From a virus (taxonomy: Duplodnaviria > Heunggongvirae > Uroviricota > Caudoviricetes), in the IMG/VR virus record IMGVR_UViG_3300046002_003930, positions 1-64,000 of that record: 64,000 nucleotides of DNA; one strand, written 5' to 3'. Shown here piece by piece: positions 1 through 64,000 of the stretch. Positions within the stretch are counted from its first letter, which is position 1. Every line of letters starts with the position of its first letter. The notes under the pieces are model-generated. The model saw only the letters and a list, made by a program, of their open reading frames with translations. It did not search any database and was not told where the DNA came from. The position numbers and the translations under genes were made by a program.

Positions 1-118
1 AACCCGCGGCCCTATTCTTACCGGGACTTTGCCGCAAAAAATCTTTTCACGGTGAAATAAGTAAAAGCGGGCGGGTGAAAGCCCCGCCACCTTTCCCCAT
101 TTAATAACGAGAGAATAA

Positions 119-379
119 ATGTCCGATTTTGAAATCTTCGCCTTTACACCGGAACGCCAACAAACGGCCGAAATTATTAAGTTTCCGGTCCCTGATACTG
201 TTGGCGTTGCTCCGCTTTACTTTGTTCTGGATGGGGAGGATGAGATCTGTACTATGCTCAACTTGCCGAACGCTAGAAACATTGCGCGGCTTCTAGCAGC
301 GGACTGGCCCGATCAAGTGTTCACGGTTGTGGACGAATGGAATGTGGTCCTGTTTACTTCGGGGTCCGAAGTAAACTAA
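119..379 (+). CDS. hypothetical protein (pre-early-like region)
   Basis: 86-aa ORF, first gene of window, followed by palindromic repeat element. Confidence 0.45.
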   Translation: MSDFEIFAFTPERQQTAEIIKFPVPDTVGVAPLYFVLDGEDEICTMLNLPNARNIARLLAADWPDQVFTVVDEWNVVLFTSGSEVN

Positions 380-384
380 CGCTT

Positions 385-460
385 GACAAACCCTAAGTCA
401 TTGATTTCATTGATGATTTGGGGCCCCTCCAAAAAAGCCTTATAAATCAAAGACTTATGC
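385..460. repeat. large imperfect palindromic element copy 1 (CTAAGTCATTGA...GGGGCCCC...TCAATGACTTAG-like)
   Basis: GGGGCCCC core at 420-427 flanked by inverted CTAAGTCATTGA / ATCAAAGACTTA arms; same architecture recurs 4 more times. Confidence 0.6.
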
Positions 461-528
461 AAGACAATCGTAGGGCGTATGTGGCGCCGATTTTACACCT
501 AAAACTCCCGCCTGTCAAGAGCGAGAAA

Positions 529-546
529 CATTACAAATTTGTAATG
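529..546. promoter_or_regulatory. 18-bp perfect palindrome CATTACAAATTTGTAATG (operator-like), copy 1
   Basis: Exact palindrome; second identical copy at 1697-1714, each just upstream of a gene start. Confidence 0.4.
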
Positions 547-612
547 AAGAAAATGCTTGCCTTTCTGCTAAATTGCGCGTATTATAATGAGACTGAAACA
601 AAGGAGGCCGAC

Positions 613-1131
613 ATGGGCCAAGGTTACGAAATCTTCAAAGCACGTTCCGCCAAGCAAGCCCCCATCGTCATTTTCGACCTTGACGGGACTGTGATTTGTT
701 CGCAACACCGCCACCTGTCCAAGCCGGACGGCTCGCTCGATCTAGCGCATTGGATTGAGAACTGCACCCCGGAAAAGATTTTCGCGGATAAGCTGCTGCC
801 GCTGGCTCGCTCGATGCGTGCGATGCACAAGGCCGGTCATCACGTCGTCATCTGCACGGCTCGCGTTATGAGCGAGCATGACCTCGCCTATCTGGCGAAT
901 AACGGCCTTCCGTATCACGGTCTGCTGTCGCGGGCTGAAGGTGATCGCCGCGCGGATGCGGAAATGAAGGTTTGCCTTCTTAATCGTTATTTGTTCAATC
1001 TGGGTTACGGCTCAATCCGTGAAGCAAACTGCATCATGTTTGATGATAACTTGGCCGTACTGGAAGCAATGCGCCAGCAAGGCGTTATCGTTATCAACGC
1101 CACTAACGAAAATGCACGGAGGGTTGCATGA
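613..1131 (+). CDS. HAD-superfamily phosphatase, T5 Dmp-like 5'-deoxyribonucleotidase
   Basis: RBS AAGGAGG then ATG 613; N-terminal FDLDGTV (HAD motif I DxDGT) and downstream HAD-like motifs; ORF-track start 418 is an upstream over-extension. Confidence 0.65.
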   Translation: MGQGYEIFKARSAKQAPIVIFDLDGTVICSQHRHLSKPDGSLDLAHWIENCTPEKIFADKLLPLARSMRAMHKAGHHVVICTARVMSEHDLAYLANNGLPYHGLLSRAEGDRRADAEMKVCLLNRYLFNLGYGSIREANCIMFDDNLAVLEAMRQQGVIVINATNENARRVA

Positions 1132-1319
1132 CGATTATTGCACCTCGCCCTGACTATACTTGGTCAGATGAAATGAGCGAGGCCGATAACGTCGGCCAGC
1201 TTATTCAAATCATGGACGAAACCGAAGATCGGTGGGGTGGTTACGTCTATGATTACTACTCTATGGCACATTGGGTGCTGACTTTTGTTAATGAAAATAC
1301 TTGGGAGGTAGGACCTTAA
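1128..1319 (+). CDS. hypothetical protein
   Basis: 63-aa ORF, start overlaps previous stop (ATGA). Confidence 0.45.
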   Translation: MTIIAPRPDYTWSDEMSEADNVGQLIQIMDETEDRWGGYVYDYYSMAHWVLTFVNENTWEVGP

Positions 1320-1577
1320 ATGCGTAAGATAATTTTTCAGGCCCACGCTGATACTGTGGGAACCGATACGGCGGAGATTGTTCTTTATCCCGACGATGTA
1401 AAGGACAAGGAACTTGATGACGATGTTCAACAGTTTGGGCAGAATCACTGGGATAGCTACGACTCTTCTGAAACTGAGGAAGAAAGCGACGAGTATTATG
1501 AAGCTTGCGATGCTTGGTGGGAAGATTACGACCCAGTAAAACACGCCGGACTGGTTGACGACCCGGACGAAGAATAG
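1320..1577 (+). CDS. highly acidic small protein (D/E-rich; DNA-mimic-like composition)
   Basis: 85 aa, very acidic with runs such as DDDVQQ and SSETEEESDEYYEACDAWWEDYD. Confidence 0.45.
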   Translation: MRKIIFQAHADTVGTDTAEIVLYPDDVKDKELDDDVQQFGQNHWDSYDSSETEEESDEYYEACDAWWEDYDPVKHAGLVDDPDEE

Positions 1578-1587
1578 TCGGATAAGC

Positions 1588-1650
1588 CCTTGAAATCGTT
1601 AGATTTTTGGGGCCCCCCGAAAATTCCCTTATAAATCAATGACTTAGCGG
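1588..1650. repeat. palindromic element copy 2 (GGGGCCCCCC core 1609-1618)
   Basis: TTTTGGGGCCCCCCGAAAA flanked by CTTATAAATCAATGACTTAG. Confidence 0.55.
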
Positions 1651-1696
1651 CTTTCCGCCTCTACACGAAAAACCTAGCCGAGTCAAGCCACGCAAA

Positions 1697-1714
1697 CATT
1701 ACAAATTTGTAATG
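1697..1714. promoter_or_regulatory. palindrome CATTACAAATTTGTAATG copy 2
   Basis: Identical to 529-546; about 90 nt upstream of the CDS starting at 1804. Confidence 0.4.
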
Positions 1715-1803
1715 AAAAACCTGTTGTGTTCTTCGGCCCGTTTCCCTATATTCAAGAGGTCGGGGGGATGGGCCTCCCGCGCAAAAGGAACTAAAGAAAC
1801 ATC

Positions 1804-2124
1804 ATGGCTAAACAAGCTGTCTCGAAATACACCGCCGCTATGGAACAAGCTATCCGTGACGAGCCGGTCCTGAACCAAGCCGTCGCCAATCGTCTGGCCG
1901 CGTCTTTCGGCCCGACCTTTACGGGTCGCATGGTCATCGCGAAAATTAACTCGATGAAACTGCCCTATCAGAAGAAGGTCGCCACCACCAAAACGGGTGA
2001 GCCGGTCGAACGCAAGGAACTTCTGGTTGCGGAGATCGCCAAGTTCGTCGAGGGTAACCTCGATGGTCTGGACAAGGCTCCGAAACCCGCTCTGCAAGCT
2101 ATCCGGGACGCCTTCGCGGCCTAA
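1804..2124 (+). CDS. small protein, paralog family member 1 (about 80 percent identical to 4231-4554)
   Basis: MAKQAVSKYTAAMEQAIRDEPVLNQAVANRLA... almost colinear with the product of 4231-4554; RBS AAAGGAAC upstream. Confidence 0.6.
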   Translation: MAKQAVSKYTAAMEQAIRDEPVLNQAVANRLAASFGPTFTGRMVIAKINSMKLPYQKKVATTKTGEPVERKELLVAEIAKFVEGNLDGLDKAPKPALQAIRDAFAA

Positions 2125-2351
2125 CGGATAGGGTTAACTATTGAGGGTGGGGCCGTCAGTAATGGCCGCTCTACTAATAAAGCGAGAATAGCCTTCTACA
2201 TGGGTCAGGTTCTCGCCACCCCGATAGTTACCACATGAACAGCGGCCCTCCCTCGCACTAAGGGAAACGTGGCTCTGTTGAATGCGCGATAGTGGGGTCG
2301 AACCCGCTCGCCGTTCTTGTGGTAACTATTCTCAAACAAAAAGGAACTAAA

Positions 2352-2699
2352 ATGCAACTTTCTCCCTCCACCATCTCGACCATCATCGCCGTTCTGTCCG
2401 CTCAAGGCGTCAACGTCACCGGCGATCAAGTCCGGTCGGCTCTGGCTTCACTGGTTGGCGAAACCCCGCCGCCCTCGCCGGTTAATCTGCAACCGGGCGA
2501 AAAGGTCATCGTTCAGAACCACGCCGACGGCGAAACCGAAACCTTCAGCACGATCGACGCGGCCCGCGAATACATCGTGGACAACTCGGAAACCGGCTAT
2601 AGCGGCCGCCTCCGCGACTCCTCGGACTTTTCGGCTTACATCGTTCGCCGGAAACTGAATGTCGAACTCGAACAGGCAACGACTGTCACGTTCGAATAA
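2352..2699 (+). CDS. hypothetical protein
   Basis: RBS AAAGGAAC then ATG 2352 (MQLSPSTIS...); the ORF-track start 2292 lies upstream of the RBS. Confidence 0.5.
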   Translation: MQLSPSTISTIIAVLSAQGVNVTGDQVRSALASLVGETPPPSPVNLQPGEKVIVQNHADGETETFSTIDAAREYIVDNSETGYSGRLRDSSDFSAYIVRRKLNVELEQATTVTFE

Positions 2700-2705
2700 T
2701 AAGGC

Positions 2706-2741
2706 TTGACCGTGGCTTTCGGGCCACGGTCTCCACTTTTG
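2706..2741 (+). terminator. stem-loop plus T-run after the 2352-2699 CDS
   Basis: CCGTGGC-TTTCG-GGCCACGG followed by TCTCCACTTTT. Confidence 0.4.
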
Positions 2742-2742
2742 G

Positions 2743-2822
2743 GCTTGACAATGCTAAGTCATTGAAAACGTTCAACTTTTGGAGCCCCTCGCTTTTTTCC
2801 TTATAAATCAAGGACTTACGCT
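2743..2822. repeat. palindromic element copy 3 (degenerate GGAGCCCC core 2781-2788)
   Basis: CTTGACAATGCTAAGTCATTGAAAACG...TTTTGGAGCCCCTCGC...CTTATAAATCAAGGACTTACG. Confidence 0.55.
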
Positions 2823-2832
2823 GTAACAATAC

Positions 2833-3291
2833 GTGACTAGCTTTCTTTCTCAAATGCGATATTATGGACCTATGAAAATCACTGCCTGCAACGAAACCTT
2901 TTACAATGCCGCCGTTTGGTATGCCAACGCGCTTGGTATCGCTGACCATGAGTTTGACCTAACCATTGATTACGCGGACAGCGTGGATATGGTTGGCGCG
3001 GCACAAATCCTTTATCATAAAGGTGTCGCGGTCATTACCATGAACACGACGCAAGATGAAAGCGACGACGAACTAGAACTGCTGGCGCATGAGATGGTGC
3101 ACCTGAAACAATATGTTACCGGACAAATGATTGACCTGCTGCTGACAGGGGTTGTCATTTGGGAAGGCACGGCCTATGATGCTTGCACTGACGCGAACTC
3201 GTGGGCCTACTGGAACGCCCCTTGGGAGTTGGAGGCTTTCAGCCGTCAACGTGGTCTTAACTGGATGAGGACTGTTAAAAATGTGGCTTGA
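2833..3291 (+). CDS. putative HExxH zinc metallopeptidase-like protein
   Basis: LLAHEMVHLKQY (HExxH); true start may be the internal MKITACN. Confidence 0.4.
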   Translation: MTSFLSQMRYYGPMKITACNETFYNAAVWYANALGIADHEFDLTIDYADSVDMVGAAQILYHKGVAVITMNTTQDESDDELELLAHEMVHLKQYVTGQMIDLLLTGVVIWEGTAYDACTDANSWAYWNAPWELEAFSRQRGLNWMRTVKNVA

Positions 3292-3487
3292 TTTTGTAGA
3301 AATGAGCTGGGATAACGATGGACAGGAGGGCCATTTTTCTTTTGGCATGACTATGGCCGATGCTCAAGAAATCGTGAACAAAGGTTCGCTTGAGGACCGC
3401 CATGCTGAAATCATCGTGGCAGCCGCTAAGTATTTGGCGGCGAAGGACGCTCCGTTTTTCCGTGATACTAACAAGGATGAAGACTAA
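3281..3487 (+). CDS. hypothetical protein
   Basis: 68-aa ORF overlapping previous stop. Confidence 0.4.
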   Translation: MWLDFVEMSWDNDGQEGHFSFGMTMADAQEIVNKGSLEDRHAEIIVAAAKYLAAKDAPFFRDTNKDED

Positions 3488-3654
3488 TGGAAGCGAATAC
3501 CTACCTTTTTACTGAGGAACAACTGAGAAAATACGCGGAAAACTGGTTTCTGCTCGCCTTGGATGACGTAGGCACGTTCGATGAACTGTGGGCGATGCAC
3601 GAACGTCAAAATAATACTTGACAGGGCGAAAGGGAGGGTCTAAAGAGGCCCTCC

Positions 3655-3725
3655 CGCTAAGTCCTTGAATTCATTGAACTTTTGGGGCCCCGCGGAAAAC
3701 CCCTTATATATCAAAGACATAGGTA
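3655..3725. repeat. palindromic element copy 4 (GGGGCCCC 3684-3691)
   Basis: GCTAAGTCCTTGAATTCATTGAACTTTTGGGGCCCCGCGG...CTTATATATCAAAGACAT. Confidence 0.55.
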
Positions 3726-3779
3726 CGGGGTTGGAAAATGCCAGCAAAAACAAACACTTAGCTAACCCATTGATATTGC

Positions 3780-3835
3780 TCACTTTTTTGCAGGGGCCCC
3801 AAAAAGCTAATGAAATCAAGGACTTATTTCAGCTC
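3780..3835. repeat. palindromic element copy 5 (TTTTTGCAGGGGCCCCAAAAAGC; core 3793-3800), plus a partial arm at 3868-3900
   Basis: Near-perfect inverted repeat TTTTTG-GGGGCCCC-AAAAA followed by ATCAAGGACTTAT. Confidence 0.5.
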
Positions 3836-3920
3836 TCCTGAACTTAATGTTAAACCTTAAGAGTTGGCGCTAAGTCATTGAAATCGTTCAGCTTTTCGGA
3901 AAAGTGCGCGCAGCGCCGAG

Positions 3921-4100
3921 TAGAGTGTCAAGTCAATTTTCAATTTTGCCGCGAATAAGTGCTTCTGCGCCGGGGCCAGTGCGAAGTCAAGTCCTATTTT
4001 AACGAGTGCCAAAATAAGTGCTGCGTTTTGCGCCGATTTTACAGTGCGAAAGCAATGGTGTCAAGATTACAAATTAGCAAGTGCTAAAACAATGCCGCTA
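3921..4100. repeat. three tandem ~58-bp direct repeats (AGTGCGAAGTCAAGTC...GCCAAAATAAGTGCTGCG...)
   Basis: Three consecutive units share GTCAAGTC-ATTTTAA-G-C-AAATAAGTGCT. Confidence 0.5.
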
Positions 4101-4230
4101 GCATGAGTCTCGGGCATCAAAACAACGCCTGCTGCGATTTTTCTTGATTTTCCCAGTCAAACCCCCTATTATTAGAAAGTCAAGAGGGCGAGGAATAGTC
4201 CCCGCCCCAGCAAAAAGGAAAACTACCACT

Positions 4231-4554
4231 ATGGCTAAGCAAGCTAAGACCTCGAAGTACACTGCCGCTATGGAGCAGGCCATCCGCGATGAGCCCGTTC
4301 TGAACCAAGCGGTTGCCAATCGTCTCGCCACCGAGTTCGGTGTTGAGTTCACCGGCCGCATGGTGATCGCGAAGATCAACTCGATGAAGCTGCCCTACGA
4401 GCGTAAGGCCGCGACGACCAAGGCCGGCACTCCGGTTGAGCGCAAGGACGCCCTGGTTACCGAGATTGCCAAGTTCGTTGAGGGCAACCTCGACGGCCTG
4501 GACAAGGCCCCTAAGGCTGCCCTGCAAGCCGTTCGCGACGCGCTGGCTGCCTAA
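4231..4554 (+). CDS. small protein, paralog family member 2
   Basis: RBS AAAAGGAAAAC then ATG 4231; MAKQAKTSKYTAAMEQAIRDEPVLNQAVANRLATEFG... paralog of 1804-2124. Confidence 0.6.
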   Translation: MAKQAKTSKYTAAMEQAIRDEPVLNQAVANRLATEFGVEFTGRMVIAKINSMKLPYERKAATTKAGTPVERKDALVTEIAKFVEGNLDGLDKAPKAALQAVRDALAA

Positions 4555-4584
4555 GCATCTTGGGACCGAAAGTTAAAAAAGTTC

Positions 4585-4613
4585 TTGACTTTCGGTCCCA
4601 CTCGCGCTATACT
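4585..4613 (+). promoter_or_regulatory. T5-type sigma70 promoter P1 (TTGACT-17-TATACT); -35 sits inside an 11-bp hairpin GGGACCGAAAG/CTTTCGGTCCC
   Basis: AAAAAAGTTCTTGACTTTCGGTCCCACTCGCGCTATACTT. Confidence 0.65.
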
Positions 4614-4736
4614 TATTAAAGATGAGGAAAACGAGGGGCCTTCAATGGTCTGAGTGTTTATACTAGACGAGCACGCTTTAGTAGTGGTCGAGTGGGCCTG
4701 AGGGAAGGATTGACCAGGTTTCCTTATTTTAGTTCT

Positions 4737-4765
4737 TGACTTTCGAGTCGAAGTTTAGTATTATA
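4737..4765 (+). promoter_or_regulatory. T5-type promoter P2 (TTGACT-17-TATTAT)
   Basis: TTTTAGTTCTTGACTTTCGAGTCGAAGTTTAGTATTATATAAG. Confidence 0.6.
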
Positions 4766-4845
4766 TAAGACTGAGACGGGCGCAGGCCCCACCGTGCTTC
4801 GGCAAAGATTGAAATAAGCATGTTTCAATGTCTCGAAAATAGTTC

Positions 4846-4874
4846 TTGACTTTGCAGTCAACTTGAACTATACT
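4846..4874 (+). promoter_or_regulatory. T5-type promoter P3 (TTGACT-17-TATACT)
   Basis: AAAATAGTTCTTGACTTTGCAGTCAACTTGAACTATACTTATT. Confidence 0.6.
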
Positions 4875-4983
4875 TATTAAAGATTGAGGCGGGCCCGACA
4901 CTAAGTCTGTTTTACACAAGTCTTTCCCCAGGTGGGTCTTCTTGAAAACAGCACTGGTCACCCGCGTAATCTGAAAAAAGTTC

Positions 4984-5012
4984 TTGACTTGTCCCGCTGA
5001 ATGCGGTATAAT
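4984..5012 (+). promoter_or_regulatory. T5-type promoter P4 (TTGACT-17-TATAAT)
   Basis: GAAAAAAGTTCTTGACTTGTCCCGCTGAATGCGGTATAATAGAG. Confidence 0.65.
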
Positions 5013-5029
5013 AGAGAAAGCCTCCCGGG

Positions 5030-6260
5030 CGGGCTGCCAATACACCGGGACCAATTTGTGGGGGAGGCAACGCAAGCTGCCCATCAGCGCGACCTCCCCC
5101 ATGTACGAAATTGTGGTACCTATGAAGCTAATTAGGTAAATGACCGTGAGCGGTCCCAGCCACTCCAAGTTTGCCGAAACTATACTAATCTACTTCGAGG
5201 TCAATGGGCAGGGAGGTCGTACGCCCTGTTTATGCGAGCATACATCGACCCTGGTAGAGACCATCCCGAATAGGTGTGCACAGCCTAGGTCGGCTCTGGT
5301 TCCATGATAGTAGGCAATTCAATAGGCTACGGCCTGCGGCACGGATTTACATGGACTGGAGCGCTTGCGCGACAGGACTAACACAATTTAAACATCTAGC
5401 TCGTGAGGCTAGACTGTCGTCGCGAAAATTTGAGACTAGCAGATGCGGAGGAGTCAAGCTGTGAGGCCGGTTGCAGGTGCGAGCAGGGACAGTTCAAGGA
5501 TCGCAGTGTCTACCCGAAAGCCTTGCAACGGTGAGTACGGAGGGGGAACTTGGAAGGGTGATCAACCAACCTTGGAGAACCTGTCTCAAACCGCTTTCTG
5601 ATGAGGCTGTAAGGCCGAAATGTGGAGTTGGCACGAAATTGAAAGAGGGACTTTGCCAGCCCTCACCACATAAAAGCGTGGAATAAGTTGTGGGTGCGCG
5701 TTCTGCGTTATTGAGTAACCCTCCGTCCTAAGGTTTAACGATTAAACCCAGTGGGTCGAAGTCATGAGCGACTTGCCGCGTTACTAGTGCGTGAAAATCT
5801 AGCTAGAAAGGCCAGTGTGCCCGACAAACTAGTGCGGTACTCCCGTCTGGAGTGTAGGTTGTGAGTTAGCCGAATGTAGAACTCTCCGTGTGGAACCCGC
5901 GTATGAGACCCCGGAAGATGGTGCCGTGCACATAGTGCTAAAACCTCGCGTGATTGCAGCTGCAATCAGACCAGAATAGTTCGCAGTAGTTTAGGTGCAA
6001 GTCCTAATGGTCAATTCGGCGCTAAAGGTACTTTAGCTTAATTGTACGAAACCAGGACGTACTGCCATTCAATCCGACCTGTGAAGGTCCGATTATAGGC
6101 TGGGTCTTTAGGAACAAGTTCCTAAAGTTAGAGTATACCAGAGCGCAACACGGGCACGTCCTGGAGTTGGTCTGCGAAAACCTTATTAAGGACAACCATA
6201 ACCGGAACCGAGCTGCGGCTCGCCGGAGGCGGCTTTTATACCGCTCAGAACAAGGGTTTC
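5030..6260 (+). other. about 1.2-kb ORF-free, GC-richer tract downstream of the four tandem promoters (candidate long non-coding transcript or decayed gene)
   Basis: No ORF longer than 71 aa in any frame. Local GC looks near 50 percent, against a visibly AT-richer flanking genome. Contains GC-rich hairpins such as GGGGGAGG...CCTCCCCC and ends at two intrinsic terminators. Confidence 0.3.
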
Positions 6261-6290
6261 ACCCGCTGACCGAGGTCAGCGGGTTTTTTC
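6261..6290 (+). terminator. rho-independent terminator
   Basis: ACCCGCTGACC-GAG-GTCAGCGGGT followed by TTTTTTC. Confidence 0.7.
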
Positions 6291-6370
6291 GGCAGAAAAC
6301 TAACCCGAGTGGAGGATAGGAGCGATCCATCTGATAGTAATGATCGGGAGCGGCCGCGAGAACATGTTTT

Positions 6371-6402
6371 AGCAGGATAGTTGCAACTATCCTGCTTTTT
6401 TG
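6371..6402 (+). terminator. rho-independent terminator
   Basis: AGCAGGATAGTTGCAACTATCCTGCT followed by TTTTTTG. Confidence 0.7.
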
Positions 6403-6697
6403 TGTCCATTTCATTTAATTTGGGTCAGCCCCTCCCCACCCTGGTATAATAGCACAGCTTTTGAAGCGGGTCAAGATTATAAATTCGCGAGAGCTGAATT
6501 TTCTGCGCCGAGCAGTAGTAAGTCAACAACTGTTTTACCGCGTGTTGAAGATGATTTGGGAAAACTTGGGAAAACTTGGGTTAAGCGGGTTTCGGCCGAC
6601 TTATTTCGAGCTGTGCACCGTGATTTGAAATAAATGCGCCGAAATTGCTTGAGTCGCCCAATAACACCGTGAAAATCGACTCAGGTGAATACTTATC

Positions 6698-6726
6698 TTG
6701 ACTTTGATGTTTGGGTAATCTATACT
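6698..6726 (+). promoter_or_regulatory. T5-type promoter (TTGACT-17-TATACT) for the gene block starting at 6749
   Basis: ACTTATCTTGACTTTGATGTTTGGGTAATCTATACTTTAG. Confidence 0.6.
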
Positions 6727-6748
6727 TTAGACTGAATCGGAGAGAAAA

Positions 6749-6988
6749 ATGCGAGAACCTACACAACAAGAGATTTGGGAGTGCGAAGATCGCTTCAGTA
6801 TGGCAAATGATGTGGCTGATGTAGATATTTCCTTAATTGACTATACGGAAACAGGCTGGAAAGTTGATATTCACTATAACATTATCGAAGATAATGAAAT
6901 TGTGGACACTGTGCTTCTGGGCGGGTTTCTGTGGCTAGACATAGCTGAAGATGAGTTCCATCTCAACACTGACGGGAAGGTTTACTAA
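6749..6988 (+). CDS. hypothetical protein
   Basis: RBS GGAGAGAAAA then ATG; 79 aa. Confidence 0.5.
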   Translation: MREPTQQEIWECEDRFSMANDVADVDISLIDYTETGWKVDIHYNIIEDNEIVDTVLLGGFLWLDIAEDEFHLNTDGKVY

Positions 6989-7170
6989 TGTTTGAAGTAA
7001 TTTGGATGCCCTCGGGAGAAGTTCATAGTAATCACTCTACTGAAGAAGCTGCCCGTAACTACATCGAAAACAACTTTAGCATGATTACTCGTCAGTATTA
7101 TGGCGTGCGCTTGTGTGAAGACCGCTGGCCCGAATATGAATCAGTTATGGAAATGGAGAAGTATCAGTGA
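6988..7170 (+). CDS. hypothetical protein
   Basis: ATG overlaps previous stop (TAATG). Confidence 0.45.
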   Translation: MFEVIWMPSGEVHSNHSTEEAARNYIENNFSMITRQYYGVRLCEDRWPEYESVMEMEKYQ

Positions 7171-7394
7171 TTCGGATTAGTATGATGGCCGTACCTCAGG
7201 GTATCGGTATACTGCGCTTTGATATTCTCGCTGGTCAGATTTGGACCTCTGACTGTGGCAACTTCCACTGTTACTGCCTGGAAATGGCGGACGAGACTAT
7301 TCATCAAGGTCAGTTCGTGAAGACCTTTAGCGCACACAAGAACCCTTTCCGCATTCTAGCAAAAATTTATGAGGATATTCAGAATGGAACATGA
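7167..7394 (+). CDS. hypothetical protein
   Basis: 75-aa ORF, overlapping start. Confidence 0.4.
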   Translation: MIRISMMAVPQGIGILRFDILAGQIWTSDCGNFHCYCLEMADETIHQGQFVKTFSAHKNPFRILAKIYEDIQNGT

Positions 7395-7617
7395 AATCGA
7401 CGAATACTACGACACGTATGGGCGTGAGTACGGAAGCTATTTCACTGACGAGATTGATCTCATGTACTGCCATTCGCAGTATGAAATCATGTTGGCTGGA
7501 GGAATTGTGCCCGAAGAGGCTCTGATTGCTATCAAAGTTATGATGCAGGGTGCTGCCGATCAAGCTGAGTGGAATATGGTCAACGGCTATGACGACGAAG
7601 ATGGAGAAGATTATTGA
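7369..7617 (+). CDS. hypothetical acidic protein
   Basis: 82-aa ORF. Confidence 0.4.
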   Translation: MRIFRMEHEIDEYYDTYGREYGSYFTDEIDLMYCHSQYEIMLAGGIVPEEALIAIKVMMQGAADQAEWNMVNGYDDEDGEDY

Positions 7618-7931
7618 TTAAGCCTATTTCACCGGACAATATCGCCAGTGCTAAGGCGGATATCTTTCCAGATTATGTAATTGAATCTGTAAACGAGCTA
7701 ATTGCAGCCAATTTCAGTGCTGGGAGCGCTAACTTCACACAGGACGAAGTAATTGACGCGATTATGTCAAAAGCTGGTGACCTTACTAGAGCATTTATCT
7801 TCTCTAAGGGTTATCTCAACTTCGAGGAACTCTACGAGGCTCAGGGCTGGAAAGTAGTTTACGATAAGCCGGCCTATAACGAAAGTTATAAGGCCAACTT
7901 CACATTTATTAAACCTCCAAGAGGTTGTTAA
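7614..7931 (+). CDS. hypothetical protein
   Basis: 105-aa ORF, start overlaps previous stop. Confidence 0.45.
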   Translation: MIKPISPDNIASAKADIFPDYVIESVNELIAANFSAGSANFTQDEVIDAIMSKAGDLTRAFIFSKGYLNFEELYEAQGWKVVYDKPAYNESYKANFTFIKPPRGC

Positions 7932-8097
7932 TGTTCGACGAAACTGGAAGCACTTGGCGTATCATTGATACGAAGTATAAAGAAGATATTCAAGGCGGCT
8001 TTAAGACTGAGTTTGCCGCTCTTGAGTTCGTACTGAAACACTTGGGCGCGTCAGACGCTCAGTTTATTATTCGCAACTATGGAGTGTATAACCGCTA

Positions 8098-8667
8098 ATG
8101 TTTGAATTCAAGATTGATAACGCACACGCTGCATATAAGCTAATGCAGGATGGCTGGCCAACGAAGATCGTAAGTCTCGTTGGCCCAGACATTAACTTCG
8201 AGCTGCCTGAGCAAGGCGACCATCACATCATCCGAGTTTTCCATGATTTCGAGGGTCCAGTTGACCCAGCTACGCTTGCTGGCACGACTTGGGACCTGAA
8301 AGGTCACGATGTTATTCTGCCAACAAAAGACATGGTCTTTGATGTTCTGCAGCACTGCTGGGACCTTAAAGAGGGTGATCGTCTACTTATTCACTGTCAT
8401 GCAGGGCGCAGCCGAAGTGCTGCAATGCTCATTGGCATTATCTTTGACCATATGCGCGGCAATAGCATCGAAGATGCTCGACGTGCGCTAAAGATGGTTG
8501 AGAAGGTGCGACCTACAATGATTCCTAACCGTCTCATGATTGAGATGATGGATGAGATTATGTGCAACTCGGAGAATCAGCTCCAGGTTGTTGTTAAGGA
8601 ATATTGGGATTCGTATGTCGGTGCTGATAAGGACCTGCGTACTAAATATAGCGGATGGAAAGCATGA
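8098..8667 (+). CDS. CX5R protein tyrosine/dual-specificity phosphatase-like protein
   Basis: LLIHCHAGRSRSAAMLIG matches the HCxxGxxRS phosphatase P-loop. Confidence 0.6.
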   Translation: MFEFKIDNAHAAYKLMQDGWPTKIVSLVGPDINFELPEQGDHHIIRVFHDFEGPVDPATLAGTTWDLKGHDVILPTKDMVFDVLQHCWDLKEGDRLLIHCHAGRSRSAAMLIGIIFDHMRGNSIEDARRALKMVEKVRPTMIPNRLMIEMMDEIMCNSENQLQVVVKEYWDSYVGADKDLRTKYSGWKA

Positions 8668-8856
8668 AAACAGCTAGACAATCGAACGCTGTTGGTTATA
8701 TATTAGTGTTTCTTATAGGCTACGGAGCATTGTCTCTTTTCTTCGATATTTTGAGGTTTATTTCCTGATGATTACGATTCCAATATGGCTTTGGTATACT
8801 ATGTGCTTTATTTGTGGCTCATGGGTAGTGCTAGTGATAAAGGAGCTTAAACGCTA

Positions 8857-9063
8857 ATGCACGTACTGATCTACAAGGGTGATGAGTATTGCTCGGTTAT
8901 GGGTATTTGCTTCACTAAAAAAGGTGCGAAAAAGGTTCGTGACCGTCTAATTAAACAGGACTGTAGGAAGTACCCGCAGTTCAAACATCGTCTACAACAA
9001 CAAAAAGCTGCGTATGTAATTACGCAGCCTCAGAAGGGTCATAAAGATGTTTATTCTACTTGA
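8857..9063 (+). CDS. hypothetical basic protein
   Basis: 68-aa ORF. Confidence 0.4.
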   Translation: MHVLIYKGDEYCSVMGICFTKKGAKKVRDRLIKQDCRKYPQFKHRLQQQKAAYVITQPQKGHKDVYST

Positions 9064-9556
9064 GAAATCCAAGTTTAAATGGGTAACTCCAGATGGCTTG
9101 GACGCAACACCAGAGTTCGAGACTGAACTAGAAGCTGAAGAGTTTCGGGATGAGTACAACCTTGTCGATGCAGCAATTTTTGAACTAAAAGGGTGGATGT
9201 AATGAAATTTGAAGCGTGGAAACAGGAACTTAACACTCTCTTTGTTGGGGAGTTCGGCATGGATAGTGATAGTTTCGAAGACTATCTCTGGCGAGACGCT
9301 TGGGAGGGCTGGCTCACTCCGGAGCAAGCTTTCGATGACTGGATGGAATATGTATATAATCGCTAAATATAACCTAGGGGCCTACTACCCCACTCCGTGG
9401 GCATTTCCCACACTAGAGCACGCTCAAGGTTGGATTATGCAAAACGCTTTGCCCACGTATATTGTCCTATATTTGGCAATCCAACAAGCTCAGGCTGCCT
9501 AATTGGCGCGCTACGCGCGCAAGCCTAAAGATAGCTTTTCAACCCCGAAACTAAAG

Positions 9557-9588
9557 AAACCGATTAGTCTTTCGACTAATCGGTTTTG
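9557..9588 (+). terminator. rho-independent terminator
   Basis: AAACCGATTAGTC-TTTCG-ACTAATCGGTTT followed by TGGC; then about 450 nt of AT-rich non-coding DNA. Confidence 0.65.
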
Positions 9589-10070
9589 GCTAGCGCGGAC
9601 CGGGTGCTCGTAATAGCATGGTCCAAATTTACGTCATGGAATGGAAACTTCTCTTAAAACGTAGATAAAAATTTTCATAGTTGGTAATTGCGTAGCAGAC
9701 ATAGTGGTAGCATCGAACCCGTAATATAGACTTAAGAACTTTGTTTAGCTTATATCACGTTCGAAGTGGCTTATCTTTAGCTTGTCGAAGCTCGATTAAG
9801 CTCTACGGGAGGCTTGCATAAAAGGAATCAATTGGTTCCATGCGGCTTCGTCGCTAACGCTCCTAGCCGCAGGACCGATACTGTAAAGATCCTTTTCTTC
9901 AGACTCCCGTTTTTCTTAATCTTTAACACCACTACTTCATATATATTACACCACCGGAGGCAAAAAGTAAAGACTTATTTTAGAATGCTATGGTATTAAA
10001 AACGCTAGTATGGCCATAACGTATTGTTCGTTTTTTGACTTTGGTATTTCGACAGTTCAAAAATAAGTTC

Positions 10071-10099
10071 TTGACTTTGCCGCCTCGGTGTGCTAAGAT
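10071..10099 (+). promoter_or_regulatory. T5-type promoter (TTGACT-17-TAAGAT)
   Basis: AAAAATAAGTTCTTGACTTTGCCGCCTCGGTGTGCTAAGATACTTAAATG. Confidence 0.55.
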
Positions 10100-10105
10100 A
10101 CTTAA

Positions 10106-10603
10106 ATGATCGCACTAGAGCCGCCGCAAATTCGCCAACCAACTTATTACGAGTGTTCGCGAGGTCACCTAATTCGAGCAATCGACCCCACGCGCTGCGC
10201 GCATTGTGATGGGGTAATCAGCTACCATACACCCGGTTTTCGCGTTGAGAAGATCGTCGGGGCAGAGATTATGCTGATTGACCCAATCGGACGTAAGCAC
10301 GTGATGAAGATTGCAGATGTTGCAAATGGTCTCTTGCCGGGGCGCGACCTACCAGACTTTCCCGGGCGTTGGCTGTACTTTATGAAAACTTACTCCGGGC
10401 ACTATCAGATTGGAGTTTCGAGAAACCCCTACCGCCTTACGCATGGCGAGATTCTAGATACCAAGTTCTTTTCTAGCCTAGCTGCTGCGAACCGCGCGCA
10501 GGATGGAATCCGAGCGAACTATCCTAGCTTGCGTGTTGAGAATCCGTCGGCGAATGCATATAAGACTGTTACTCCAATTAAACCATTTGAAAGGCTGCCA
10601 TGA
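10106..10603 (+). CDS. hypothetical protein (Cys/His cluster near N-terminus)
   Basis: 165-aa ORF directly after promoter. Confidence 0.5.
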   Translation: MIALEPPQIRQPTYYECSRGHLIRAIDPTRCAHCDGVISYHTPGFRVEKIVGAEIMLIDPIGRKHVMKIADVANGLLPGRDLPDFPGRWLYFMKTYSGHYQIGVSRNPYRLTHGEILDTKFFSSLAAANRAQDGIRANYPSLRVENPSANAYKTVTPIKPFERLP

Positions 10604-10729
10604 AGATTATCACGACTCGCGAACAAGCCAAGTGCCTGCTCAAGTTTCTAAACGACAATCTCTACAATGCAGAAACTGAAGACGACTATCTACTACTTGA
10701 AACCTTTTATGACCTTTTGAAAGCAAAAT

Positions 10730-11062
10730 ATGACCAAGTCTGATGTATTCTATTTCGTAATCGCGCATCTTCGTGCGCAAGGTGTGCAGGCCAAGAATGA
10801 GATTGGCTCATGCAGCTATCGTACGCCCGAAGGCTTGAAGTGTGCAGCTGGCTGCCTTATTCCTGACGATGAGTATAACCCTGAGTTTGAGGGTTCATCT
10901 TGGGCAACAATTGCTAGCCACTTCCCACAATATGAAGAATATAGAGACATGATCACGGACTTGCAGCTTCTGCATGATGGCTGCTACCAAGGATTTGACT
11001 CCCTGCGTTTCAGTCTTGCGGTAGCTGTGCTAGAAACTGAACATCTTCACCGGAAAGGCTGA
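10730..11062 (+). CDS. hypothetical protein
   Basis: 110-aa ORF. Confidence 0.45.
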   Translation: MTKSDVFYFVIAHLRAQGVQAKNEIGSCSYRTPEGLKCAAGCLIPDDEYNPEFEGSSWATIASHFPQYEEYRDMITDLQLLHDGCYQGFDSLRFSLAVAVLETEHLHRKG

Positions 11063-11280
11063 TGAAAAAGATACTTATTATACTGACTGCACTCACTCTA
11101 GCTGGGTGCACGTATAAGCCTAGAGACCTTGATGATCTCTACGTATTTGCTAAACATGACGAAACCGGTCTATGTTTCTTCGGAGAAGACTGGGACAATG
11201 ATGGAAGACTAGACAGCGGTACTGCGGGCAATGTGCCTTGCACTTCTGAAGTTGAAGCATGGATTGAGGCCCGCAAATGA
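11062..11280 (+). CDS. small lipoprotein
   Basis: MKKILIILTALTLAGC signal peptide with lipobox. Confidence 0.55.
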   Translation: MKKILIILTALTLAGCTYKPRDLDDLYVFAKHDETGLCFFGEDWDNDGRLDSGTAGNVPCTSEVEAWIEARK

Positions 11281-11912
11281 TTATTGCAATCGGAGATATT
11301 CACGGACGCTTTGACAAGCTCCAAGAACTACTCGCACTTCTTCCCGAAGAAGGCGAGCTGGTGTTTCTTGGCGACTATGTCGATCGCGGGCCACAATCAG
11401 CTGAAGTAGTCGCGCTTCTGCGCGAAACTGCACACATCTGCCTGTTAGGCAATCATGAAGAACTCATGATTGACGCGATTCTACATGGCCAAACGTATAT
11501 GTGGCATATCAATGGCGGTCTAGAAACCATTCAATCGTACAAAAACTTGTACGGTGAGGATAAAGCCTGGATGATGATGGAATCGGACGCTGAATGGATG
11601 CAGACTCTTCCATGCTCTTACACTACGGATACGCATATCTTTGTTCACGCTGGACTTAACCCCCGTAGGGAAGTTCAGACGCGTGAAGATATGATCTGGA
11701 TTAGGGATTTGTTTCTGCGCTCAGATAAAGACTTTGGGCGTCACGTTGTACATGGACACACTCACTCCCATGAAACGAAGAAGTATCATGACGTAGAGCT
11801 TCTTGCTAATCGCACGAATCTAGATACTGCAGCATTTCATACTGGCATTCTTAGTGCCGCTATAATCGACGGCGACACTACGATTGTTGTTCAAACTGAG
11901 GCTGATGAATGA
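11277..11912 (+). CDS. Ser/Thr protein phosphatase (calcineurin-like metallophosphoesterase, lambda-PPase type)
   Basis: IGDIHG, GDYVDRG and GNHE motifs in canonical order. Confidence 0.75.
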   Translation: MIIAIGDIHGRFDKLQELLALLPEEGELVFLGDYVDRGPQSAEVVALLRETAHICLLGNHEELMIDAILHGQTYMWHINGGLETIQSYKNLYGEDKAWMMMESDAEWMQTLPCSYTTDTHIFVHAGLNPRREVQTREDMIWIRDLFLRSDKDFGRHVVHGHTHSHETKKYHDVELLANRTNLDTAAFHTGILSAAIIDGDTTIVVQTEADE

Positions 11913-12062
11913 AAGAGGCGCTTTATCACACACTAGACCTTACTTGGGAAGAGCTTCAACTTCTTAAAGGTTTAGTGTACACTGAAATCAATAACGAGAT
12001 TCGCCCAGAGGAATCTCGTATTCTCGATAATCTTCACAACTCACTCCAAAGGCTAGATAAAT

Positions 12063-12269
12063 ATGCGATTTAATTGTGGTCCAGATAAGTGGACAAGGCG
12101 ACGGATTAAAGAGGCAAAAATGCTTGGCTGGCACAAGCATTTTGCTTGGCTGCCAATTCGTATAGGTGAAAACGATTGCCGCTGGCTAGAAACCGTAGAG
12201 CGTAAGTTTGACTACTGGAACAGGTATGGTGATTATGGTTCCCATCCGGAGTATCGCGAATGTACGTAA
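12063..12269 (+). CDS. hypothetical protein
   Basis: 68-aa ORF. Confidence 0.4.
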   Translation: MRFNCGPDKWTRRRIKEAKMLGWHKHFAWLPIRIGENDCRWLETVERKFDYWNRYGDYGSHPEYRECT

Positions 12270-12685
12270 CAATTCCAACTGATGGGTACTGGTTCAAAAC
12301 GGATGGTATTCGTACGATTGAAGAGCGCTACGGCGCTAAGTATATGGGGTATTGGTGTACACGTAACTCGCGTGGTGGGTGGAATGAGCGCCCGGTAGAT
12401 GTTTTCTATCAGCCTAATCCTAAGACTGAGCTTGGACATAGCCATTACTTCGGTATGTTCATTCAAGATGACTCAGTGTACATCACGAACGCTGAATCAG
12501 CCTTCTCCGAAGGAATGACGGGCGCACTATGTGCTGATGGCGAGGTAATCATTTCTCGTTATGTACATGATTACATCGAGAAGAAAGGCGTTATGATTGA
12601 TGGTGGACGAGACTATGTGCGCTCTACTACTGGCAAGCTTGTGCGTGTTACTGTAGAAGGTTCGGAGTTCGTCTTTGAAAAATAA
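12260..12685 (+). CDS. hypothetical protein
   Basis: 141-aa ORF. Confidence 0.45.
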   Translation: MYVTIPTDGYWFKTDGIRTIEERYGAKYMGYWCTRNSRGGWNERPVDVFYQPNPKTELGHSHYFGMFIQDDSVYITNAESAFSEGMTGALCADGEVIISRYVHDYIEKKGVMIDGGRDYVRSTTGKLVRVTVEGSEFVFEK

Positions 12686-12955
12686 GTCTTGACTTTTCTC
12701 CTGATCGAGTATACACTTAATACTTAATCAGGAGATTTCAAATGCTGAATAAACTATTAGACCACCTACTTAAGGACTTGTTCCCATGGATTTGACTAGC
12801 CAACAAAAAACTACGCTGCTCGCTCTAGTTAACGCAGAGATCGCGGACCTGAACGATACACACATGCTTGAACCTAAAATACAAGCATTGGTTACGGCAG
12901 AAAAAGATCGTTTAAAAGAAATTGTTGAAGCTCTATCGCCTCCTAGTTACTACCG

Positions 12956-13213
12956 ATGATTTGTTACAGCGACACAGAACTTAAAGGTCCGGGTGGCGCT
13001 ATTCGTGTTGACCCGACGAAGGCATATTTGCGACATTACGACAACTATCTGTACCTTCAGTTCTTGTCGCGCAAATCATCGGACCCAAGAGAGCGCGGTC
13101 AAGCGTTGCGGGAACTCACTATTGCTGAAAGAAAATTAAAATTCCACTATAGAGATGCTAATAAAGAAGAAGTACTAAAGGGTGTCCAGAACTTGCGAAG
13201 ACGTTGGCTCTAA
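12956..13213 (+). CDS. hypothetical protein
   Basis: 85-aa ORF. Confidence 0.4.
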   Translation: MICYSDTELKGPGGAIRVDPTKAYLRHYDNYLYLQFLSRKSSDPRERGQALRELTIAERKLKFHYRDANKEEVLKGVQNLRRRWL

Positions 13214-13846
13214 TCCTAGAATATCGTATTCGAAAAGTTCAGTAGAGCCGTTAGATTTAAGAAAGCCTTTAAGGTTCTGCCTTTCATCTTTATATTTGAT
13301 AAGAAGCTCTTTTTCTCGTATCAAAGCGTTGTAGCCGGTATCAAAATGTCTTATAGCTAAAACGGTAAAAGTTTTATCTGTGTCAGACTTAAACCTTTCT
13401 TTGATGGTAGTACCAGTTACTCCTATTTTATAATAAGTTTCATTGTCTTTAGTGACTTTAATATAATATAAATCACAAGGGTTGCTGTAGTTAAAAGAGC
13501 TAGTAGAGCAGAATGGACAGCCAGTTCCATCTAATAAACGAGCGGGAGCGACCAACCATTCATGGCCTTCGGAACAAGCATGAAGTATTTTGCTAAAAGA
13601 CCCCTCATATTTTTCAACGGGGTAATAATCTATTTCTTTTAGCATTAGTTGCTCCTCATACCACTCATGTGTTCTAACACGTTTGCCGTTTGGATTACCA
13701 GCTACCTTTAAGTTAAGACGATTTGCTTTATTAACTATAGAAGGAACACTTCTATTAAGGTTCTCGGCACAATATTTAGCACCATGAATAGGATAATTTT
13801 CTGTTAAAAACTCGATTTCTTTTGTAGTGTAAATTTTATTGGTCAT
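13175..13846 (-). CDS. free-standing homing-endonuclease-like protein (zinc-ribbon repeats plus T5orf172/GIY-YIG-like C-terminal domain), opposite strand
   Basis: Paired Cys motifs (CPFC etc.), YYIKVTKD...YKIGVTGT resembling the T5orf172 domain; own minus-strand promoter CTTGACT-17-TATAAT at about 13860-13905; paralog of 49445-50107. Confidence 0.55.
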   Translation of the reverse strand: MTNKIYTTKEIEFLTENYPIHGAKYCAENLNRSVPSIVNKANRLNLKVAGNPNGKRVRTHEWYEEQLMLKEIDYYPVEKYEGSFSKILHACSEGHEWLVAPARLLDGTGCPFCSTSSFNYSNPCDLYYIKVTKDNETYYKIGVTGTTIKERFKSDTDKTFTVLAIRHFDTGYNALIREKELLIKYKDERQNLKGFLKSNGSTELFEYDILGLEPTSSQVLDTL

Positions 13847-14084
13847 AAAAACATTATAGATGAAATATCATGAGAAGTCAAGAAAATTTTACAACAATTA
13901 AAATTTAATTCAAAAAGGAAATGGCTGTGACACCTGAAAATGCTTATATAGAGGCAGTAAACGAACTTGGTCTTGACGCCTCGGCTCAGGACATTTTCGA
14001 CTATGCGGTAGATATTTATGAAGCTGAAAATAAGCCTATTAAATATTTTAAAGCACGAGAAGTTATGCAGGAGTGGTATGAGGC

Positions 14085-14330
14085 ATGAACCGAGAAAAAC
14101 AAGCAATCGCATTCGTTAACGCACTCCGTGCATATGAAAAAGCTCTAGAGCCTATTATCGAATTCGATCGTATGCTAGATAAATGGAAGAACCAACGCCA
14201 ATTTGTGTGGGCCGGTGTAAAGCTAGAAATGACTGATGAAGCTGCTAAAGCTTTTCGCAGTCAAGTAGCGCAGAATATGGAAAACTTGCGTCAAGAACTT
14301 AATATTGCTAGGGAAGCGTTAAATGATTAG
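14085..14330 (+). CDS. hypothetical protein
   Basis: 81-aa ORF. Confidence 0.45.
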   Translation: MNREKQAIAFVNALRAYEKALEPIIEFDRMLDKWKNQRQFVWAGVKLEMTDEAAKAFRSQVAQNMENLRQELNIAREALND

Positions 14331-14659
14331 ATTTCTGAAACAAATGGCCCTAGGTGCGCTTATCTTATTCCCAATAGCTGTCTTTAAAGCTTTGGCCGAA
14401 AAACATTTTGGCTGGGACCTTGATTTTGCGTATGGGTGGGCGGGGGCAACAACCTGGTTTCTAATTTATTTTTGGGATGATATTCGTACATGAAATTCTG
14501 GACAATTCTCCTAAACGGATGCCCGCGTCTTGATATTACGGGCGTAGAGATAGAAGATGCACGTCAACGTGCTGCCAAAGTTCTTGGTGGGCGCGAATTT
14601 GCGTATCACGTCCAACATGGACAAATCAAATTTATTCAAGTTAAACTAGAGGTTATGGT

Positions 14660-15196
14660 ATGAATTGGTTTAAAAAGTTTGATCGTCGTATGAAACAACC
14701 CGTTACACAGGGTCCGGCCATAGGCACGGCGGTAGCACAGATCCCTGTCGGAGTAACACCGTTATTCGATCTTGAGAAAAAGATCGCAGAAGGCGTAAAA
14801 GCCGCTATGTATTCTGCAAAGTATAAAGACGTTAATGCAAAGCTTGATGCTTTGCTTACGACATACGTGCCAAAAGGTCCACGATATAAAATTCGTCAAC
14901 ATCCTGAAGGTGGTAATATTATTCTTCAGCTTAAAGTTGTGCATAAGAATGTTAGTGATGCTTCTACAAAATACGATGTGTATAACCGCAAGCTTCTGCC
15001 TACACTTACAGACCTAGAAGCTTTTGACCCCACGCCCGTAGAAAAGTACGTTTCAATCCGCATGACCGATGACTATGGCAAAATGATTGAGCGGCGCTTT
15101 GACAGTCTTACCTTGGCTGAGTATTACCTGTACCGTCTTGCCGACCCGGAAATGTTTGAAACATGCTATGATGGGGACCCTCTTAAACGATTATGA
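14660..15196 (+). CDS. hypothetical protein
   Basis: 178-aa ORF. Confidence 0.5.
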   Translation: MNWFKKFDRRMKQPVTQGPAIGTAVAQIPVGVTPLFDLEKKIAEGVKAAMYSAKYKDVNAKLDALLTTYVPKGPRYKIRQHPEGGNIILQLKVVHKNVSDASTKYDVYNRKLLPTLTDLEAFDPTPVEKYVSIRMTDDYGKMIERRFDSLTLAEYYLYRLADPEMFETCYDGDPLKRL

Positions 15197-15504
15197 ATGT
15201 AAAGCGCATTGAAGCCGCAGGTAAGCTAGTTCAGCTAAAGATTGGCGAAACCGACTTGTCCATAGGAGATGCGCGCGAGCTTGCTAAAACTATTCTAGGA
15301 CATACTGACCCCACATACTCGCATGAACGTCTAGTACATGATCTAGCTCGCGCAATCTATCCCCGTTCCTGGGAAGACCATGGCGCGGTGTACGAACCTA
15401 ACACCGCTATTAGCATTGCAAAGACGGTCATTCAAAAGATGCGACAATCTGGCTGGACTTTAGTTAAACTTCGACGCGAAGATTTCACCGCTCAAACGCC
15501 TTAA
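15193..15504 (+). CDS. hypothetical protein
   Basis: 103-aa ORF, overlapping start. Confidence 0.45.
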   Translation: MNVKRIEAAGKLVQLKIGETDLSIGDARELAKTILGHTDPTYSHERLVHDLARAIYPRSWEDHGAVYEPNTAISIAKTVIQKMRQSGWTLVKLRREDFTAQTP

Positions 15505-15516
15505 GGTATTGATCAC

Positions 15517-16017
15517 TTGGACCAGCACTTAAAATCCAGAGGAATGCAACCTGACTTCTATCCGGGATACGGATGGAAGGGTGATGTTGCGCGCTTTCCG
15601 CTGCGCAATTTCGCTGGAATGATGACTGGATATATTCAGTACCGCCCCGATGGGGATAAAAAGGCTCAAAACGCTGAGACTGGGCGATATTACACTTTCA
15701 TCACCAAAGGTGAAATCGGCATTTTCGGTATGGAGTCACTACATCTTAGCCATACAATCTACCTTACTGGTGGAATGTTTAAAGCCTCAACGCTACATCG
15801 CCTAGGTTTTGCAGCGCTACACGTGTCGTCAGTATCACCTAAAGTACTAAAGCATCAGCTCTATATCCTTAATCGCCCGTATATCGCCATTGGAGATAAT
15901 GATGACGAAGGCAGAACTTTTGTCCGTCGCTTTGGAGGCTTCACTAGTCCAGTCGACGTCGACGAAATGGCTGACAGCGATGTGTTGGAGATGCTTAAGG
16001 CTCACGATTGTAGCTAA
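15517..16017 (+). CDS. hypothetical protein (possible TOPRIM-like IGDNDDEG acidic motif)
   Basis: 166 aa; YIAIGDNDDEG resembles a DxD TOPRIM motif, weak. Confidence 0.4.
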   Translation: MDQHLKSRGMQPDFYPGYGWKGDVARFPLRNFAGMMTGYIQYRPDGDKKAQNAETGRYYTFITKGEIGIFGMESLHLSHTIYLTGGMFKASTLHRLGFAALHVSSVSPKVLKHQLYILNRPYIAIGDNDDEGRTFVRRFGGFTSPVDVDEMADSDVLEMLKAHDCS

Positions 16018-16021
16018 CGTA

Positions 16022-16207
16022 ATGATGTTAGTGTATATGTTTGTAGGCCTGTGCATCTTTGTATATCACTTAGGCGAAGCATGGCTGAGCGGGAATGCAC
16101 TTGGAGGTGCTTGGAATACTACTCTAGGGGTAGTTTATGGGCTTACGTGGCCAGCGATTCTGGTCGGCTTTTTAATTTGGATTATTTGGGATGCATACAA
16201 ACGGTGA
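16022..16207 (+). CDS. small membrane protein
   Basis: MMLVYMFVGLCIFVYHL... two hydrophobic helices; ORF-track start 15890 is an upstream extension overlapping 15517-16017. Confidence 0.4.
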   Translation: MMLVYMFVGLCIFVYHLGEAWLSGNALGGAWNTTLGVVYGLTWPAILVGFLIWIIWDAYKR

Positions 16208-16354
16208 AACAATAGGCACTGGAGTCGATGCAGGAAAACTTAGACAGTTTCGCATTATTCAGTATGATGGCCTATTCGTATGGGTAGAAGCCCTGAACGG
16301 GCACTCTAAAGGTGAACGCTTGACCTTTCGCAAGTGTGATTTAAAGGAAGTAAA

Positions 16355-16546
16355 ATGAAGAAATCTGAAATCCGCGTACTCGCAAATATTATGGGCGAGA
16401 TTGAGCTGCCAAAAAGCGTAATTCGTGAGAATTACAACTGTAAGTACGTTGGTGATATTATCGACGCTAAAACACTAAAGAAGATGGCTAAAGTCCTGCT
16501 GAAGCAAGGTGAGGCTATTATTGAACAGGAAAAGCAATGCTCGTAA
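16355..16546 (+). CDS. hypothetical protein
   Basis: RBS AAGGAAG then ATG. Confidence 0.45.
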   Translation: MKKSEIRVLANIMGEIELPKSVIRENYNCKYVGDIIDAKTLKKMAKVLLKQGEAIIEQEKQCS

Positions 16547-16866
16547 CCCTAATGGCGATTCTCGCCCTACAAACAGCCACCCCACAAGCCCGAACTGCTA
16601 ACTGCTTTGTTAACGGTGCTCAGACTTCGGTACGATGTGCAATCGTTGTTAACAGAACTATTCCTGGAACAGTGATCGTTAGTTACGGTTTTGGTGTAGA
16701 CAATAATGTCCACTATGTTGGGCCAAAAGTTGACGCGCGTAGTAGCCAAGTAACTTCGATTCAGGTTCGCAATGCGCCACGAGTGCCAGATACAGGGGTC
16801 TGTATTGCTGACTCCGAGGCTGCCTCTTGCATGGTTGATGGGCTTCAAATCATCGGAATCTATTAA
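16537..16866 (+). CDS. hypothetical protein
   Basis: 109-aa ORF. Confidence 0.45.
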   Translation: MLVTLMAILALQTATPQARTANCFVNGAQTSVRCAIVVNRTIPGTVIVSYGFGVDNNVHYVGPKVDARSSQVTSIQVRNAPRVPDTGVCIADSEAASCMVDGLQIIGIY

Positions 16867-16928
16867 GTTTCTTGACTTTTCCGCTAATCGAGCTTATACT
16901 TTAAGTTCAATCGCAAAGGAGATATACA

Positions 16929-17258
16929 ATGCTGCTTGTTAAGTTTAATTCCAATTGGGCCGATGAGTTCGATGTAAATGGCTTCGCTCTTATGGAGCAG
17001 GAGCAGTACGACCTGCTGGTGCGTTATTACTCGCATCCTCGGGCCTCGTTTAATTTCGGCACTAACGAAGGTTTTGAAAACGAAAACGGCGACACTATTG
17101 CTCGTGGCTTTAGTGCAGAAGAAGTCTCGGACGAGACTATCTATGTCCTCCGCCAAGCATTCCCAGACCTGAATCGGTCTTACAACCCAAGCTACGGAAT
17201 TTTCCCATATATGGACGACGCCTGTGAAGAAGGCATCGCTGAACTCGACGAGGACTAA
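16929..17258 (+). CDS. hypothetical acidic protein
   Basis: Preceded by T5-type promoter (TTCTTGACTTTTCCGCTAATCGAGCTTATACTT) and RBS AAGGAGA. Confidence 0.5.
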   Translation: MLLVKFNSNWADEFDVNGFALMEQEQYDLLVRYYSHPRASFNFGTNEGFENENGDTIARGFSAEEVSDETIYVLRQAFPDLNRSYNPSYGIFPYMDDACEEGIAELDED

Positions 17259-17533
17259 TGCACTACACATTTCGCCAAATAGCTGACAGGACGTACGAAG
17301 TCACCAAGTGGGACGGCGAGCCTATTGACACGTATACCATTGAGTGGCGCAAGGGCACCCTCAGTGCCCATATGTGTGACTGTCCTGCACGTGTACCTTG
17401 TCGGCATTTGCATATGCTAAAAGAAGCTATCGACACTGGCAAAATGGACGAGCCGTGGTTGTGGATTTATGAAGATGATTGGGTACGTGTATTCGATCAA
17501 ACTGTTTGTGTTTACGCGGAGTTAGTAGAGTGA
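17258..17533 (+). CDS. SWIM-type zinc-finger protein
   Basis: CDCPARVPCRHLH fits the CxCxnCxH SWIM pattern. Confidence 0.45.
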   Translation: MHYTFRQIADRTYEVTKWDGEPIDTYTIEWRKGTLSAHMCDCPARVPCRHLHMLKEAIDTGKMDEPWLWIYEDDWVRVFDQTVCVYAELVE

Positions 17534-17775
17534 AAGAACAAGTTATTGTAGATGCTATTAATGCGCAGGGGCTTATTGCGTCTGATGCTGCAAGAAAAAT
17601 TACTGAACTGTATAATCTATTAAGAACAACTTGTTCTCACCCTAAGATTATCTTTAAGGAGTCTTATTCAGAAGGTTCCTATTATGATCGCGAAGAGTGG
17701 ATTACGGAAGAAATCTGTACATATTGCCAGCACAACTTTGGCATTGTTAAACGTACTATTGGAGGATATGGATGA
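17530..17775 (+). CDS. hypothetical protein (GTG start)
   Basis: In-frame part of ORF 17479-17775 beginning at GTG 17530 after previous stop. Confidence 0.35.
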   Translation: MKEQVIVDAINAQGLIASDAARKITELYNLLRTTCSHPKIIFKESYSEGSYYDREEWITEEICTYCQHNFGIVKRTIGGYG

Positions 17776-18014
17776 AGAATATACAGACTAAGAGTCGTCA
17801 CCACTTCCCTGTAGGGTTGCTAGAAAGTTTTGAGTCTGACGTCAATGACGGTTCGGCAGAACCACCACGTGTTGCGTTTATTATGTGGGATAAAGCCGCT
17901 CCTTCTACATACTCAGTAGTTTTCTATCAAGGTGGGCATCAAACCGAGATTCGTGAGTATACGCGCTCTCTGGATTGGGTCGAGCCACAGGATACTGGCC
18001 CACAGGCTGCTTAA
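17772..18014 (+). CDS. hypothetical protein
   Basis: 80-aa ORF. Confidence 0.45.
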   Translation: MKNIQTKSRHHFPVGLLESFESDVNDGSAEPPRVAFIMWDKAAPSTYSVVFYQGGHQTEIREYTRSLDWVEPQDTGPQAA

Positions 18015-18073
18015 AAAGTTCTTGACTTTTGAGTTGAGCTTGGCTATACTTGAGAATAATCAGAGAGGGAAAT

Positions 18074-18463
18074 ATGTTCGTTTACGAAGTGCAAGAAATC
18101 GCCAATAAGCTGAAAGATGCTATTGAACGTTTCCATAAAGAAGTATTGACTAATAAGGAGGCTTTCACGCTAGATGAGCGTTGGACCGCTTACGAAAAAG
18201 TAGCAGAGTTGTTGCCTATCGGTTACGACTATTGTGGTAACGCCTTCGAGGAAGTTCTTGGGGATATTTCTCTATACGACGAATTTTACATTGAACGCTA
18301 TCAAACTGCTAAATACGTGAACCAAGTGGAAGGCCTCGAAGACGATTTGGCTTCTGCTGAAGAAGACGTTGCTTATGAGCCGCGCTATACTCGTGAACTA
18401 GTTGATGCTATTAAAGAAGCTATTCTAGCCTCTGGAATGCAAGGATTCATCTATGACTGGTAG
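18074..18463 (+). CDS. hypothetical protein
   Basis: T5-type promoter 18022-18050 then RBS GAGAGGGAAAT then ATG 18074. Confidence 0.5.
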   Translation: MFVYEVQEIANKLKDAIERFHKEVLTNKEAFTLDERWTAYEKVAELLPIGYDYCGNAFEEVLGDISLYDEFYIERYQTAKYVNQVEGLEDDLASAEEDVAYEPRYTRELVDAIKEAILASGMQGFIYDW

Positions 18464-18821
18464 TTATTTTTACGCAACCGGCGATGATAAAGCAGGTAAC
18501 CTGCTTATCACGTCGTACAAGAAAGAAGACCAAGCGAAGAAATATCGTGCAGGTTGCGAGGTTTTTGAAGGTCTAAAGTATCTTGACGTTGTAGAAAGCA
18601 AAGTCACTGGTAACTATACCGGCCTTCTGCTGCGTACTCTCATTGCTAAGCGTGATGCATCTGAGAAAATGGCGGGTAACTTCGTCATTTATGCTCGCAT
18701 CAACGGTGAGTGGTTCCAGACTGAATTCCGCTATGGCACTTATAGTGCAGCTAACACAGCTGTAAAAGGTGCTCTTATTCAACTTTATGATGCTTGTGCG
18801 GTGATTGAAGAAGATGATTGA
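18453..18821 (+). CDS. hypothetical protein
   Basis: 122-aa ORF. Confidence 0.45.
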   Translation: MTGSYFYATGDDKAGNLLITSYKKEDQAKKYRAGCEVFEGLKYLDVVESKVTGNYTGLLLRTLIAKRDASEKMAGNFVIYARINGEWFQTEFRYGTYSAANTAVKGALIQLYDACAVIEEDD

Positions 18822-19135
18822 CGAATACTTCGCAGAGCAACTTTACTGTGATCAGCACGGTCCTAGCGCATGGCACGTACTAACTGATGCAGGACGTGAA
18901 ATGTATGTTAAACGCTATCAAGCCGCGTTTGATCGTGCTGATCTACTTCGCCGTGAACACAATGGAGAATTCGATTGATTAAAGAAATGTATGATGACTA
19001 CGCCATAGAAACACAATTATTTTATGAGAACGTTGTGGACGGGCATGGGCAGATGTATCCAGAAGATGAAGAAATCTACGAACGTAGATTACGTATTCAA
19101 GAGAGCGTAGCTGAATGGTTACTGGAGCATAGACT

Positions 19136-19402
19136 GTGAGAGTATTTATTCCACTAATTATTATGTACGGAGCCTGCTATATCGCTATCGCAGTGCACTT
19201 GAAACGTCTTACAGCCAAGCTTGCGGTCTTCGCCGCTATCTTAACGTCTATTGCTATGGCAGCTCTCGCACTCGCAGCTCTGCTTCTAGATCAAGGGTAC
19301 GTCTGGACACAGTTCGTCCTTCCTATTCTCGCCGTTTTTGGCCTTCTTGGCTTCTACAAAATCGCATCCATGATGGCTGCGAATCTTAACAAAGGAAAAT
19401 AA
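19136..19402 (+). CDS. small three-TM membrane protein (holin-like topology)
   Basis: 88 aa with three hydrophobic segments and charged C-terminus. Confidence 0.4.
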   Translation: MRVFIPLIIMYGACYIAIAVHLKRLTAKLAVFAAILTSIAMAALALAALLLDQGYVWTQFVLPILAVFGLLGFYKIASMMAANLNKGK

Positions 19403-19404
19403 AC

Positions 19405-20223
19405 TTGAAGAAAATTCTTATGGTTACGGCCGCTATTATGGCTGCTGTGTCGCTCTCGGCTTGTGGTGAAACCGTTCAACCCGGCTCCGGCGGTGTAAAG
19501 ATCAACAGCCTCGCCGGTGGCGTTCAACAAGAAGCTCTAGGTTCTGGCTGGCATGGTGCCATGCCTTTCGTCGAGCGTATTGAACAGTATCCGACGATTC
19601 AGCGTACTTATACCTATACGCGCGAAGAAAATGCTGATGGTGCTGAGAACGAAGAAATCACCTTCACTGACCGTACTGGCCTGGCAATGACCGCAGACGT
19701 TCAGCTGGTTCTCTCGGCAAACCAAGCTACGCTTCCCCGCCTGTACACGAAGTACCGCCTGACCTTCGATCAGCTTCTGGACGGTCCGATTCGTAACGAT
19801 GTGCGTACTGCCATCGCTGCTGAAACTGAGCGCGTTGGTGTCGATCAACTTCTGGCCGGTGGACGTCAGGAAGTCATTCGTCGCGCGTTCCTGCGAGTTC
19901 AGCGTAAGTGGGCTGCTGAAGGCGTCACCATCTCCCAGCTCGACTGGATTGGTGCGATTCGCTTCCCGAACGTGATTACTGCGGCAATTCAGGCGCGTAC
20001 TCAAGCCGATCAGCAAGTGAACTCGGCACGTGCTCGTGTTGCCGTTGCTGAAGCCCAAGCCGCTGAAAAGATCGCGGTTGCTCGTGGTGACGCGGAAGCC
20101 TATCGTCTGCGCTCTAGCGAACTTACTCCGCTGATCGTACAGCAACAAGCTATCGCTAAGTGGGACGGCCGCCTGCCTACGACTATGGCTGGAGATGCTC
20201 CTCCGTTTCTGAGCCTGCGTTAA
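19405..20223 (+). CDS. SPFH/band-7 (HflK/C-like) domain lipoprotein
   Basis: MKKILMVTAAIMAAVSLSAC lipobox; C-terminal alanine-rich coiled segment typical of the SPFH family. Confidence 0.55.
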   Translation: MKKILMVTAAIMAAVSLSACGETVQPGSGGVKINSLAGGVQQEALGSGWHGAMPFVERIEQYPTIQRTYTYTREENADGAENEEITFTDRTGLAMTADVQLVLSANQATLPRLYTKYRLTFDQLLDGPIRNDVRTAIAAETERVGVDQLLAGGRQEVIRRAFLRVQRKWAAEGVTISQLDWIGAIRFPNVITAAIQARTQADQQVNSARARVAVAEAQAAEKIAVARGDAEAYRLRSSELTPLIVQQQAIAKWDGRLPTTMAGDAPPFLSLR

Positions 20224-20231
20224 TCTGAGAA

Positions 20232-20259
20232 AGCCCGCTACACTTTGGTGTAGCGGGCT
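20232..20259 (+). terminator. stem-loop terminator after the SPFH gene
   Basis: AGCCCGCTACAC-TTTG-GTGTAGCGGGCT. Confidence 0.5.
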
Positions 20260-20276
20260 AAGTCAGTAGAAAAGGA

Positions 20277-20663
20277 TTGAAAATGTTTCCCCTAACTGAA
20301 CGCGAACATAACTTTATCGAAGAACGTATTCAGGCTATTCCTGAACTCATCGTAGCTGCTGCTGTGCGCTACGGCCGTCAGATCATGTTTGTAGAGCGCC
20401 CCGGCAGACACCACGATTCGTTTATAAATCGTGGAAAAGGTGTCGAAGGGGAATGCGGCTTTGTGACTAGCCGTGGGCGTTTTGTAGGGCGTGTAGAAGC
20501 TGGACGAATTGCGCTGACCAACTGGCAGGGCAGCCCTAGACCGGGTAAATCTAATCCGAATGGCTGCTTATTTTCAGAGGATATGTGGCATAATTCTAGC
20601 ATTGAAGGTCCGTTTGCAACAGAACAATATAAGGCAGAGCTCGTTGAACACTATAACTCGTAA
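20277..20663 (+). CDS. hypothetical protein
   Basis: 128-aa ORF. Confidence 0.45.
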   Translation: MKMFPLTEREHNFIEERIQAIPELIVAAAVRYGRQIMFVERPGRHHDSFINRGKGVEGECGFVTSRGRFVGRVEAGRIALTNWQGSPRPGKSNPNGCLFSEDMWHNSSIEGPFATEQYKAELVEHYNS

Positions 20664-20872
20664 AGAACATCGACAATTTTGTAAAGGTGCTGTATTGGCG
20701 TATCTTTATGGTACACGAAACGCATCCATAATTGCTGTGCGTCCTGAATTTAGACAGCCGTCATTGCTTAGTAATGAATCGTTAGGGTTAGAGCCTTATA
20801 GTAACCCAAAATAAAGCCCTTGACTTTTGCCGGTCAAGGGCCTATACTGTTTAAAGATTAGGAGAAAATCAA

Positions 20873-21718
20873 TTGAAACAACGCAGCAACCCACTTTCTT
20901 GGATTACAGTAGACGACGCAGAACTCTCGGTTGATAAGTTCCCGGATGGTTCGTTCCGATTTACTATCAGTAACATCAATACCGTCTATTCTAGCATTGT
21001 TGGGCCTAGATTTAATGTAACACTTAAAAGCACCTTGCCGGAAGCGCTACATGCCTGTTTCCAAGTGTGTAGTGCACTGCTTGATAGCTTTAATACTTGC
21101 TATATTGCTCTTACAGTTCAAACCTTCCCAGACCAACGTGCTGATCGCTCAGAAAAGCCCGGTATGGCTATTCCGGCAATCGCTACATGCACATTTCTGG
21201 CTGCTATGCCCGTAGATGAAATCGTTATTTTCGATATTCACAATAAGTCTGTTCTGGAAGCACTTAAAATTGGCTGCAAATATAACGAAATTAAAGTCCG
21301 CCATGTGGAGCCGCTTGATTGTTTAATTGAGGCTTTAAAGCTTGATGATCTTGACCCTGCAACATCAATCGACTATGTTGTAGCAGTTGATAAAGGTGCG
21401 GTTCATCGTGCTGAAACGGTTGCAGAGTACTATGGCGCTGAAGTCATTTACTGCGATAAAAAGCGTGTTGATGGTAAAATTATCGGGCACGAAATTGTAG
21501 CTCAACCAGACGGGCCTATGGCCGGAAAAAACATCTGGGTTGTGGATGACCTGTGCGACGGTGGTGCTACCTTTATTAGTGTTGCCAAGTTGTTGCGCGA
21601 ACATTACAACTTTCACGATCTAAATCTTTACGTAACTCATGGACTGTTCTCCAAAGGCAAGGAAGAACTGTTCCAACACTATACCACTATCCTTGCCCTT
21701 TTCGATTATGGAGCCTAA
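20873..21718 (+). CDS. ribose-phosphate pyrophosphokinase-like / phosphoribosyltransferase-domain protein
   Basis: Promoter-in-hairpin GCCCTTGACTTTTGCCGGTCAAGGGCCTATACT upstream; PRPP-binding motif VVDDLCDGGAT. Confidence 0.6.
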   Translation: MKQRSNPLSWITVDDAELSVDKFPDGSFRFTISNINTVYSSIVGPRFNVTLKSTLPEALHACFQVCSALLDSFNTCYIALTVQTFPDQRADRSEKPGMAIPAIATCTFLAAMPVDEIVIFDIHNKSVLEALKIGCKYNEIKVRHVEPLDCLIEALKLDDLDPATSIDYVVAVDKGAVHRAETVAEYYGAEVIYCDKKRVDGKIIGHEIVAQPDGPMAGKNIWVVDDLCDGGATFISVAKLLREHYNFHDLNLYVTHGLFSKGKEELFQHYTTILALFDYGA

Positions 21719-23216
21719 CTTGAACTATTCTGTCCCCGCTATTTTCGCTACCGATGCTTACAAACTGAGCCATTCGGAAATGTACCCTGAGGGTATGGAG
21801 CTGCTGTTCTCCACTTGGGTTCCTCGCTCGGACCGCCTTGCTAGGACGACTTCGCGTCAACTCGACGGCGATAACTCTGTCGTGTTCTTTGGCATCACGC
21901 AAACCATGAATAAGATGGAAAGCATCTTTGGTGAGTGGTTTGACCGCGACACTGAAGAAGTTGTGGATGAATACATCGACTTTATCAAGCTGTTCCTTAA
22001 AGTTACGCCAAATGCGCTGCAAGTTGAACGCATTCGTGACCTGCATGAACTTGGTTATCTGCCGATTAAAGTCTTGTATCTTCCGGAAGGCACAGTCACC
22101 AAAACCGGCGTCTGCCAAGCTGTAATTTTCAATACTCTGCCAGAGTTCGCGTGGGTTACTAACTATCTGGAAACTCTCTTCTCCACTCTGCAGTGGAATG
22201 CGCAAACCGTCGCGTCTATCGCACGGAACTACCGCAAGCTGTGTGACGAGTTTGCTGAACTCACTTGCGAAAACAACCTGCACGTTGACTGGCAGTGCCA
22301 CGACTTCTCTATGCGCGGTCTTTCCTCGCTAGAGACTTCGTCGACTGCTCAGCTGGGCCACCTGCTGTATTTCAACGGTACGGACACGCTGCCGACACTG
22401 TTCGAAGGTCAGAAGCTGTATGAAGATTTCGATATCGCCACCTTTGGCTCGGTACCAGCTTCGGAACACAGCGTTATGTGTGCGCACGGTGAAATGTCGG
22501 AAACGGATACTTTCCGTCACATCATGAATGCATTCCCCGTGGGCATTGCTTCTATCGTGTCTGATACGTGGGATTTCTGGAAAGTTCTGACGGTAACTCT
22601 GCCAGAACTCAAAGACGAAATCATGCAGCGCGATGGCAAGATTGTTATTCGTCCGGACAGTGGAGACCCGGTTGACATCATCTGCGGTGACGCAAATGCT
22701 GAGTGGGGCTCTCCTGCTTCGCAGGGCGCAATCCAACTTCTGTGGAATGTGTTTGGCGGCACTGTGAACGCCAAGGGCTACAAAGTTCTTGACCAACACA
22801 TTGGCCTGATCTATGGTGACTCGATCACTCTTGATCGTGCTAAGCGCATCTTTGAACGCCTTGCCGCGAATGGCTTTGCTTCGTCAAACGTTGTTCTTGG
22901 TGTTGGTTCGTTCACGTATCAATGCAACACGCGTGACACTTATGGCTTCGCCATGAAAGCCACTGGTGCCATTGTTAACGGTGAAGAACGCGCACTGTTC
23001 AAAGACCCGGTCACTGATGACGGCACTAAGACGTCCTTCAAGGGCTTCCTTAGCACTCGTTATGATGAAGTGCGCGACGAGTACTACACTGTTGATCGTC
23101 TGACTTTCGACGAAGCCGTGTTTGACCCGGAAAGCGCGTTCATTGAGCACGACTTCGAGTTTGTCAGCAATACTGCAAACTCATGGGAAGAGGTGCGCTG
23201 GCTTGCACGCCAGTAA
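21708..23216 (+). CDS. nadV: nicotinamide phosphoribosyltransferase (NadV/NAMPT-like)
   Basis: About 500 aa; IVIRPDSGDPVDII matches the NAMPT RPDSGDP signature; start overlaps the PRPP-synthetase stop. Confidence 0.6.
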   Translation: MEPNLNYSVPAIFATDAYKLSHSEMYPEGMELLFSTWVPRSDRLARTTSRQLDGDNSVVFFGITQTMNKMESIFGEWFDRDTEEVVDEYIDFIKLFLKVTPNALQVERIRDLHELGYLPIKVLYLPEGTVTKTGVCQAVIFNTLPEFAWVTNYLETLFSTLQWNAQTVASIARNYRKLCDEFAELTCENNLHVDWQCHDFSMRGLSSLETSSTAQLGHLLYFNGTDTLPTLFEGQKLYEDFDIATFGSVPASEHSVMCAHGEMSETDTFRHIMNAFPVGIASIVSDTWDFWKVLTVTLPELKDEIMQRDGKIVIRPDSGDPVDIICGDANAEWGSPASQGAIQLLWNVFGGTVNAKGYKVLDQHIGLIYGDSITLDRAKRIFERLAANGFASSNVVLGVGSFTYQCNTRDTYGFAMKATGAIVNGEERALFKDPVTDDGTKTSFKGFLSTRYDEVRDEYYTVDRLTFDEAVFDPESAFIEHDFEFVSNTANSWEEVRWLARQ

Positions 23217-23284
23217 GCTCTAAAATAGCACTTGACTTTGGTCTCTCCTTAGGTTATTATTAATAATCATCAAGGGAGAGACCA

Positions 23285-23473
23285 ATGTACATTTTTACGC
23301 AAACTTTCAAGTCTACAAAAGACGTTCGACATTTGGTTGTTGAGCTAAAAACCGACGAAGAGGCTCGCGCATATGCAGAGGCTCTTCTAGACTCTAGTGT
23401 TGATATTACTAGCGTGCGCGTGTTTAAAGAGCTGGCATTTGTCCGTAAAGTAGAAAGCAAGGTGTGGTCGTGA
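23285..23473 (+). CDS. hypothetical protein
   Basis: T5-type promoter at about 23228-23262, RBS GGGAGAG then ATG. Confidence 0.45.
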   Translation: MYIFTQTFKSTKDVRHLVVELKTDEEARAYAEALLDSSVDITSVRVFKELAFVRKVESKVWS

Positions 23474-23724
23474 AGTTGACCCAAGAACAACTCAATGAAC
23501 TCATTTATGCGCTGCAAGGCTCATGCTCGACTATTGCTGAGCAACTTGAGATGCGTTGGGAAATGAGTGAAGATGACCTAACTATGGAGGACTGTCTCGC
23601 AATTGATGACGCTATTTTCTGTTGCTCAGTGTGCAGCTGGTGGTGCCCGGTTAGTGAAGAAACTGCCACCGCTCAAGGAGAGTCCGACTTAGGCTGTTCC
23701 GACTGTTTTCCAGAAGAAGACTAG
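23464..23724 (+). CDS. Cys-rich small protein
   Basis: CCSVCSWWCPV...CSDCF cysteine cluster. Confidence 0.45.
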   Translation: MVVKLTQEQLNELIYALQGSCSTIAEQLEMRWEMSEDDLTMEDCLAIDDAIFCCSVCSWWCPVSEETATAQGESDLGCSDCFPEED

Positions 23725-24005
23725 TGGAGTTTATGAAAGCTAAACGCCCTCCTCCACCACAGACGGTGGAGGAGGTTTTGGCGTGGTGGGAAGACCGCGC
23801 GTTTGATATGCCAGATTGGTATTGGGAGCCACCAAATTGATATTTCTATTTTTCTTTTCACTATTTGCCGCTATTTGGAACTATTCTTTATGGGCGGCGT
23901 ATAGTCAGTCGAATGATTATTATTATAACCAACAGAAAAATGGCTGGTGGACTATATTCTACGCTTGTTTGATGTTGTATTGTGCTTTTAAATTGGATTT
24001 TTAAT

Positions 24006-24599
24006 ATGACTACCTCTTGGGTCGTAGCCGACCCACATTTTGGCCATCTAGGCGTGTGCAAATTTCTGCACCCCAATGGCACTGACCCCTTGCGACCTTG
24101 GGATACTCCCGAGGAAATGGACGAAGCTTTAGTTGAGAACTGGAACGAAGTTGTGCGTCCGGCTGACCGCGTTAACCTGCTTGGTGACGTGGTGATTAAC
24201 CGCCGCTGCCTAGTAACTCTGGGCAGGTTGAATGGGCGTATTCGTCTGGTTAAAGGCAACCACGACATTTTCAAGCTTGCTGATTACCTTCCGTATGTAG
24301 ACGACATTGCTGCTTATCATGTGACCAAAGGCCCACAGGGCGGCAAAGTTATCATGAGTCATATTCCAATTCATCCAGAGTCTCTGGGACGTTTTGGAGT
24401 AAATATTCATGGCCACCTTCATGCCCATGTTGTAACAAAAACAACACAGCGCAAGTCTGAACTGGAAGGTTGGACAGAAACAGTACCAGATCTACGGTAT
24501 GTTTGCGTCTCTGTAGAGCAGACAAACTGGAGACCAATCACGCTTGAAGAAGCAATGTCAAGAGCAGAGCCAACAGATGAGAGTGCATATTCTCACTAG
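24006..24599 (+). CDS. calcineurin-like metallophosphoesterase
   Basis: VVADPHFGH, GDVV and GNHD motifs; start at internal ATG 24006. Confidence 0.6.
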   Translation: MTTSWVVADPHFGHLGVCKFLHPNGTDPLRPWDTPEEMDEALVENWNEVVRPADRVNLLGDVVINRRCLVTLGRLNGRIRLVKGNHDIFKLADYLPYVDDIAAYHVTKGPQGGKVIMSHIPIHPESLGRFGVNIHGHLHAHVVTKTTQRKSELEGWTETVPDLRYVCVSVEQTNWRPITLEEAMSRAEPTDESAYSH

Positions 24600-24664
24600 T
24601 AGCTTTGAAAATAGTACTTGACATTTGAGTCGAAAGTTGCTATTATGTTTTATAAAGGATTATT

Positions 24665-24931
24665 ATGATTAATAAAGATACACGACTACACCCCTTCGAA
24701 GTTAGTTTTGCTGCAATGGTGAAGAAGGCCAGAGCGTCTGCACGAGAGCGTGTACTAAGACCGCGCGCTAAAGAAATCCCAGCGCATATTCTTCCACGAA
24801 TGGATGAAGAGCTTGGCTATGGGATGTACAACTATCGTCTCGATCAGTGGGTTAAGGAAGAATATGCGCAATATCATCGTATTTTCCGAACAGAAGCTCT
24901 AGCAGAGACTTGGTACCGAGGACTAATTTAA
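24665..24931 (+). CDS. hypothetical protein
   Basis: Promoter TACTTGACATTTGAGTCGAAAGTTGCTATTATG upstream. Confidence 0.45.
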   Translation: MINKDTRLHPFEVSFAAMVKKARASARERVLRPRAKEIPAHILPRMDEELGYGMYNYRLDQWVKEEYAQYHRIFRTEALAETWYRGLI

Positions 24932-24959
24932 GACGGAGATAAACCTCCAAAGGAGGCAC

Positions 24960-25298
24960 GTGACTTACACGCCTGATTTAACTAAACAAATTATTAGCGA
25001 CTACGAAGCTAATCCTACAAGAGAAAACGTAGATGTAATTGCAGACCGGATTGGAAAGCCTTCCCGGTCTGTTATTGCAAAACTAGCCGCCGCTGGTGTT
25101 TATAACACACCAGCTAAGACGACTAAAACGGGCGACCTTATTATTAAAAAGGAAGAGCTCGTAGCTGATATTGAGAAGTGGCTCAACATTGTAGCCCCTA
25201 GCCTCGCAAAAACTAACAAACTCGATCTTCGTGAACTTCATAGGGCAGTAGAATGCAAGACTGGAAATACGCACACAAAGGCTCTGACGAATACGTGA
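24960..25298 (+). CDS. small protein, paralog family member 3 (GTG start)
   Basis: Strong RBS AAAGGAGG then GTG; VIADRIGKPSRSVIAKLAAAGVY and KEELVADIEKWL modules shared with 1804, 4231, 47533 and 51651. Confidence 0.5.
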   Translation: MTYTPDLTKQIISDYEANPTRENVDVIADRIGKPSRSVIAKLAAAGVYNTPAKTTKTGDLIIKKEELVADIEKWLNIVAPSLAKTNKLDLRELHRAVECKTGNTHTKALTNT

Positions 25299-25433
25299 GC
25301 CTCGTAGGGCTAATTCGAAATATGTTTCGAGTTAAATTTGAAGAAGATATTCTGACAATCGCCACTAGGGATTCTGAAGTAAGAATCAAAACAAAAGATG
25401 GCTGGGCTATGCTTGGTCAAGAGGAAGAAGTAT

Positions 25434-25754
25434 ATGAAATCTAAAGAAAATACTTTAGCAATGATTCTTGCTGCCAGCATTATCGTAATAGGCGCTGTAG
25501 TAGGAATTGGTGCTATCATCTGGATGTCAGCAGTGACATTAACATGGCTATGGATGTGGTTTATAGTGCCTCTAGGCGTTATGCAGCTATCTTTGGCTCA
25601 CGCTTTTGGTATTTCAGGTATTGTTTACTACCTTACGTACCGCCCAATTACCCACACAGTAGATAAAGAACAAGCCGTTAAAGCTATGGTTCAAACGGCG
25701 CTTGTTCCATTCACTGCTCTTGGTCTTGGGTATATCTATCAACTATTTATGTAA
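25434..25754 (+). CDS. membrane protein
   Basis: RBS GAGGAAGAAG then ATG 25434; three hydrophobic helices. Confidence 0.45.
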   Translation: MKSKENTLAMILAASIIVIGAVVGIGAIIWMSAVTLTWLWMWFIVPLGVMQLSLAHAFGISGIVYYLTYRPITHTVDKEQAVKAMVQTALVPFTALGLGYIYQLFM

Positions 25755-25783
25755 ACAGCGGCTTCCGGGCCTTTAGGATAATA

Positions 25784-25993
25784 ATGACCATACTTGCGTT
25801 TAAACCGCGACCAAAACCAGCCGTAATTGAACTTCCACCAACCAATCATGTCCCGCCTAGCATAACTACAATGGTGGCTAAAATCACACAGTGGGCAGCT
25901 GATATGGGTGTAGATGTAGAAACTACAGACTTTAAATACGAAACCGCTACTATTATGACGGTTATGCAAGGAATGATACATAAAGTAAAATGA
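25784..25993 (+). CDS. hypothetical protein
   Basis: 69-aa ORF. Confidence 0.4.
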   Translation: MTILAFKPRPKPAVIELPPTNHVPPSITTMVAKITQWAADMGVDVETTDFKYETATIMTVMQGMIHKVK

Positions 25994-26355
25994 TTGAACT
26001 TTTTGAAAAAACCGCATCTGACGAATACAAACATTTCGATGCTTTTACCTTGCGGCTTGACGAATGCAACCCAAATATTGCCACATTGCTAGGAGCAGGC
26101 ATCGGCCTTTCCGGTGAAGTTGGTGAATTTAATGAAATTCTCAAGAAACACGTATTTCAAGGTAAGGACTTCGATGAAGTCCATGCAAAGAAAGAGCTTG
26201 GAGACATTCTCTGGTATTTTCTAGCAGCTTGTTATGCGCTAGATACGACTCCCGAAGAAATCTACACGATTGTCTCGGATAAACTCCACGCCAGGTATAG
26301 TACTGGCAAATTTACCATCGCCGAAAGCGAAAACAGAAAAGAAGACGACGTATGA
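25990..26355 (+). CDS. MazG-like nucleotide pyrophosphohydrolase
   Basis: GEVGEFNEILKKH...KKELGDILWYFLAACYAL, the EExxE/D-GD pattern of the MazG family. Confidence 0.55.
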   Translation: MIELFEKTASDEYKHFDAFTLRLDECNPNIATLLGAGIGLSGEVGEFNEILKKHVFQGKDFDEVHAKKELGDILWYFLAACYALDTTPEEIYTIVSDKLHARYSTGKFTIAESENRKEDDV

Positions 26356-26561
26356 GAGTAGAAGTTCGAAATGGCAATCTAGAGCGTGCCATGAAAGTGT
26401 TGAAGCGCAAGCTTGTTGATGACGGTATGTTCCGTGAACTCCAAGCACGTCAGGCCTATGAAAAGCCTAGCGATAAACGCAAACGTGAGCACACTAATGC
26501 AGTTCTAAGGCAGCGTAAAGCTGATAAAGAACGTACTGAACACATTCTACCCAACGTATAA
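26352..26561 (+). CDS. rpsU: 30S ribosomal protein S21 (bS21) homolog
   Basis: 69 aa; VEVRNGNLERAMKVLKRKLVDDGMFRELQARQAYEKPSDKRKRE aligns with the E. coli RpsU core (ALRRFKR...YEKPT.ERKR). Confidence 0.7.
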   Translation: MRVEVRNGNLERAMKVLKRKLVDDGMFRELQARQAYEKPSDKRKREHTNAVLRQRKADKERTEHILPNV

Positions 26562-26570
26562 GGAAAAACT

Positions 26571-26996
26571 ATGAATATTGCACTTGTTAAACACGACGGT
26601 ACGGCTCTTAATATGCCTGCTAAAAGCATCCAAGGTATTCTGCCTGTTGAACCAACCGAAGATGCGGCCGATCTAAACTCGGTTCTATTTTCCGGTTTCC
26701 GTGGCGGTGCCACTTTCTACCTTCAAGACTCTGCAAATGACGTCTTTGAGGCGATTAAGGCACAGTCAAAAGAAGTTGAGGGATGGGCACAGTTCTCTCA
26801 CATTATCGAAGGTCAGAACATCTATCTGAAAACTCCGCTGGTCGAAGGCTACGACGAAGTGAAGACCGCCGATGATATGTTTTATCGCGTTTGGGTCAAC
26901 AACGGAACCGGACTAGAGACTATGGAGACTTGTAAGCATACCCCAGAAAATCTAGAAGCATTGACTGCAGCTATTGCCGCGAAAGGTGTCGTTTAA
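26571..26996 (+). CDS. hypothetical protein
   Basis: RBS AAGGAAAAAC then ATG. Confidence 0.5.
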   Translation: MNIALVKHDGTALNMPAKSIQGILPVEPTEDAADLNSVLFSGFRGGATFYLQDSANDVFEAIKAQSKEVEGWAQFSHIIEGQNIYLKTPLVEGYDEVKTADDMFYRVWVNNGTGLETMETCKHTPENLEALTAAIAAKGVV

Positions 26997-27133
26997 TGTT
27001 CCATAAGCGAAAAGATAAGGGCTGTGAAGCTAAAATCATGGCTGTTGTAGGTGAGCGGGTTCTTATTGAATCCCGCTGGCCTAAAAATGGTCGGAATATC
27101 CTCTTCGTATCAAAAGATTATTTCCAGGAGCGT

Positions 27134-27338
27134 TATGGAATCGCCGCTTGACCCTAAGGTCGCCCATCAGATTAAGATGGCAGCAAAAGAAATGCTGCGA
27201 GCTCGACGCTATGAAACGGAGTATAATCCGATTTTGTATATTCCAGCAAATCTGAGCGCAAACCATCCAGATAGTGGTATGTCAATGGCAGACCACGAAA
27301 AGGAAAAAGAAGCAAGGAAAACCCAAAAAAGTTCTTGA
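27134..27338 (+). CDS. hypothetical protein
   Basis: RBS CAGGAGCG then ATG 27134; stop TGA lies inside the -35 TTGACT of the next promoter. Confidence 0.4.
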
Positions 27339-27363
27339 CTTTTTGGGCAGATCTTGCTATTAT
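27335..27363 (+). promoter_or_regulatory. T5-type promoter (TTGACT-17-TATTAT) driving the tmRNA locus
   Basis: AAAAAAGTTCTTGACTTTTTGGGCAGATCTTGCTATTATAAGAG. Confidence 0.65.
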
Positions 27364-27369
27364 AAGAGA

Positions 27370-27760
27370 TAGTCGTAGACGACTGATAAAGGCGTAAAAG
27401 ACGCGAGTTCGACTCTCGCCGCCTCCACCATAAGTCCATCCTAGAGCAGTTCGCGACCTTGCAGGGACAAGATAGCTCGAAAAGATGAAGTCCTGGCTCC
27501 TGCAAGAGTCGAAGCATATCTCCCTGTGGTAAGGGACGGATTCGTTTGGGGCGACGTTCGCTGGCATGGGCCGGTGTAGTGTAAGTATCTGGGTGGCTTT
27601 ATGATGGGGGCGACATGGCATTCGATTTTACGAGAAATAAACAGTAAGAGACTAGTGACTGGCAAAGTGCCATTTTAAATGCAAACGATAATGTTGCGTT
27701 TGAAGATTTCCGCGTAGCGGCTTAATCTTCTTGGGTCCGCGGGTACCTCGAAACAGAAAC
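27370..27760 (+). ncRNA. ssrA: circularly permuted (two-piece-type) tmRNA (ssrA). Acceptor piece about 27370-27430 ends in T-arm/acceptor/CCA; coding piece starts GGGGGCG at 27606; tag ORF 27681-27725 encodes ANDNVAFEDFRVAA-stop
   Basis: T-arm GCGAG-TTCGACT-CTCGC then CGCCTCC-A-CCA (27403-27430). Downstream GGGGGCGACAUGGCAUUCGAUUUUACG resembles the tmRNA 5' end GGGGCUG...GGAUUCGAC. P1 pairing GGGGGCG/CGCCUCC and P2 pairing UUUUACG(27626-32)/CGUAAAA(27393-99). Tag reading frame GCA AAC GAT AAT ... GTA GCG GCT TAA. Confidence 0.7.
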
Positions 27761-27783
27761 CCGTACTTAATTTTAGAGGAAAT

Positions 27784-27936
27784 ATGAAATACTCAATCGG
27801 TTACAGAAACGCCAAAGGGCACTTAGTTTGCGAACTTTTCCCTGACTGGCCCTCGACATTCAAGCGTCTTGAAGGGCTTGATCATTTAAGTAAGACGGTC
27901 TTCGAAATCGTCCAAGGAGAAGATGAACCTATTAGC
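27784..27936 (+). CDS. hypothetical small protein
   Basis: RBS AGAGGAAAT then ATG; 50 aa; stop overlaps start of the spanin gene. Confidence 0.4.
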
Positions 27937-28462
27937 TAAAGCAGCTGAATTTAGAACTCAACTTATTATCGGCGGCATAGCTTTAACAGCTGTTGCCGTC
28001 GCTTTTGCTGCGACCTATAATATAGCCTATAATAAAGGCTTGAATGTCTCTGAAGTAGAGATTGCAGAATATCAAGGCAAAGTTGAAAAACTCAGTAATA
28101 GGCTTAAAGAGGCTCAAGGTCGAGTTACAACGCGTATTCAAACGCAGTATCTTGATCGTGTTGTAGAACGCGAACGCATTGTTTATCGTAATCGTGATGT
28201 AGTTGTTACTCAAGTCCCTGAGCAGTATATTTTGTCTCAAGGATGGGTAGACGCTCACGATGCTAGTGTACGTAATACTGTATTAGAACCAGAAGTTGCT
28301 GCGAACGCATTCCCATCTGGATACACAGATCGTGATGTTCTAGAAGTAATTACTCGCAATTATGGTCAAGTTTGCCTTGCAAATGCTGATCAACTAACCG
28401 CCCTGCAATCATGGGTTACAGAACAGAGGAAAGTAAATGAAGAAGCTATTGCTAATCGCTAG
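27923..28462 (+). CDS. i-spanin (Rz-like; N-terminal TM plus coiled coil)
   Basis: N-terminal TM IIGGIALTAVAVAFAA followed by coiled-coil-like periplasmic region; o-spanin gene overlaps its 3' end. Confidence 0.55.
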   Translation: MNLLAKAAEFRTQLIIGGIALTAVAVAFAATYNIAYNKGLNVSEVEIAEYQGKVEKLSNRLKEAQGRVTTRIQTQYLDRVVERERIVYRNRDVVVTQVPEQYILSQGWVDAHDASVRNTVLEPEVAANAFPSGYTDRDVLEVITRNYGQVCLANADQLTALQSWVTEQRKVNEEAIANR

Positions 28463-28583
28463 TTTGTTACTTGTATCGGCGTGCTGCCCTACAGTAATGA
28501 CTCCAGAACCACAGACTTGGCCACCGGCACCAGCCGAACTAATGCGCCCCGCGCAAACTCTAACTCCGGTGCAGCCTCAATGA
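28437..28583 (+). CDS. o-spanin (Rz1-like proline-rich lipoprotein), overlapping +1 frame
   Basis: MKKLLLIASLLLVSACC lipobox then Pro-rich PTVMTPEPQTWPPAPAELMRP; absent from ORF track (under 60 aa). Confidence 0.55.
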   Translation: MKKLLLIASLLLVSACCPTVMTPEPQTWPPAPAELMRPAQTLTPVQPQ

Positions 28584-28945
28584 GTCCTGAAACAGAATTT
28601 AAACACCTGGATAAACTTACACCACGATATGTGCGTTATGCTGGAGTTACGGAAGAAAGCGTGTATAATGCTCCAGACATTTCTGCTACACTAGCAGAAC
28701 GCGGTGGACGCTATGGTAAATTTATTCACCATTCTCAAATCTCACAGGGCATGCAAGATGTAATGCGCGATGCTCCTAATTGGGACAAACTTGATGTGGA
28801 TATGCGTCAAGCCCTTACAACTATTGTTGATAAGATCGCTCGTATTTTAAACGGCGACCCCTATTACGATGACTCCTGGCACGATATCAGTGGCTATGCT
28901 ACTTTGGTTGAACGCCGGTTGTTAGAAGAAAAAGCCCCGCAATAA
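28580..28945 (+). CDS. hypothetical protein
   Basis: Start taken at MSPETEFKHL after the o-spanin stop; ORF-track start 28481 overlaps the spanins. Confidence 0.45.
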   Translation: MSPETEFKHLDKLTPRYVRYAGVTEESVYNAPDISATLAERGGRYGKFIHHSQISQGMQDVMRDAPNWDKLDVDMRQALTTIVDKIARILNGDPYYDDSWHDISGYATLVERRLLEEKAPQ

Positions 28946-28958
28946 CGCGGGGCTTTTA
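28931..28958 (+). terminator. rho-independent terminator
   Basis: AAAGCCCCGC-AATAA-CGCGGGGCTTTT. Confidence 0.65.
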
Positions 28959-29020
28959 CGTCACCGATACTCTCTCTAGGTGGCACAGGACATTACAGTC
29001 CGAATCTCAGAGGAGAAAAC

Positions 29021-29485
29021 ATGAAACGAATATTAATTGGGTTAATCGCCCTAAGTTTAAGTAGTACCACCGCGCTTGCTGCGCCACGAATCGTTGAAGC
29101 AGTAAGCACGCCGCAGTACATACAGAATATAAGTGCTAATGTTAGGGAGACCGTGTGTCTCTCACTAAATGTATACCACGAGGCACGTGGCTCTACGCGA
29201 CAAGACCAGATTGGCGTCGCATGGGTTACTAAAAATCGAGCGGCGCGTACCGGCCGTTCATATTGCCGTACTATTTGGGAGCCAGGACAATTTTCTTGGA
29301 CCCCACGATCGGCTTCCAGCTTAATGCCTCGCGAAATGGCGGCGTGGCATAGAGCGGTTCACATCTCTAGTCAAGTAATGGCAGGCGAGATCGCGGACCC
29401 CACTGGAGGCGCACGAAACTTCAGAGCATCACGTATGGGTGGCGGTAGAGGATACCGCGTTATTGGAGCCCACGCGTACTGGTAA
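29021..29485 (+). CDS. secreted cell-wall hydrolase (SleB/Hydrolase_2 family), candidate endolysin
   Basis: Signal peptide MKRILIGLIALSLSSTTALAA; LNVYHEARGSTRQDQIGVAWVTKNRAA matches the SleB-type hydrolase motif. Confidence 0.55.
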   Translation: MKRILIGLIALSLSSTTALAAPRIVEAVSTPQYIQNISANVRETVCLSLNVYHEARGSTRQDQIGVAWVTKNRAARTGRSYCRTIWEPGQFSWTPRSASSLMPREMAAWHRAVHISSQVMAGEIADPTGGARNFRASRMGGGRGYRVIGAHAYW

Positions 29486-29527
29486 AACAATTCTTGACTA
29501 ATGAGCTTAGAAAGGCTAATATAGGAT

Positions 29528-29782
29528 ATGAAATTTTGTATAGACTGTTCTAATTACGGCATCGGTAATAAATGTGATAGGTTGAAAAAAGCCGCACCAA
29601 GTTTAGTTACTGGTAAAGTTGAGTATAAAGGTAAAAGTTTATCCTGCGAGGATGAACGTGATAGTTGGGGTGGAGGATGCGGACCTAATGCCCAATTTTT
29701 TAGGTCCAAACGCTTACTCAAGCCTCCAACTGGCGGCAGTAGTGTTTCTAAGCCTAAAAGATCGGACCCAGTCCGTATATGA
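29528..29782 (+). CDS. hypothetical Cys-containing protein
   Basis: 84-aa ORF. Confidence 0.4.
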   Translation: MKFCIDCSNYGIGNKCDRLKKAAPSLVTGKVEYKGKSLSCEDERDSWGGGCGPNAQFFRSKRLLKPPTGGSSVSKPKRSDPVRI

Positions 29783-30333
29783 ACCTTTTTATTCTAGACT
29801 ATGACCTTGACAAGAACGCAGAATATCATATCGACAAACACGTAACCAAAATGCAGCTTGAAGCTGCTCAAATGCTGGCTACAACTGTGTGGGTTGATAA
29901 ACTACTAGGCTATGTACCTAGGAAGCTGGATAGTGAGGAACTAAGTGTAATTAAAGCCGAAATGGCCGCACTCCCTGCTATTGATGAGAGACAGTTTCTT
30001 AGGTACAAGGCCGCACATATTAACCATCCATGTACTATCTGGATGCGAGAAAGTTATGACAATTTTGAGTGGGCGCAGATTTACGTCAACTCTCTTAACG
30101 AAGAAGCACAGTACCGCGGGTATAAACCACACGCGAGTTGCGCCGAAGTCAACAAAATGCCACTCCCAACTCGTTTGCCGCGTAAAGGCCTGACCGAGTT
30201 TGCGCAGGCAATGCCAGAAGATTACAAACAGAAAGACCCAGTAGAAGCCTATAGGCTATACTATCAAATGGATAAATCAGAAATTGCATCTTGGAAGATT
30301 CGTGGCGTGCCAGAGTGGTGGGAAAATGTTTAA
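29779..30333 (+). CDS. hypothetical protein
   Basis: 184-aa ORF. Confidence 0.5.
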   Translation: MNLFILDYDLDKNAEYHIDKHVTKMQLEAAQMLATTVWVDKLLGYVPRKLDSEELSVIKAEMAALPAIDERQFLRYKAAHINHPCTIWMRESYDNFEWAQIYVNSLNEEAQYRGYKPHASCAEVNKMPLPTRLPRKGLTEFAQAMPEDYKQKDPVEAYRLYYQMDKSEIASWKIRGVPEWWENV

Positions 30334-30466
30334 TCCTTGGAAATTAGAATTAGAGAATAGGCAGCTTAGAGAAGCTTTAGTCTATTATATGAACAGAAAC
30401 GAATCATTAGAAAGGCGTATTTCAGCAATGAATAAGCGCGTAAAGGAGGCACTTCGTGCACGCTAA
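30326..30466 (+). CDS. hypothetical small coiled-coil protein
   Basis: Internal start MFNPWKLELEN of ORF 30284-30466. Confidence 0.3.
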   Translation: MFNPWKLELENRQLREALVYYMNRNESLERRISAMNKRVKEALRAR

Positions 30467-31118
30467 AGTAGTTGCTATATCGTACCCGCTCAATATTGAG
30501 GGAGTTACAACCGCAGAAGAGTTTATTGCTTACGCCGCCAGGGTGAGCAATCCTACCGGACAAGTAAACAATCTAACAGCAGATAAACTGATTCGTTATT
30601 TGATTGTTAACAAACATTGGTCGCCGCTAGAAATGGTTTCGGTGACTATGGAGATTGAAACGACACGCGATATTGGGCGGCAGATTTTGCGCCACGCGTC
30701 GTTCCGATTCCAAGAGTTTAGTCAGCGCTATGCCTCTGTCGAGGTAATTGACGAGAATTATCCAGTGCTTAGACAAGCACGTATTCAAGATACTAAAAAT
30801 CGCCAGAATAGCTTTGAAACTCGTGATGAGTTTGTCATAAGTGACTGGGAGCGTATGCAAGTTAATTTAGCAGATCATGCTATGGAAATGTACAAGCAAG
30901 CTTTAGCGATGGGAATTGCTAAAGAACAAGCTCGTGCAGTTCTACCTGAAGGCTTAACACCTACACGAATGTACATGGCTGGAACGCTGCGAAGCTGGAT
31001 TCACTATTGTGATCTGCGATGCTCAAATGGCACACAAGCAGAGCACATGGAAGTTGCACATGAAGTACGCAAGCAGCTAGAACAATACTTCCCTAACGTG
31101 GTTAAAGCATGTACGTGA
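30456..31118 (+). CDS. thyX: flavin-dependent thymidylate synthase ThyX
   Basis: EEFIAYAARVSNP N-terminal region and LRHASFRFQEFSQRY (ThyX RHR...S motif region); 220 aa. Confidence 0.6.
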   Translation: MHAKVVAISYPLNIEGVTTAEEFIAYAARVSNPTGQVNNLTADKLIRYLIVNKHWSPLEMVSVTMEIETTRDIGRQILRHASFRFQEFSQRYASVEVIDENYPVLRQARIQDTKNRQNSFETRDEFVISDWERMQVNLADHAMEMYKQALAMGIAKEQARAVLPEGLTPTRMYMAGTLRSWIHYCDLRCSNGTQAEHMEVAHEVRKQLEQYFPNVVKACT

Positions 31119-31396
31119 TTCATAAGTTTAAAGTCCCAAAAATTGGAGAGCCTTTTACTCTAGAGAACGTAGATAAAGTTGTACGTTTCGGTATACAAGG
31201 TTCGGAGTATTTTGTATGGGGCGTAGTCTATAAAAATTCCGTCCCTGGAAAATCCCGTCGCTACGTAGTGATTGGTACAGGTCAGGAGTATGATTACAAC
31301 TGGGAGCATCAGTATACAATCATTACACATAGCGGACTTGTATGGCATCTTTTAAAGGAACGTAAAGTTTCGGAACATTTGTTCCCCCTCTTTTAA
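31109..31396 (+). CDS. hypothetical protein
   Basis: 95-aa ORF. Confidence 0.45.
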   Translation: MYVIHKFKVPKIGEPFTLENVDKVVRFGIQGSEYFVWGVVYKNSVPGKSRRYVVIGTGQEYDYNWEHQYTIITHSGLVWHLLKERKVSEHLFPLF

Positions 31397-31458
31397 AAAT
31401 AATTCTTGACTTTTATCCTGAAACTGTTTAGAATGTATATTCAAACATGGAGATATAA

Positions 31459-32142
31459 GTGGCACTTGCTAAGCGAGTCAAAGTCAAAGTTGGCGAAAAG
31501 CTAACAAACGATAATATTGAGCGAGTTATTAAACTCCTTAATCAGCCGAAGCCAATTACGAAAAAAGAAGCCTGTGAGGTTCTCAATATTTCGTACAATA
31601 CTGGGCGTCTGGCCACTATTATCGAAAACTATCAAGCCCGTCAAGAGGCTGATTCAAAGCGTAGGGCTGCCAATAGAGGTAAGCCTGCATCGCCTGAAGA
31701 GATCAAAAGCGTGATCAATGGTTATCTCACTGGAGATACTGTTTCCGATCTTGCTAATGAACTATACAGGTCAACAACGTTCGTACGGAACATTATTGAA
31801 ACTGTGGGAGTTCCACAGCGCGGCGTAGGTGAGGATTACTTCAATTTCTCGCCCCTACCAGAACAATGTATTTCTGATTCTTTTGAACTAAACGAGATTG
31901 CTTGGTCCGCAAGGCACCAAGGCCCTTGTATTATTGATAAAGCTTTAGGAAAAACCAAAGACGGTCTAGCGAATCTATATCGTGTTTACGTTATCGAACC
32001 TTTCGAAGCCCCGGATAAGCTCTACGTTAGATCGTGGGGAACTCCTGGGCATTATGACACTCAACCAGCATTTGAGCTGGGTAGACTGGAGCACCTGCGC
32101 GAGTATGGTGTGAACGTAGAAAGGAATTTTAATGCCACTTAA
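31459..32142 (+). CDS. hypothetical protein
   Basis: Promoter TTCTTGACTTTTATCCTGAAACTGTTTAGAATG upstream; 227 aa. Confidence 0.5.
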   Translation: MALAKRVKVKVGEKLTNDNIERVIKLLNQPKPITKKEACEVLNISYNTGRLATIIENYQARQEADSKRRAANRGKPASPEEIKSVINGYLTGDTVSDLANELYRSTTFVRNIIETVGVPQRGVGEDYFNFSPLPEQCISDSFELNEIAWSARHQGPCIIDKALGKTKDGLANLYRVYVIEPFEAPDKLYVRSWGTPGHYDTQPAFELGRLEHLREYGVNVERNFNAT

Positions 32143-32503
32143 GCACAAGCACGTCATTGTAAAAGCAGACGTAAACAATCCCCCTTTTGAAACAGGCCCG
32201 GTCGAAGAATGGCTAAGACAGCTAATCTCCGACTTGGGCATGAATATTCTTAGAGGCCCGTACGCAGATTATTGCGAACTGGAAGATAACGAAGGGATGA
32301 CAGCAATGTGCATTCTTAGCACCTCACACTGTGTTCTGCACACGTGGGATAAATGCGAACAGCCGTTTATTCAGTTTGATTTGTATACGTGCTCCGAACT
32401 AGACCTTAGCCTAATCTGGAAAGCCTTGGAGTTCTTCGACGCTTTCAACATTGAGTATAAGTTTCTTGATCGCGAACATGGGTTAGTAGAAATTACTTCT
32501 TGA
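32132..32503 (+). CDS. hypothetical protein
   Basis: 123-aa ORF; stop inside the next promoter -35. Confidence 0.45.
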   Translation: MPLKHKHVIVKADVNNPPFETGPVEEWLRQLISDLGMNILRGPYADYCELEDNEGMTAMCILSTSHCVLHTWDKCEQPFIQFDLYTCSELDLSLIWKALEFFDAFNIEYKFLDREHGLVEITS

Positions 32504-32595
32504 CTTTGTAGCCTATCCGGGCTATAATGTTTAAATAGTGAGACGAGCGTGTACCGCCTTGCGAGAAGATCGCTCGTCTCACTTACAAGTTTTAT

Positions 32596-32670
32596 GCCCA
32601 AATAGCTCAGCGGAAGAGCGCCTCCTTTACACGGAGGATGTCGGGGGTTCGATCCCCTCTTTGGGTACCA
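32596..32670 (+). tRNA. tRNA-Val (anticodon TAC), CCA encoded
   Basis: Acceptor GCCCAAA/TTTGGGT, D-arm GCTCAGCGGAAGAGC, anticodon loop TTTACAC, T-arm GGGGG-TTCGATC-CCCTC; preceded by promoter 32500-32530 and a 12-bp hairpin. Confidence 0.75.
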
Positions 32671-32674
32671 TTTT

Positions 32675-32749
32675 AGTCCTGTAGCTCAACGGAAGAGCGC
32701 CACATTGACATTGTGGAGGTCGCCGGTTCGACACCTGCCAGGACTACCA
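32675..32749 (+). tRNA. tRNA-Val (anticodon GAC)
   Basis: Acceptor AGTCCTG/CAGGACT, anticodon stem CCACA/TGTGG loop TTGACAT, CCA encoded. Confidence 0.65.
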
Positions 32750-32750
32750 T

Positions 32751-32824
32751 GCTTCCTTAGCTAAGTGGTATAGCAGGCGACTGATAATCGCCAGTCACAA
32801 GTTCGATTCTTGTAGGAAGTACCA
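32751..32824 (+). tRNA. tRNA-Ile (anticodon GAT)
   Basis: Acceptor GCTTCCT/AGGAAGT, anticodon stem GGCGA/TCGCC loop CTGATAA, T-arm ACAAG-TTCGATT-CTTGT. Confidence 0.75.
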
Positions 32825-32961
32825 ATAATTCGCCCGTAGTGCATGCAACTACCGGCTAAGAACACGGATGACCTCTTCGGCAGACGAGGGGTAGTGCAAG
32901 TGGGCGGTCGCCCCGCACTTCTATTTCGGGGTAAAAGTCCTCATAGTCTGTCGACAATTTT

Positions 32962-33046
32962 TGCAGGATAGCCTAATGGTAAGGCAACGGTTTTTGGTGC
33001 CGTCAGCGAAAGCTAACTCTAGGTTCGAGTCCTAGTCCTGCATCCA
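32962..33046 (+). tRNA. tRNA with long variable arm, anticodon loop TTTTGGT (TTG, Gln-like but class-II shape)
   Basis: Acceptor TGCAGGA/TCCTGCA, T-arm CTAGG-TTCGAGT-CCTAG, CCA encoded; identity uncertain. Confidence 0.5.
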
Positions 33047-33047
33047 C

Positions 33048-33135
33048 GGAAGGTAGCGCTCAGGTGAGCAAACTGGTCTTGAAAACCAGGCCAAGGTGAT
33101 GAGTCTTGAGGTTTCGATTACTTTACCTTCCTCCA
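33048..33135 (+). tRNA. tRNA-Ser (anticodon TGA), class II
   Basis: Acceptor GGAAGGT/ACCTTCC, anticodon stem CTGGT/ACCAG loop CTTGAAA, long variable arm, CCA encoded. Confidence 0.65.
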
Positions 33136-33139
33136 TTTC

Positions 33140-33211
33140 CGTTAGTGCGCTGGGACGCAGCTGAGGCTCATATCTTCGGCGTGGGTGGTTCAATTCCACC
33201 ACTAACGACCA
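33140..33211 (+). tRNA. tRNA-Met or Ile2 (anticodon CAT)
   Basis: Acceptor CGTTAGT/ACTAACG, loop CTCATAT, T-arm GGTGG-TTCAATT-CCACC, CCA encoded. Confidence 0.6.
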
Positions 33212-33275
33212 TCTTAAAAAGTTCTTGACTTTTTGCCTCAAACATCGTATTCTATACTTATAGAAGGAGATTAAA

Positions 33276-33719
33276 ATGCAAAAAGGCCAAATGATTGGTA
33301 AAATGATTGTTCTTGCTACGAACGCCCACGCGGGGCAGTTCGACAAAGGCGGTCGTCCCTATATTCTACACCCTCTGTCGGTAATGCACATTCTGAACTC
33401 CGATGACGAAGAGTTGCAGTGCATGGCAGTTGGGCACGACATTCTAGAAGACACTGATACTACTATCGAGCAGCTTGTTGAAGCTGGCATGACAAAGCGT
33501 GTCATCGAAGGTATTCTGGCAGTCACTAAAATGCCGGGCGAATCTAAAGACACATACAAAGCTAAGGTTATGGCAAGTCAAGACGCGATGCGCGTCAAAA
33601 AGGCCGATCTTAAGCACAACAGCGACTTTAGTCGTCTGAAGGGTGTGAAAGAAAAAGACTTCGCTAGAATGGCCGCCTATATGCTGTTCTATCAAGAGAT
33701 TGAAGATCGCTTAAATTAA
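33276..33719 (+). CDS. HD-domain (p)ppGpp hydrolase (SpoT/Mesh1-like small alarmone hydrolase)
   Basis: Promoter 33225-33253; NAHAGQFDKGGRPYILHP and AVGHDILEDT match the Rel/SpoT HD hydrolase motifs. Confidence 0.6.
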   Translation: MQKGQMIGKMIVLATNAHAGQFDKGGRPYILHPLSVMHILNSDDEELQCMAVGHDILEDTDTTIEQLVEAGMTKRVIEGILAVTKMPGESKDTYKAKVMASQDAMRVKKADLKHNSDFSRLKGVKEKDFARMAAYMLFYQEIEDRLN

Positions 33720-33757
33720 TCCTTGACTTTTATCTCATTTCAGAGTATTATATAAAA

Positions 33758-33958
33758 ATGAAAGATTCTCTGGAAAGACTGTATCAAGACCGAGACGAGG
33801 CAGAACAACTTGTGTTCGATCTCGAAGAAGAAATCCGTAACCACGAAGAAGAGTCCGATGAATGGTGCTCTCTCTTCCATGAGTTGACGGAAGCAGAAAA
33901 CAACGTAAGCTACATTCAGGCATGGATTACCAGCCATGAAGGTGGCTACGAAGAATAA
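33758..33958 (+). CDS. hypothetical acidic protein
   Basis: Promoter CCTTGACTTTTATCTCATTTCAGAGTATTATATAAAA upstream. Confidence 0.45.
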   Translation: MKDSLERLYQDRDEAEQLVFDLEEEIRNHEEESDEWCSLFHELTEAENNVSYIQAWITSHEGGYEE

Positions 33959-33959
33959 T

Positions 33960-34036
33960 ACGCCACTAGCACAATTGGTAGTTGCGGGGGACTCTTAATC
34001 CCTAGGTTCCGAGTTCGACCCTCGGGTGGCGTACCA
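33960..34036 (+). tRNA. tRNA-Lys (anticodon CTT)
   Basis: Acceptor ACGCCAC/GTGGCGT, anticodon stem GGGGA/TCCCT loop CTCTTAA, T-arm CCGAG-TTCGACC-CTCGG, CCA encoded. Confidence 0.65.
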
Positions 34037-34038
34037 TT

Positions 34039-34656
34039 ATGATTGGCAATTTATATTTAATATCTAACTCTATAAATAATAAAGTTTACGTAGGTAAAAC
34101 TTACGAAGCTTTAGACAAACGATTTTCAGAGCACAAGAGAGAAAGTAAAAAACAGTTAACTAGACCCTTATACAAAGCTATGAATAAGCATGGTGCTGAT
34201 AATTTTAATATAGAATTAATAGGTACATTTATTCAGGGCGAATTAGAAGAATATGAGCAGGTCGCTATTGCGGAGTTTGATTCTTTTACTAACGGTTATA
34301 ATGCTACACTGGGTGGTGATGGAAAACGTTATCTAACTATTACAGATGCAGAAATTATAAATACTTATACTGTATTGAAAAACGCAGATGCTACTGCTAA
34401 GAAGTTAAAGATTAGTGAAGATTCGGTATTTAAGGTTTTAAAAGCCAATAATATTAAATCTCTATTTACTAATCCAGGAATATCTGTATTCTTTGTGGAA
34501 GAAAACACACGATTTGATAGAATATCAGATTGTGCTAGATATTTAATAGAAAATAACTATACTAATATAAGTTCAATCCCATCATTAGTTTATTCGATTA
34601 AACGGGTTATGGATAAACAAAGAAAAGCATACAAAAAGCTTCATTTTACCTATTAA
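34039..34656 (+). CDS. GIY-YIG homing endonuclease
   Basis: N-terminal NLYLISNS...KVYVGKT (GIY...YIG) followed by RFSEHK; inserted between two tRNA genes. Confidence 0.75.
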   Translation: MIGNLYLISNSINNKVYVGKTYEALDKRFSEHKRESKKQLTRPLYKAMNKHGADNFNIELIGTFIQGELEEYEQVAIAEFDSFTNGYNATLGGDGKRYLTITDAEIINTYTVLKNADATAKKLKISEDSVFKVLKANNIKSLFTNPGISVFFVEENTRFDRISDCARYLIENNYTNISSIPSLVYSIKRVMDKQRKAYKKLHFTY

Positions 34657-34665
34657 ATACATTAT

Positions 34666-34750
34666 CGACGCGTTGGACAATTGGTGGTCCAGTGGGCTTT
34701 TAATCCACCTCCGTAAGGACTTGTCGGTTCGAACCCGACCGCGTTGACCA
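34666..34750 (+). tRNA. tRNA-Lys (anticodon TTT) with unusually long variable region
   Basis: Acceptor CGACGCG/CGCGTTG, D-arm GGAC-AATTGGTG-GTCC, loop CTTTTAA, T-arm GTCGG-TTCGAAC-CCGAC, CCA encoded. Confidence 0.6.
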
Positions 34751-34791
34751 AACTAACGTGCCTAAATTAACATTAACAGCAGAAAAGCAAA

Positions 34792-35361
34792 ATGAACACC
34801 TCTAAACTTACCAACTTGATGTTTCAAAACATCAACAATGTTTCCTATGACCTGGCTACAGGTGCTACAGCAATTAAAACCGATTCCGGTCTAATTTCGC
34901 TGAGCAAAGATCACAATAGTCTGGAACAAAACCCTTTTGATTCCTTCGCTATGGAAATCCCTGCGTTTGCCATTCTGACCCCTATTAAAGATATTGCGGT
35001 AGGTGATCTAATCGTCTCTAACGGAAAGGCCGTCGGTTTCGTAGTTCTCGCTGAGGGCGATGATCTAGAAGTTCTTTCGGTTGATGGAAACCTTAACAGC
35101 CACCGTCCTCGTACTATTCAGTTCCTTGGACAAGCTGCTGGTGTGCAAGTTGTTAAGTCTCTGCTAAGCTTTGGCAATAACAGCGAAGGTCCAAACGGTC
35201 TTTTCAGCAACCCTCTCATGCTTATGATGATGATGGGCGATGGTAAAAAAGACCTGAGCAAAATGCTCCCTTTTCTACTCATGGGGAACTCCGGCGCGAG
35301 CTCGGGTATGAACCCCTTGATGCTTATGGCTATGATGGGCGATAAAAGCCCTTTTGCCTAA
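34792..35361 (+). CDS. hypothetical protein with Met-rich C-terminal repeats (NPLMLMMMMGDGK / NPLMLMAMMGDK)
   Basis: 189-aa ORF; RBS-like AAAAGCAAA then ATG. Confidence 0.5.
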   Translation: MNTSKLTNLMFQNINNVSYDLATGATAIKTDSGLISLSKDHNSLEQNPFDSFAMEIPAFAILTPIKDIAVGDLIVSNGKAVGFVVLAEGDDLEVLSVDGNLNSHRPRTIQFLGQAAGVQVVKSLLSFGNNSEGPNGLFSNPLMLMMMMGDGKKDLSKMLPFLLMGNSGASSGMNPLMLMAMMGDKSPFA

Positions 35362-35510
35362 CTGAGAGCGGGCCTAACGAACCCGCTCCAAGTGTTCTCC
35401 TCGGAGGCACAGCAGATACCCTAGATAAAAATCGTATTAGATCAACTGGACCCAGCTTCTCGTCGTGGGGTGGGTATTTAGGTGACCGTTCGATTTATCG
35501 CATCAAAGGT

Positions 35511-35801
35511 ATGCTATATCGTTCAGGCGAAGTACAGCGTCTTTTCAAAGATAAGTCTAGTGGAACTATTATTCTGCTAAAACGCGAAAAGGGGAATGCG
35601 CATGATGCTAATGCTATTGCGGTCTACTCAGCCCTAACCCCATCCGGGACTAAGACTTATGAGTGGACTAAAGTCGGCTATGTTGATAAAGAAATTGCCA
35701 GAGAAGAGTTCTATGGATTACCTCTAGATACGGTTCTTGAGTGTACAAAGTACGGCCAAGATACTTTCCAATTGAGTGGAAAAACTAGAGAGTACAAATA
35801 A
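35511..35801 (+). CDS. HIRAN-domain-like protein
   Basis: NAHDANAIAVY...KVGYVDKEIA resembles the HIRAN motif (NpyDpnAI.V...iGYv). Confidence 0.4.
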   Translation: MLYRSGEVQRLFKDKSSGTIILLKREKGNAHDANAIAVYSALTPSGTKTYEWTKVGYVDKEIAREEFYGLPLDTVLECTKYGQDTFQLSGKTREYK

Positions 35802-35847
35802 TATTGATGCTGTTAGGCGCATTTTATAAAGAAAGAAGGTGACTATT

Positions 35848-36015
35848 TTGACCACGTCGCCTAACAGCATCATCACTCCTTGTACATTGATTTGTAAGAT
35901 TGAAGACGGCTGTTGTGTTGGGTGTCTCCGCACCATACCAGAAATTGCTGGCTGGCGTAGAATGTCTGACGAAGAGCGCATCGCAATTATGACCGACTTG
36001 AAAAATAGGTCTTGA
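35848..36015 (+). CDS. small Cys-rich protein, DUF1289-like (TTG start)
   Basis: RBS AAGGTGA then TTG; SPCxxxCxxxxxxCCxGCxRTxxEIxxWxxMSxEER pattern; stop TGA inside next promoter -35. Confidence 0.4.
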   Translation: MTTSPNSIITPCTLICKIEDGCCVGCLRTIPEIAGWRRMSDEERIAIMTDLKNRS

Positions 36016-36097
36016 CTTTGGTGCCCAAATATCGTATTATATAATCTGTGGTTCGGGACTGTCGCCCGATTAAATGAGCTTCAGCTCTAGCCATTTT

Positions 36098-36176
36098 CCG
36101 AGTGTAGCTCAGTCTGGTAGAGCGCTCCGTTTGGGACGGAGAGGTTTCAGAGGTTCGAATCCTCTCACTCGGACCA
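36098..36176 (+). tRNA. tRNA-Pro (anticodon TGG)
   Basis: Promoter 36006-36040 upstream; acceptor CCGAGTG/CACTCGG, D-arm GCTC-AGTCTGGTA-GAGC, anticodon stem CTCCG/CGGAG loop TTTGGGA, T-arm AGAGG-TTCGAAT-CCTCT, CCA. Confidence 0.7.
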
Positions 36177-36485
36177 ATTACGCGGTGATAGAATAAATTC
36201 TGTCTATTAATGTGGATGAAAAATCCCACAGCCGCATCAAGTGCGACGGAGTAACCGACACTGCGATCAGGGTCCGCTAGTAACGGGTAGCCTCGCATTC
36301 GCCTCCGCCCTCACCAGCCTGATTTAACTAATCAGTAAGGTCTCAAGAAGAGGGGAGCTGCTCAACGGTGCAGCAGGCGAGAGGGTCACGCCCCTCAACC
36401 GTTCCAGTTTTATGTGGTGCTTGCACATCCGGTGGCAAGTTGAATGAGGCGCAGTCTCAGCCACTCCAATTTACGAAAGAAGACG

Positions 36486-36797
36486 ATGCATTCCTACTTT
36501 TTTGTTCGACAAGATATTAGTCCAGAACAACAGACTGTACAACTACAGCATGTTTCCTTGGAACTAGGCAATTGCCTGACACGTCGAGAAACATTAGGAC
36601 TCAACTTCGTTACATGTGGTGTTCCCGATCTAGAAGCTCTTGAAAACATTGAAAGCTATTTAGTAGCAAAAGAGTTAGAGTATGTTCTCTATCGGGACTC
36701 CCACTTTTACAACGAGATTACAGCAATCGCTGTATTTCCAATTAACGCGGAAGACCGCGAGCATTTCCGTTTCGGAAAATTATTGAAATTTAAATGA
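36486..36797 (+). CDS. hypothetical protein
   Basis: RBS GAAAGAAGACG then ATG 36486; 103 aa. Confidence 0.45.
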   Translation: MHSYFFVRQDISPEQQTVQLQHVSLELGNCLTRRETLGLNFVTCGVPDLEALENIESYLVAKELEYVLYRDSHFYNEITAIAVFPINAEDREHFRFGKLLKFK

Positions 36798-36991
36798 AAC
36801 TATTAGCCATCCTCTTTACTCTACTTGCCGGAAATCCTTCGGAAGGTGTAAACACGCCAACTGATAGACTATGGGCAAAGAGTGAAGGTCATGCTACAGT
36901 TTTATCGGCCAACGAGGTTAAGCTATTTGCTTATACGTGGCCGCATGAAGACGATTCAAAATCAGATTAACTGTTAGTTAATCCTACTTTG

Positions 36992-37025
36992 AGCCGTCTT
37001 CCTGAAAAGGAGGGCGGCTTTTTTA
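36992..37025 (+). terminator. rho-independent terminator
   Basis: AGCCGTCTTCCTGAAAAGGAGGGCGGCT followed by TTTTTTAG. Confidence 0.6.
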
Positions 37026-37046
37026 GTTAAGTAAATTATTAATCAT

Positions 37047-37128
37047 ACCCCGTTGGCGGAACGGTAGACGCGCTGCGCTTAGGACGCAGTTCTTAGGAGT
37101 GAGAGTTCGAATCTCTTGCGGGGTACCA
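37047..37128 (+). tRNA. tRNA-Leu (anticodon TAG), class II
   Basis: Acceptor ACCCCGT/GCGGGGT, anticodon stem CTGCG/CGCAG loop CTTAGGA, long variable arm, T-arm GAGAG-TTCGAAT-CTCTT, CCA. Confidence 0.65.
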
Positions 37129-37191
37129 TTAATAATTTAATTCTTGACATAAATCAATATTTTTGGTATACTCTAAAAATGGAGTTACCAT

Positions 37192-37632
37192 ATGTCTTAT
37201 GAAAAACGCTTTCCCGATTGGGAACAACAAATAATTAACGCTGCAAATAGCACAGGTTCTGCTAGTGCTGCGGCCGCATTTTTAGGTATTAAATACGATA
37301 CCTATAGAAAATACGCACTCAGATACAACTGTTTAAAGACTAATCAGTCCGGAAAAGGAATAAGTAAAAAGTCTGCAAACAGCTACGCATTAGAAGATAT
37401 TTTGGCCGGAGAGCATCCGCAATATCCTAGTGCAAAACTAAGGGTGCGCTTGATTAAAGAAGATATATTTCCTGCAAAATGCAATAAATGTGGATTAGAA
37501 GAATGGTTAAATAAGCCCATCCCTCTAGAACTAGAGCATAAAGATGGGGATCATCATAATAATCTTTTAGAGAATTTAGAGCTATTATGTCCTAATTGTC
37601 ATGCTCAGACTGAGACTTATTGTAGAAAATAA
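37192..37632 (+). CDS. HNH homing endonuclease
   Basis: Promoter AATTCTTGACATAAATCAATATTTTTGGTATACTC upstream; CNKCG...LELEHKDGDHHNN...LLCPNCH HNH motif. Confidence 0.7.
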   Translation: MSYEKRFPDWEQQIINAANSTGSASAAAAFLGIKYDTYRKYALRYNCLKTNQSGKGISKKSANSYALEDILAGEHPQYPSAKLRVRLIKEDIFPAKCNKCGLEEWLNKPIPLELEHKDGDHHNNLLENLELLCPNCHAQTETYCRK

Positions 37633-37633
37633 T

Positions 37634-37709
37634 GCCCGTCTAGCCCAGCGGCAGAGGCACCAGACTTAAAATCTGTACAGGCTCGGTTCGAATCCGAGGA
37701 CGGGTACCA
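37634..37709 (+). tRNA. tRNA with anticodon TAA (Leu-type anticodon) but class-I short variable loop
   Basis: Acceptor GCCCGTC/GACGGGT, loop CTTAAAA, T-arm CTCGG-TTCGAAT-CCGAG, discriminator A, CCA encoded. Confidence 0.55.
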
Positions 37710-37879
37710 ATTCCAAGGGATACAATGTATAAAACAAGTTACACATATACTCTTAGAGATAAAATAGTCTCAGAAAGTTCGTCAGTGCCAATGGGTACGT
37801 TAGAGGACTTTAATAAGAAAGTTAACGCTATTCTTGATTATTATGGGCATAAGCCAAATTTCAAGTTTAGTGCAAGTTT

Positions 37880-37963
37880 TGGGTAGGTAAAGCCGATGGT
37901 TTCGGCACGGGGCCTGTAAAGCCTTTCCGCAAGGGAGTGATTCGATTTCGCACCTGCTCACCA
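37880..37963 (+). other. tRNA-like structured element (GTA anticodon-like loop, non-canonical T-arm, ends ...CTCACCA)
   Basis: Hairpins GCCGA-TGGTT-TCGGC and GGGGC-CTGTAAA-GCCTT; no consistent acceptor stem found. Confidence 0.3.
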
Positions 37964-37964
37964 T

Positions 37965-38035
37965 GCTAGAGTCCGGAGGACGGTTGCTGGGTTGTGTCCC
38001 CGGTGAATAGGTTTCGACTACCTACTCTAGTTCCA
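37965..38035 (+). tRNA. tRNA-like gene, possibly His (anticodon GTG), reduced D-arm
   Basis: Acceptor GCTAGAG/CTCTAGT, anticodon stem CTGGG/CCCGG loop TTGTGTC, T-arm TAGGT-TTCGACT-ACCTA, CCA encoded. Confidence 0.4.
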
Positions 38036-38039
38036 TAAT

Positions 38040-38232
38040 TTAGGATAGTTCAGCATACCAAATGTTTGCAATACAGAACCCGAAAGGGGCTATCCTGTTT
38101 AGTTTTAGAATGGTCCAGCAACTCAATTACTGTGATTGGTTCACAATTTGTCTTAGAAACAAACCTAGCGGGTTCAATTCCCGCGTAAAAACAACCATTC
38201 TGTTTTAAGGAGATACATATGCTTAAGGGATA
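38040..38232 (+). other. two further tRNA-like/structured elements (closed stem AGGATAG...CTATCCT around a GAAA-tetraloop hairpin; then a roughly 90-nt element with T-arm GCGGG-TTCAATT-CCCGC)
   Basis: Acceptor-like 7-bp closures and a canonical T-arm but no clean cloverleaf. Confidence 0.3.
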
Positions 38233-38267
38233 TATCATGTTATAGAGCACCAAGGAGGGCTCATAAC

Positions 38268-38537
38268 ATGAAGCAACAATATAAGATCAACACACCGTCA
38301 TGGTACCTCTACAATGGGGTATATGAGGAGTGGAAATCTAAAGGAATGTATGTCCATCGTTATCGCTGGATGCGCAACCCTAGAACACACCTTAATCGTA
38401 AGCGCCTCGCAGCGCACCCAGAGTTTACTCGCGGTAAGCAGCGAAAACTTCCTAGCAACTGGGATGACATGAACCTTTCGTTCAACCATTCCAACTGCTG
38501 GAAACGCTTCACTAAGAAGCGAAAACAACATTCTTAG
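38268..38537 (+). CDS. hypothetical basic protein
   Basis: RBS CAAGGAGGG then ATG; 89 aa, rich in K/R/W. Confidence 0.45.
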   Translation: MKQQYKINTPSWYLYNGVYEEWKSKGMYVHRYRWMRNPRTHLNRKRLAAHPEFTRGKQRKLPSNWDDMNLSFNHSNCWKRFTKKRKQHS

Positions 38538-38578
38538 GCTCCAGACCGCAACTCAATTAGCATTGTAAGCTCGTTGTT

Positions 38579-38635
38579 ATTGGTTCGATTCCAATATCCT
38601 CCACCACTGGGGAGGATTAGCTCAATTGGTAGAGC
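38579..38635 (+). ncRNA. anticodon-less, circularly closed tRNA-like module (T-arm - acceptor stem closed by 8-nt loop - D-arm); Y-RNA (YrlA-type) effector-domain candidate
   Basis: ATTGG-TTCGATT-CCAAT then ATCCTCC-ACCACTGG-GGAGGAT then TA then GCTC-AATTGGTA-GAGC. Acceptor strands perfectly complementary but in 3'-then-5' order; no anticodon arm. Confidence 0.45.
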
Positions 38636-38657
38636 ACGAAAAACAGGAACCTGTATT

Positions 38658-38690
38658 AAAACTCTTGACTTTGAAGCTGAAAGCTTCTAT
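38658..38690 (+). promoter_or_regulatory. T5-type promoter (TTGACT-17-TATACT) upstream of the Ro60-like gene, with a roughly 270-nt leader
   Basis: AAAACTCTTGACTTTGAAGCTGAAAGCTTCTATACTATTT. Confidence 0.55.
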
Positions 38691-38965
38691 ACTATTTAAA
38701 GACTTAGGGATAAGTACTGCACTACATTTATCGCAGGGTAATGCCTGTATTAAGCAAAGTTACTTAAATGTAACCCCACAGGATTTCAGCCGCTGTATAA
38801 ATACGGTTGACAGTAGATCGAGCTGTGTAAAACGATCGACACTATCCCGTACTAATTTAGAATGAAGACTGCAACTCAAAACTAACGGGGTTACCCGTTT
38901 CCAGGCTTGGGTACGCCACGAAAAGGCCCACAACATTCATTCTGTTCATAAAAAGGAAAACTACA

Positions 38966-40441
38966 ATGACCATGACTTTTGCTAACGCGGTTGCGCGTTC
39001 TAACGCTCCTTCGATGGATCGTGGATATACCCGTACCGAAAACGGTATGCGCTCTCTTAAGAGCACTCTTTCCGCGACTGTGGACCTCTTCGGGTCTCTA
39101 ACGCGAGGTAAGAACCTTGTTCCTGCTTTCGAAGCAGCTTTTCAGGAAAACCCTGATGTAGCTATGCGTCTGGCGCAGTATGCGCGTGACGTGCGTGGTG
39201 GACAAGGTGAACGTAAGATTTTCCGTGACTTTATGCTCCACCTTGAGCGTACTCGTCCCGACATTCTGGTGGATTCTAACATTCTGAAGAATGTTGCTGA
39301 AGTTGGTCGTTTCGACGATCTTCTGATCTTCTCTAACCCAGAAGTTAAAGCTGTTGCTTACACGATTGTTGCTAAGGCACTTTCGGAAGGTAACGGACTA
39401 GCTGCAAAGTGGATGCCTCGTAAGGGTGCAATCGCTATCGAGCTACGTAACTTCATGGAGCTTTCGCCTAAACAATATCGTAAGCTGCTAGTTCGGCTGA
39501 CGAATGTTGTTGAAACGCAAATGTGCGCACGCAACTGGAATGAGATTAACTTCTCGCACGTTCCTTCGGTTGCTATGTCGCGCTATATGACTGCGTTCCA
39601 CAAGCGCGCTCCTGAAGCCTTCGCGGCATTCAAGGCTGCCCTAGTTCGTGGCGACAAGGGTGTTAAGGTCAACGCTTCGGCTGTTTACCCACATGAAGTT
39701 GTTAAGCTGGCTGGCGGTGCTATGTCGTGCAACAACTACGGTAGCTATTCTCGTTTCAACGAGTATGGCGCTAAGGCTGAAAACCCAGTAGCCGAAGCTA
39801 TGTGGAAGGCCCTGCCTGACTACATGAACGGCGAAAGCGTTCTAGCTATGATCGACACTTCGGGGTCGATGGAAAGCAATTACTACAATACTTCGGTTCG
39901 TCCTCTGGACGCGGCTGTTTCTATTGGTCTGTATGTTGCTGAGCGTAGCAAGAACCCTGCTTTCCGTAACCTTATCCTTTCGTTCTCTGAGCGTCCGGAA
40001 ATTGTTAAGCTGGAAGGTAGCCTGGCCGCACGCCTGCATAGAATGTCGCAAGTTGCATGGGGTGGAAACACTAACCTGCACGCCGCATTCGATAAGATCC
40101 TAGACGTTGCTGTTAGCAACAACGTTCCAGAGTCTGAAATGCCAGGCACACTGCTAATCCTGTCGGATATGCAGTTTGATTCCTGCGCTCGTTACGATGA
40201 CACTGCTCTGCAGATGATGCGTCGTAAGTACGAAGCCGCGGGCTACACAATGCCTCGCATTGTGTTCTGGAACCTGAATGATAAGGGTGACAAACCAGTT
40301 CGTTTCGGCGAAAATGGAGTTGCTCTAGTCTCTGGCTTCTCGCCAGCAGTCATGAAGTCGGTGCTTGCATCGGACCTTGACAAGTTCACTCCAGAGAGCG
40401 TAATGCTCAAGGCCTTAATGGTCGATCGCTATAACTGGTGA
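38966..40441 (+). CDS. Ro60-like (TROVE-like helical N-region plus C-terminal vWA/MIDAS) RNA-binding protein candidate
   Basis: 491 aa; RBS AAAAGGAAAAC then ATG; C-terminal vWA with MIDAS LAMIDTSGSMES...; alpha-helical N-terminal two thirds; sits in the middle of the tRNA cluster. Confidence 0.5.
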   Translation: MTMTFANAVARSNAPSMDRGYTRTENGMRSLKSTLSATVDLFGSLTRGKNLVPAFEAAFQENPDVAMRLAQYARDVRGGQGERKIFRDFMLHLERTRPDILVDSNILKNVAEVGRFDDLLIFSNPEVKAVAYTIVAKALSEGNGLAAKWMPRKGAIAIELRNFMELSPKQYRKLLVRLTNVVETQMCARNWNEINFSHVPSVAMSRYMTAFHKRAPEAFAAFKAALVRGDKGVKVNASAVYPHEVVKLAGGAMSCNNYGSYSRFNEYGAKAENPVAEAMWKALPDYMNGESVLAMIDTSGSMESNYYNTSVRPLDAAVSIGLYVAERSKNPAFRNLILSFSERPEIVKLEGSLAARLHRMSQVAWGGNTNLHAAFDKILDVAVSNNVPESEMPGTLLILSDMQFDSCARYDDTALQMMRRKYEAAGYTMPRIVFWNLNDKGDKPVRFGENGVALVSGFSPAVMKSVLASDLDKFTPESVMLKALMVDRYNW

Positions 40442-40444
40442 TCA

Positions 40445-40540
40445 AAGATAGCGGAGTCCGATACCTTCCGAGGGTGTCCGGCTCCGCCGTCTCTCGGAAG
40501 TGATACGGTGGCTATAAAGTTATGCCACCTGTCACAATTT
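40445..40540 (+). other. multi-hairpin structured region immediately 3' of the Ro60-like gene
   Basis: GCGGAGTCCG...CGGCTCCGC, TTCCGAG...CTCGGAA, GGTGGC-TATAAAGTTAT-GCCACC. Confidence 0.35.
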
Positions 40541-40630
40541 TGCTCTGCCGAGCTGAACTAGGTGGACGGGCCTGACTGTTAATCAGGATACGCGAGGTTC
40601 GAATCCTCGCGGCAGAGCAAAATTGTGACT
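40531..40630 (+). tRNA. tRNA-Asn (anticodon GTT; body 40544-40617) embedded in a perfect 20-bp extended stem
   Basis: 5' GTCACAATTTTGCTCTGCCG ... 3' CGGCAGAGCAAAATTGTGAC are exact reverse complements; inner cloverleaf has anticodon stem CCTGA/TCAGG loop CTGTTAA and T-arm CGAGG-TTCGAAT-CCTCG; no encoded CCA. Confidence 0.65.
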
Positions 40631-40634
40631 TCAT

Positions 40635-40712
40635 GCACCCGTCGTCTAAATGGAATAGGATACCACACTTTCAATGTGGCAGATGCCGGTTCAAGTCCGG
40701 TCGGGTGTTCCA
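40635..40712 (+). tRNA. tRNA-Glu (anticodon TTC)
   Basis: Acceptor GCACCCG/CGGGTGT, anticodon stem CCACA/TGTGG loop CTTTCAA, T-arm GCCGG-TTCAAGT-CCGGT, CCA. Confidence 0.65.
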
Positions 40713-40717
40713 ACTTT

Positions 40718-40792
40718 GCCTCTATAGTGGTAATGGTAGCACGAGCCCTTGGTATGGGTTTAGTATAAGTTCAATTCTTATTGGAGGCACCA
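40718..40792 (+). tRNA. tRNA-Thr (anticodon GGT)
   Basis: Acceptor GCCTCTA/TGGAGGC, anticodon stem AGCCC/GGGTT loop TTGGTAT, T-arm ATAAG-TTCAATT-CTTAT, CCA overlapping the next ATG. Confidence 0.65.
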
Positions 40793-41034
40793 TGGATAAT
40801 ATTAAGCTATCAGACCAAACTCGTGAGATAGGTAAGCCTTCCAACTGGAATGAAGAAGTTCATGGAAGTTGTATTTCAATATCTGTACATGATCGCCATA
40901 CTTCTATAGGTAACTTTATGGTTACTGGATGGAAACCAACCTGTGGTGAACTAGAAGTTCTTAATCAGGACGGGCATATTTGGTTAGAAATTAACGGGGA
41001 AATTCACCCAGTGATTAAAATCTATGCAGCTTGA
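40792..41034 (+). CDS. hypothetical protein
   Basis: ATG overlaps tRNA CCA end (CACCATGG); 80 aa. Confidence 0.45.
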   Translation: MDNIKLSDQTREIGKPSNWNEEVHGSCISISVHDRHTSIGNFMVTGWKPTCGELEVLNQDGHIWLEINGEIHPVIKIYAA

Positions 41035-41227
41035 ATTCATTTGGTGCAGAGAATGTGGCAAAGTTATCTCTGATGACGAGTATGTTGTAAACTGGGGTAG
41101 TTGTTCAGACTGTTTCGATAAACACTATTTTTTATATTGCGAACTTAATCCGGAGCAGCTAGAGTTATATGAAAGTAAAGATTGGCAAGCCAAAAGAGAA
41201 TCAGAAAGTTTCGATTCAAATCCATGA
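41024..41227 (+). CDS. small Cys-rich protein
   Basis: CRECGKV...CSDCFDK zinc-ribbon-like. Confidence 0.4.
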   Translation: MQLEFIWCRECGKVISDDEYVVNWGSCSDCFDKHYFLYCELNPEQLELYESKDWQAKRESESFDSNP

Positions 41228-41549
41228 CTACGATGTAGAGGCTATGGATTACACGCTGGCGCTAATCATTGCTCCAATGCTGCGAAAGTTTAAGACTACT
41301 CGGGATTGCTCTCCTTTTGTCGAGGATGAAGACGTTCCAGAAGCTATTCGCACTACAGCTGCAAGAGTTACTGATAAAGAATATGAAGAAGATGAGTTCC
41401 TGCATGATCGCTGGGACTGGGTATTAGACGAAATGATCGCGGCCTTTGAAGCAATTGCTGAAGACCAAGAATCAACAAAAGAACGTGAAATGCGGGTAGA
41501 CCGAGGGCTTAGGTACTTCGGCAAATACTATCGCAGTTTGTGGAATTAA
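41169..41549 (+). CDS. hypothetical acidic protein (start uncertain)
   Basis: 126-aa ORF; alternative internal start about 41244. Confidence 0.4.
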   Translation: MKVKIGKPKENQKVSIQIHDYDVEAMDYTLALIIAPMLRKFKTTRDCSPFVEDEDVPEAIRTTAARVTDKEYEEDEFLHDRWDWVLDEMIAAFEAIAEDQESTKEREMRVDRGLRYFGKYYRSLWN

Positions 41550-41624
41550 GGCCAGGTAGCTCAGGGGTAGAGCAGGAGACTGAAAATCTCCGTGTCGGTG
41601 GTTCGAGACCGCCTCTGGCCACCA
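41550..41624 (+). tRNA. tRNA-Phe (anticodon GAA)
   Basis: Acceptor GGCCAGG/TCTGGCC, D-arm GCTC-AGGGGTA-GAGC, anticodon stem GGAGA/TCTCC loop CTGAAAA, T-arm GGTGG-TTCGAGA-CCGCC, CCA. Confidence 0.75.
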
Positions 41625-41690
41625 CAAAATTTAGTTCTTGACTTTGTCCTAAAAGCGTGGCATAATGTTTATCTTAAGTCGGGAAAGCAA

Positions 41691-41879
41691 ATGCCATTCT
41701 GTAAAAAATGTGACGAACAATTCAGCCGCGCTCGTGCGCAGCTGGGGTATAAAACCTGCTTGAAGTGCGGGTCGCCAAAACAAGAATTTCTAGCAATTCC
41801 TGTGGCAAAGTCTAACTATATCGTTGGCTTTCCCAAAGATTTGCTTAATAACAATCATAAGGGGCCTCGTGTCCATTAA
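41691..41879 (+). CDS. zinc-ribbon small protein
   Basis: Promoter TTCTTGACTTTGTCCTAAAAGCGTGGCATAATG upstream; MPFCKKCDEQF...CLKCGSP two CxxC pairs. Confidence 0.5.
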   Translation: MPFCKKCDEQFSRARAQLGYKTCLKCGSPKQEFLAIPVAKSNYIVGFPKDLLNNNHKGPRVH

Positions 41880-41955
41880 GGTTCTGTAGCTCAATTGCGA
41901 GAGCGTCCGGTTGTCAACCGGAAGGTAGAGGGATGGAAACCCTTCAGAACCGCCA
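41880..41955 (+). tRNA. tRNA-Asp (anticodon GTC), atypical T-loop ATGGAAA
   Basis: Acceptor GGTTCTG/CAGAACC, anticodon stem TCCGG/CCGGA loop TTGTCAA, CCA encoded. Confidence 0.6.
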
Positions 41956-41957
41956 TA

Positions 41958-42066
41958 ATTCCTTGCGTAGGTCAATGTGGCAATCTGTGGTCTAGACGTG
42001 ACTGTCTAGAATATTGTGGGTTAGTCACTCACAGCAGAGCGCAAACCTTGCAAGGAAACGTCTTTA
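41958..42066 (+). ncRNA. about 110-nt structured element closed by 7-bp stem TCCTTGC/GCAAGGA (small RNA candidate)
   Basis: Internal hairpins TCTAGAC-GTGAC-TGTCTAGA and GTGACT...AGTCAC; no T-loop, no ORF. Confidence 0.3.
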
Positions 42067-42067
42067 T

Positions 42068-42143
42068 GCCTCTATAGCTCATCTGGTAGAGCAGCTGTTT
42101 TGTAATCAGCAGGCGGTGGGTTCGAGTCCTGCTGGGGGCACCA
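42068..42143 (+). tRNA. tRNA-Thr (anticodon TGT)
   Basis: Acceptor GCCTCTA/TGGGGGC (two G-U pairs), D-arm GCTC-ATCTGGTA-GAGC, loop TTTGTAA, T-arm GTGGG-TTCGAGT-CCTGC, CCA. Confidence 0.55.
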
Positions 42144-42148
42144 TTTAT

Positions 42149-42234
42149 GTGATCGTGGCTCGAACGATTAGGCAGCTGACTGCAACTCAGCTTCATGCAG
42201 GTTTGAATCCTGTCGATCACTCCAACGAAAGATA
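42149..42234 (+). tRNA. tRNA-Cys (anticodon GCA)
   Basis: Acceptor GTGATCG/CGATCAC, anticodon stem GCTGA/TCAGC loop CTGCAAC, T-arm GCAGG-TTTGAAT-CCTGT, CCA. Confidence 0.6.
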
Positions 42235-42236
42235 AA

Positions 42237-42509
42237 ATGAAACAGTTAGTATTCAATCTCGGTGATAAAGTTTGGCTTCATGGCGCACATAATCCGCCAC
42301 TAAAACTAAAGCTATTCCCTTGGCCGCGTATGGTTCCAGAGCATAGTAAGGGCGGACTCTTTGAAGGTACCGTAGTTCACATCTTTGAGCGATTTAGTAC
42401 GGAATATGTTGTAGAAGTTGATACTCATATCGAGCCAATGCTATATGTACGCGACGGTTTTACACTTAGCGACGCCCCAAACAAGCCCATTGGATTATTC
42501 CGACGTTGA
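42237..42509 (+). CDS. hypothetical protein
   Basis: 90-aa ORF, RBS GAAAGATAAA then ATG. Confidence 0.45.
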   Translation: MKQLVFNLGDKVWLHGAHNPPLKLKLFPWPRMVPEHSKGGLFEGTVVHIFERFSTEYVVEVDTHIEPMLYVRDGFTLSDAPNKPIGLFRR

Positions 42510-42868
42510 GAGTTCTAGTTTACGGTGGTCGTGATTTCGCCAAACAAAATCTAGGGTTCCGAGCGCTTGACCAGCTTCATGCTGAGTTTGGTTTCACACT
42601 TGTAATCGACGGTATGGCACGCGGTGCTGATACAATCGGATACAATTGGGCGCAAAAAGAAGAATTACCAAGCGAGCGCTATCCTGCGCAATGGGATAAA
42701 TATGGCAGAAGTGCCGGGCCTATTCGCAACAAGCAGATGCTTGATGAAGGTAAACCTGATATTGCTGTAGCTTTTCCCGGAGGTACGGGAACCAGCAATA
42801 TGACAAAACAATTACTTGAGGCTGGCGTACTTGTAAAGTTCGTCATTCCTAAGGGCAAGACGCGCTAA
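42506..42868 (+). CDS. SLOG/DUF2493 (YspA-like) family protein
   Basis: VYGGRDF...VIDGMARGADTIGYNWAQ...AFPGGTGTS resembles the YspA-like SLOG nucleotide-binding fold. Confidence 0.4.
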   Translation: MRVLVYGGRDFAKQNLGFRALDQLHAEFGFTLVIDGMARGADTIGYNWAQKEELPSERYPAQWDKYGRSAGPIRNKQMLDEGKPDIAVAFPGGTGTSNMTKQLLEAGVLVKFVIPKGKTR

Positions 42869-42930
42869 GGTAGCCAATTTCTTTTGCAAGGAAATATCAG
42901 TGGGTTCGATTCCCATCTTGTCCACCAATT
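42869..42930 (+). other. short tRNA-like element A (T-arm GTGGG-TTCGATT-CCCAT, 3' end ...CTTGTCCACCAA)
   Basis: About 60 nt; shares architecture and the 3' motif GTCCACCAATT with element B at 43085-43140. Confidence 0.3.
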
Positions 42931-43084
42931 TGAACGTGTGTGCTGTAACCCAAACGAGATTCCTTATGTTTACTCCGGGAATCTTTAGTCCGATGTCAGT
43001 AGCAGAAGGTTTTAGACCTTGCAGCCAAGCGATGTAAACAGTAGCTTGGCGGTTCAAATACAATTACGGGCTCGCATGTACCAA

Positions 43085-43140
43085 GTAGCGAGAAGCAATG
43101 CATCTGTGTTGGGCTCAATTCCCATCGAGTCCACCAATTA
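43085..43140 (+). other. short tRNA-like element B (T-arm TGGG-CTCAATT-CCCA, 3' end ...CGAGTCCACCAATT)
   Basis: Paralogous to element A; 5' parts both begin (A)GTAGC. Confidence 0.3.
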
Positions 43141-43141
43141 A

Positions 43142-43212
43142 GTTCCCAGCCGAGGATGGAGCATAGGCCTTCGAAGCCTGTTGACTAGTTTCGATTGCTA
43201 GTGGGAACGCCA
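43142..43212 (+). tRNA. tRNA-Arg (anticodon TCG), compact
   Basis: Acceptor GTTCCCA/TGGGAAC, anticodon stem TAGGC/GCCTG loop CTTCGAA, T-arm CTAG-TTTCGATTG-CTAG, CCA. Confidence 0.5.
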
Positions 43213-43229
43213 TTTTAATAAGGAAAATA

Positions 43230-43424
43230 ATGACAAGTACTGTAACAATCACAGCCCATCCCGCGCACGCAAATGATGGAACCCCTCTTATCGTAGAAGT
43301 GCTAGAGTTCGATGGCACTAATTGTATTAAAGAGACTTATCTAAAATCTGGCGGCAACTACAGCTGTGCTGTTTGGGAAGGTCGTTCAGTATCCATCGAA
43401 GAGGTTAAAGATGACCGCTCGTGA
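43230..43424 (+). CDS. hypothetical protein
   Basis: RBS AAGGAAAATA then ATG. Confidence 0.45.
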   Translation: MTSTVTITAHPAHANDGTPLIVEVLEFDGTNCIKETYLKSGGNYSCAVWEGRSVSIEEVKDDRS

Positions 43425-43617
43425 GTTTTGCTACTGGCTACAAGGAATGTTCGAGCTAAATGGTGCTCCATCACTTGATGAACGTCAGACGAAAATGATT
43501 AAAAATCATCTTGATATGGTTTTTATTCACGATATTGACCCCTCTTATCCAGAGGGTGATAAACTAAATAAGGCACATTACGAGGGCTTAGAAAAGCCAA
43601 TGTTAATGCGCTGCTAA
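43411..43617 (+). CDS. hypothetical protein
   Basis: RBS GAGGTTAAAG then ATG 43411 (MTAREFCYWLQ...). Confidence 0.45.
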   Translation: MTAREFCYWLQGMFELNGAPSLDERQTKMIKNHLDMVFIHDIDPSYPEGDKLNKAHYEGLEKPMLMRC

Positions 43618-43619
43618 CA

Positions 43620-45020
43620 GGATTTGGCAGTATAGTGTCAATAAGGATAAGCACAGTAATGTGCCTAAAGGAAGAATTTCTACATACTTCCGCTAGAAAT
43701 AGTCCATCTATAAAAGCTTAGCTTAGGCCACCCGGAGTTGTCCGTAGGTTGCCCCATCTTCCAAGGTGGTGTATAGTAAGTCGAGTAATTTGCCCGGAAA
43801 CGGATAGGACAGAGCCAATCGGTGAGTCTAATGGAAGTAGCATTTCAGTGAATTCAGCTAAATCGGCGAATATAGAATAGCAATAAGTAGTTATATAGTT
43901 CGATCACGCAAGAAAGAGCATATGGCAGTATAAGCGAAGAAGGTGTAATAGCCCCAACCGTAAAGTACAGTTGAGTAGTCCGCAAGACGAAAGACAGGAG
44001 GTGTGTTGTATATTGTATCTAACAAGATATGAAGCAACAGAAGTAGCACATCTCGGTAGATTCGCAAATTGCAGAAATGGTAAATGCAACAGTTTTAGAT
44101 ACTGTAGATTCTAGGTTCGATCCCTAGTTTGTATAACAAAAGCGAAAGACTACTTCAGTATATTACGAAAGATGCTTAATACCTCACTTATGAATGGGGT
44201 CTTTGATAGCTCGCAAGGCTTGAGAAGTTGCTTGGATAGAGATCGTAAGGGTTTAGCGGCCCTGAACTGCCGGGAGGTAGGCGAAGGATAGAACGGCGAG
44301 TAGTAATGTATGATAGGTCAAAAGCCAGACCTTATAAACGGCAGCATTGAGAGATACTAGATAATTCTAGTGGATAACGGATTAACGTTCGCCCGCAAGC
44401 GAAACGGTACGGTTCAAAGGCTCTCACTAAACGGTGTAATCTCAGCCCGTTTGAAACTGCATAGATAATCTCAAAAGGGCTTATCTATTCAGTTTATATG
44501 AGTTAGGTCGATCAGGGATGACAGCAGCCTCCAAAACTGCCGAGGAGAGTTCGAGTCTCTCAACTCATGCCAATTAACTTAGGCAAGGAAAGTCAGGACG
44601 CTGAGCGGCGTAATTAACCGTAAACGGAGGATGGGCAAGTCTACTCCCGGCAAGGGACGAGGGCCAGATACCCCACCGGCCTAAGTTACAAAATTCGCAG
44701 AAGTACCGAACGCGGGAGGCATCTAGGGTCAGTGAGACGGCCCTAGGGAAAGCTGCCAGTAGGTCCGGAGATTAATTCTCACCTTGCTCTGGCTGCGATA
44801 CTTATTTACTCAACTACCTTGCAGCTGCGGGTCGCAATGTTGAGAACGTCGGGGCAAAACGTAAACCCTTACACCAATTCGCTTCGGGTTACCGACTAGA
44901 TTATAGGCAGGACCAAGCTTTACGTAAGCACCCTATAATAGCATTCGTTCCTGAACGTAAATCAGGTGGTGGAGCTGCCGGAAGGCGGCCTAGCGTCCCC
45001 GCGCTATATCGGGGCAAGTT
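43620..45020 (+). other. about 1.4-kb ORF-free tract inside the tRNA cluster (purine-rich first half, GC-rich second half) with dispersed T-arm-like motifs
   Basis: No plus-strand ORF of 60 aa or more; contains GGTTCGATCCCTAG (44108) and tRNA-Trp; repeated AGTCAGGAC(A/G)GCT motif at 44596 and 45037. Confidence 0.3.
44498..44572 (+). tRNA. tRNA-Trp (anticodon CCA)
   Basis: Acceptor ATGAGTT/AACTCAT, D-arm GTCG-ATCAGGGA-TGAC, loop CTCCAAA, T-arm GAGAG-TTCGAGT-CTCTC, CCA. Confidence 0.6.
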
Positions 45021-45022
45021 TA

Positions 45023-45101
45023 TGCGGAGTGGAGCAGTCAGGACAGCTCGTTTGGCTCATAACCAAAAGGTCGATGGTTCGAATCCATCCTCTCGCACCC
45101 A
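45023..45101 (+). tRNA. tRNA-Met-like (anticodon CAT) with a bulged U in the acceptor 3' strand
   Basis: Acceptor TGCGGAG / CTC(T)CGCA, D-arm GAGC-AGTCAGGACA-GCTC, anticodon stem TTTGG/CCAAA loop CTCATAA, T-arm GATGG-TTCGAAT-CCATC, CCA. Confidence 0.45.
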
Positions 45102-45136
45102 ATCAGAGCAATAACGCTCAACTCATAGGTTACACC

Positions 45137-45595
45137 ATGAAGTACGAAAAAGCAATTGAAGCAATCTTGAAGTCTGCCTCAGACAGCACTGTCTATGTTG
45201 GCTGTGACTCTGTGCGTTTCAAAAAGAACGGTAAGTGGTTTGCAAGATATGCAACCGTTGTTGTTCTACACCACGCTACTCGCAATGGTGGCTCTATCTT
45301 CTCTCATGTTGAAGTTCAACCGGACTACGGTAATATCAAGATGCGAATGATGATGGAAGCCGGATACGCTGTTGAAGCCGCACTTGAAGTTGTGGACTGG
45401 CTTGAAGGTCGGACTATGGAAATTCACCTGGACATTAATCCTAACCCAAAACATAAGTCAAACGTTGCTCTTAAAGAAGCACTTGGCTATGTTCTTGGAA
45501 ATACTGGTATTCAAGCTAAACACAAGCCAGATGCTTGGGCAGCATCACACGCTTCCGATCACTGTGCTAGGCTGAAGCCACTAGTACACGCATAA
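45137..45595 (+). CDS. hypothetical protein (possible RNase H-like fold; weak)
   Basis: ATG 45137 just after the tRNA; ORF-track start 44966 would overlap the tRNA. Confidence 0.4.
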   Translation: MKYEKAIEAILKSASDSTVYVGCDSVRFKKNGKWFARYATVVVLHHATRNGGSIFSHVEVQPDYGNIKMRMMMEAGYAVEAALEVVDWLEGRTMEIHLDINPNPKHKSNVALKEALGYVLGNTGIQAKHKPDAWAASHASDHCARLKPLVHA

Positions 45596-45596
45596 C

Positions 45597-45679
45597 GCAT
45601 CAGTAGCCGACGGGGATTACGAATCTCTGACACGTAACTGGACCTGAAAATGCTGGTTCGACTCCAGCCTGATGCGCCA
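45597..45679 (+). tRNA. tRNA, 80-nt body, anticodon arm unresolved
   Basis: Acceptor GCATCAG/CTGATGC, T-arm GCTGG-TTCGACT-CCAGC, discriminator G, CCA; interior does not fold into a canonical D/anticodon arrangement by eye. Confidence 0.45.
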
Positions 45680-45683
45680 CTTT

Positions 45684-45758
45684 GTCCCTGTCGTTCAATG
45701 AATAGGACCTGTGACTTCTAATCACAAGATGAGGGTTTGATTCCTTCCAGGGACGCCA
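45684..45758 (+). tRNA. tRNA-Arg (anticodon TCT)
   Basis: Acceptor GTCCCTG/CAGGGAC, anticodon stem TGTGA/TCACA loop CTTCTAA, T-arm GAGGG-TTTGATT-CCTTC, CCA. Confidence 0.65.
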
Positions 45759-45759
45759 T

Positions 45760-45854
45760 ACTAGTATAGCTTAATGGTTAGAGCGAGGAGCTTATACCTT
45801 CTGTATGCAGCGGATTACTGCGCGATCTCGGTTCGAGTCCGGGTACTAGTACCA
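45760..45854 (+). tRNA. tRNA with anticodon TAT (Ile/AUA-reading) and long extra arm
   Basis: Acceptor ACTAGTA/TACTAGT, D-arm GCTT-AATGGTTA-GAGC, anticodon stem AGGAG/CTTCT loop CTTATAC, extra arm GCAG-CGGATTA-CTGC, T-arm CTCGG-TTCGAGT-CCGGG, CCA. Confidence 0.5.
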
Positions 45855-45855
45855 T

Positions 45856-45932
45856 GCTCTCGTCGCCAAGCGGTCCAAGGCCGTCGGCTCATAACCGATT
45901 TATCGTAAGTTCGAATCTTACCGGGAGCACCA
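45856..45932 (+). tRNA. tRNA-Met (anticodon CAT)
   Basis: Acceptor GCTCTCG/CGGGAGC, anticodon stem TCGG/CCGA loop CTCATAA, T-arm GTAAG-TTCGAAT-CTTAC, CCA. Confidence 0.65.
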
Positions 45933-46224
45933 TTTTGGTCAGTTATAGATACCTACAACAGCACGTTGATGAGGTTTTCCGTGTTAAACATGGAAGTAAG
46001 CACGTGAACCACAAGTGTCCAACTTGTAAGCGTTCTGTGCACTTTTTTGAAGATACTATAGCTGATAATGTTAACGGCGTGCTTTCGCGTCATGTATGCA
46101 ATATGAAAGGCCGTTTTAATGAACTCCAACGACGATGATTGGCAGCCACCACAATGGCCACTCTGGGGAATCATTCTCCTAGTTCTGTTTGGTGCAATTA
46201 CTACGTGTACAAATCAAATTTTTG

Positions 46225-46314
46225 GGTGAGCGGGCAGGATGGTAATGCAACGCACTGCTAATGCGTAGAACCCGTTAAACGGTTCACAGGGTTCGACTCC
46301 CTGGCTCACCGCCA
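46225..46314 (+). tRNA. tRNA-Ser (anticodon GCT), class II
   Basis: Acceptor GGTGAGC/GCTCACC, anticodon stem ACGCA/TGCGT loop CTGCTAA, variable arm AACCG-TTAA-ACGGTT, T-arm CAGGG-TTCGACT-CCCTG, CCA. Confidence 0.7.
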
Positions 46315-46332
46315 TTTTAAGTAAGGAATGTA

Positions 46333-46587
46333 ATGACAACTGTTATCTCTGCTATCGCAACACTTGAAGAACAATCACGCGCTGAAACCGCAATGGAAAT
46401 TGCTAAACGCGTAATTACCATGAGAGAAAAATTCGCATCAATTAGCGTTACGCAAGCTGAATTAGATAAAAGGTTAATGGCTGCAACAAGCGTAGATATT
46501 AACGATTCTGACGCTGTTTATAATATTCTTCGAGACACTAGGGATTTTTCTTCGGAAAATTATATGACGTATCATCGTCCACGTTAA
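46333..46587 (+). CDS. hypothetical protein
   Basis: RBS AAGGAATGTA then ATG. Confidence 0.45.
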   Translation: MTTVISAIATLEEQSRAETAMEIAKRVITMREKFASISVTQAELDKRLMAATSVDINDSDAVYNILRDTRDFSSENYMTYHRPR

Positions 46588-46588
46588 T

Positions 46589-46664
46589 GCGGATATAGTT
46601 CTAGTGGTAAAACAAGGCGTTGCCAACGCTTAGTCCCCAGTTCGAGCCTGGGTGTCCGCGCCAC
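46589..46664 (+). tRNA. tRNA-Gly (anticodon GCC)
   Basis: Acceptor GCGGATA/TGTCCGC, loop TTGCCAA, T-arm CCCAG-TTCGAGC-CTGGG, CCA. Confidence 0.7.
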
Positions 46665-46673
46665 GGAGATAAA

Positions 46674-46832
46674 ATGAAAGACACACATCCAAATGACAGA
46701 ACCGACTGGGTAGTACAACGTAAGTTGTTTCTATTTACATTTGAGAAGTCTTTCGACACAGAGTCACAAGCGCGTAAATGGATGCGTAACGGCGATAAAA
46801 TATATAAGGTAACTAATGAAACATATCACTGA
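46674..46832 (+). CDS. hypothetical small protein
   Basis: RBS GGAGATAAA then ATG 46674; 52 aa. Confidence 0.35.
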   Translation: MKDTHPNDRTDWVVQRKLFLFTFEKSFDTESQARKWMRNGDKIYKVTNETYH

Positions 46833-46955
46833 CTCACAATTCAACCAGATGGTTGCCCCTGCAGGTAAACGTTTAAGCGGACCCGGTACCCGCAGTAAGA
46901 ACCCTGCTAGATACGATGCTAATAAGCATCTCTCTAAGAACGCTAAATAAAAATT

Positions 46956-47030
46956 GCGTGTGTAGTGCTAAAGGTAACACACTTGGCTTCCAACCAAGAA
47001 TTGAGAGTTCGATTCTCTCCACCCGCGCCA
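46956..47030 (+). tRNA. tRNA-Gly (anticodon TCC)
   Basis: Acceptor GCGTGTG/CACCCGC, anticodon stem CTTGG/CCAAG loop CTTCCAA, T-arm GAGAG-TTCGATT-CTCTC, CCA. Confidence 0.65.
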
Positions 47031-47039
47031 TAAAACGAA

Positions 47040-47187
47040 GTATCGACAAGATTCCCGTAGTTTAATCACTAAAACAGGCACCCCTTGTGGGAGCCAAGCT
47101 CCCGGTAGGGCAAAGTCCGGGCGGGCTAAAAAAGAATGCGTGATACAGTGCCAACAGAAGCCCACACAGAAATGTGTGGGCATTTTC
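47040..47187 (+). ncRNA. structured non-coding segment ending in an intrinsic terminator (small RNA candidate)
   Basis: Nested stems CCCGG...CCGGG and AGCC...GGCT, then GCCCACACA-GAAA-TGTGTGGGC followed by ATTTTCT. Confidence 0.3.
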
Positions 47188-47293
47188 TATTGTGGCGCCG
47201 ACTCACCATTTTTAGTACTAAATATACCGCACGCGAATATGTGTCTTGACTTTCGTGCTTAATTCTCATATTATGTTATCTAAGGAGAAGATT

Positions 47294-47476
47294 ATGTTAC
47301 TTAGTAAAACACAAAAAATTTACCTTATTAATCGTGAAAAGACTTTAATCGAGATCATCGCTAGTAAGCCCGCTAAAGGCTTTCTTAGCTATCAAATAGA
47401 ACTTGAGCTAGTGCGATTGCTGGGTGATCTTCACCTAGTTGAAGTTAAAGCAGCCAATGCACAAAAAAGTTCTTGA
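47294..47476 (+). CDS. hypothetical protein
   Basis: Promoter TGTCTTGACTTTCGTGCTTAATTCTCATATTATG; RBS AAGGAGAAG then ATG 47294. Confidence 0.45.
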   Translation: MLLSKTQKIYLINREKTLIEIIASKPAKGFLSYQIELELVRLLGDLHLVEVKAANAQKSS

Positions 47477-47532
47477 CTTTTAGCACTTAATATTCTATAA
47501 TACTTATTCAATCAATTTCAAAGGAACTACAC

Positions 47533-47895
47533 ATGGCCGAATGGACCGACGCACTAAAACAAACCGCAATTGACCTGTATCTTAAAGGCGAGCCTACTCC
47601 AGAAAACAGTATGGAAGTCGTAAAAGAAGTTGCTGACGCTATGGACCAATCTCCAAATGGCGTTCGCATGATTCTTTCCAAGGCTGGCGTTTACGTCAAG
47701 AAAGAAGCAGCTTCGGGCGCGAAGAAAGCAACTTCCTCAACTGCAAGCACGAGCACTCGTGTTAGCAAAGAAGATGCTCACGCACAACTTGTTGCCGCGA
47801 TCGAAAGCCGCGGCGCAACCGTAGACATGGAAATCGTGTCGAAGCTGACTGGTAAGGCCGCGATTTATCTCGCCGGTGTTCTAGGAGCTGAATAA
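47533..47895 (+). CDS. small protein, paralog family member 4
   Basis: Promoter AAAAAGTTCTTGACTTTTAGCACTTAATATTCTATAATAC; EVVKEVADAMDQSPNGVRMILSKAGVY module. Confidence 0.5.
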   Translation: MAEWTDALKQTAIDLYLKGEPTPENSMEVVKEVADAMDQSPNGVRMILSKAGVYVKKEAASGAKKATSSTASTSTRVSKEDAHAQLVAAIESRGATVDMEIVSKLTGKAAIYLAGVLGAE

Positions 47896-47903
47896 TTAGC
47901 TAA

Positions 47904-47930
47904 ACCCGGGAAGTTATCTTCCCGGGTTTT
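47904..47930 (+). terminator. rho-independent terminator
   Basis: CCCGGGAAG-TTAT-CTTCCCGGG followed by TTTT. Confidence 0.7.
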
Positions 47931-47971
47931 AGTCGTGTAAAGCTAAGCCAGCCTGCCGCGACTGGAGTTAA

Positions 47972-48238
47972 ATGAGAAAAGAAGACTTACGAGAATTAAT
48001 AGATACTTATGGCGAAGCTATAATTACCTATAGAAGTCAAGAGTCAAAGAAGATTAAGTACAATGTATGTACATTAGACTTCTCCAACGCTTACATTAGT
48101 ACAAAACAAAACAGAGCTGAAGAAACTGAAGATACACTATTAGTCTTCTGCTGGGACGTTGACGCATATCGCCTTCTAAAGGCAAATAGCGTAACTTCTG
48201 TAGCACCACTAGCAAAAGCTCTAAAAGAGCCAGAGTAA
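47972..48238 (+). CDS. hypothetical protein
   Basis: 88-aa ORF. Confidence 0.45.
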   Translation: MRKEDLRELIDTYGEAIITYRSQESKKIKYNVCTLDFSNAYISTKQNRAEETEDTLLVFCWDVDAYRLLKANSVTSVAPLAKALKEPE

Positions 48239-48516
48239 TGGCGGATATCTATTACAGGGTGATTCACGAAACCCCTGATAAGCAAATACGTTTAGTAATA
48301 AACGAGTTTCGTGAAGTAGAATATCTACATGTTCGAGAATATTATCTCGATTTTGACGAAATTTGGCAAGCATCTAATAAAGGGGTATCAATGCCGCTTT
48401 CATTAGAAAATAGTAAGGAACTATTTGCCGGACTTCTTGAGATTCTATCTCTTGCTGAAAGTAAAGAACTAATCCTAGAAACATTCAAAGAACTTATTGA
48501 AGGCACATACGTTTGA
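48238..48516 (+). CDS. hypothetical protein
   Basis: 92-aa ORF. Confidence 0.45.
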   Translation: MADIYYRVIHETPDKQIRLVINEFREVEYLHVREYYLDFDEIWQASNKGVSMPLSLENSKELFAGLLEILSLAESKELILETFKELIEGTYV

Positions 48517-49436
48517 AAAACTTCCTAGATTATGCGAGCCAACGGTACTTCGCCGGAAATCCGATTATCTCGGACGACGAGTTCGATAAGCTAGCAGAAG
48601 CTCACTCGTACGAATATGTGGGGAGCCCTGTGCGTGACGGAGTTCCCCACTCCTATCCAATGTACTCACTTAAGAAGTGTTATGTTGGCGAAAAGCCGAT
48701 TGAACTAAACGGAGAGACAATCGAATCTCCTAAGATCGACGGAGCCGCAGTTGCCCTAACTTATGTTAACGGTAACTTCGTTCTAGGTCTGACTCGCGGT
48801 GATGGAAAACGCGGTCAAGATATTACAGAGAACATTCGGCATCTTGTACCACAGGCAGTAGGCACTCCTACTGCTTTAATCCAAATTACAGGAGAGGTAG
48901 CTGCTCCTAAGTCTATCCCTAATGCTCGTAATTATGCTGCTGGTGCTCTTAACTTAAAGAATCCCGTTGAAGTTCGCACTAGAGAGCTTAAGTTTATTGC
49001 TTATGGGCTTACTGATACTACGGAGTGGCTGAACTACGACGAGGATATGAGCTGGCTACGGTCACAAGGATTTGCTACAGTACTAGACTCTACTTGGGAA
49101 GACTACCCACAAGATGGCCGTGTATTTCGCCTTAACTCCAATGCAGCCTTCGCGGAAGCCGGATTCACCGCCTCTCACCCGCGAGGAGCTTACGCTCTTA
49201 AAGAGCGCTCTGAAGGGGTGATTACAACCCTATCCAATGTGGTATGGCAAGTTGGGCGAACCGGAGCAGTTAGTCCAGTAGCAATTCTAGAGCCTGTAAT
49301 GGTTGGAGACGCGCAAGTATCGCGAGCTACGCTGCATAATATGCGCTACATTGAAGAGCTTGGTCTCGAAATCGGATGCCAAGTCGAAATTATTAGATCG
49401 GGAGAAATTATTCCAAGAGTGGTACGTCGTGTATAA
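48513..49436 (+). CDS. ligA: NAD-dependent DNA ligase, N-terminal (adenylation plus OB) subunit, T5 LigA-like
   Basis: KxDG motif PKIDGAAV, PMYSLKK, and OB-fold region VSRATLHN typical of bacterial LigA; ends before the zinc-finger/HhH/BRCT part. Confidence 0.75.
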   Translation: MKNFLDYASQRYFAGNPIISDDEFDKLAEAHSYEYVGSPVRDGVPHSYPMYSLKKCYVGEKPIELNGETIESPKIDGAAVALTYVNGNFVLGLTRGDGKRGQDITENIRHLVPQAVGTPTALIQITGEVAAPKSIPNARNYAAGALNLKNPVEVRTRELKFIAYGLTDTTEWLNYDEDMSWLRSQGFATVLDSTWEDYPQDGRVFRLNSNAAFAEAGFTASHPRGAYALKERSEGVITTLSNVVWQVGRTGAVSPVAILEPVMVGDAQVSRATLHNMRYIEELGLEIGCQVEIIRSGEIIPRVVRRV

Positions 49437-49444
49437 GGAACATA

Positions 49445-50107
49445 ATGGGTGTTGCAATATCTCATGAGAAATATGAAGAAAAGCTTTTTGAAAAAGAAAT
49501 AGAATTCTTTCCTCTGGAAAGATATATTAATTCTTATACACATATTGAGCACATATGTTTGAATGATCATGTATGGAAGGCTAGGCCCGATAGCATATTA
49601 AATGGTCATGGTTGTCCACATTGTTTTGGTAATGCTAAGCTAACCGATGAAATGTTCAGAGCTAGGTTGCCAGACACTTTGAAAGCTTTGGAGCCTTATA
49701 AAGGTACTTCTCATAAAATTAAACATGAATGTTTAATTTGTAGCCATGTGTGGAAAGTAGAGCCTCATAGCACTATGCGCGGCCACGGATGCCCAAAATG
49801 TGCTAAATATGGACTTAGCCCAAATGAGCCGTGCTATTTGTATTTAGTATCATTTGAAAATGATGAGATATTATACTATAAATTAGGTATTTCTAAAAAT
49901 TCTGATTTATCTTATAGATATAAAGGTGATTGGAATAGATTTGCCATGAAAAAATTGTGGGACGTATATCTTCCTACAGGTGACATAGCTAAAGCTTTGG
50001 AACAGAGTTTATTATCTATGAACAGTAATTTTTTATTAAACACGGGACTACTTAAGTCCGGTAACACAGAAAGTTTATCTGTTTATATAGATAAACCTAC
50101 AATATAG
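49445..50107 (+). CDS. homing-endonuclease-like protein (tandem zinc ribbons plus T5orf172/GIY-YIG-like domain) inserted between ligA and ligB
   Basis: HGCPHCFG and HGCPKCAKYG zinc ribbons; YLYLVSFEN...YYKLGISKN; paralog of the minus-strand gene 13175-13846. Confidence 0.55.
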   Translation: MGVAISHEKYEEKLFEKEIEFFPLERYINSYTHIEHICLNDHVWKARPDSILNGHGCPHCFGNAKLTDEMFRARLPDTLKALEPYKGTSHKIKHECLICSHVWKVEPHSTMRGHGCPKCAKYGLSPNEPCYLYLVSFENDEILYYKLGISKNSDLSYRYKGDWNRFAMKKLWDVYLPTGDIAKALEQSLLSMNSNFLLNTGLLKSGNTESLSVYIDKPTI

Positions 50108-50222
50108 GGGAAAGTATGATATTTTGGGATTTCGACCCACGTAGATGGGTCCTAGGCATTGGCGTTGATTTTCGCGCTCAAGAAGCCTTCATCGAAGTTG
50201 GCCCATTCAGCGTTAATTATAG

Positions 50223-50588
50223 GTGGTGGAAATGGAACTAGCTATCCATATGTTCAGCACTAGTAAGTGTCCTAACTGCTTACCAGTTAAGCAGTCTCTA
50301 AATGTTTTAAAGGATAACTATCATAACCTAAACCTCAGCTTTACAGTAGTAGATAAAGAAGCTGATGGTATGGTAAAGGCACAAGAGTGGGGAATTAGTG
50401 CAGTTCCAACGCTTATTTTTATTGTAGATGCTACAGAAGTGTATCGTCAAGTTGGTGCGCTGCCAATGAGTGAGCTTGAAACCCATGTCAAAAGGTATTT
50501 ACAACCAGACGTACTTCAAGAATCATCCGGAGGAAGCGACGAAACCAGCCCTGCTCTATTGTGTGGTGTTGGTCAACAAAGCGACTGA
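50223..50588 (+). CDS. thioredoxin/glutaredoxin-fold protein (CPNC active site), long C-terminal tail overlapping next gene
   Basis: MFSTSKCPNCLPV...VPTLIFIVDATE thioredoxin-fold pattern. Confidence 0.5.
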   Translation: MVEMELAIHMFSTSKCPNCLPVKQSLNVLKDNYHNLNLSFTVVDKEADGMVKAQEWGISAVPTLIFIVDATEVYRQVGALPMSELETHVKRYLQPDVLQESSGGSDETSPALLCGVGQQSD

Positions 50589-50853
50589 CGAACGCGTATG
50601 CATAAAAATTGGTATTACTCAAGGAACCAGCTTTAAAGACGTTATAAAGCGTGCAGGCGGTTTCAAAGGTTATGAAGCTAGATTGCAAAAGCTAGTAAAA
50701 GGTACTCTAGAAGAAATATTTTATCTTGAAGACTACCTTCACGAACTCTGGGCACATAAGAAATATAAATCGCCGTGGGCATTTGGTGGTCATACCGAAT
50801 TATTTGAGTTAGACGACGAAATAATTAGAAGCATTCCTATAAAAAGTTCTTGA
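50470..50853 (+). CDS. GIY-YIG/T5orf172-like small endonuclease-domain protein (start uncertain, about 50470-50485)
   Basis: ALLYCVVLVNKATDERVCIKIGITQG...R; stop TGA inside the -35 of the ligB promoter. Confidence 0.45.
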   Translation: MSLKPMSKGIYNQTYFKNHPEEATKPALLYCVVLVNKATDERVCIKIGITQGTSFKDVIKRAGGFKGYEARLQKLVKGTLEEIFYLEDYLHELWAHKKYKSPWAFGGHTELFELDDEIIRSIPIKSS

Positions 50854-50878
50854 CTTCATGCCTCAACCCTGCTATTAT
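50850..50878 (+). promoter_or_regulatory. T5-type promoter (TTGACT-17-TATTAT) for ligB
   Basis: AAAAAGTTCTTGACTTCATGCCTCAACCCTGCTATTATACTT. Confidence 0.6.
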
Positions 50879-50903
50879 ACTTATATTGAATAAAGAGAAA
50901 TTA

Positions 50904-51647
50904 ATGATTGAGCCACCGACACATTGTCCTAGCTGTGCCTCTCCTTTGGAGTGGGTCAAAGATACTCTTTATTGCAGAAATGAAGAATGTGGCGCGTCTA
51001 GCAGTAAGCGTATTGAACACTTCGCTAAGACCCTTAAGATTAAAGGCTTAGGGCCCGCCGCAATCGAAAAGCTAAACATTAGCACAATTCAAGAAATTTA
51101 TGAACTTGATATTGCTTATATTACTCTTTCACTGAACTCAGCAAAACTTGCTGTAAAGCTCTTTGAAGAAATAAAGAAATCCGAGCATGAACCGTTAAAC
51201 ACTGTACTACCCGGTTTCGGAATCTCCCTCGTGGGGAGAACTGCATCTGACAAGCTATCTAAAGTATGTAATGGCGTGTTTGATATTAATGAGAATACCT
51301 GTAAAAAAGCAGGACTCGGTGAGAAAGTAACTCACAATCTACTTACTTGGTTATCGAATGAATTTGATAGGTATTGTTATTTGCCTTTTTCGTTCGAGTT
51401 TGAACAATCCCAACAAGCACAAAATAAGGGAGTCGTTTGCATTAGCGGTAAGCTAACCAGCTTTAAAACTAAGGCGGATGCAACTAAAGTTCTAGAGGCT
51501 CTAGGTTATATTGTTAAAGATAGCCTAACTAAAGACGTTACTATACTTGTAAACGAAAGCACTCGGGAAACCGAAAAAACCACAAAAGCCAGATTGTCTG
51601 GCATAACAATTGTAAACAATCTTAAAGATTATTTGGAGACTATATAA
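50904..51647 (+). CDS. ligB: NAD-dependent DNA ligase, C-terminal (Zn-finger/HhH/BRCT) subunit, T5 LigB-like
   Basis: ATG 50904 (MIEPPTHCPSCASPLEW...CRNEEC zinc finger), HhH-like GLGPAAIEKL, BRCT-like KGVVCISGKLTSF...ILVNEST. Confidence 0.7.
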   Translation: MIEPPTHCPSCASPLEWVKDTLYCRNEECGASSSKRIEHFAKTLKIKGLGPAAIEKLNISTIQEIYELDIAYITLSLNSAKLAVKLFEEIKKSEHEPLNTVLPGFGISLVGRTASDKLSKVCNGVFDINENTCKKAGLGEKVTHNLLTWLSNEFDRYCYLPFSFEFEQSQQAQNKGVVCISGKLTSFKTKADATKVLEALGYIVKDSLTKDVTILVNESTRETEKTTKARLSGITIVNNLKDYLETI

Positions 51648-51650
51648 AAT

Positions 51651-52376
51651 ATGACTACCCTACCTAAGTGGACCGACGAACGCACAGCTACTCTAACTGC
51701 CGGTGTTGGTTCTGAATCCCCTGTTTCGCGCGATACTGTCGCTCGTCTCGCAGCAGAACTAGAAACTAACGCTCGCTCGGTCTCGGCCAAGCTTCGTAAC
51801 CTGGGCATCGAAGTAGAAGCTGTTACAGCTACTGCCAAGGCCTTCAGTGACGAGCAGTCCGAAGCTCTTGCCGAGTTCGTTGAAGAAAATTCGGGGCGCT
51901 ACACATACGCTCAGATCGCAGAAAACTTTGCTGACGGACACTTCAGTGCTAAGCAAATTCAGGGCAAGATTCTTTCGCTTGAACTGACCGCAGAAGTTGC
52001 TCCTACCCCTAAGGCGGAGACACAAAAGACGTATTCGGACGCTGAAGAAGCGGTCGTTATCGCCGCTGTAAATGCCGGTAAGTTCGTTGAAGAAATCGCT
52101 GAATCAGTTGGTCGCACTGTTCCTTCCGTTCGTGGTAAGGCTCTGAGCCTTCTGCGTTCGGGCGCAATCACTGCGATGCCTGCTCAACGTGACGTTAAGG
52201 GTGATGCCCCTGACGCGCTGGAAGCTCTTGGAGACGTAAGCAAGCTTACTGTTGCCCAAGTTGCTGAAGCCCTTAGCAAGACAGAGCGTGGAGTTAAGAC
52301 CATGCTTACTCGTCGCGGTGTGACAGTTGCGGACTATGATGGAGCTGCTCGTAAGGAAAAAGCCTCAGCCGCTTAA
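51651..52376 (+). CDS. paralog family member 5 (three tandem copies of the about 35-aa module)
   Basis: DTVARLAAELETNARSVSAKLRNLGI; EIAESVGRTVPSVRGKALSLLRSG; VAQVAEALSKTERGVKTMLTRRGV. Confidence 0.5.
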   Translation: MTTLPKWTDERTATLTAGVGSESPVSRDTVARLAAELETNARSVSAKLRNLGIEVEAVTATAKAFSDEQSEALAEFVEENSGRYTYAQIAENFADGHFSAKQIQGKILSLELTAEVAPTPKAETQKTYSDAEEAVVIAAVNAGKFVEEIAESVGRTVPSVRGKALSLLRSGAITAMPAQRDVKGDAPDALEALGDVSKLTVAQVAEALSKTERGVKTMLTRRGVTVADYDGAARKEKASAA

Positions 52377-52436
52377 TCTCCTTACCCCTCTAGAATATAT
52401 TGGCCGGGTAGGGTATCTCTACCCGGCTAATTCCGT

Positions 52437-52628
52437 TTGGGAGTACAGGAAATGGAATGTAAAGTAAGACTGCGAGATAAGCAAGTAGCCCATCTACGGG
52501 CAGACCTAGAAGGTCTCACACTTGAAGAAAAACTTGGCATTGCTAAGTCTCTAATAAATTCGCTTCTACAGGGTGATTATAAGCTGATCGATAATGACTA
52601 TCAGAAGTCAAGGGGGCAGTTTAGTTGA
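52437..52628 (+). CDS. hypothetical protein
   Basis: 63-aa ORF. Confidence 0.4.
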   Translation: MGVQEMECKVRLRDKQVAHLRADLEGLTLEEKLGIAKSLINSLLQGDYKLIDNDYQKSRGQFS

Positions 52629-54007
52629 ACCTGAGTAGCGCACTAATAAAGCAAGTTTTAGAGTTAAGTGACTTTGATACTTGGGCTAGAGTGCGTAAGC
52701 ATTATCTTCCGAGTGAATATCATCAGTTATTTGATGCTATCAATAAACACACGACCAAATATCATAAGCTTCCTAAAGTAGAGGAGCTGAAACTATCTGT
52801 TCGCGACTCCACAACTTTAGATAAAGTTTATGCTCTAGACGCCATCGTAACAGATGCGGAACCGTTTCTGTTACTAGACTATCTTAAGAACGAATATGCT
52901 CAGAAAGAGGCCCTATTTCAACTGGATAAATGGGTAGACCAAACAATTGCTTTTGAATCCGCTGAAGAAGTGGTTAAAAGCCTGCAAGGAATATCTATGG
53001 ACTTAGAACGCAAAGTAGAGATTCAACCAGAAAGTGAATCTATGCAGAAGCTATCTCTGTTTGAGTCCGAAGAACAATTTGCTAAACATATTCGTCTTGG
53101 CCTTAATGCCGAGTTCGACGCTACATACGACTTCCTAGGTAATGATTATATCATGATGGGAGGTAAGCGCGGTTCGGGTAAGTCCATTACATGTAATAAC
53201 TTGGCCGTAACGTGTATCAATAATGGAAAGTCCGCGGTCTATTTCTCTATCGAAATGGACGCTAGACAAGTGCTACAACGCCACGTCTCCATTATGACCG
53301 GAATTCCTTATAGCAAGCTTAGAAACAAGAAGCTTAGTGTTATTGAGTGGGAATTAGTTGCCAAGTTTTGGGCTTCTCGTTATGAGAATGGCGATGAACA
53401 TTTTGCCTCATACAAAACGCATCACGATTTTGATCTCTTCCACAAGGCAATTAGCCGGGAAGAACTAGTAGGCCCTCAACTAATTATTGTGTATGACCCT
53501 CACCTTACTTTAAGTAAGATTAGGGCTGCGCTAAATAAGCTAATCGCACAAGAAATAGAGCTTGGTGTGGTTATCGTAGACTACCTTAACCAAATCGAAA
53601 GAGAAGGGAACGGTAGCACCTCTGGCATGTATGACTGGAAAGAGCAAATTGAGACTTCAAAAGGTATCAAGTTGTGTGCTCAAGATTACGAGCTGCCATT
53701 CTTTACACCGTATCAAACCGATGCCGCTGGCGAAGCCAGATTTGCTAAAGGTATTCTAGACGCCGCTGACGCTGCTATGGTACTAGAAGCTCATGATAAC
53801 TGTATTACTTTCAAAGTTACAAAGATGCGTAACGCAGATGATGAAGTAGTTTTCTGTTCTACGATGAACTGGAGCACACTTACAATCGGTCCAGGTTCGG
53901 CAACACCACCGGCTAAGGAAGAGGAAGACTCTGACGAAGACGCCCCTAAGAAGCGTATGAGTAAAAAGCGTGTACCTGCCGGGGTTTACGACGATCCACC
54001 ATTTTAA
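52625..54007 (+). CDS. DnaB-like replicative DNA helicase (TTG start)
   Basis: RBS AAGGGGGCAG then TTG; Walker A GGKRGSGKS, SIEMD, RecA-like C-terminal domain. Confidence 0.7.
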   Translation: MNLSSALIKQVLELSDFDTWARVRKHYLPSEYHQLFDAINKHTTKYHKLPKVEELKLSVRDSTTLDKVYALDAIVTDAEPFLLLDYLKNEYAQKEALFQLDKWVDQTIAFESAEEVVKSLQGISMDLERKVEIQPESESMQKLSLFESEEQFAKHIRLGLNAEFDATYDFLGNDYIMMGGKRGSGKSITCNNLAVTCINNGKSAVYFSIEMDARQVLQRHVSIMTGIPYSKLRNKKLSVIEWELVAKFWASRYENGDEHFASYKTHHDFDLFHKAISREELVGPQLIIVYDPHLTLSKIRAALNKLIAQEIELGVVIVDYLNQIEREGNGSTSGMYDWKEQIETSKGIKLCAQDYELPFFTPYQTDAAGEARFAKGILDAADAAMVLEAHDNCITFKVTKMRNADDEVVFCSTMNWSTLTIGPGSATPPAKEEEDSDEDAPKKRMSKKRVPAGVYDDPPF

Positions 54008-54016
54008 GGAAGTCAC

Positions 54017-54871
54017 ATGACACCAGAAGAACTGTTAATCAGTAAAAAGATCGAGTATCTGCCTAGAGGCGCTGATCTACAAGTAAGGTGTTTTAATCCA
54101 CAACACGACGATAAAAATCCCAGTATGAGAATTGATCGTATTACTGGGATTTTTAACTGTCTTTCGTGTGGATTTGCCGGAAACTTATTTCAGCACTTTG
54201 GCCATAAAGTCAATGTACTAGGAATGAAACGCCAGAAGTTCAAAGCCAAGATATTAGATAAGCTATCCGAGAATATCGGTCTAGACCTTCCAGAAAACTA
54301 TGTACCATATGACGACTCTTGGCGCGGAATTTCTCCAGAAACCTACAAGGCTTTTGGTGCATTTCAGCACAGTAACAAAGAGTTTATTGGCCGAGTAGTA
54401 TTTCCTATTCGTACAATGTCAGGTAAAATATCTGGCTTTAATGGTCGACATATGACCATGAACCACGATCCTAAGTACCTAATCTACCCTCCCGGTGCGA
54501 AGCTACCACTGTTCCCTGCTAACCCAGAGGTAATTCTTGGTAGAATCATTCTTGTGGAAGGCATATTTGATATGCTTAATCTATATGATAAAGGCTTACG
54601 CAATGCTGTATGCTGCTTTGGCACAGTAAAGCTTCTTGGTAAAAACAATACAGACGCTAAAAATAAGCTAAACCTGCTGAAACTTAAAGGAGTTGGTGGG
54701 ATTGACATTTTCTTCGATGGCGACGAGGCCGGGCAAACAGCCGCAGAAGGTGTAAAAGACCTATGCGAACAATTAGAATTTGACGTTAGAAATATCTGCT
54801 TTAAAAACAAAGACCCAGGTGAATTGACAGCCTCACAAGTGCTCAAACTTAAGGAAAAATTATATGAATAA
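54017..54871 (+). CDS. DnaG-type DNA primase (zinc finger plus TOPRIM)
   Basis: CFNPQHDDKNPSMRID...FNCLSCGFAGN zinc finger; TOPRIM LVEGIFDMLNL and FFDGDEAGQ. Confidence 0.7.
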   Translation: MTPEELLISKKIEYLPRGADLQVRCFNPQHDDKNPSMRIDRITGIFNCLSCGFAGNLFQHFGHKVNVLGMKRQKFKAKILDKLSENIGLDLPENYVPYDDSWRGISPETYKAFGAFQHSNKEFIGRVVFPIRTMSGKISGFNGRHMTMNHDPKYLIYPPGAKLPLFPANPEVILGRIILVEGIFDMLNLYDKGLRNAVCCFGTVKLLGKNNTDAKNKLNLLKLKGVGGIDIFFDGDEAGQTAAEGVKDLCEQLEFDVRNICFKNKDPGELTASQVLKLKEKLYE

Positions 54872-57212
54872 AGTTGCTCTAATTGAGACCAAGCCAAGTC
54901 GCACTAAGTTTGACGAAGCTTTCGACAATAAATTTACGTTTGACAGATATGCTCTATGTTCTGACGCCTCTCTCAAGAAAGTCTTGAAGAAAGATGTGGA
55001 TATTGAATTTGACCCAGACTCCTATGAGTGGGTAATTCTAGTAGGCTCGGATGCATTTAAATATTATACTAAAAACTCATCGGTTAGTGAATATAGCGGT
55101 AAAGTAGTAGATGAGAAATTCCTACCAATTATCAACCCAGCCATGCTTTCCTTCAAACCTGAAATGGAAAAGGTCTGGCAAGAATCAAAAGAAAGTGTTA
55201 TCAAATATGTCACAGGCGAACAAACCGTTGTCAAGTACAACACAGACAAGCTCCATGGTATCACGGACACTGAAGTGGCTATTGCGTATGTGCAAGCGGC
55301 TATTGACAGTCCCAACACCTTCGTAGCACTTGACTCCGAAACCTCGTCTCTTTATCCGCGCAATGGGTATGTTCTAGGTATTTCGCTTTGTTATGAAAGA
55401 GACCACGGCGCATATATTAGCACAGAGTGCTTTACTCCCGAACTAGAAGAGCTTCTTCAGTCTCTGTTCAATCAGAAGAAAGTTGTCTTCCATAACGCAA
55501 AGTTCGATATTGCGTTCTTCGAGTATCATTTCGACTGGAAGTTCCCAGACTACGAAGATACTATGCTTCTGCACTATCTGCTAGATGAAAATCCTGGCAA
55601 CCACGGTCTTAAGCAGCTTGCGCTAAAGTATACCCCATACGGGGATTATGAGCGCCCGCTACATGAGTTTATCGACGAGTATCGCAAGAAGCACGGCGTT
55701 CTGAAAGATGATTTTAGCTGGGAAGTAATCCCGTTCGAAGTAATGGTTCCGTACGCGGCACTAGACTCGGTAGTAACTTTCCTACTGTACTGTAAATTTA
55801 AGCCAGCTATTATGAAGAATAAGAAACTGGACTGGGTATACAACAATCTTCTGATTCCCGGCTGTACCGCGATTACAAAGATGCAAGATAACGGCGTGCC
55901 GTTTGATACTGTGCGCTTGAAGAAAGCACAGCGTATGATGCAAACCGATATCGACGCAGCAATCGAGAAGCTTTATAAGCACGAAGTAATCAGAGACTTT
56001 GAAAAGTTTCAAGGTAAAGACTTCAACCCTGGCAGTACTCAGCAACTTCGCAAGCTTCTATTCGACTTTGTTGGTCTAAAGCCTACAGGCAAAAAGACAG
56101 GCACTCAAGCTGACTCTACCGATAAGGAAGTTTTAGCCGAGTTAGGGCTACAGCATGAAATTCCAAATCTTATTCTTGACATTCGTCAACGCTCTAAGAT
56201 TAAGAACACCTACTTGGATAAAATCATCCCTAATCTTGATAGGGACAATCATCTTCGTACCAACTTCAATCTACATAGTACTACATCTGGTCGCCTATCG
56301 TCTAGTGGCAAGCTAAACATGCAGCAGCTTCCTCGGGACAACCCCGCGGTTAAAGGCTGTATTAAAGCTGCCCCTGGACACACTATCGTATCTATGGACT
56401 TGACCACAGCCGAAGTTTATGTCGCGGCAGTTCTGTCTAACGACAAAGAACTTATGAACGTTTTCCAAAGCGGTGGCGACTTCCACAGTACTATCGCTAA
56501 GAAAGTATTCAAACTTGACTGTGAAGCTAAGGATGTTAAGAAGTTTTATCCTCTGCTAAGACAAGCTGCTAAAGCTATTACCTTCGGTATCATGTATGGT
56601 GCCGGACCTAATAAGATCAGTCAGCAAGTAACTCTTGATGCGCGTAAAGACGACCCACATGCTCCTGAATTTACAAAAGCCGAAGCAGAAAGCGCTATTA
56701 AAGATTACTTCCGTATGTTCAAGGGCCTAGCTAAGTGGATTGAAACAAGCCAGAAGTTTATTAACGAAAATGGCTTCACTTATAGCCACTTCGGACGCAA
56801 GCGTCGTCTGCCTAACGTGTTCTCAACTGACCGCGCTATCCAAGGTCACACAACACGTTCCGGACTAAACTTCCTGGTGCAATCAGCGGCTTCGGATGTA
56901 AACCTACTAGCTGCCATTGATATGATGGCATTTGTAGAAAAGCATAAGATGGGGGCTAAAGTTTTCGCTCTTGTGCACGACTCCATCCTGGCGGAAGTGC
57001 CAAACGATGAGATCGAGCTGTACTGTGAGGCTCTGCGCGGCTTTGTTCAAGCTGATAGAGGTCTGTCTATTCCTGGCACTCCAATTGGCTGCGACTTCGA
57101 ACTCGCAGAAGATTATAGCATGGGTCTGGGTAGTGAAGATTACCCTGAAATGACTAAGTATGAAATCTATGAAATGAAGTGGGATAATGCTAGAAATCGC
57201 ACGGAAACTTGA
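54864..57212 (+). CDS. family A DNA polymerase with 3'-5' exonuclease domain
   Basis: Exo I ALDSETSSL, Exo II HNAKFDIAF, Exo III YAALDS; pol motif B RQAAKAITFGIMYG, motif C LVHDSIL. Confidence 0.85.
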   Translation: MNKVALIETKPSRTKFDEAFDNKFTFDRYALCSDASLKKVLKKDVDIEFDPDSYEWVILVGSDAFKYYTKNSSVSEYSGKVVDEKFLPIINPAMLSFKPEMEKVWQESKESVIKYVTGEQTVVKYNTDKLHGITDTEVAIAYVQAAIDSPNTFVALDSETSSLYPRNGYVLGISLCYERDHGAYISTECFTPELEELLQSLFNQKKVVFHNAKFDIAFFEYHFDWKFPDYEDTMLLHYLLDENPGNHGLKQLALKYTPYGDYERPLHEFIDEYRKKHGVLKDDFSWEVIPFEVMVPYAALDSVVTFLLYCKFKPAIMKNKKLDWVYNNLLIPGCTAITKMQDNGVPFDTVRLKKAQRMMQTDIDAAIEKLYKHEVIRDFEKFQGKDFNPGSTQQLRKLLFDFVGLKPTGKKTGTQADSTDKEVLAELGLQHEIPNLILDIRQRSKIKNTYLDKIIPNLDRDNHLRTNFNLHSTTSGRLSSSGKLNMQQLPRDNPAVKGCIKAAPGHTIVSMDLTTAEVYVAAVLSNDKELMNVFQSGGDFHSTIAKKVFKLDCEAKDVKKFYPLLRQAAKAITFGIMYGAGPNKISQQVTLDARKDDPHAPEFTKAEAESAIKDYFRMFKGLAKWIETSQKFINENGFTYSHFGRKRRLPNVFSTDRAIQGHTTRSGLNFLVQSAASDVNLLAAIDMMAFVEKHKMGAKVFALVHDSILAEVPNDEIELYCEALRGFVQADRGLSIPGTPIGCDFELAEDYSMGLGSEDYPEMTKYEIYEMKWDNARNRTET

Positions 57213-57298
57213 TCAAGCCTTAAATGATAAGTGGGAGACTAGGTGTGACCTAGAGATCTACACACTTGCTATGGCTTTGATCAGGTCAGTAAAAGAAA

Positions 57299-57793
57299 AT
57301 GCTAAAGACGTATAAAGACTTTCATAAGATAAAGTTCCCTATCTATGTGCTGCCTAGTGATAATTGGTGGTACCAAGATAGGGTGCTTTTTCTAGATAAT
57401 CGAGTAGTAGATGAGAAAAATATGCCGGGAGCTACTCTTGGCGTAAGAAGGCTACAATGTGGTAGATCTGATCTTCTCCCACTAAGAAAAGCTTTACTCG
57501 ATGTTTCGGACCTTGTGCACTGTAAAACAAAAAAATTCATTGATAGTAACGGAACACCGTTCACATATGTAAAAGAGTATAGTAGCCTTTTAAAGTGTTA
57601 CCGTATAAAAAGAATTGATAGGAAAGAAATCGCTTCAATCCTATGGCTATATGATTGGCCAACCCCAATAACAATTCCACGCCCGCCTTTGAACAATCCA
57701 GAGTACGTGCGCCTCCTTCATGTTAATGGAGCGCCTTGGATAGTCTATGATTATGTACGTTGTCAGGTAAAAGACACATACAGGAGAATATAA
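57299..57793 (+). CDS. hypothetical protein
   Basis: 164-aa ORF. Confidence 0.45.
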   Translation: MLKTYKDFHKIKFPIYVLPSDNWWYQDRVLFLDNRVVDEKNMPGATLGVRRLQCGRSDLLPLRKALLDVSDLVHCKTKKFIDSNGTPFTYVKEYSSLLKCYRIKRIDRKEIASILWLYDWPTPITIPRPPLNNPEYVRLLHVNGAPWIVYDYVRCQVKDTYRRI

Positions 57794-57796
57794 CAC

Positions 57797-58489
57797 TTGG
57801 CTAAAAATAGTCCTAACCGCCGCGAGGCGAGAAGAAAAACCACAACCGATTTTCATCTGCAGTTATCCCCGATTACTGCTCTAACTGAAAATCAGGCACG
57901 CGTACTTAAGTACGAAGGTAATCAGGTTCTACATGGTTGCGCCGGTTCAGGGAAAACATTTCTTTCCTCATACCTCGCGTACAGAGACCTAACTAACAAA
58001 AAGTTTGGAAAGGTAATCTATATCAGAAGTGCGGTTGCAACTAGAAATGTCGGGTTCTATCCTGGAACAGAAGCAGAGAAGTCTGCTGTGTATGAACTAC
58101 CTTACAAAGATATTGCCAATGAGTTATTTGATCGAGGCGGAACTTACGACGATCTAAAGAAGAAAGGCATTGTTGAGTTTATGACTACCTCCCACGTTAG
58201 AGGTATCACTATTAACGATGCAGTAGTGATTGTAGACGAAATTCAGAACATGAGCTTCCATGAGTTAGACTCGATTATCACTCGTTACGGCGCAGATTGT
58301 AAATACTTCTTCTGCGGTGATTTCAAACAATCTGATCTACAAGTAAATGGAATCAAAGAATTCTTGAACATTCTTAAAACTATGCCAGATGATTTCCAGT
58401 TCACTGATTTCACTGAAGACGACATTGTCAGAAGCGGACTTGTAAAGCGATATATTATTGCTAGGAACAAATATGAAGGCGGTACTTAG
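57797..58489 (+). CDS. PhoH-like ATPase
   Basis: TTG start; Walker A GCAGSGKT; VVIVDEIQN Walker B region. Confidence 0.6.
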   Translation: MAKNSPNRREARRKTTTDFHLQLSPITALTENQARVLKYEGNQVLHGCAGSGKTFLSSYLAYRDLTNKKFGKVIYIRSAVATRNVGFYPGTEAEKSAVYELPYKDIANELFDRGGTYDDLKKKGIVEFMTTSHVRGITINDAVVIVDEIQNMSFHELDSIITRYGADCKYFFCGDFKQSDLQVNGIKEFLNILKTMPDDFQFTDFTEDDIVRSGLVKRYIIARNKYEGGT

Positions 58490-59747
58490 TAACAGAATAT
58501 TTTTGGAAGTAACTAGGGAGTACGGTAGCTTTTTGCAAGATGAGCTATCGTACGCCATCCCCAGTTTTCAGAACCCAGACCAGCCGCAGATTCTAAGAAA
58601 CTTTACTACTGTTAGGCCCGGACTTATGTCTATTCCTATCGGAAGAACTGATCTTATCCCAGAAGGTTATGAGATCAAAGATAAAAGACTATTAGTTCCT
58701 GCTGAGTTTCCAAACTTTAATGGTACATTGCGAGAAAGCCAACAGTCAGTACATGATCAATTAAACGACAACTGCATCATCAATGCTAAACCTAGTTGGG
58801 GGAAGACCTATGCTGGTTTAAAAATCGCCGGGAAACTAGGACAGAAAACATTAGTTGTTGTTCATACAGTGCCACTGCGAAACCAGTGGGCTAGAGAAGT
58901 TGAGAAAGTCTACGGAATTACTCCAGGAGTAATTGGGTCATCTAAGTTTAATATAACGCCGCCTATTGTGATTGGAAACGTACAGTCCTTATATAACTGT
59001 ATGCCACAGATACAAAAGACTTTCGGAACTATTATTCTAGATGAGATGCACCACGTATCTAGCCCAACGTTCTCTCGAGTAATTGATAAAACTTATTCCA
59101 GATATAAGATTGGCCTATCCGGTACTATTAAAAGAAAAGACGGTAAAGACGTTGTTTTCTGTGACTATTTTGGCAAGACAATTTTCCGGCCTCCGCCGGA
59201 AAATGCAATGACTCCAGAAGTTGATGTTATTGACTGTGGAATTGCATTACCAGAAGTTATAGGAAACAATTGGGCCCAGCGAATAAACCAACTAATGGAT
59301 ATTCCTGAATACAAAGCTCTAGTTATGCGCTTGGCTGACTACTATGCTAAGAAAGGCCACAAGATATTAGTAGTACAAGATAGAGTAGAATTTGCTAAAT
59401 CTTGTGTCGAGAATCGACCTAAGGCCGTTGCTATCACTGGTGCTCTAAAAGATGGCCGTGAAGAAGAAATGGATAGAATCTTCACTGATATTGATGAAAT
59501 CTGGGGCATTACCTCGATCTTTAAAGAGGGGATTTCAAAGGACATTCTTAGCTGCTTGATTCTGGCAGGCCCAATTAACAATGAGCCAATGCTAGAACAG
59601 TTAGTTGGCCGAATCCAGCGCCCGCAACCTAATAAACTCCCGCCCAAGGTAGTAGATATTAAACTAGCTGGGTGGACTGGTTCTAAGCAATTTCAGGCGC
59701 GTTTGGGATTCTATATGAGAATGGGATATAAGATAAACTACTTGTAA
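58458..59747 (+). CDS. SF2 (DExH-box) DNA helicase
   Basis: Motif I AKPSWGKTY, motif II ILDEMHH, motif VI QLVGRIQRP. Confidence 0.7.
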   Translation: MLGTNMKAVLSNRIFLEVTREYGSFLQDELSYAIPSFQNPDQPQILRNFTTVRPGLMSIPIGRTDLIPEGYEIKDKRLLVPAEFPNFNGTLRESQQSVHDQLNDNCIINAKPSWGKTYAGLKIAGKLGQKTLVVVHTVPLRNQWAREVEKVYGITPGVIGSSKFNITPPIVIGNVQSLYNCMPQIQKTFGTIILDEMHHVSSPTFSRVIDKTYSRYKIGLSGTIKRKDGKDVVFCDYFGKTIFRPPPENAMTPEVDVIDCGIALPEVIGNNWAQRINQLMDIPEYKALVMRLADYYAKKGHKILVVQDRVEFAKSCVENRPKAVAITGALKDGREEEMDRIFTDIDEIWGITSIFKEGISKDILSCLILAGPINNEPMLEQLVGRIQRPQPNKLPPKVVDIKLAGWTGSKQFQARLGFYMRMGYKINYL

Positions 59748-59848
59748 AAAAGTTCTTGACATTATGCTTGGAGATTGCTATAATACTATTTGATTGGAAA
59801 AAGATCTACCGTTTCTCGAAAGGGCAGCCTTCCCGGGTAATACTGGCT

Positions 59849-60187
59849 TTGCGCGCTTTAGTCGGAGAAACTCCAGTCCATAACTATGACCCGTTATACT
59901 TTGCTTATATCAAAGATTTTACGGGCAAAAGTTTCTTAGTTAACCCTGAAAAGTTAATTGAAGAAAGCTTCTTCTACAAAGCAAAAGAAATAGCTGAATA
60001 TACAGCCTTAGCTAGTTTTAGAAGTTACGCCAACTATACTATGACAAACAACAAAACCTTAGACTTGTTACACGTTCCAGTGAGACAAGAGCTTATCACA
60101 AACAATAGACTACTTAGCATTGAGAACGGAAAAGTTCTGTTCAAATTTGAAGAAGTCACGGAGAAAAAACATGGCATTAGCCTTTAA
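59849..60187 (+). CDS. hypothetical protein (start uncertain; ORF-track start 59756 lies inside promoter TTGACA-17-TATAAT at 59757-59785)
   Basis: In-frame TTG at 59849 downstream of the predicted TSS; alternative later ATG. Confidence 0.3.
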   Translation: MRALVGETPVHNYDPLYFAYIKDFTGKSFLVNPEKLIEESFFYKAKEIAEYTALASFRSYANYTMTNNKTLDLLHVPVRQELITNNRLLSIENGKVLFKFEEVTEKKHGISL

Positions 60188-60809
60188 TAAATCAAAAGGC
60201 GGATTCGTAAAGGACCGCGCAGACAGCTACCAATACAAAGACGGAGAGAACCGTATTCGACTAGTAGGCGACGTACTCGCACGCTACGTATACTGGATTA
60301 AGGGCGAGAACAACAAGAGTTTGCCTTTTGAGAATCTCGAATTCAACCGTCAAACTGAAAAGTTTGATAAGGCAGAAGTTAACCACGTCCCCGAGTTCTA
60401 TCCCGATCTTAAGAGTTCTTGGGGCTACGCTATGCAGTGTATTGCTCTGGATTCCGGCGAACTGAGAATCCTTAATCTCAAGAAGAAGCTGATGGATCAA
60501 ATCCTTAGCACCGCGGACGACCTAGGGCTTGACCCTACGGACCCCGAGAACGGCTTCGACGTAGTATTTGAGAAGAAGAAGACTGGACCTCTGCCTATCA
60601 ACGTAGAGTACAGCGTCAAGGCTCTTAAGTGCAAGGCCCGTGCTCTTTCTGAAAAGGAAATGGAGCTGATTAAGGACCTGAAGAGCATGGATGAAATCCT
60701 TCCACGTCCAACCGCAGAAGCTCAGCTTGCCCTACTTCAAAAGCTGCAAACTGGTTCAACGGACGAGAGCATCGACGAAGACGTCGATCAGGAGTTCACC
60801 ACCACATGA
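60170..60809 (+). CDS. hypothetical protein with acidic C-terminal tail (possible ssDNA-binding protein)
   Basis: RBS GGAGAAAAAAC then ATG 60170; C-terminus DESIDEDVDQEFTTT. Confidence 0.4.
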
Positions 60810-60985
60810 TTAGTGAAAGAGAACTAGCACTAGCTTTCGATCATTTAACGATTGAAAAAACTTTGGACCCAGAGCTTTATGCAGAGCGTTTAGACTTCGC
60901 ATATGAGACCCTAACAGATGAGGACAAGCCGATTAGCGCAGGTCGCATCTTAGCCAGAGTTTACGCCGACTTTCTAGCTGATTAA

Positions 60986-61024
60986 CAAAAAAGGCCGCTA
61001 TAGTTTTAAACTATAGCGGCTTTT
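60986..61024 (+). terminator. rho-independent (bidirectional-looking) terminator
   Basis: AAAAAAGGCCGCTATAGTTTTAAACTATAGCGGCTTTT. Confidence 0.7.
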
Positions 61025-61039
61025 GACCCTAAGGATACA

Positions 61040-61990
61040 ATGATTTTATTTACAGCAGACTTACACATAAAATTAGGGCAAAAGAATGTTCCAGTAGATT
61101 GGGCAATTAATCGCTATCGAATGTTCTTTCAACAAGTTTATGAATTAGAGCCGAAGATTGATCTACATATTATTGGTGGCGATATATTTGATAAGCTGCC
61201 AAATATGGAAGAGTTGAATCTATATTTTGAATTCGTAAAAGGTATGAAAGTTAGAACGTTACTTTATGCGGGTAACCATGAAGCTACGAAGAAAGGCAAG
61301 ACATTCTTTAGTCATCTAAAAGATGTTACAAATGCGATTAACCCGCTTGTAACAGTTATAGATGAGATATATGAAGAAGATAACTTCACAATAGTACCTT
61401 ACGAATTTATTCACAAGAATGGTATTTGGGATTCTTTAGATAAGAATAAAGTAGTATTTACTCACGTTAGAGGCGAGATTGAACCTCACGTAAAACCGGA
61501 GATAGACCTTGAGCTTCTTAGCGATTTTCCTCTTGTTTATGCTGGTGATCTGCATAGCCATTCGAATTGCCAAAGAAATATCATCTATCCAGGTTCCCCA
61601 ATGGTTACTAGCTTCCACAGGTCCTCTGTCACAACTGGCTACCTTCTTATTAATTCTGATGATCTCACTTCGTGGAGTTGGCATCAGTTTCAATTGCCTC
61701 AGCTAATTCGTAAGACGGTCACAGACCCTGCGGATATGCTACCTACCTACTATGATCACACAATTTATGAGTTAGAAGGTGACGTTATGTCTTTGGCAAA
61801 GATCAAAGACAACGAGCTACTAGATAAAAAGCTAGTAAAAAGAAGCTCGGATACTTCACTCATTTTACACAAAGATATGTCTATCGATGAAGAACTAGCA
61901 GAGTATTTAACATATATTCTGGAACTTCCTGACGATAAGATTAAGAAAGCAATAGGAGTGTTCCATGACTACGCAGCTAGAAACGCTTGA
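61040..61990 (+). CDS. sbcD: SbcD/Mre11-like nuclease (T5 D13-like)
   Basis: Phosphoesterase motifs DLH, GGDIFDK, GNHE, HVRG, GDLHS in order. Confidence 0.75.
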   Translation: MILFTADLHIKLGQKNVPVDWAINRYRMFFQQVYELEPKIDLHIIGGDIFDKLPNMEELNLYFEFVKGMKVRTLLYAGNHEATKKGKTFFSHLKDVTNAINPLVTVIDEIYEEDNFTIVPYEFIHKNGIWDSLDKNKVVFTHVRGEIEPHVKPEIDLELLSDFPLVYAGDLHSHSNCQRNIIYPGSPMVTSFHRSSVTTGYLLINSDDLTSWSWHQFQLPQLIRKTVTDPADMLPTYYDHTIYELEGDVMSLAKIKDNELLDKKLVKRSSDTSLILHKDMSIDEELAEYLTYILELPDDKIKKAIGVFHDYAARNA

Positions 61991-63767
61991 GTTCGATTGG
62001 TACTTTAGCTACGGTAAGGGCAATTCGATCAATTTTACCGATAATACGGTAACTCAGATCCTTGGCCCAAACGGTTATGGAAAGTCCTCTATCCCACTTA
62101 TCCTAGAAGAGATTTGTTTTAATAAGAACTCGAAAGGTATCTCTAAGGCCGATATTCCTAACCGATACGGTCCGGGCGGAACTTGGGGTAGGCTTACATT
62201 TACTAAAGACGCTGATGTATATGTTATTGAAGCTGATCGTAAGACCTCAATTAAAGTAAAGCTTTCCAAAAATGGTACAGACATATCGTCACATACCGCG
62301 ACTGGAACCTTTAAGCTGATTGAGGAACTTCTTGGAAACGACTTCAAGACGTTTAGCCAGTTGGTTTACCAAAATACAAATACCAGCTTACAGTTTCTTA
62401 GTGCGACCGATACAAACCGTAAGAAGTTCCTTATTGATCTCCTACAGCTTGACGAGTATGTAAAGTTTTTTGAGGTCTTCAAGGATGCAGCAAAGTCTCA
62501 CTCAGTACTGGCTGCAAAAACGGAGACACAGTTAGAAACTGTAGAGAACTGGCTTAAAACAAATCAGCTGACTGATACCACTGAACTGCCGACAGAGATA
62601 GCTACAGTAAGCCTCTTCGACGAAGAGAAAGAGCTAGCAAATCTGTCTGTTGAAATTGCGAACATTAAGAAAACTAATACGCAGATTGCTCAGAATAACA
62701 AGTATCGTGAACTTCTATCTGGCGTAGATATAGATACTATTAATAGCTTACCTATAGACGAGTACAAAACCTATGATGAAGAGCAGAAAGCGCTTGGAGA
62801 AATTGTTGGTCAAGAAAGATTAGTAGAGGCTCAACTTAAAAAGCTAAAAGCCTTAGCAAACTCCTGTCCTACCTGTGAGCAAGATATTCCTGTTGACTTT
62901 AAAGAGGGATTGATAGCTGCTGAAGAAGAAAAGGTTTCTAGCTTCTCTACTCGTAAGCAAGAGCTAACTCAGATTATCGCCAACATCAAGGCTGATAATA
63001 AGAATTACGAGTATAAGCGAGACAAAGTTAAAGAGTGGGAAGAGCTGTATAGATCAGTAAACTTCTCTCTGCCAGAGGAACTACTAGACAAGACTGATCT
63101 TGAAGGAAACTTCAAAGAACTTCAGACACGTATATCCTCTGTTAAAACTGAACTTGAGCGTGTGCGTAAGCACAACGAAACTGTAAATAAGCACAACAGT
63201 CGTATTCAGGTAATACTTGAACAGGCAGATGCTTTTAAAAAGCAACTTGAAGTTCTATCTAAAGATTTGGCTGAGCAGCAGGACTTCCTTAGTGATCTAG
63301 AACTACTTAAGAAGTCTTTCAGCACAAACGGCCTTCTTGCATATAAGATCGAGAATCTGGTTAAAGACTTAGAAAGTCTAACAAATGATTATCTTTCGGA
63401 ACTAAGTGACGGACGCTTTATGATTGACTTTAGTGTAGTGTCTGACAAGCTGAACGTAAATATTACGGACAACGGTAAAGCTATTAACATTGCTGCGTTG
63501 AGTTCCGGTGAGTTAGCGCGAGTTAACACTTCGACACTTCTAGCTCTCAGAAAACTTATGAATTCTATCTCTAAGTCCAAAATCAATGTTCTGTTCTTGG
63601 ACGAAGTTATCAGCGTATTAGATGAGCAGGGCAAGGAAAAGCTAGTAGAAGTTCTTCTTGAAGAAGACCTAAATACTTATATCGTATCGCATAGCTGGAC
63701 TCACCCTCTTCTGGCTAAGCTAGAAGTGATCAAAGAGGATAACATATCAAGGATTGAATATGCCTGA
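61965..63767 (+). CDS. sbcC: SbcC/Rad50-like ATPase (T5 D12-like)
   Basis: Walker A GPNGYGKSS, long coiled coil with CPTC zinc hook, signature LSSGELARV, Walker B VLFLDEV. Confidence 0.75.
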   Translation: MTTQLETLEFDWYFSYGKGNSINFTDNTVTQILGPNGYGKSSIPLILEEICFNKNSKGISKADIPNRYGPGGTWGRLTFTKDADVYVIEADRKTSIKVKLSKNGTDISSHTATGTFKLIEELLGNDFKTFSQLVYQNTNTSLQFLSATDTNRKKFLIDLLQLDEYVKFFEVFKDAAKSHSVLAAKTETQLETVENWLKTNQLTDTTELPTEIATVSLFDEEKELANLSVEIANIKKTNTQIAQNNKYRELLSGVDIDTINSLPIDEYKTYDEEQKALGEIVGQERLVEAQLKKLKALANSCPTCEQDIPVDFKEGLIAAEEEKVSSFSTRKQELTQIIANIKADNKNYEYKRDKVKEWEELYRSVNFSLPEELLDKTDLEGNFKELQTRISSVKTELERVRKHNETVNKHNSRIQVILEQADAFKKQLEVLSKDLAEQQDFLSDLELLKKSFSTNGLLAYKIENLVKDLESLTNDYLSELSDGRFMIDFSVVSDKLNVNITDNGKAINIAALSSGELARVNTSTLLALRKLMNSISKSKINVLFLDEVISVLDEQGKEKLVEVLLEEDLNTYIVSHSWTHPLLAKLEVIKEDNISRIEYA

Positions 63768-63960
63768 GAGACGAAAACCAGTTAATATGCAAACTGTGTA
63801 TTACTTATGCGATAATTGTGAAGTAGGCAGCCTACATGGAAGTGAAGAACCTACCTGCCTGCTAAACAACCCACCTCGGTATAAACATACATGTAGCAAT
63901 TGTAGGTCTATATATACCTTAAATAAGCTATATCCTTATGTGGAGTACGTAGATGCCTGA
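63754..63960 (+). CDS. small zinc-ribbon protein
   Basis: CDNCE...CSNC paired Cys. Confidence 0.4.
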   Translation: MNMPERRKPVNMQTVYYLCDNCEVGSLHGSEEPTCLLNNPPRYKHTCSNCRSIYTLNKLYPYVEYVDA

Positions 63961-64000
63961 AGTAATAGAAATTAGAGAGTTTGCCACATATCATTGTGAC

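Follow-up and report, generated by a model that had tools for sequence, protein, structure and literature searches.

Repeated inverted-arm elements between the early genes of a distant T5-like phage: candidate paired sites for a DNA-bending protein

Here we ask what the large imperfect palindromes are that recur between the early genes of an uncultured phage genome, and whether they correspond to the injection-stop signal of phage T5 or to the operators of a pre-early regulator, as the preliminary description of this DNA proposed. The window, that is, the whole stretch of DNA analyzed, comprises 64 kb. Judged by its sequence, the genome belongs to a distant T5-like phage, in agreement with the context first supposed: the DNA polymerase has its best matches in Demerecviridae (about 44% amino acid identity), the ORF at 613-1131 is a homologue of dmp (33% identity to T5 dmp, E = 6e-16) whose orthologues in relatives match the Pfam family Phage_T5_dNMPase, and the element-rich region of relatives (about 9-10 kb) directly adjoins T5-type terminase genes, at the position held by the terminal repeat in T5. 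A search of the phage genome for homologues of A1 and A2 found none. An alpha-type permuted tmRNA in the window only suggests a proteobacterial host.

The repeat search identified a five-member family of 64-65 nt with 62-82% identity to the reference copy, together with a sixth copy formed by the left arm only (93% to the left-arm reference). All these elements and both exact copies of an 18-bp palindrome lie within the first 4 kb of the window, and both occur far above chance frequency. The features are as follows:

393-457, plus strand: element E1, with left arm TAAGTCATTGATT, core TTTGGGGCCCC, A6 tract and right arm AATCAAAGACTTA; begins 13 nt past the stop codon of ORF 119-379
490-518, minus strand: leftward sigma70-like site TTGACA-17-TAAAAT, then conserved CGGCGC; points into E1
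529-546, no strand: 18-bp perfect palindrome CATTACAAATTTGTAATG, 10 nt from the -35 boxes of leftward and rightward promoter-like sites
557-585, plus strand: rightward promoter-like TTGCCT-17-TATTAT ahead of dmp (ATG at 613)
1582-1646, plus strand: element E2; begins 4 nt past the stop codon of ORF 1320-1577
1697-1714, no strand: second palindrome copy, upstream of TTGTGT-17-TATATT (1724-1752) and of the gene at 1804
1804-2124, plus strand: gene for a 106-aa protein whose paralogues lie at 4231-4554 and 24960-25298
2754-2818, plus strand: element E3, core GGAGCCCC
3657-3721, plus strand: element E4, which opens the conserved terminal cluster
3762-3826, minus strand: element E5, inverted relative to E1-E4 and near-invariant among relatives
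3869-3896, plus strand: lone left arm (half element), kept at the same place in relatives L038, L039 and L033
3897-4230, no strand: non-coding stretch after the terminal cluster, with conserved blocks such as GCGCCGAGTAGAGTGTCAAGTCAAT and CAGTGCGAAGTCAAGTC
4036-4064, minus strand: second copy of leftward TTGACA-17-TAAAAT, from the promoter scan and repeat search
4063-4080, no strand: degenerate third palindrome AAGATTACAAATTAGCAA (83%); the promoter at 4144-4172 and the gene at 4231 lie downstream of it

The arms TAAGTCNTTGA and TCAANGACTTA are spaced by exactly 42 nt in all five full copies. With one mismatch allowed, arm matches occur 15 times in the 64 kb (10 of them in the first 3.9 kb) against 5.4 expected for the whole window, a count reached in none of 100 shuffles, and the 19-mer CTTATAAATCAARGACTTA is found four times against 0.03 expected. 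The five palindromes and the partial arm near 3868-3900 of the preliminary description are hence a real repeat family, although the coordinates given there are off by up to about 18 nt (copy 5 spans 3762-3826, not 3780-3835). Copy 5 is inverted relative to the others, and the contiguous central TTTTGGGGCCCCAAAA of that description gives way to TTTT-GGGGCCCC-NCN-AAAA, the core lying nearer to the left arm (15 nt) than to the right arm (19 nt). Nor do the elements occupy every intergenic gap, as was claimed, the gap at 2125-2351 having none. Every copy starts and ends with TA. A terminator hairpin (2708-2731) and TTGACA (2745-2750) lie upstream of E3, and downstream of it come the module CGCTGTAACAATACGTGA and, at about 2860-2865, a -10 box TATTAT; TTGACA (3618-3623) and a GC hairpin (3632-3655) likewise precede E4. 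The terminal cluster (3657-3896) is composed of a forward, an inverted and a half copy.

Uncultured relatives carry 6-12 copies per early region, and the family statistics are based on 47 copies from 8 sequences. Elements were present in every close relative found, so that the absence from related phages which the preliminary description named as refuting its idea was not observed, and the core TTTTGGGGCCCC is invariant in the 47 copies, from relatives whose proteins are 61-95% identical. Their relative placement is shared among relatives: copies come after an early transcription unit (4-54 nt from the stop codon) and ahead of the next promoter module. The neighbouring genes all lie on one strand, yet about 30% of the copies are inverted, as would fit a roughly symmetric binding module. 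The element marks the gain and loss of gene cassettes between relatives, and in the comparison of L007 with L013 the crossover of a cassette indel falls inside the repeat. In bacterial genomes the element is absent, apart from a single contig that is probably mis-binned phage DNA. In L002, L014 and L015, a distant T5-like lineage, the element is of another build, with a GC palindrome between TCAA-NNNN-TTA arms, and in L016, L022 and L023 (about 50% protein identity) simple perfect palindromes replace the element while the 18-bp palindrome and the promoters are kept, so that the element is dispensable for the basic regulatory layout, a point that weighs against the bending-site reading given below.

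The hairpin or cruciform of about 70 bp that was first attributed to each copy is only weakly true, as the folds differ and covariation tests fail. Arms pair at 78.9% of positions within copies and at 80.3% when shuffled between copies, 15 of 17 copies have a mismatch at the central arm position, and changes in the arms break pairs at a given position in up to 7 of the 17. The RNAalifold consensus folds (-0.4 and -0.7 kcal/mol, both strands) contain no covariation, minimum free energy folds vary from copy to copy, four of six DNA folds do not surpass those of dinucleotide shuffles, and a candidate left-half hairpin holds in one subfamily only. Because the arms do not covary and the copies share no common fold on either strand, we conclude that selection does not act on a hairpin or cruciform. 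That the element acts as a nucleic-acid structure (a DNA cruciform, a terminating RNA hairpin or an RNase III-processed hairpin as in the T7 early region) is therefore very unlikely, despite its inverted arms, its location directly 3' of stop codons, where terminators and processing sites are usual, and the somewhat better folding of single copies than of mononucleotide shuffles (mean z about -2; z = -2.5 for the E1 DNA fold), which also counts against a bending site. Besides the failed structure tests, the off-centre core, the lack of a U-run after the elements, a terminator scan negative at the elements and the separate GC hairpins that precede E3 and E4 argue against such a structure.

From the anatomy, conservation and placement of the element, its lack of structural covariation and the cassette junction, all directly observed, we infer that its arms may be bound and bent by host integration host factor (IHF), with an insulating or architectural role. 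We hold only tentatively, at somewhat less than even chances, that the elements are paired sites for a DNA-bending protein such as IHF, forming an architectural or boundary module. The published IHF consensus is TAAnnnnTTGATW, and affinity varies with flanking A/T elements (PMC10380432). Both element arms match this consensus (the left arm of E1 being TAAGTCATTGATT), with all nine specified positions matched in 27 of 47 right arms and 24 of 47 left arms, and eight of nine in a further 17 and 23, respectively. Across the 47 copies TCAA and TTA are the conserved arm positions and the four intervening bases carry lower information, so that conserved and variable positions follow the published pattern. 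Perfect WATCAANNNNTTR occurs 11 times in the window against 3.6 expected, and 6 of the 11 are element arms. The right half of E1 reads A6, 8 nt, AATCAAAGACTTA, and the lambda record reads A6, 8 nt, TATCAATTTGTTG, which we take to be the H' IHF site; each arm has its A/T tract at this spacing, so that the element halves and H' share an A/T tract, 8 nt and WATCAANNNNTTR with identical spacing. Some observations count against IHF. The NNNN positions are not fully random, being often NGAC, and TTAG exceeds the consensus, both of which could stem from a recent shared origin of the copies or from a binder of higher specificity; in half of the left arms TTGAA replaces TTGAT; the invariant 12-nt core is left without explanation; and IHF sites are degenerate.

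Under the bending-site interpretation the element would be a double-stranded DNA site for a sharply bending protein rather than a hairpin, with two inverted IHF-type sites (each A/T tract, 8 nt, WATCAA-NNNN-TTA) whose A/T tracts both abut the invariant GC core TTTTGGGGCCCC. IHF would be the likeliest binder of the arms, and the core perhaps a rigid clamp or a site for a second factor. Placed at the 3' boundaries of early transcription units and upstream of the next promoter or operator module, two adjacent sharp bends could create an architectural boundary that separates strongly transcribed neighbouring early units and shapes the DNA upstream of the next promoters. Because they are repeated, the copies could also recombine by homology, so that small early-gene cassettes are gained or lost at them. 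The TCAA-NNNN-TTA arms of the differently built element in the distant lineage suggest the same principle. Unlike lambda H'-type sites, the element would fuse two sites, inverted, around an invariant GC core, is repeated 6-12 times per genome, has TTAG and frequent GAC beyond the consensus, and offers candidate sites only. RIBs, which are chromosomal, place two GC-rich REP hairpin units around one central IHF site, whereas the phage-specific element has the inverse geometry, two IHF-type sites around one GC core, without a REP-like stem.

Alternatively, an early protein of the phage itself, for instance a pre-early or early transcription regulator, could bind the arms, the core or both, the elements being its operators; we regard this as unlikely though deserving consideration. 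The operator proposal of the preliminary description is right insofar as an operator-like, protein-binding reading fits the data; the arms lean to host IHF. The invariance of TTTTGGGGCCCC in relatives so divergent and a different core in the distant lineage are the pattern expected of co-evolution with a phage factor, and the arms of L002 are 25-bp perfect palindromes, typical of dimer operators, but in the lineage of the window the half-sites are 53 bp apart centre to centre, unsuited to a simple dimer. The 106-aa protein, duplicated and the best-conserved early gene product, has weak PHROG matches to 'DNA binding protein' and 'D5-like transcriptional regulator'. Its family, however, tracks the 18-bp palindrome and not the element, being present in the element-less L016, L022 and L023 and absent from all loci carrying the arm motif only; its model (pLDDT 84) gave no significant fold match, and comparison with T5 A2 revealed no relation. 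An early sigma70-type promoter within the element (-35 TTGGGG, 17-nt spacer, -10 TATAAA) is improbable. All four forward copies of the window read TTGG(G/A)G, 17 nt, TATAAA or TATATA, a T-rich stretch precedes the -35 box, and 16 of 47 copies match at least five of six -10 positions; yet the -10 columns carry low information across the family (17 of 47 copies match only 3/6), the -35 box matches only 3/6, four of five perfect TATAAT boxes are in copies pointing away from genes (after correction of the L013 orientation), and the promoter scan left the elements uncalled while separate, better promoters lie downstream of each. Terminal inverted repeats and the TA at both ends would suit a mobile or inserted unit, a reading with next to no credibility and largely refuted: no precise empty site was found among relatives (junction-spanning matches are mosaic modules), copies keep their relative positions, no transposase gene lies nearby and bacterial genomes hold no copies apart from one phage-like contig.

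A counterpart of the T5 injection-stop signal, or control of stepwise DNA entry, by the elements or the terminal cluster is likewise a poor prospect. Such a role is argued from position, by analogy: the genome is T5-like with dmp in the same region, the element-rich region of relatives adjoins the terminase genes, the location of the terminal repeat in T5, the terminal cluster and some 330 bp of non-coding DNA are better conserved than the surrounding genes, and a gene-free region of about 2.2 kb follows the cluster. Repeat Region 3 of the T5 left terminal repeat similarly holds non-coding clusters of repeats and inverted repeats in the first-entering, dmp-containing part, and about five helical turns separate the inverted units in both phages (52 bp in T5, 53 bp centre to centre here). 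What defines the T5 signal, however, is paired DnaA boxes within inverted repeats that a 52-bp spacer separates, whereas the first 8 kb here contain a single DnaA box and no such pair; A1 and A2 homologues are lacking, and the elements are dispersed across early intergenic boundaries, not set at one stop position. The T5 left terminal repeat has none of the element motifs, no homology and no match at all to the IHF consensus, so that the injection-stop identification first proposed is reduced to a positional analogy.

Comparable in organization are the promoter-early stem-loop (PeSL) cassettes of T4-type phages, which are also conserved intergenic repeats of about 70 bp between small early ORFs, combine terminator-side and promoter-side signals and are located at indel junctions of close relatives. 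By definition, a PeSL has a stem-loop directly ahead of a sigma70 promoter, a Shine-Dalgarno sequence and a start codon, whereas the element has no conserved stem-loop, a variable promoter-like box and both orientations.

The 18-bp palindrome is a separate and more widespread operator-like or activator-like site, with the 106-aa protein as its candidate partner. Both copies reported earlier were recovered, CATTACAAATTTGTAATG being exact at 529-546 and 1697-1714, its only occurrences in the window. The first lies midway between the divergent promoter-like sites, its centre about 54 bp upstream of both, and the motif GCGCCGATTTTA...TGTCAA of the leftward site is kept in many relatives.

The repeat family that the preliminary description had placed in the first 4 kb of the window is real. 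A repeat search of the window resolved it into five full copies of 65 nt and one half copy, several of them shifted by up to about 18 nt from the positions first assigned, and the fifth copy is inverted relative to the others:

393-457, forward, full copy of the element
1582-1646, forward, full copy of the element
2754-2818, forward, full copy of the element
3657-3721, forward, full copy of the element
3762-3826, inverted, full copy of the element
3869-3896, sixth copy, left arm only

The arms, TAAGTCNTTGA and TCAANGACTTA, keep a constant separation of 42 nt in all full copies, near-matches number 15 in the 64-kb window against 5.4 expected for the window (10 of the 15 fall within the first 3.9 kb), and the right-arm 19-mer occurs four times against 0.03 expected. 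The centre is not the contiguous sequence that had been proposed; it reads TTTT-GGGGCCCC-NCN-AAAA and is displaced from the midpoint, with 15 nt to one arm and 19 nt to the other. Nor does every intergenic gap hold an element, the one at 2125-2351 being without it. What this gap does have is an inverted repeat of 21 nt, the halves of which (2224-2244 / 2309-2329) are 90% complementary, and a T-loop-like GGGTCGAACCC, with no tRNA or Rfam call there. The two copies of the 18-bp palindrome CATTACAAATTTGTAATG proved exact, at 529-546 and 1697-1714, and are just these two in the window.

At the DNA level the window gave no blastn match to deposited phages. It encodes a NAD-dependent ligase, a DnaB-like helicase and a family-A DNA polymerase, by which its nearest deposited relatives are T5-like Demerecviridae (about 44% identity), and T5 dmp has a homologue in ORF 613-1131 (33% identity, E=6e-16), the dmp orthologues of related contigs matching the Pfam family Phage_T5_dNMPase. 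By its gene content the early region may fairly be called T5-like, yet it is not a T5-type pre-early gene set because homologues of A1 and A2 are absent from the window (no tblastn match at E<=1). The window also carries 29 tRNA genes, a permuted alpha-type tmRNA and a GOLLD RNA. The phage-borne tmRNA (27331-27816, tag ANDNVAFEDFRVAA) and the GOLLD RNA (43998-44448, 172 bits, enclosing the tRNA-Leu gene 44061-44137) both lie inside the tRNA array. The type of tmRNA suggests a proteobacterial host, and IHF is mostly confined to Proteobacteria (PMC10380432).

A dmp protein search of IMG/VR found no relatives; related contigs were obtained by DNA-pattern scans of IMG/VR, to which we added contigs encoding a 106-aa early protein, and the family statistics are based on the 47 element copies collected. 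In three of these contigs (L035, L037 and L038) minus-strand T5-type small and large terminase genes are followed by an early block of about 9-10 kb of small plus-strand genes, including dmp and two to three copies of the 106-aa gene, and then by a gene-free stretch of about 2.3 kb equivalent to window 4560-6750. The early block carries 6-12 elements, which occur nowhere else in the loci examined, and since the left edge of the window cuts into this block the window's five and a half copies are probably the right-hand part only of a full set. Among 185,579 bacterial genomes the element was absent save for one phage-like 12.9-kb MAG contig (L040/L041, CAYTAW010000045.1) with three elements and two 106-aa genes. 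This contig, binned as 'uncultured Bdellovibrionales', is probably a mis-binned fragment of this phage group, and its binning could be a hint of the host. We conclude that these are genuine, conserved elements restricted to a single uncultured T5-like clade; an earlier description of the element was not found in the searchable literature.

Over the 47 copies the consensus is cTAAgTCcTTGATTTCaTTgG.tTTTTGGGGCCCCtCCaAAAA..cctt..AAATCAAtGAcTTAg, with TTTTGGGGCCCC essentially invariant, and conservation in each arm falls on TCAA and TTA, the four bases between them being less informative (0.5-1.4 bits and so not zero, a remainder that shared ancestry could explain, against 1.6-2.0 bits at TCAA and TTA). 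These conserved positions are those of the published IHF consensus, TAAnnnnTTGATW or WATCAAnnnnTTR, and the affinity of IHF varies with the surrounding A/T elements (PMC10380432). When the arms were compared with this consensus as WATCAANNNNTTR, 51 of 94 matched all nine specified positions and 40 more matched eight of the nine; in the window there are 11 perfect matches against 3.6 expected, six of them being element arms. The A/T tract beside the core is A6 on the right and T5 on the left (A5 on the other strand), followed by 8 nt and then the consensus, and the layout of the lambda sequence AAAAAAGCATTGCTTATCAATTTGTTG, which we take to be the H' IHF site, is the same as that of an element half, the A/T tract spacing included. 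An A/T-rich tract thus stands 5' of each site at the spacing of high-affinity sites. The element reads as two inverted IHF-type sites, the A/T tracts of which abut a GC clamp. Such sites are not a general T5 trait, because the IHF consensus has no match in the left terminal repeat (LTR) of T5. In a separate T5-like lineage (contigs L002, L014 and L015) a GC palindrome is flanked by TCAA-NNNN-TTA arms, and because this element differs in build but follows the same principle, it supports the view that the same kind of binder may have been recruited there independently. The repeat of that lineage measures about 66-70 bp, has at least seven copies per locus (L002 1084-5490, L014 463-1800, L015 9571-10760) and consists of a 25-bp palindrome (TAAGTCGTTGA-ATA-TCAACGACTTA), a GC palindrome (e.g. 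GGCGGGCCGGCCCGCC) and a second 25-bp palindrome.

The reading that we favour, tentatively and with a little less than an even chance of being right, is that the element is a double site in duplex DNA for a bending protein, host IHF being the prime candidate. The main role of the element would be that of an architectural boundary module that separates one early transcription unit from the next, with a second role as a point of recombination at which cassettes are shuffled. If correct, this would make it a phage-borne counterpart of the repeated extragenic elements with IHF sites that bacteria carry, built the other way round, as two bending sites clamped on one GC core, and a virulent phage would be using a host architectural protein at all boundaries of its earliest transcription units. 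The elements also offer easy experimental access to a large T5-like clade that is uncultured. The main rival, which we consider improbable, is that a phage-encoded protein binds the element; a crude regular-expression search of the window's ORFs found no signature of an HU/IHF homologue, and the 106-aa early protein, the family members of which have weak matches to DNA-binding families, is absent from loci with the arm motif only.

This protein seems better placed beside the 18-bp palindrome, which is distinct from the element and more widespread. The palindrome was found in 16 IMG/VR contigs; exact CATTACAAATTTGTAATG is multi-copy (3-6 per locus) in L016, L020, L022, L023, L025 and L030, all without the 64-nt element, and is multi-copy as well in the window's closer relatives, which have the element. 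L020, L025 and L030 form a GC-richer group in which the promoter context of the palindrome differs, and in L016 and L023 simple perfect palindromes, e.g. GGGTGTGACAAATTTGTCACACCC, with the common core ACAAATTTGT, fill the slot of the element. The palindrome stands about 10 nt away from each of two -35 boxes, that of the leftward site and that of the rightward promoter, a position about 54 bp upstream of each of the putative starts. In every longer locus of the 45-49% GC group the 106-aa family is found together with the palindrome, with or without the element in the same locus, and it has three paralogues in the window:

1804-2124, gene of the 106-aa family
4231-4554, gene of the 106-aa family
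24960-25298, gene of the 106-aa family

The family is unannotated, with 77 metagenomic homologues and no Pfam domain, its weak PHROG matches being to 'DNA binding protein' and 'D5-like transcriptional regulator'; the AlphaFold model is helical (pLDDT 84), and a fold search with it gave no significant match. Identity with T5 A2 was ruled out (hhalign probability of 0.7% for the family against A2). The 106-aa protein is a reasonable but unproven candidate for the binder of the palindrome.

All elements start 4-54 nt past the stop codon of a plus-strand gene, with the promoters of the next unit downstream, and the recurring order is stop codon, optional TTGACA-N17-TAAAGG in a GC hairpin, element, promoter module and gene. 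The module is either CGCTGTAACAATACGTGA with a rightward promoter or a leftward TTGACA-17-TAAAAT (GCGCCGATTTTA...TGTCAA), the 18-bp palindrome and a rightward promoter. A conserved intergenic "grammar" is documented in this way, comprising hairpin, element, leftward promoter-like site, 18-bp palindrome and rightward promoter; about 30% of the copies are inverted, though the genes all read one way. The leftward sites in the window are:

490-518, minus strand, TTGACA-17-TAAAAT site followed by CGGCGC, kept in many relatives
4036-4064, minus strand, TTGACA-17-TAAAAT site followed by CGGCGC, kept in many relatives

They are aimed at the upstream gene's 3' end and would fire into the element or a hairpin, giving either a very short antisense RNA or an effect through convergent transcription. 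The idea of a T5 nick site for GCGCCGATTTTA was dropped, the BF23 paper giving no consensus for comparison. The promoter-like TTGACA signal that directly precedes many elements, with exactly 17 nt to TAAAGG or TAAAGA (window 3618-3655, L007 12520-12558, L037 5770-5817 and others), has its spacer and -10-like box inside the GC hairpin, whose stems co-vary between copies (GGGAGGG..CCCTCCC, GGGATTGG..CCAATCCC and GGGGCTGG..CCAGCCCC).

Other readings of the element were weighed against the double bending site and are less likely. That it is an internal sigma70 promoter is suggested by the window's forward copies, which carry TTGG(G/A)G, then 17 nt and then TATAAA or TATATA, together a weak promoter of the sigma70-like type; family-wide the -10 columns are low in information, 17 of the 47 copies match only three of six positions, and of the five perfect TATAAT boxes four are in copies pointing away from genes. 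The right halves fall into two classes, one with GCCTTATAAATCAA and one being the reverse complement of a left arm. Some copies may have promoter activity, which is not the conserved feature. The proposal that the element acts as a nucleic-acid structure had been made in the form of a hairpin or cruciform of each copy, and the copies do beat mononucleotide shuffles in folding by some margin (mean z about -2), as would be expected of any inverted-repeat design. Single-copy folds disagree, and four of the six DNA folds fail to improve on dinucleotide shuffles. Over 17 copies, 78.9% of the cells of the proposed stem are paired against 80.3% with arms shuffled between copies, the middle arm position is unpaired in 15, and compensatory changes show no excess over controls; RNAalifold, run on the non-redundant copies, gave -0.4 and -0.7 kcal/mol for the two strands, with neither structure nor covariation. 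A whole-element hairpin or cruciform is ruled out by the missing covariation, the lack of a common fold and the inconsistent individual folds, and a common structure of the element is not under selection. A local hairpin of the left half, with apparent compensation (TCATTGA..TTGATGA against TCCTTGA..TTGAGGA), was likewise rejected, holding in 7-10 of 40 copies only, a subfamily. No intrinsic terminator (GC-rich stem-loop and U-run) was called at any element, GGGGCCCC is unable to close a loop and no T-run follows the element; Rfam families had no match in 1-7000 even at E<=1.

A mobile origin as a MITE was considered as well. The contigs L007 and L013 are syntenic, and L007 9804-10095, a cassette of a promoter, a 68-aa ORF and an inverted element, is missing from L013, the crossover lying inside a shared ~40-nt ATATCAnTGACTTACACTGTAACATTATGTGATTGGACA of the repeat; at a place where L038 carries two abutting elements, L013 carries a single hybrid one. 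A MITE would show precise presence and absence with a target-site duplication and would have copies in the host genome. The relatives yielded no empty site in which the element alone was missing, and the scan of bacterial genomes was essentially negative, so that the MITE was rejected. Because of the cassette junctions, the hybrid copy, the lack of an empty site and the near-absence from bacteria, these comparisons fit homologous exchange at the repeats rather than transposition, which would be a concrete route by which small early genes are shuffled.

Such exchange resembles that of the PeSL cassettes of T4-type phages, which also lie at indel junctions of close relatives such as L007 and L013 here. 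In a PeSL a stem-loop directly precedes a sigma70-like promoter, a Shine-Dalgarno sequence and a start codon; a conserved stem-loop is missing from the element, which lies at varying distances from the real promoters. The RIB/RIP (BIME-1) elements are built from a pair of inverted REP stem-loop units with a linker between them that holds one IHF site. The element agrees with them in placement (4-54 nt after stop codons), whereas its layout is opposite and the conserved stem is absent. The closest known kinds are lambda H'-type IHF sites, E. coli RIB/BIME-1 elements and PeSL cassettes, and the element is not a member of the RIB/BIME-1 or PeSL families because one defining feature of each is missing.

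The preliminary description had also offered the repeats as candidates for the T5 injection-stop signal (iss), which according to Davison comprises inverted repeats (IRD'/IRC'), a 52-bp spacer and paired DnaA boxes. The signal of T5 is placed where DNA entry pauses, at the inner end of its terminal repeat. Here paired DnaA boxes, LTR similarity and A1/A2 are all missing: TTWTNCACA has one match in the first 8 kb and seven in the whole window, T5 positions 1-12000 hold none of the element motifs, and homology to the T5 LTR or iss was rejected, there being no motif match and the sequences being unrelated. What remains is an analogy. The terminal arrangement of a forward copy, about 40 nt, an inverted copy, about 40 nt, a lone left arm and about 330 bp of non-coding DNA with conserved blocks is kept in every relative, with conservation above that of the flanking genes. 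This strongly conserved inverted pair at the inner end of the region, ahead of a large untranslated stretch, recalls the T5 iss, as would the position in dmp-containing, probably first-entering, repeat-rich DNA and inverted units about five helical turns apart. The likeness is not enough to assign a DNA-entry function, and the element as an injection-stop signal is a less likely rival. That the first ~10 kb, and especially the cluster 3657-3896, is a DNA-entry control device in a clade without A1, A2 and DnaA boxes seems to us very improbable; IHF would then load onto many high-affinity double sites during DNA entry and would ratchet and condense the first-step DNA, or halt transfer at the terminal cluster. 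Such a device, if real, would solve by a different mechanism the injection-stop problem that is still unsolved for T5.

The stretch 4555-6760 of the window (about 2.2 kb) has no credible ORF and no Rfam match. It contains four strong sigma70-like promoters (TTGACT-17-TATAMT, at 4585, 4736, 4846 and 4984) and terminator-like hairpins near 6258-6292 and 6372-6400, and is kept patchily across relatives, e.g. at 4555-5106, 5317-5436, 5670-5926 and 6244-6451. It is a candidate for a large structured non-coding RNA (about 5013-6292) with small RNAs, or for a cis-acting region.

Follow-up and report, generated by a model that had tools for sequence, protein, structure and literature searches.

We propose that positions 4585-6401 of the window, the 64,000-nt stretch of IMG/VR record IMGVR_UViG_3300046002_003930 analysed here, are very probably a conserved locus from which an uncultivated T5-like phage makes a long structured non-coding RNA, a reading that comes from comparative sequence analysis. 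In 14 other metagenomic contigs of T5-like phages the same place is taken by a promoter array followed by a gene-free tract of 0.73-1.9 kb, ten helices covary, and coding signal is absent from the tract. These observations favor a long structured non-coding RNA among the explanations offered in the original prediction. The features that we assign to the locus are collected in Table 1.

Table 1. Features of the locus in window coordinates; paired percentages come from trimmed helix alignments and are biased upward
Feature	Position	Strand	Details
Promoter P1	4585..4613	+	TTGACT-17-TATACT; AAAAAAGTTC just upstream; counterpart in all relatives
Inter-promoter unit 1	4620..4735	+	116 nt; family X: AGATGAGG...CAGGTTTCCTTATTT
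Promoter P2	4736..4764	+	TTGACT-17-TATTAT
Inter-promoter unit 2	4771..4845	+	75 nt; three hairpins closed by GAGAC...GTCTC
Promoter P3	4846..4874	+	TTGACT-17-TATACT
Inter-promoter unit 3	4881..4983	+	103 nt; family Y: AGATTGAGGCGGGCC...CCCGCGTAATCT
Promoter P4	4984..5012	+	TTGACT-17-TATAAT, 11/12; predicted start ~5019
Predicted 5' cleavage product	5019..5672	+	~654 nt; from P4 and the predicted cleavage site
Long hairpin	5060..5101	+	GGGGGAGG...GCTG[CCCAT]CAGC...CCTCCCCC; conserved in clade A
Hairpin a	5324..5335	+	AGGC[TACG]GCCT; 100% paired; 2/4 pairs changed on both sides
Long-range helix b	5336..5423	+	GCGGCAC 5336-5342 / GT(C)GTCGC 5416-5423; C5418 bulged
Hairpin c	5395..5413	+	TCTAGC[TCGTGAG]GCTAGA; conserved loop; 100% paired; 5/6 pairs changed on both sides
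Helix d	5430..5589	+	TTGAGAC 5430-5436 / GTCTCAA 5583-5589; closes variable region
Site i hairpin	5550..5569	+	TTGG[AAGGGTGATCAA]CCAA; loop with self-complementary TGATCA
Type I hammerhead ribozyme (predicted)	5592..5678	+	core and three covarying stems, mid-tract
Hammerhead stem I	5592-5597 / 5673-5678	+	CGCTTT / AAAGCG
Hammerhead core	5598-5604; 5617-5620	+	CTGATGA; GAAA
Hammerhead stem II	5605-5616	+	GGCT[GTAA]GGCC
Hammerhead stem III	5621-5625 / 5666-5670	+	TGTGG / CCACA; 40-nt interior
Hammerhead U16.1; H17	5671; A5672	+	
Predicted self-cleavage site	5672..5673	+	between A5672 and A5673, from hammerhead geometry
Predicted 3' cleavage product	5673..6290	+	~618 nt to terminator 1; ~729 nt with read-through to terminator 2
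H-type pseudoknot	5676..5723	+	5' end of predicted 3' product
Pseudoknot helix i	5676-5682 / 5702-5708	+	GCGTGGA / TCTGCGT; 100% paired in 15 sequences; 3 pairs changed on both sides
Pseudoknot helix S2	5690-5695 / 5718-5723	+	GTGGGT / ACCCTC; 89% paired
Hairpin e	5753..5774	+	GGGTCG[AAGTCATGAG]CGACTT; 4/6 pairs changed on both sides
Hairpin f	5777..5793	+	CGCG[TTACTAGTG]CGTG
Hairpin g	5911..5927	+	CCGG[AAGATGGTG]CCGT; conserved loop; one pair C-G, A-U, U-A
Intrinsic terminator 1	6261..6290	+	
Module between terminators	6291..6370	+	86-93% identical in L057, L063, L064; missing from most others
Intrinsic terminator 2	6371..6401	+	terminator at this position in all relatives

The transcription unit and its relatives

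The original prediction described four tandem consensus promoters, an ORF-free, GC-richer tract and two closing terminators, and all of these elements are borne out. A consensus scan confirmed the promoters at 4585, 4736, 4846 and 4984, each of which matches 10-11 of 12 consensus positions and shares an upstream AAAAAGTTCTTGAC context with the other three; promoter-like sites in 3500-8000 number 11, against 5.3 +/- 1.7 in shuffles. In all 15 relatives the promoter nearest the tract has a -10 hexamer that is close to perfect (TATAAT, or TACAAT in L063 and L070), and we infer that in the window this promoter, P4, drives transcription of the long RNA. At the other end, the two best terminator-like sites in the scan are the stems at 6261-6284 and 6371-6396, both with a T run after them. 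The hairpin sequence of the second, with GTTGCAAC at its apex, is common to the window and six relatives (L003, L057, L059, L063, L064 and L066).

Within the tract, the longest ORF is 71 aa on the + strand (5471-5686) and 67 aa on the - strand; the - strand also has a TTG-start ORF of 135 aa (4761-5168), which covers the first 150 nt of the tract and overlaps the promoter array. The GC content is 52.4% compared with 44.5% for the window, at the 98th percentile of equal-sized windows, and the 4.5 kb upstream of the tract is also fairly GC-rich (50.5%). The gene upstream of the locus ends at 4554, and the next gene downstream starts at 6749 with its own promoter. The tract lies ~4 kb downstream of a dmp-like gene. 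A comparison with 50,697 GenBank phages by blastn in distant mode, and by megablast of 25 kb, returned no similarity relevant to the tract.

Relatives were recruited through the downstream phosphatase gene (11 contigs), through an RNA motif (four contigs) and from IMG/VR (L003), and 14 of the recruited contigs are separate members of the family whose tract is complete. The members all have two to four tandem promoters of the TTGACN-17-TATAMT type followed by a gene-free tract, with predicted transcripts of 728-1875 nt, and their neighboring genes encode T5 terminase and T5 dNMPase Pfam domains. Conservation in the tract takes the form of blocks separated by variable inserts, and the 3' third of the window's tract (~5960-6260) is common to only a few relatives. 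Other routes to relatives yielded little: a genome collection of 185,579 species contained no copy, the exact 16-mer CCGGAAGATGGTGCCG occurred at 52 IMG/VR loci that were all chance matches in coding DNA except the L003 contig, and other motif scans gave only chance matches or none (the spacer of one pattern was unsuited to clade B). Aligning the window with L003 globally in MAFFT, as a pair, gave no useful information. Two further protein anchors were discarded, since an upstream 107-aa protein led to L001 and L002, which carry the paralogue at 1804-2124 and not the tract, and the protein at 7614-7931 led only to a distant, non-informative locus.

The predicted ribozyme and covarying helices

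Midway along the tract is a candidate hammerhead ribozyme, whose core positions C3 U4 G5 A6 N7 G8 A9, G12 A13 A14 and A15.1-U16.1 are invariant in 15 sequences and whose H17 is A or C, never G. In its stems, 94.6% of pair cells are standard and 10 of 16 pairs have changed on both sides, although the 15 sequences form two clades (A and B), such that many of the changes represent few independent events. The covariation score of 0.605 compares with 0.222 in shuffles, none of 500 shuffles reaches it, and slid registers are only 28-51% paired; pair 10.1-11.1 is U.U in five sequences. We propose that the long transcript is cleaved by this hammerhead at 5672/5673.

Standard models recognize the ribozyme incompletely. 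The window copy matches Rfam Hammerhead_3 only partially (5586-5620; 17.9 bits, E 2.4, gathering 48.5), and hammerhead models did not score at Rfam gathering in 10 relatives. These sub-threshold scores are likely due to large insertions in stem III, whose interior measures 34-89 nt in native members. The minimum-free-energy fold of 5586-5684 alone contains no hammerhead, and its stability is ordinary (z -0.40). In L003, insertion of an ORF destroys the native hammerhead, and a compact, complete hammerhead is present instead (33.1 bits against HH9, E 8e-6, threshold 52). This replacement is predicted to restore cleavage, with the position in the 3' RNA unchanged.

Covariation is found in 10 helices in total, the three hammerhead stems and seven others. 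Five of the non-hammerhead helices are jointly 96.5% paired with 14 of 27 pairs changed on both sides, and the pseudoknot overall is 95.1% paired, values that are biased upward because the helix alignments are trimmed constructs with hand-chosen registers, bulges removed and variable interiors cut. For the same five helices, 0 of 500 shuffles reach the observed score and slid registers are 27-38% paired. Helix b, which encloses a variable hairpin and hairpin c, is 100% paired in its trimmed alignment, with a C-G to U-A exchange and one pair that appears as G.U, A-U and G-C. Helix d was identified by eye only, its near-invariant sequence leaving it without a formal covariation count. The perfect stem noted in the original prediction, GGGGGAGG/CCTCCCCC, was located at 5060-5067 / 5094-5101. 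Single-sequence folding of the whole tract was not discriminating for either strand, and from a gap-stripped core alignment RNAalifold retrieved some of the helices but not all. G.U pairs are frequent (GU:10 at one helix b pair, UG:11 in helix i), which fits an RNA of the + strand and does not fit a DNA structure or an RNA of the - strand.

The pseudoknot at the start of the predicted 3' product overlaps the predicted ribozyme. GCG 5676-5678 belongs both to helix i and to hammerhead stem I, and stem I nucleotide 1.5 (C or U) covaries with both of its alternative partners. The sharing of three nucleotides by these two structures suggests a release switch.

Several hairpin loops are palindromic. 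At site i clade A has GATC as the internal tetranucleotide and clade B has GGCC, and at site ii, the loop of hairpin e, TCATGA in 14 sequences is replaced by TAATTA in L061; at both sites a self-complementary motif is thus replaced only by other self-complementary motifs, each switch being essentially one evolutionary event. Site iii, the loop of hairpin f, reads ACTAGT, or TCTAGA in clade B, a pattern explicable within a single hairpin. Replacement of palindrome by palindrome supported intermolecular kissing loops in OLE and GOLLD (PMC12286853), and by analogy the two palindromic loops may hint at symmetric kissing-loop homodimers or oligomers.

Proposed mechanism and competing explanations

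We propose that the four tandem early-type sigma-70 promoters would fire in one direction, and that P4 would transcribe a highly structured RNA of ~1.27 kb, or ~1.38 kb with read-through of terminator 1. The hammerhead would then cut this transcript into a ~654-nt 5' RNA, which would end in a 2',3'-cyclic phosphate and keep the ribozyme core at its 3' end, and a ~620-nt 3' RNA with a 5'-OH. Before cleavage, the first nucleotides of the 3' RNA would form a strand of hammerhead stem I. After cleavage, they would refold with a segment ~25 nt downstream into the pseudoknot (helix i and S2) that can form in all relatives, and this switch would release the 3' RNA and make cleavage irreversible. Both products would display invariant-loop hairpins on covarying stems, with the palindromic loops permitting kissing-loop oligomers. 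Our best guess, by analogy with GOLLD and ROOL, is that the RNA may form an abundant assembly early on that takes part in host takeover or anti-defence. It is also possible, and we advance this only tentatively, that the locus represents a new class of self-maturing giant phage RNA made from the strongest promoters at the start of a T5-type infection, in which a hammerhead cut and pseudoknot release would be followed by symmetric homo-oligomerization of one or both halves through palindromic kissing loops into an RNA-only assembly like those of GOLLD and ROOL, with tRNA-like cargo or anti-defence decoys in some phages.

The transcription unit could instead be a string of independent small RNA modules, such as sRNAs and tRNA-like decoys, that the hammerhead, RNase P or RNase Z at tRNA-like elements, and the terminators merely separate. 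We regard this as unlikely. The 3' half is indeed a mosaic of modules found in some relatives only, with tRNA-like modules embedded in that half of L057, L063, L067 and L070, and terminators 1 and 2 have an extra module between them. The three inter-promoter units are likewise separate small structured modules, in each of which the 5' end is predicted by folding to pair with the 3' end around internal hairpins; unit 1 has homologues in L003, L057, L059, L063, L064, L067, L069 and L072, and unit 3 has near-identical copies in L063, L064, L067 and L072. To that extent the cluster of small RNAs envisaged in the original prediction survives in the conserved inter-promoter modules, whereas the long transcript downstream of them would be divided into two pieces by the hammerhead, an element that the original prediction did not mention. 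Against a string of modules, long-range helices join distant segments of the tract (b across 80 nt, d across ~150 nt, and the pseudoknot), the conserved core elements keep the same fixed order in 15 of 15 sequences, and ARAGORN finds no tRNA in the window's own tract, which likewise lacks a tRNA-like element.

It is very unlikely that the tract is a selfish mobile insertion with a ribozyme, or what is left of one (a hammerhead with a homing-endonuclease cassette, or an intron-like element) without function for the phage. Hammerheads are common in selfish elements (PMC3088659), L003 has a T5orf172/DUF4379-like, homing-endonuclease-like ORF inside the RNA gene adjoining the hammerhead, and L065 and L060 have ORFs within the promoter array. 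The ORF is nevertheless missing in 13 of 15 tracts, and the tract has its own strong promoter, its terminators and a fixed genomic position. Its conserved core is under purifying selection with compensatory changes. Group I and II intron cores, a search proposed in the original prediction, gave no match in Rfam; the flanks are not exon-like, and no target gene is interrupted.

It is highly improbable that the tract acts as DNA in the T5 first-step-transfer region, for example as an injection stop signal, an origin or an array of protein-binding sites, and is no RNA gene. The left terminal repeat of T5 holds a ~1-kb non-coding injection stop signal, and the position of the tract relative to the dmp-like gene is compatible with such a role. 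However, the tract contains no internal repeat array, is bracketed by promoter and terminators, and has an invariant hammerhead core, and its retained G.U wobbles would turn into A.C mismatches on the opposite strand or in a DNA structure. If a signal at the DNA level is sought, the separate 65-nt GGGGCCCC repeat family that lies upstream (393-3896) is a better candidate.

Finally, a decayed or frameshifted A1-like protein gene, which synteny with T5 suggested because a large pre-early gene would be placed near dmp, can be rejected with near certainty: T5 A1 has no tblastn match in the tract, substitutions there lack 3-periodicity (p 0.56-0.66, versus 1e-8 to 0.018 in flanking genes), the indels that separate relatives mostly have lengths not divisible by three, and gene calls from independent pipelines leave the tract equally ORF-free in 14 relatives. 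A gene read in a non-standard code is ruled out as well, since TAA, TAG and TGA each occur 12-25 times in all six frames.

Comparison with known RNAs and elements

Apart from the sub-threshold hammerhead, Rfam 15 contains no family that matches the locus in the window or its relatives, at gathering thresholds or at E<=10, and the ROOL, OLE, HEARO and raiA models give chance-level matches at most. The GOLLD model (RF02032) has no match in 4400-6800 at E up to 10. A genuine GOLLD is found elsewhere in the window (43998-44448, 171.8 bits), and the RNA proposed here would therefore be a second, different large RNA in one phage. The same genome also encodes a two-piece tmRNA, ~29 tRNAs and a Ro60-like protein. 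The tmRNA type points to a host among the alphaproteobacteria, or in another lineage whose tmRNA is two-piece.

To our knowledge, only GOLLD, ROOL, OLE and a small number of other non-coding RNAs from bacteria or phages are longer than 600 nt and have a conserved, elaborate structure. The locus very probably adds a new family beyond Rfam 15, in which the combination of a ribozyme and a refolding switch, both predicted, is unmatched in other giant RNAs, and it does so in a setting of pre-early-type genes and a consensus promoter array. What purpose would a hammerhead serve in a non-coding RNA, and do giant phage RNAs in general assemble themselves by means of palindromic loops? The locus also raises the question of whether T5-like phages use structured RNAs, besides proteins, in the first minutes of infection.

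The candidate ribozyme resembles members of Rfam clan CL00010 in its full CUGANGA...GAAA...UH core, its three stems and its type I arrangement, in which the ends exit via stem I, and the window and seven other members have a GNRA-type stem II loop (GUAA or GCAA). Unlike hammerheads between genes, in repeats or in viroids, the window copy sits midway in a non-coding RNA of >1 kb, and the 3' strand of its stem I also serves as a strand of the conserved pseudoknot. Hammerheads are also found in phage and prophage transcripts, as a triple set around ardA in Agrobacterium and at intergenic sites in PaP3 and Bcep176 (PMC3088659). There, as predicted here, a hammerhead cuts a phage transcript into defined pieces, but those pieces are mRNAs, whereas both pieces of the present transcript would be non-coding structured RNAs.

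The T5 injection stop signal (NC_005859 9140-10149) is likewise large and non-coding and lies in the left-end region of a T5-type genome. It acts as DNA and consists of repeats and palindromes, whereas the present tract is a repeat-free, promoter-to-terminator unit with RNA-type covariation. Similar in general character are GOLLD and ROOL, which form RNA-only nanocages (PMC12286853). Like them, the RNA proposed here is encoded by a phage, is very large and has an elaborate structure that comprises a conserved core and variable parts, with embedded tRNA or tRNA-like sequences in some members and with hairpin loops in which one palindrome replaces another. In contrast to GOLLD and ROOL, it adjoins pre-early-type genes instead of a tRNA island, and it has a predicted self-cleaving ribozyme that probably yields two RNAs.

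The promoter array and the gene-free tract

All of the elements named in the original prediction are found where it placed them. A consensus scan recovers four plus-strand promoters of the sigma-70 type, each with the AAAAAGTTCTTGAC context upstream, and counts 11 promoter-like sites in the scanned region against 5.3 expected. Because promoters of this type otherwise occur every ~2–3 kb in the window, for example ahead of the tmRNA gene, the four within 430 bp form a true cluster. The tract downstream has no ORF longer than 71 aa on either strand, contains TAA, TAG and TGA in all six frames, and has a GC content of 52.4% versus 44.5% for the window (98th percentile among equal-sized windows). 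It also carries the perfect stem GGGGGAGG/CCTCCCCC, and the two terminators are the top two terminator-like sites of the region.

Homologous loci could not be collected with the 107-aa upstream gene, which reached only the locus of its paralogue; the usable anchor was the phosphatase gene 1.7 kb downstream of the tract. This anchor led to one IMG/VR contig, L003, and, through 23 protein homologues and their encoding contigs, to eleven further loci. An RNA-derived pattern, AGTCATGAGC-N5-GCCNCGTTNCTAGNGCGTG, added four metagenome contigs and had no match in 185,579 reference genomes. The resulting set of 15 sequences, which fall into clades A (with the window) and B, excludes L071, a near-duplicate of contig L057, and L062, which has a run of Ns. 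In all 15, a ~107-aa gene or the contig end precedes the locus, 2–4 tandem promoters of the window's type follow, the last with a near-perfect −10 hexamer (TATAAT; TACAAT in L063 and L070), and an intrinsic terminator closes a gene-free tract. The predicted transcript, from last promoter to last terminator, spans 728 nt (L058) to 1610 nt, and 1875 nt in L003 with its inserted ORF.

The short units between promoters sort into families common to both clades, and end-to-end pairing is predicted to close each one. In relatives, some of these units are taken up by ORFs or long inserts (L065 6260-6904, L060 ~7000-7400, L058 7660-7860, L061 6520-6660), so the array looks like an insertion hotspot; the L065 ORF has faint matches to DUF4379 and CapR. 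Just past the last terminator lies a block, GCCCCTCCCCACCCTGGTATAAT, that contains an extended −10-like TGGTATAAT and is kept in most of 15 relatives, with a divergent version in L058, L062, L065, L067 and L072. The ~240 non-coding nt that follow contain GCGCCGA boxes in multiple copies as well as a repeat, GTCAAGATTAYAAATT, with a second copy at 4060; these repeats bear minus-strand promoter-like sites (6474-6446 and 4064-4036).

Features of the locus and its surroundings (window coordinates unless a contig is named)
Feature	Position	Strand	Details
65-nt intergenic repeats	393-457, 1582-1646, 2754-2818, 3657-3721, 3762-3826 (inverted), 3869-3896
HAD/dNMPase-like protein	418-1131
Paralogous 106/107-aa proteins	1804-2124, 4231-4554	+	no family match
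Promoters	4585 / 4736 / 4846 / 4984	+	TTGACT, 17-nt spacer, TATACT / TATTAT / TATACT / TATAAT
Tract	5019-6292
Conserved blocks	5044-5100, 5320-5345, 5384-5440, 5584-5620, 5664-5700, 5744-5800, 5884-5960
Perfect stem	5060-5067 / 5094-5101
Hairpin a	5324-5335	+
Helix b	5336-5342 with 5416-5423	+
Hairpin c	5395-5413	+
Site i (5′ product)	5550-5569		UUGG[AAGGGUGAUCAA]CCAA; internal GAUC in window/clade A, GGCC in clade B (UUUGGCCA)
Stem I 5′ strand	5592-5597	+	CGCUUU
Hammerhead core	5598-5604	+	CUGAUGA
Stem II	5605-5616	+	GGCU-GUAA-GGCC
Hammerhead GAAA	5617-5620	+
Stem III	5621-5625 / 5666-5670	+	UGUGG ... CCACA, 40-nt interior
U A before predicted cut	5671-5672	+
Stem I 3′ strand	5673-5678	+	AAAGCG
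Pseudoknot helix i	5676-5682 with 5702-5708	+	GCGUGGA with UCUGCGU; clade B GUGUGUA with UGCACAC
Pseudoknot helix S2	5690-5695 with 5718-5723	+	GUGGGU with ACCCUC; clade B CCGGGU with GCCCGG
Hairpin e	5753-5774	+
Site ii (hairpin e)	5759-5768		UCAUGA in 14 sequences, UAAUUA in L061
Site iii (hairpin f)	~5781-5789		ACUAGU clade A, UCUAGA clade B
Hairpin g	5911-5927	+
Terminators	6261-6290, 6371-6401
GCCCCTCCCCACCCTGGTATAAT block	6428-6455
Non-coding stretch	6456-6697
Phosphatase gene	8098-8667
Permuted (two-piece) tmRNA	27338-27816	+	tag peptide ANDNVAFEDFRVAA; Rfam tmRNA_permuted and alpha_tmRNA match
29 tRNA genes	32596-47030	+
491-aa protein	38966-40441	+	DUF2828 and DUF7788/VWA domains; PHROG 850 'RNA-binding protein'
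GOLLD RNA	43998-44448	+	embedded tRNA-Leu(tag) 44061-44137; Rfam RF02032, 171.8 bits, E 1.6e-46
tRNA-like elements	L057 7600-7671; L063 3904-3978; L067 3636-3710
tRNA-like elements, L070	~1490-1520, 1900-2110		reverse-complement orientation

The embedded hammerhead and neighboring structures

The Rfam check proposed in the original prediction gave a split answer: the whole RNA has no family match in Rfam 15, whereas a hammerhead match, below the score threshold, appears at 5586-5620 (Hammerhead_3, 17.9 bits, E 2.4). Because of this weak match and a stronger one in L003 (HH9, 33 bits, E 8e-6), the region was examined closely. Both ends exit via stem I, which makes the hammerhead type I, and the cut is predicted directly 3′ of A5672. 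The hammerhead occurs in 15/15 sequences with an invariant core. On trimmed constructs, in which a linker stands for the stem III interior and one extra U is dropped in two sequences, standard pairs fill 94.6% of pair cells, and in 10 of the 16 pairs both partners have changed. None of 500 shuffles reached the observed covariation score of 0.605 (shuffled, 0.222 ± 0.028), and sliding the 3′ partners by 1–3 columns lowers pairing to 28–51%. Sequence and structure show the hallmarks that define the family, and catalysis is predicted from them; within the hammerhead class, this ribozyme is new and atypical.

Helices a, b, c, e and g, tested jointly, are paired in 96.5% of cells (slid registers 27–38%; 0/500 shuffles), and both partners have changed in 14 of their 27 pairs; here and below, registers, bulge removals and trimming were picked by hand, which biases towards pairing, and the two clades imply few independent changes. 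Several hairpins bear invariant loops (UCGURAG, AAGUCAUGAG, AAGAUGGUG) atop freely covarying stems. RNAalifold, applied to the first ~280 nt past the cut, pairs the 5′ end of the 3′ product with a segment ~25 nt downstream, and extraction from all 15 sequences yields an H-type pseudoknot. Its helix i is 100% paired (n=15), three pairs having changed on both sides, and the pseudoknot overall is 95.1% paired versus 19–55% when slid. GCG 5676-5678 is common to helix i and the outer three pairs of stem I, and stem I position 1.5 (C/U) covaries with both alternative partners; this overlap would fit a switch.

Self-complementary hexamers occupy three hairpin loops (sites i–iii). At sites i and ii, within-loop pairing would leave a 2-nt loop and is sterically excluded, which, along with double changes that preserve the palindrome, points to pairing between two RNA copies. 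In essence, each palindrome switch reflects a single event in evolution, and a structure within one hairpin can explain site iii; possible oligomerization of the RNA is a lead, not a finding.

Readings of the locus

We consider it probable that the locus is a gene for a structured RNA whose hammerhead looks functional. The original option of a long structured non-coding RNA is thereby favored, with transcription, cleavage and oligomerization still predicted. We propose that a ~1.3-kb RNA would be transcribed from early promoters and would cut itself at 5672|5673, giving two structured RNAs of ~0.6 kb. Stem I would form, the ribozyme would cleave, and the pseudoknot would then capture the new 5′ end; this switch would free the 3′ RNA, and conserved loops on both RNAs could be available to partners or for self-association.

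That the tract is a string of independent small modules strikes us as unlikely. In its favor, the 3′ halves of the relatives' RNAs are mosaic and embed tRNA-like elements, several of them with 'anticodons' of 2 or 4 nt and one of them a regular tRNA-Lys(UUU); against it, the window's tract holds no such module. In L070, a T-arm-like element lies directly 5′ of the hammerhead.

A selfish ribozyme/endonuclease element appears highly improbable. Evidence for it comes from L003, where a minus-strand 209-aa ORF (1126-1755) with weak Pfam matches to a DUF4379 zinc finger and MUG113/T5orf172 breaks the native hammerhead after stem II (affected stretch 1087-1867). Immediately 3′ of the inserted ORF, however, lies a second hammerhead, compact and complete (1820-1867), that reuses the 3′ strand of the original stem I, and the 3′ product would therefore start at the unchanged nucleotide; this speaks for the RNA-gene reading and suggests selection on where exactly the 3′ RNA begins. 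The left junction of the insertion duplicates CCCGACTGTGCCACGAAATTT, a segment from further upstream in the RNA.

Even less credible is a DNA-level signal resembling the injection stop signal of T5, with whose annotation the tract was compared: G.U pairs are common across the tested helices, which marks the plus strand as the RNA strand and disfavors DNA-level structure. Finally, the tract was rejected as a protein gene, and the proposed decayed A1-like gene deserves almost no credence: conservation comes in blocks separated by variable inserts, substitutions that separate the window from its closest relatives are even across the three phases (p 0.56–0.66) whereas in flanking genes they are, as expected, in excess at third positions (p 1e-8 to 0.018), indels are mostly not multiples of three, and T5 A1 has no tblastn match in the tract.

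Genomic setting and known giant RNAs

No DNA relative of the window was found among 50,697 GenBank phages. Matches to its replication proteins come from T5-type families (DNA polymerase A, ~45% identity to Demerecviridae homologues), it encodes DnaB and SbcC, and Pfam T5_Terminase_small and Phage_T5_dNMPase are present on related contigs. Nicotinamide phosphoribosyltransferase and an apparently split NAD-dependent DNA ligase, whose BRCT-containing portion forms an ORF apart from the adenylation/OB part, are also encoded (21639-23216, 48513-49436, 50850-51647). The 106/107-aa paralogues number 2 or 3 in relatives, one always directly 5′ of the promoter array. The 65-nt repeats (core GGGGCCCC, pattern CTAAGTCATTGA...GGGGCCCC...AATCAAGGACTTA), also found in the paralogue-locus contigs L001 and L002, could serve the pre-early region either as a signal at the DNA level or as a terminator working in both directions.

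The tmRNA is preceded by a AAAAAGTTCTTGACT promoter of its own at 27331. Within the tRNA island, several tRNAs are unusually long (tRNA-Ile(tat), 95 nt; tRNA-Gln and tRNA-Lys(ttt), 85 nt) and small ORFs are scattered between the genes. The gene for the 491-aa protein lies mid-island, and its domain architecture is one that we take to resemble Ro60 (TROVE + vWA). GOLLD sits in this island as well; it is genuine, and the phage therefore has two different giant non-coding RNAs.

Our literature search found no paper describing the tract RNA. Like GOLLD and ROOL, it is a large, ornate RNA carried by phages that has palindromic loops and includes members associated with tRNAs. It differs from them in sequence, structure and genomic position, in holding an embedded ribozyme, and in sharing its genome with a GOLLD as a second giant RNA.

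Follow-up and report, generated by a model that had tools for sequence, protein, structure and literature searches.

A gene for ribosomal protein bS21 in uncultured, distantly T5-like phages with a probable alphaproteobacterial host

In a 64,000-nucleotide stretch of phage DNA (hereafter called the window), we found a gene for a homologue of the ribosomal protein bS21. The protein forms a clade of its own with other phage sequences, is subject to purifying selection, keeps a conserved gene order with its neighbors and shows affinity to alphaproteobacterial S21. Taken together, we favor with fair confidence the explanation that this gene encodes a functional, long-resident phage bS21, which would substitute into the 30S subunit of the host, and that its carrier is an uncultured, distant T5-like phage with an alphaproteobacterial host. 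Viral bS21 itself is already well known and what is new here is the carrier and the genomic context of the gene.

Family membership and sequence features of the phage bS21

The bS21 (rpsU-like) gene occupies positions 26352..26561 on the + strand, starts with ATG, stops with TAA and encodes a 69-aa product with the sequence MRVEVRNGNLERAMKVLKRKLVDDGMFRELQARQAYEKPSDKRKREHTNAVLRQRKADKERTEHILPNV. An earlier note on this DNA had interpreted the product as phage-encoded bS21 and had suggested a search with the corresponding Pfam profile. Here, we found that PF01165 (Ribosomal_S21) matches the open reading frame with an E-value of 1.3e-15 and 57.2 bits over profile positions 2-55 of 55 (gathering score 27). 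The NCBIfam equivalog TIGR00030 (S21p) scored 56.7 bits (cut-off 28.95 bits), and both family scores are thus about twice as high as the curated cut-offs. A third match was obtained with PHROG 21469 ("ribosomal protein S21", E = 1.8e-12), and 27 distinct bS21 or bS21m chains from solved ribosomes matched at E-values of 1e-3 or lower. Judged from its sequence, the product of 26352..26561 is a bS21 homologue, with a similarity far beyond chance, and in this respect the earlier note was correct.

The general properties of the protein are those of the bS21 family. Its size falls into the family range (about 55-75 aa), it is strongly basic (pI 10.46, net charge +8), and it carries the YEKPS motif and a basic C-terminal helix. 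When 22 phage and cellular sequences were aligned, the residues Y36-E-K-P-S40 and R45 were invariant. An AF2 model calculated from a 22-sequence alignment (pLDDT 80.7) predicts three helices involving residues 10-23, 26-34 and 39-65. Searching the PDB with this model by Foldseek yielded four matches, all of which were mitoribosomal bS21m (TM 0.48-0.65). The corresponding E-values were weak (0.036-0.69), which we attribute to the tiny size of the protein.

Cellular alphaproteobacterial rpsU products, including paralogues, are the nearest relatives by sequence and share family, length class and hallmark motif with the phage protein. They differ from it by an amino acid identity of at most 58%, by a G+C content of about 63% vs. 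45% and by 12 positions at which the phage clade and the cellular alphaproteobacterial sequences each have a different fixed residue. These clade-specific substitutions are enriched in the first two helices (10 of residues 1-31 vs. 2 of the 35 later residues, Fisher p = 0.009), and the long C-terminal helix is conserved between the phage clade and the cellular proteins. The median net charge was +9 for the phage-clade proteins vs. +14 for cellular alphaproteobacterial S21. Moreover, the phage protein ends without the basic C-terminal tail (...REG(L/I)IPGKK-type) that is present in the S21 proteins of Hoeflea and Rhizobiaceae (P0064, P0067). Judging from these sequence differences, the lower charge and the missing basic tail could weaken rRNA binding of the phage protein.

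Carrier genome and genomic neighborhood

As far as its gene content and gene order tell, the window stems from a phage that is distantly T5-like. Phage genes flank S21 on both sides in a T5-type layout and S21 homologues are found on IMG/VR contigs as well as on phage-like contigs of 75-115 kb. According to PHROG annotation, the window encodes in this order an NAD-dependent ligase, a DnaB-like helicase, a primase, a family-A DNA polymerase, a second helicase and SbcD/SbcC. This replication block is collinear with that of Tequintavirus IME178. A large tRNA cluster (29 tRNA genes at 32596..47030 on the + strand, identified by ARAGORN) and the location of nearly all sizeable open reading frames on the + strand are further features shared with Tequintavirus/Demerecviridae, and so is the size of the related contigs (about 100-115 kb). 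The DNA polymerase is only 43-45% identical to its best matches among cultured phages. The top 25 entries listed out of 2,464 matching records come exclusively from phages that infect Enterobacteriaceae and Proteus, and IME178, the phage that we inspected among them, belongs to Tequintavirus (Demerecviridae). Together with the collinear replication block, this degree of polymerase similarity upholds the T5-like assignment made in the earlier note. At the nucleotide level, a megablast search with the 24-30 kb region yielded no match among deposited phages. The G+C content of the window is 0.445.

What separates the window from the deposited T5-like phages, in addition to the low polymerase identity, is that the latter carry neither S21 nor a similar tmRNA. 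When 50,697 deposited phage records were searched, S21 matches were obtained in eight of them and no T5-like phage was among these eight. Similarly, none of the titles and abstracts listed by our literature search dealt with S21 in T5-like phages or with a tmRNA in Demerecviridae. The occurrence of S21 had been called unusual for a T5-like genome, and for cultured phages this description is appropriate. It does not apply to uncultured phages, since S21 is fixed in at least two T5-like clades known from metagenomes. In uncultured T5-like clades, the metagenomic S21 proteins form about 56 clusters at 90% identity.

Within the window, S21 belongs to the T5-type block of non-structural genes, where its surroundings are genes for nucleotide metabolism, the tmRNA and lysis functions. 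It directly adjoins an open reading frame for a 121-aa MazG-type all-alpha NTP pyrophosphohydrolase (25990..26355, + strand), which was recognized by Pfam MazG (23.8 bits, cut-off 22) and by PHROG 229 (1e-33), as expected from the MazG-like neighbor mentioned in the earlier note. The TGA stop of this gene overlaps the ATG of S21 by 4 nt (ATGA), and no Shine-Dalgarno (SD) core (GGAG or AGGA) was detected in the 30 nt preceding S21. This combination suggests that translation of S21 is likely to be coupled to that of the MazG-type gene. Farther upstream, the intergenic gap before ORF 24665 contains a promoter-like site at 24618..24646 on the + strand (TTGACA-17-TATTAT with TG), which agrees with the consensus at 11 of 12 positions. 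This site is invariant in five relatives, the S21 genes of which have dS values of 0.8-1.25. Shuffled sequence contains at least as many promoter-like sites overall as this region does. We infer that 24618..24646 is a putative start of a transcription unit, in which S21 would be the sixth or seventh gene. The neighboring open reading frame at 23982..24599 (205 aa) encodes a calcineurin-like metallophosphoesterase (family matches in Pfam and PHROG); the "HD" of the earlier note was probably misread from the GNHD motif of this protein.

S21 is directly followed by a 141-aa open reading frame without assigned function (26571..26996, + strand), which is variable among the relatives of the window and absent in two of them (L022, L023). 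The next open reading frame (26996..27151, + strand, 51 aa) has no assigned function either and gave no family match, but it is conserved 3' of S21. It was found in the same order in all clade-1 relatives, with 98% identity in L001 and 48-51% identity in L022 and L023.

A permuted (two-piece, alpha-type) tmRNA gene is located at about 27331..27816 on the + strand. It was detected by ARAGORN and by the Rfam models RF04321 (86.8 bits) and RF01849 (69.3 bits) and starts 770 bp after the S21 stop, which agrees with the distance of about 0.8 kb given in the earlier note. The tmRNA has its own promoter-like site at 27335..27363. Its tag peptide is ANDNVAFEDFRVAA, which we take to resemble the tags of Caulobacterales; our assignment of the host does not draw on this resemblance. 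When the tmRNA was compared by blastn with deposited phages, only a 35-nt match at chance level was obtained. The genes 3' of the tmRNA encode a spanin-like protein, a lipobox protein and a SleB-type endolysin, and these are followed by DenV-like, ThyX and AdoMetDC genes.

Relatives, selective constraint and origin of the gene

A search of 5.8 billion proteins yielded 92 S21 homologues, and the closest 14 S21 clusters (63-99% identical) stem from metagenome contigs. The exact S21 protein of the window was recovered on contigs from many samples (ERZ27313514 and SRR21705874 are examples), and the longest of these contigs comprises 102,867 bp. S21 is found at the same position in L001, L106-L113, L022 and L023. 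L001 shares about 90% protein identity with the window overall. In the 105-kb contig L022 and the 75-kb contig L023, the shared proteins are 30-79% identical to those of the window, most of them below 60%, and S21 with its 72-74% identity ranks near the top of this range. In all of these loci, S21 starts with an overlap after a gene of the MazG/PRA-PH superfamily and the permuted tmRNA follows after 0.6-0.9 kb. Over the whole clade, S21 and tmRNA share the strand at a distance of 0.6-1.4 kb.

The sister clade (P0015-P0056) is represented by contigs of 98-115 kb, which carry genes for ThyX/ThyA, DenV, AdoMetDC, NAMPT and a metallophosphoesterase as the window does. Here, S21 is part of a small inverted cassette, in which it is preceded by a dUTPase/DCD gene (4-nt overlap) and followed by an endolysin gene; the overlapping dUTPase-S21 pair was observed in L114 and L116. 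The tmRNA of these contigs is located 1.3-2.7 kb from S21 on the other strand. The pairing of S21 and tmRNA was kept although the local gene arrangement was rebuilt between the two clades. A permuted tmRNA was present 0.6-2.7 kb from S21 in all further tabulated loci of the two closest clades (13 of 13). In three of the contigs examined (L023, L118, L126), ARAGORN missed the tmRNA, and the Rfam covariance models recovered all three. ARAGORN therefore under-calls this RNA, and its negative results for L007-L013 and L127-L197 are no proof of absence. In more distant aquatic T5-like contigs, S21 occurs in a patchy manner (38-47% identity), and no tmRNA was detected in those that carry S21. The DenV-like neighbor gene, through which we also looked for relatives, turned up in many more aquatic T5-like contigs. 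The majority of these DenV-based relatives are too short to show their S21 status, and only the nine closest loci were informative.

The association that holds up in these comparisons is that of S21 with the phage tmRNA and the tRNA set. It is conceivable, but in our opinion rather doubtful, that S21 and the permuted tmRNA have been selected together as a pair and that the T5-like phages of Alphaproteobacteria in which this happened form a large, uncultured radiation. If this was true, the phage would refit the ribosomes of its host for both the beginning and the end of the translation cycle. Its bS21 would make "phage-type" 30S subunits favoring phage leaders, and ribosomes that stall after host shut-off would be rescued by its tmRNA.

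To quantify the selective constraint on S21, we calculated dN/dS ratios according to Nei-Gojobori for four relatives (dS 0.8-2.4). The ratios amounted to 0.071 (L001), 0.103 (L111), 0.123 (L022) and 0.124 (L023), which indicates purifying selection on S21 in the viral lineage. The G+C content of the gene (0.448) matches that of the window, and for the nearest cellular rpsU loci the median value is 0.63.

When cellular S21 sequences were searched (one genome per species, 185,579 species), the best 80 matches were almost all from Alphaproteobacteria and shared 41-58% identity with the phage protein. The alphaproteobacterial orders among these 80 matches were Hyphomicrobiales/Rhizobiales, Sphingomonadales, Rhodospirillales and Rhodobacterales. 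As suggested in the earlier note, a phylogeny against cellular rpsU was constructed (neighbor joining, 58-residue core, 300 bootstraps). In this tree, the phage proteins form a clade of their own: the 16 sequences of the window S21 clade were monophyletic in 220 of 300 bootstraps (73%) and the inner six sequences in 289 of 300. The cellular alphaproteobacterial proteins grouped apart from phage S21, but strict monophyly of the cellular set was seen in only 30 of 300 replicates. A tree based on 58 columns resolves relationships to a limited extent, and such a poor value is not surprising in view of the shortness of the protein and of unlabelled metagenomic sequences among the cellular set. The alphaproteobacterial affinity of S21 and the alpha-type tmRNA both point to an alphaproteobacterial host and to an old acquisition rather than a recent capture of the gene. 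Judged from these sequence affinities, the phage host is most likely an alphaproteobacterium.

Proposed role of the phage bS21 and alternative explanations

According to the explanation we favor, S21 would probably be transcribed by the host RNA polymerase from a sigma-70-type promoter about 1.7 kb upstream, and its translation would probably be coupled to that of the MazG-type gene in front of it. The S21 product would then displace host bS21 at the 30S platform, beside the 3' end of the 16S rRNA that carries the anti-SD sequence. In this position it would keep initiation going as host gene expression declines, and it might possibly favor the SD-led mRNAs of the phage. Several observations on bS21 are consistent with such a scenario. 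The protein is exchangeable and needed for pairing of the mRNA with 16S rRNA (PMC6375957), it sits against the anti-SD (PMC9723584), and according to another report it contacts the 3' tail of 16S rRNA (PMC9976891). For Francisella, bS21 paralogues have been reported to change gene expression and which mRNAs are translated (PMC9578407). Purifying selection acts on viral bS21 genes, and the bS21 of the pelagiphage HTVC008M was incorporated into E. coli 70S ribosomes (PMC6375957). However, the ribosomes carrying pelagiphage bS21 were only about 5% active in the E. coli in vitro system (PMC6375957), and incorporation therefore need not mean stimulation. On the basis of family membership and this literature, incorporation of the phage protein into host ribosomes appears likely. 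Redirection of translation initiation by phage S21, to which the earlier note refers, is a literature hypothesis (PMC6375957, PMC9723584), and selectivity for phage mRNAs is put forward here as a hypothesis only. In the window, an SD core is present at positions -18 to -5 of about 50% of the open reading frame starts vs. 13% of the background, with the starts crudely taken from the longest open reading frames. The genes of this phage are thus SD-led, and a protein governing SD/anti-SD access is relevant for them.

An explanation that involves no particular preference for phage mRNAs is that phage S21 only replaces a loosely bound, exchangeable protein that the host no longer supplies after its T5-type shut-off, in the same manner as the phage provides its own tRNAs and tmRNA. 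This appears less probable than the favored explanation but it deserves serious consideration. All family-invariant residues are kept in the phage protein, the gene accompanies 29 tRNAs and a tmRNA, which looks like a general set for translation upkeep, and the ribosomal proteins found in viruses tend to be dynamic and exchangeable ones (Mizuno et al., PMC6375957). On the other hand, the two N-terminal helices carry consistent clade-specific changes and the charge is below that of cellular alphaproteobacterial S21. Moreover, the identity to the cellular S21 proteins examined is no more than 58% although purifying selection is strong, which suggests a phage-specific optimum and not just a spare part. 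The reduced charge and the altered N-terminal helices might also fit an inhibitor or extraribosomal RNA binder, which blocks host translation or counters a defence. The low in vitro activity (about 5%) of ribosomes with pelagiphage bS21 (PMC6375957) and the reported non-ribosomal partners of bS21 (PMC12054373) point in the same direction. Nevertheless, we consider such a function improbable: the phage depends on these very ribosomes and has SD-led genes, the low activity was measured in a heterologous E. coli system, and the S21 neighborhood did not indicate any defence-related partner.

The two other scenarios concern the gene context and the origin of S21. The earlier note had placed an HD (p)ppGpp hydrolase gene beside S21 and had proposed a module tuning host translation and the stringent response. 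In such a unit, MazG and the HD hydrolase would degrade (p)ppGpp, and S21 and tmRNA would retune translation. The overlap of the MazG-type gene with the S21 start would fit this proposal, and a gene of the hydrolase type is indeed present in the window. It encodes a 147-aa HD_4 protein (33276..33719, + strand), which consists of a RelA/SpoT hydrolase domain only and resembles small alarmone hydrolases (PF13328, 29.3 bits at a cut-off of 27.2; TIGR00691, positions 4-89, E = 6e-15; PHROG 990, 3e-52). This is probably the gene that the earlier note had in mind, but it is not adjacent to S21. It belongs to the tRNA cluster, at a distance of 6.7 kb downstream, and is separated from S21 by the tmRNA, the spanin, endolysin, DenV, ThyX and AdoMetDC genes and several tRNA genes. 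Scanning of every open reading frame of at least 100 aa at 19.4-32.5 kb did not reveal any HD domain, and no HD gene was found beside S21 in any relative examined. Thus, MazG and HD genes are not jointly adjacent to, or co-conserved with, S21. Moreover, a dUTPase/DCD gene takes the MazG slot in the sister clade, and the conserved partner of S21 is therefore a house-cleaning nucleotide pyrophosphatase, which argues for nucleotide house-cleaning and not for ppGpp hydrolysis. Since no link between S21 and (p)ppGpp was found either, we consider the proposed module very improbable and do not maintain it. Even less credible is the idea that S21 is a recently captured host gene carried as a neutral passenger without any role for the phage. 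It is true that viral bS21 genes are thought to come from repeated host-to-virus transfers (PMC6375957), but recent capture is contradicted here by G+C content, dN/dS and conserved synteny. S21 evolves with dN/dS ratios of 0.07-0.12, its position is kept across phages that have 40-75% protein identity and in a second clade, and its G+C content is that of the phage and not the 63% of the nearest cellular loci. In addition, no cellular S21 is more than 58% identical and the exact protein recurs on contigs from many samples.

A functional, long-resident phage bS21, which we regard as the preferred reading, can be compared with other viral bS21 proteins. Such proteins have been described for 1,310 viral genomes and contigs, most of which are aquatic and lytic (Mizuno et al. 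2019, PMC6375957). The bS21 of HTVC008M, a Pelagibacter phage, belongs to the same family and, as here, is encoded by a lytic-type phage of (probably) Alphaproteobacteria and is under purifying selection. Both proteins are closest to alphaproteobacterial and mitochondrial bS21. However, they share only 44% identity, and HTVC008M is a T4-like myovirus whereas the window comes from a genome of the T5-like siphovirus type with a size of about 100 kb. Unlike the HTVC008M protein, the window S21 is part of a clade of its own with fixed synteny next to a tmRNA. The bS21 proteins of Bacteroidetes lake phages (Chen et al. 2022, PMC9723584) also cluster apart from the cellular ones. Their N-terminal helix, which lies over the anti-SD, is divergent and their C-terminal anchor helix is conserved, a pattern that is seen here as well, and substitution into host ribosomes has likewise been proposed for them. 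In contrast to the non-structural location of S21 in the window, their genes lie on the reverse strand in the structural (late) module by the genes for the prohead protease and the major capsid protein. In the Bacteroidetes mechanism, the hosts make no use of SD sequences and an aromatic residue blocks their anti-SD (PMC9723584). Because the genes of the phage studied here carry SD motifs, we do not expect this mechanism to operate here.

The bS21 protein is the commonest virus-encoded ribosomal protein. To our knowledge, no study has demonstrated in a native host how viral bS21 affects translation in the course of an infection. The gene described here is a new lineage example, which extends the host and phage range of viral bS21 and does not establish a new principle or mechanism. 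T5-like phages lend themselves to genetic work, and in the lineage described here a compact T5-like genome carries a fixed and strongly constrained S21, which is probably coupled in translation to a nucleotide pyrophosphatase gene, together with a tmRNA and a large tRNA set. If its host can be isolated, this lineage would be a convenient system for testing whether ribosomes become specialised through a ribosomal protein of phage origin.

S21–tmRNA interval and lysis genes

The S21 gene is followed on its 3' side by a conserved 51-aa ORF (26996..27151, +), for which no family match was found. This ORF is present 3' of S21 in all clade-1 relatives, with an identity of 98% in L001 and of about 50% in L022 and L023, and it is a conserved partner within the S21–tmRNA interval. 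The tmRNA itself (27331..27816, +) is a permuted, two-piece molecule of the alphaproteobacterial type with the tag ANDNVAFEDFRVAA, and its two pieces are separated by an extra segment of about 150 nt. We found that the length of this locus differs between close relatives. Among the related loci, tmRNAs were located in L108 (4070..4862), L023 (10817..11178), L118 (2939..3361), and L126 (2762..3136), and the last three were recovered by Rfam models, having gone undetected by ARAGORN. In one relative (L108), an HNH (His_Me_b4a2) ORF is located directly on the 5' side of a compact tmRNA.

Directly 3' of the tmRNA lies an Rz-like spanin gene (27923..28462, +), which is overlapped by a small ORF with a lipobox (LVSAC; 28437..28583, +), and a SleB-type (Hydrolase_2) endolysin gene is located at 29021..29485 (+). 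In the sister clade of phage contigs, the endolysin gene follows S21 directly.

tRNA region and nucleotide metabolism genes

The tRNA cluster (32596..47030, +) comprises 29 genes interrupted by small ORFs, and Val, Lys, Leu, Arg, Met, Thr, Ile, Ser, and Gly species are duplicated. Amid these genes, we observed a GIY-YIG homing-endonuclease-like gene (34039..34656) and a 147-aa HD_4 protein (33276..33719, +), which consists of the RelA/SpoT-type hydrolase domain alone and resembles small alarmone hydrolases. This putative hydrolase could break down (p)ppGpp or related alarmones. Alternatively, it might undo the pyrophosphorylation of tRNA 3' ends made by toxic alarmone synthetases. The tRNA region also harbors the gene of a 491-aa protein (38966..40441, +) with DUF2828, DUF7788, and VWA domains (PHROG 850, "RNA-binding protein"), which may be a Ro/TROVE-like RNA-binding protein.

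Upstream of S21, adjoining PRPP-synthetase-like (20873..21718, +) and nicotinamide phosphoribosyltransferase (NAMPT; 21639..23216, +) genes form an NAD+ salvage pair, which is replaced in the relative L115 by NAMPT and an NMNAT/NUDIX fusion. The left part of the window contains several phosphatase-type genes (8098..8667, 11277..11912, 418..1131, and 23982..24599, all +). They comprise a dual-specificity phosphatase-like gene, a PNKP-type HAD phosphatase, and two metallophosphoesterases of the calcineurin-like type, one of which is the gene at 23982..24599.

Related contigs and the wider T5-like radiation

The S21 of contig CAYWBI010000049.1 (L060; G+C 45%), which belongs to a MAG labeled Calditrichaceae, shares 54% identity with the phage protein and falls outside the cellular alphaproteobacterial group in the NJ tree. 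This contig may be a phage contig misplaced by binning into a bacterial MAG.

The IMG/VR loci L127–L197 constitute a very large group of viral contigs of aquatic origin, of which only a few (L158, L181, L187, L190) carry an S21 (38–47% identity), most being too short to judge. They have in common with the window a compact gene order (DenV-like, w31459-like, ligase, helicase, primase, polymerase), which indicates that uncultured T5-like phages form a broad radiation.
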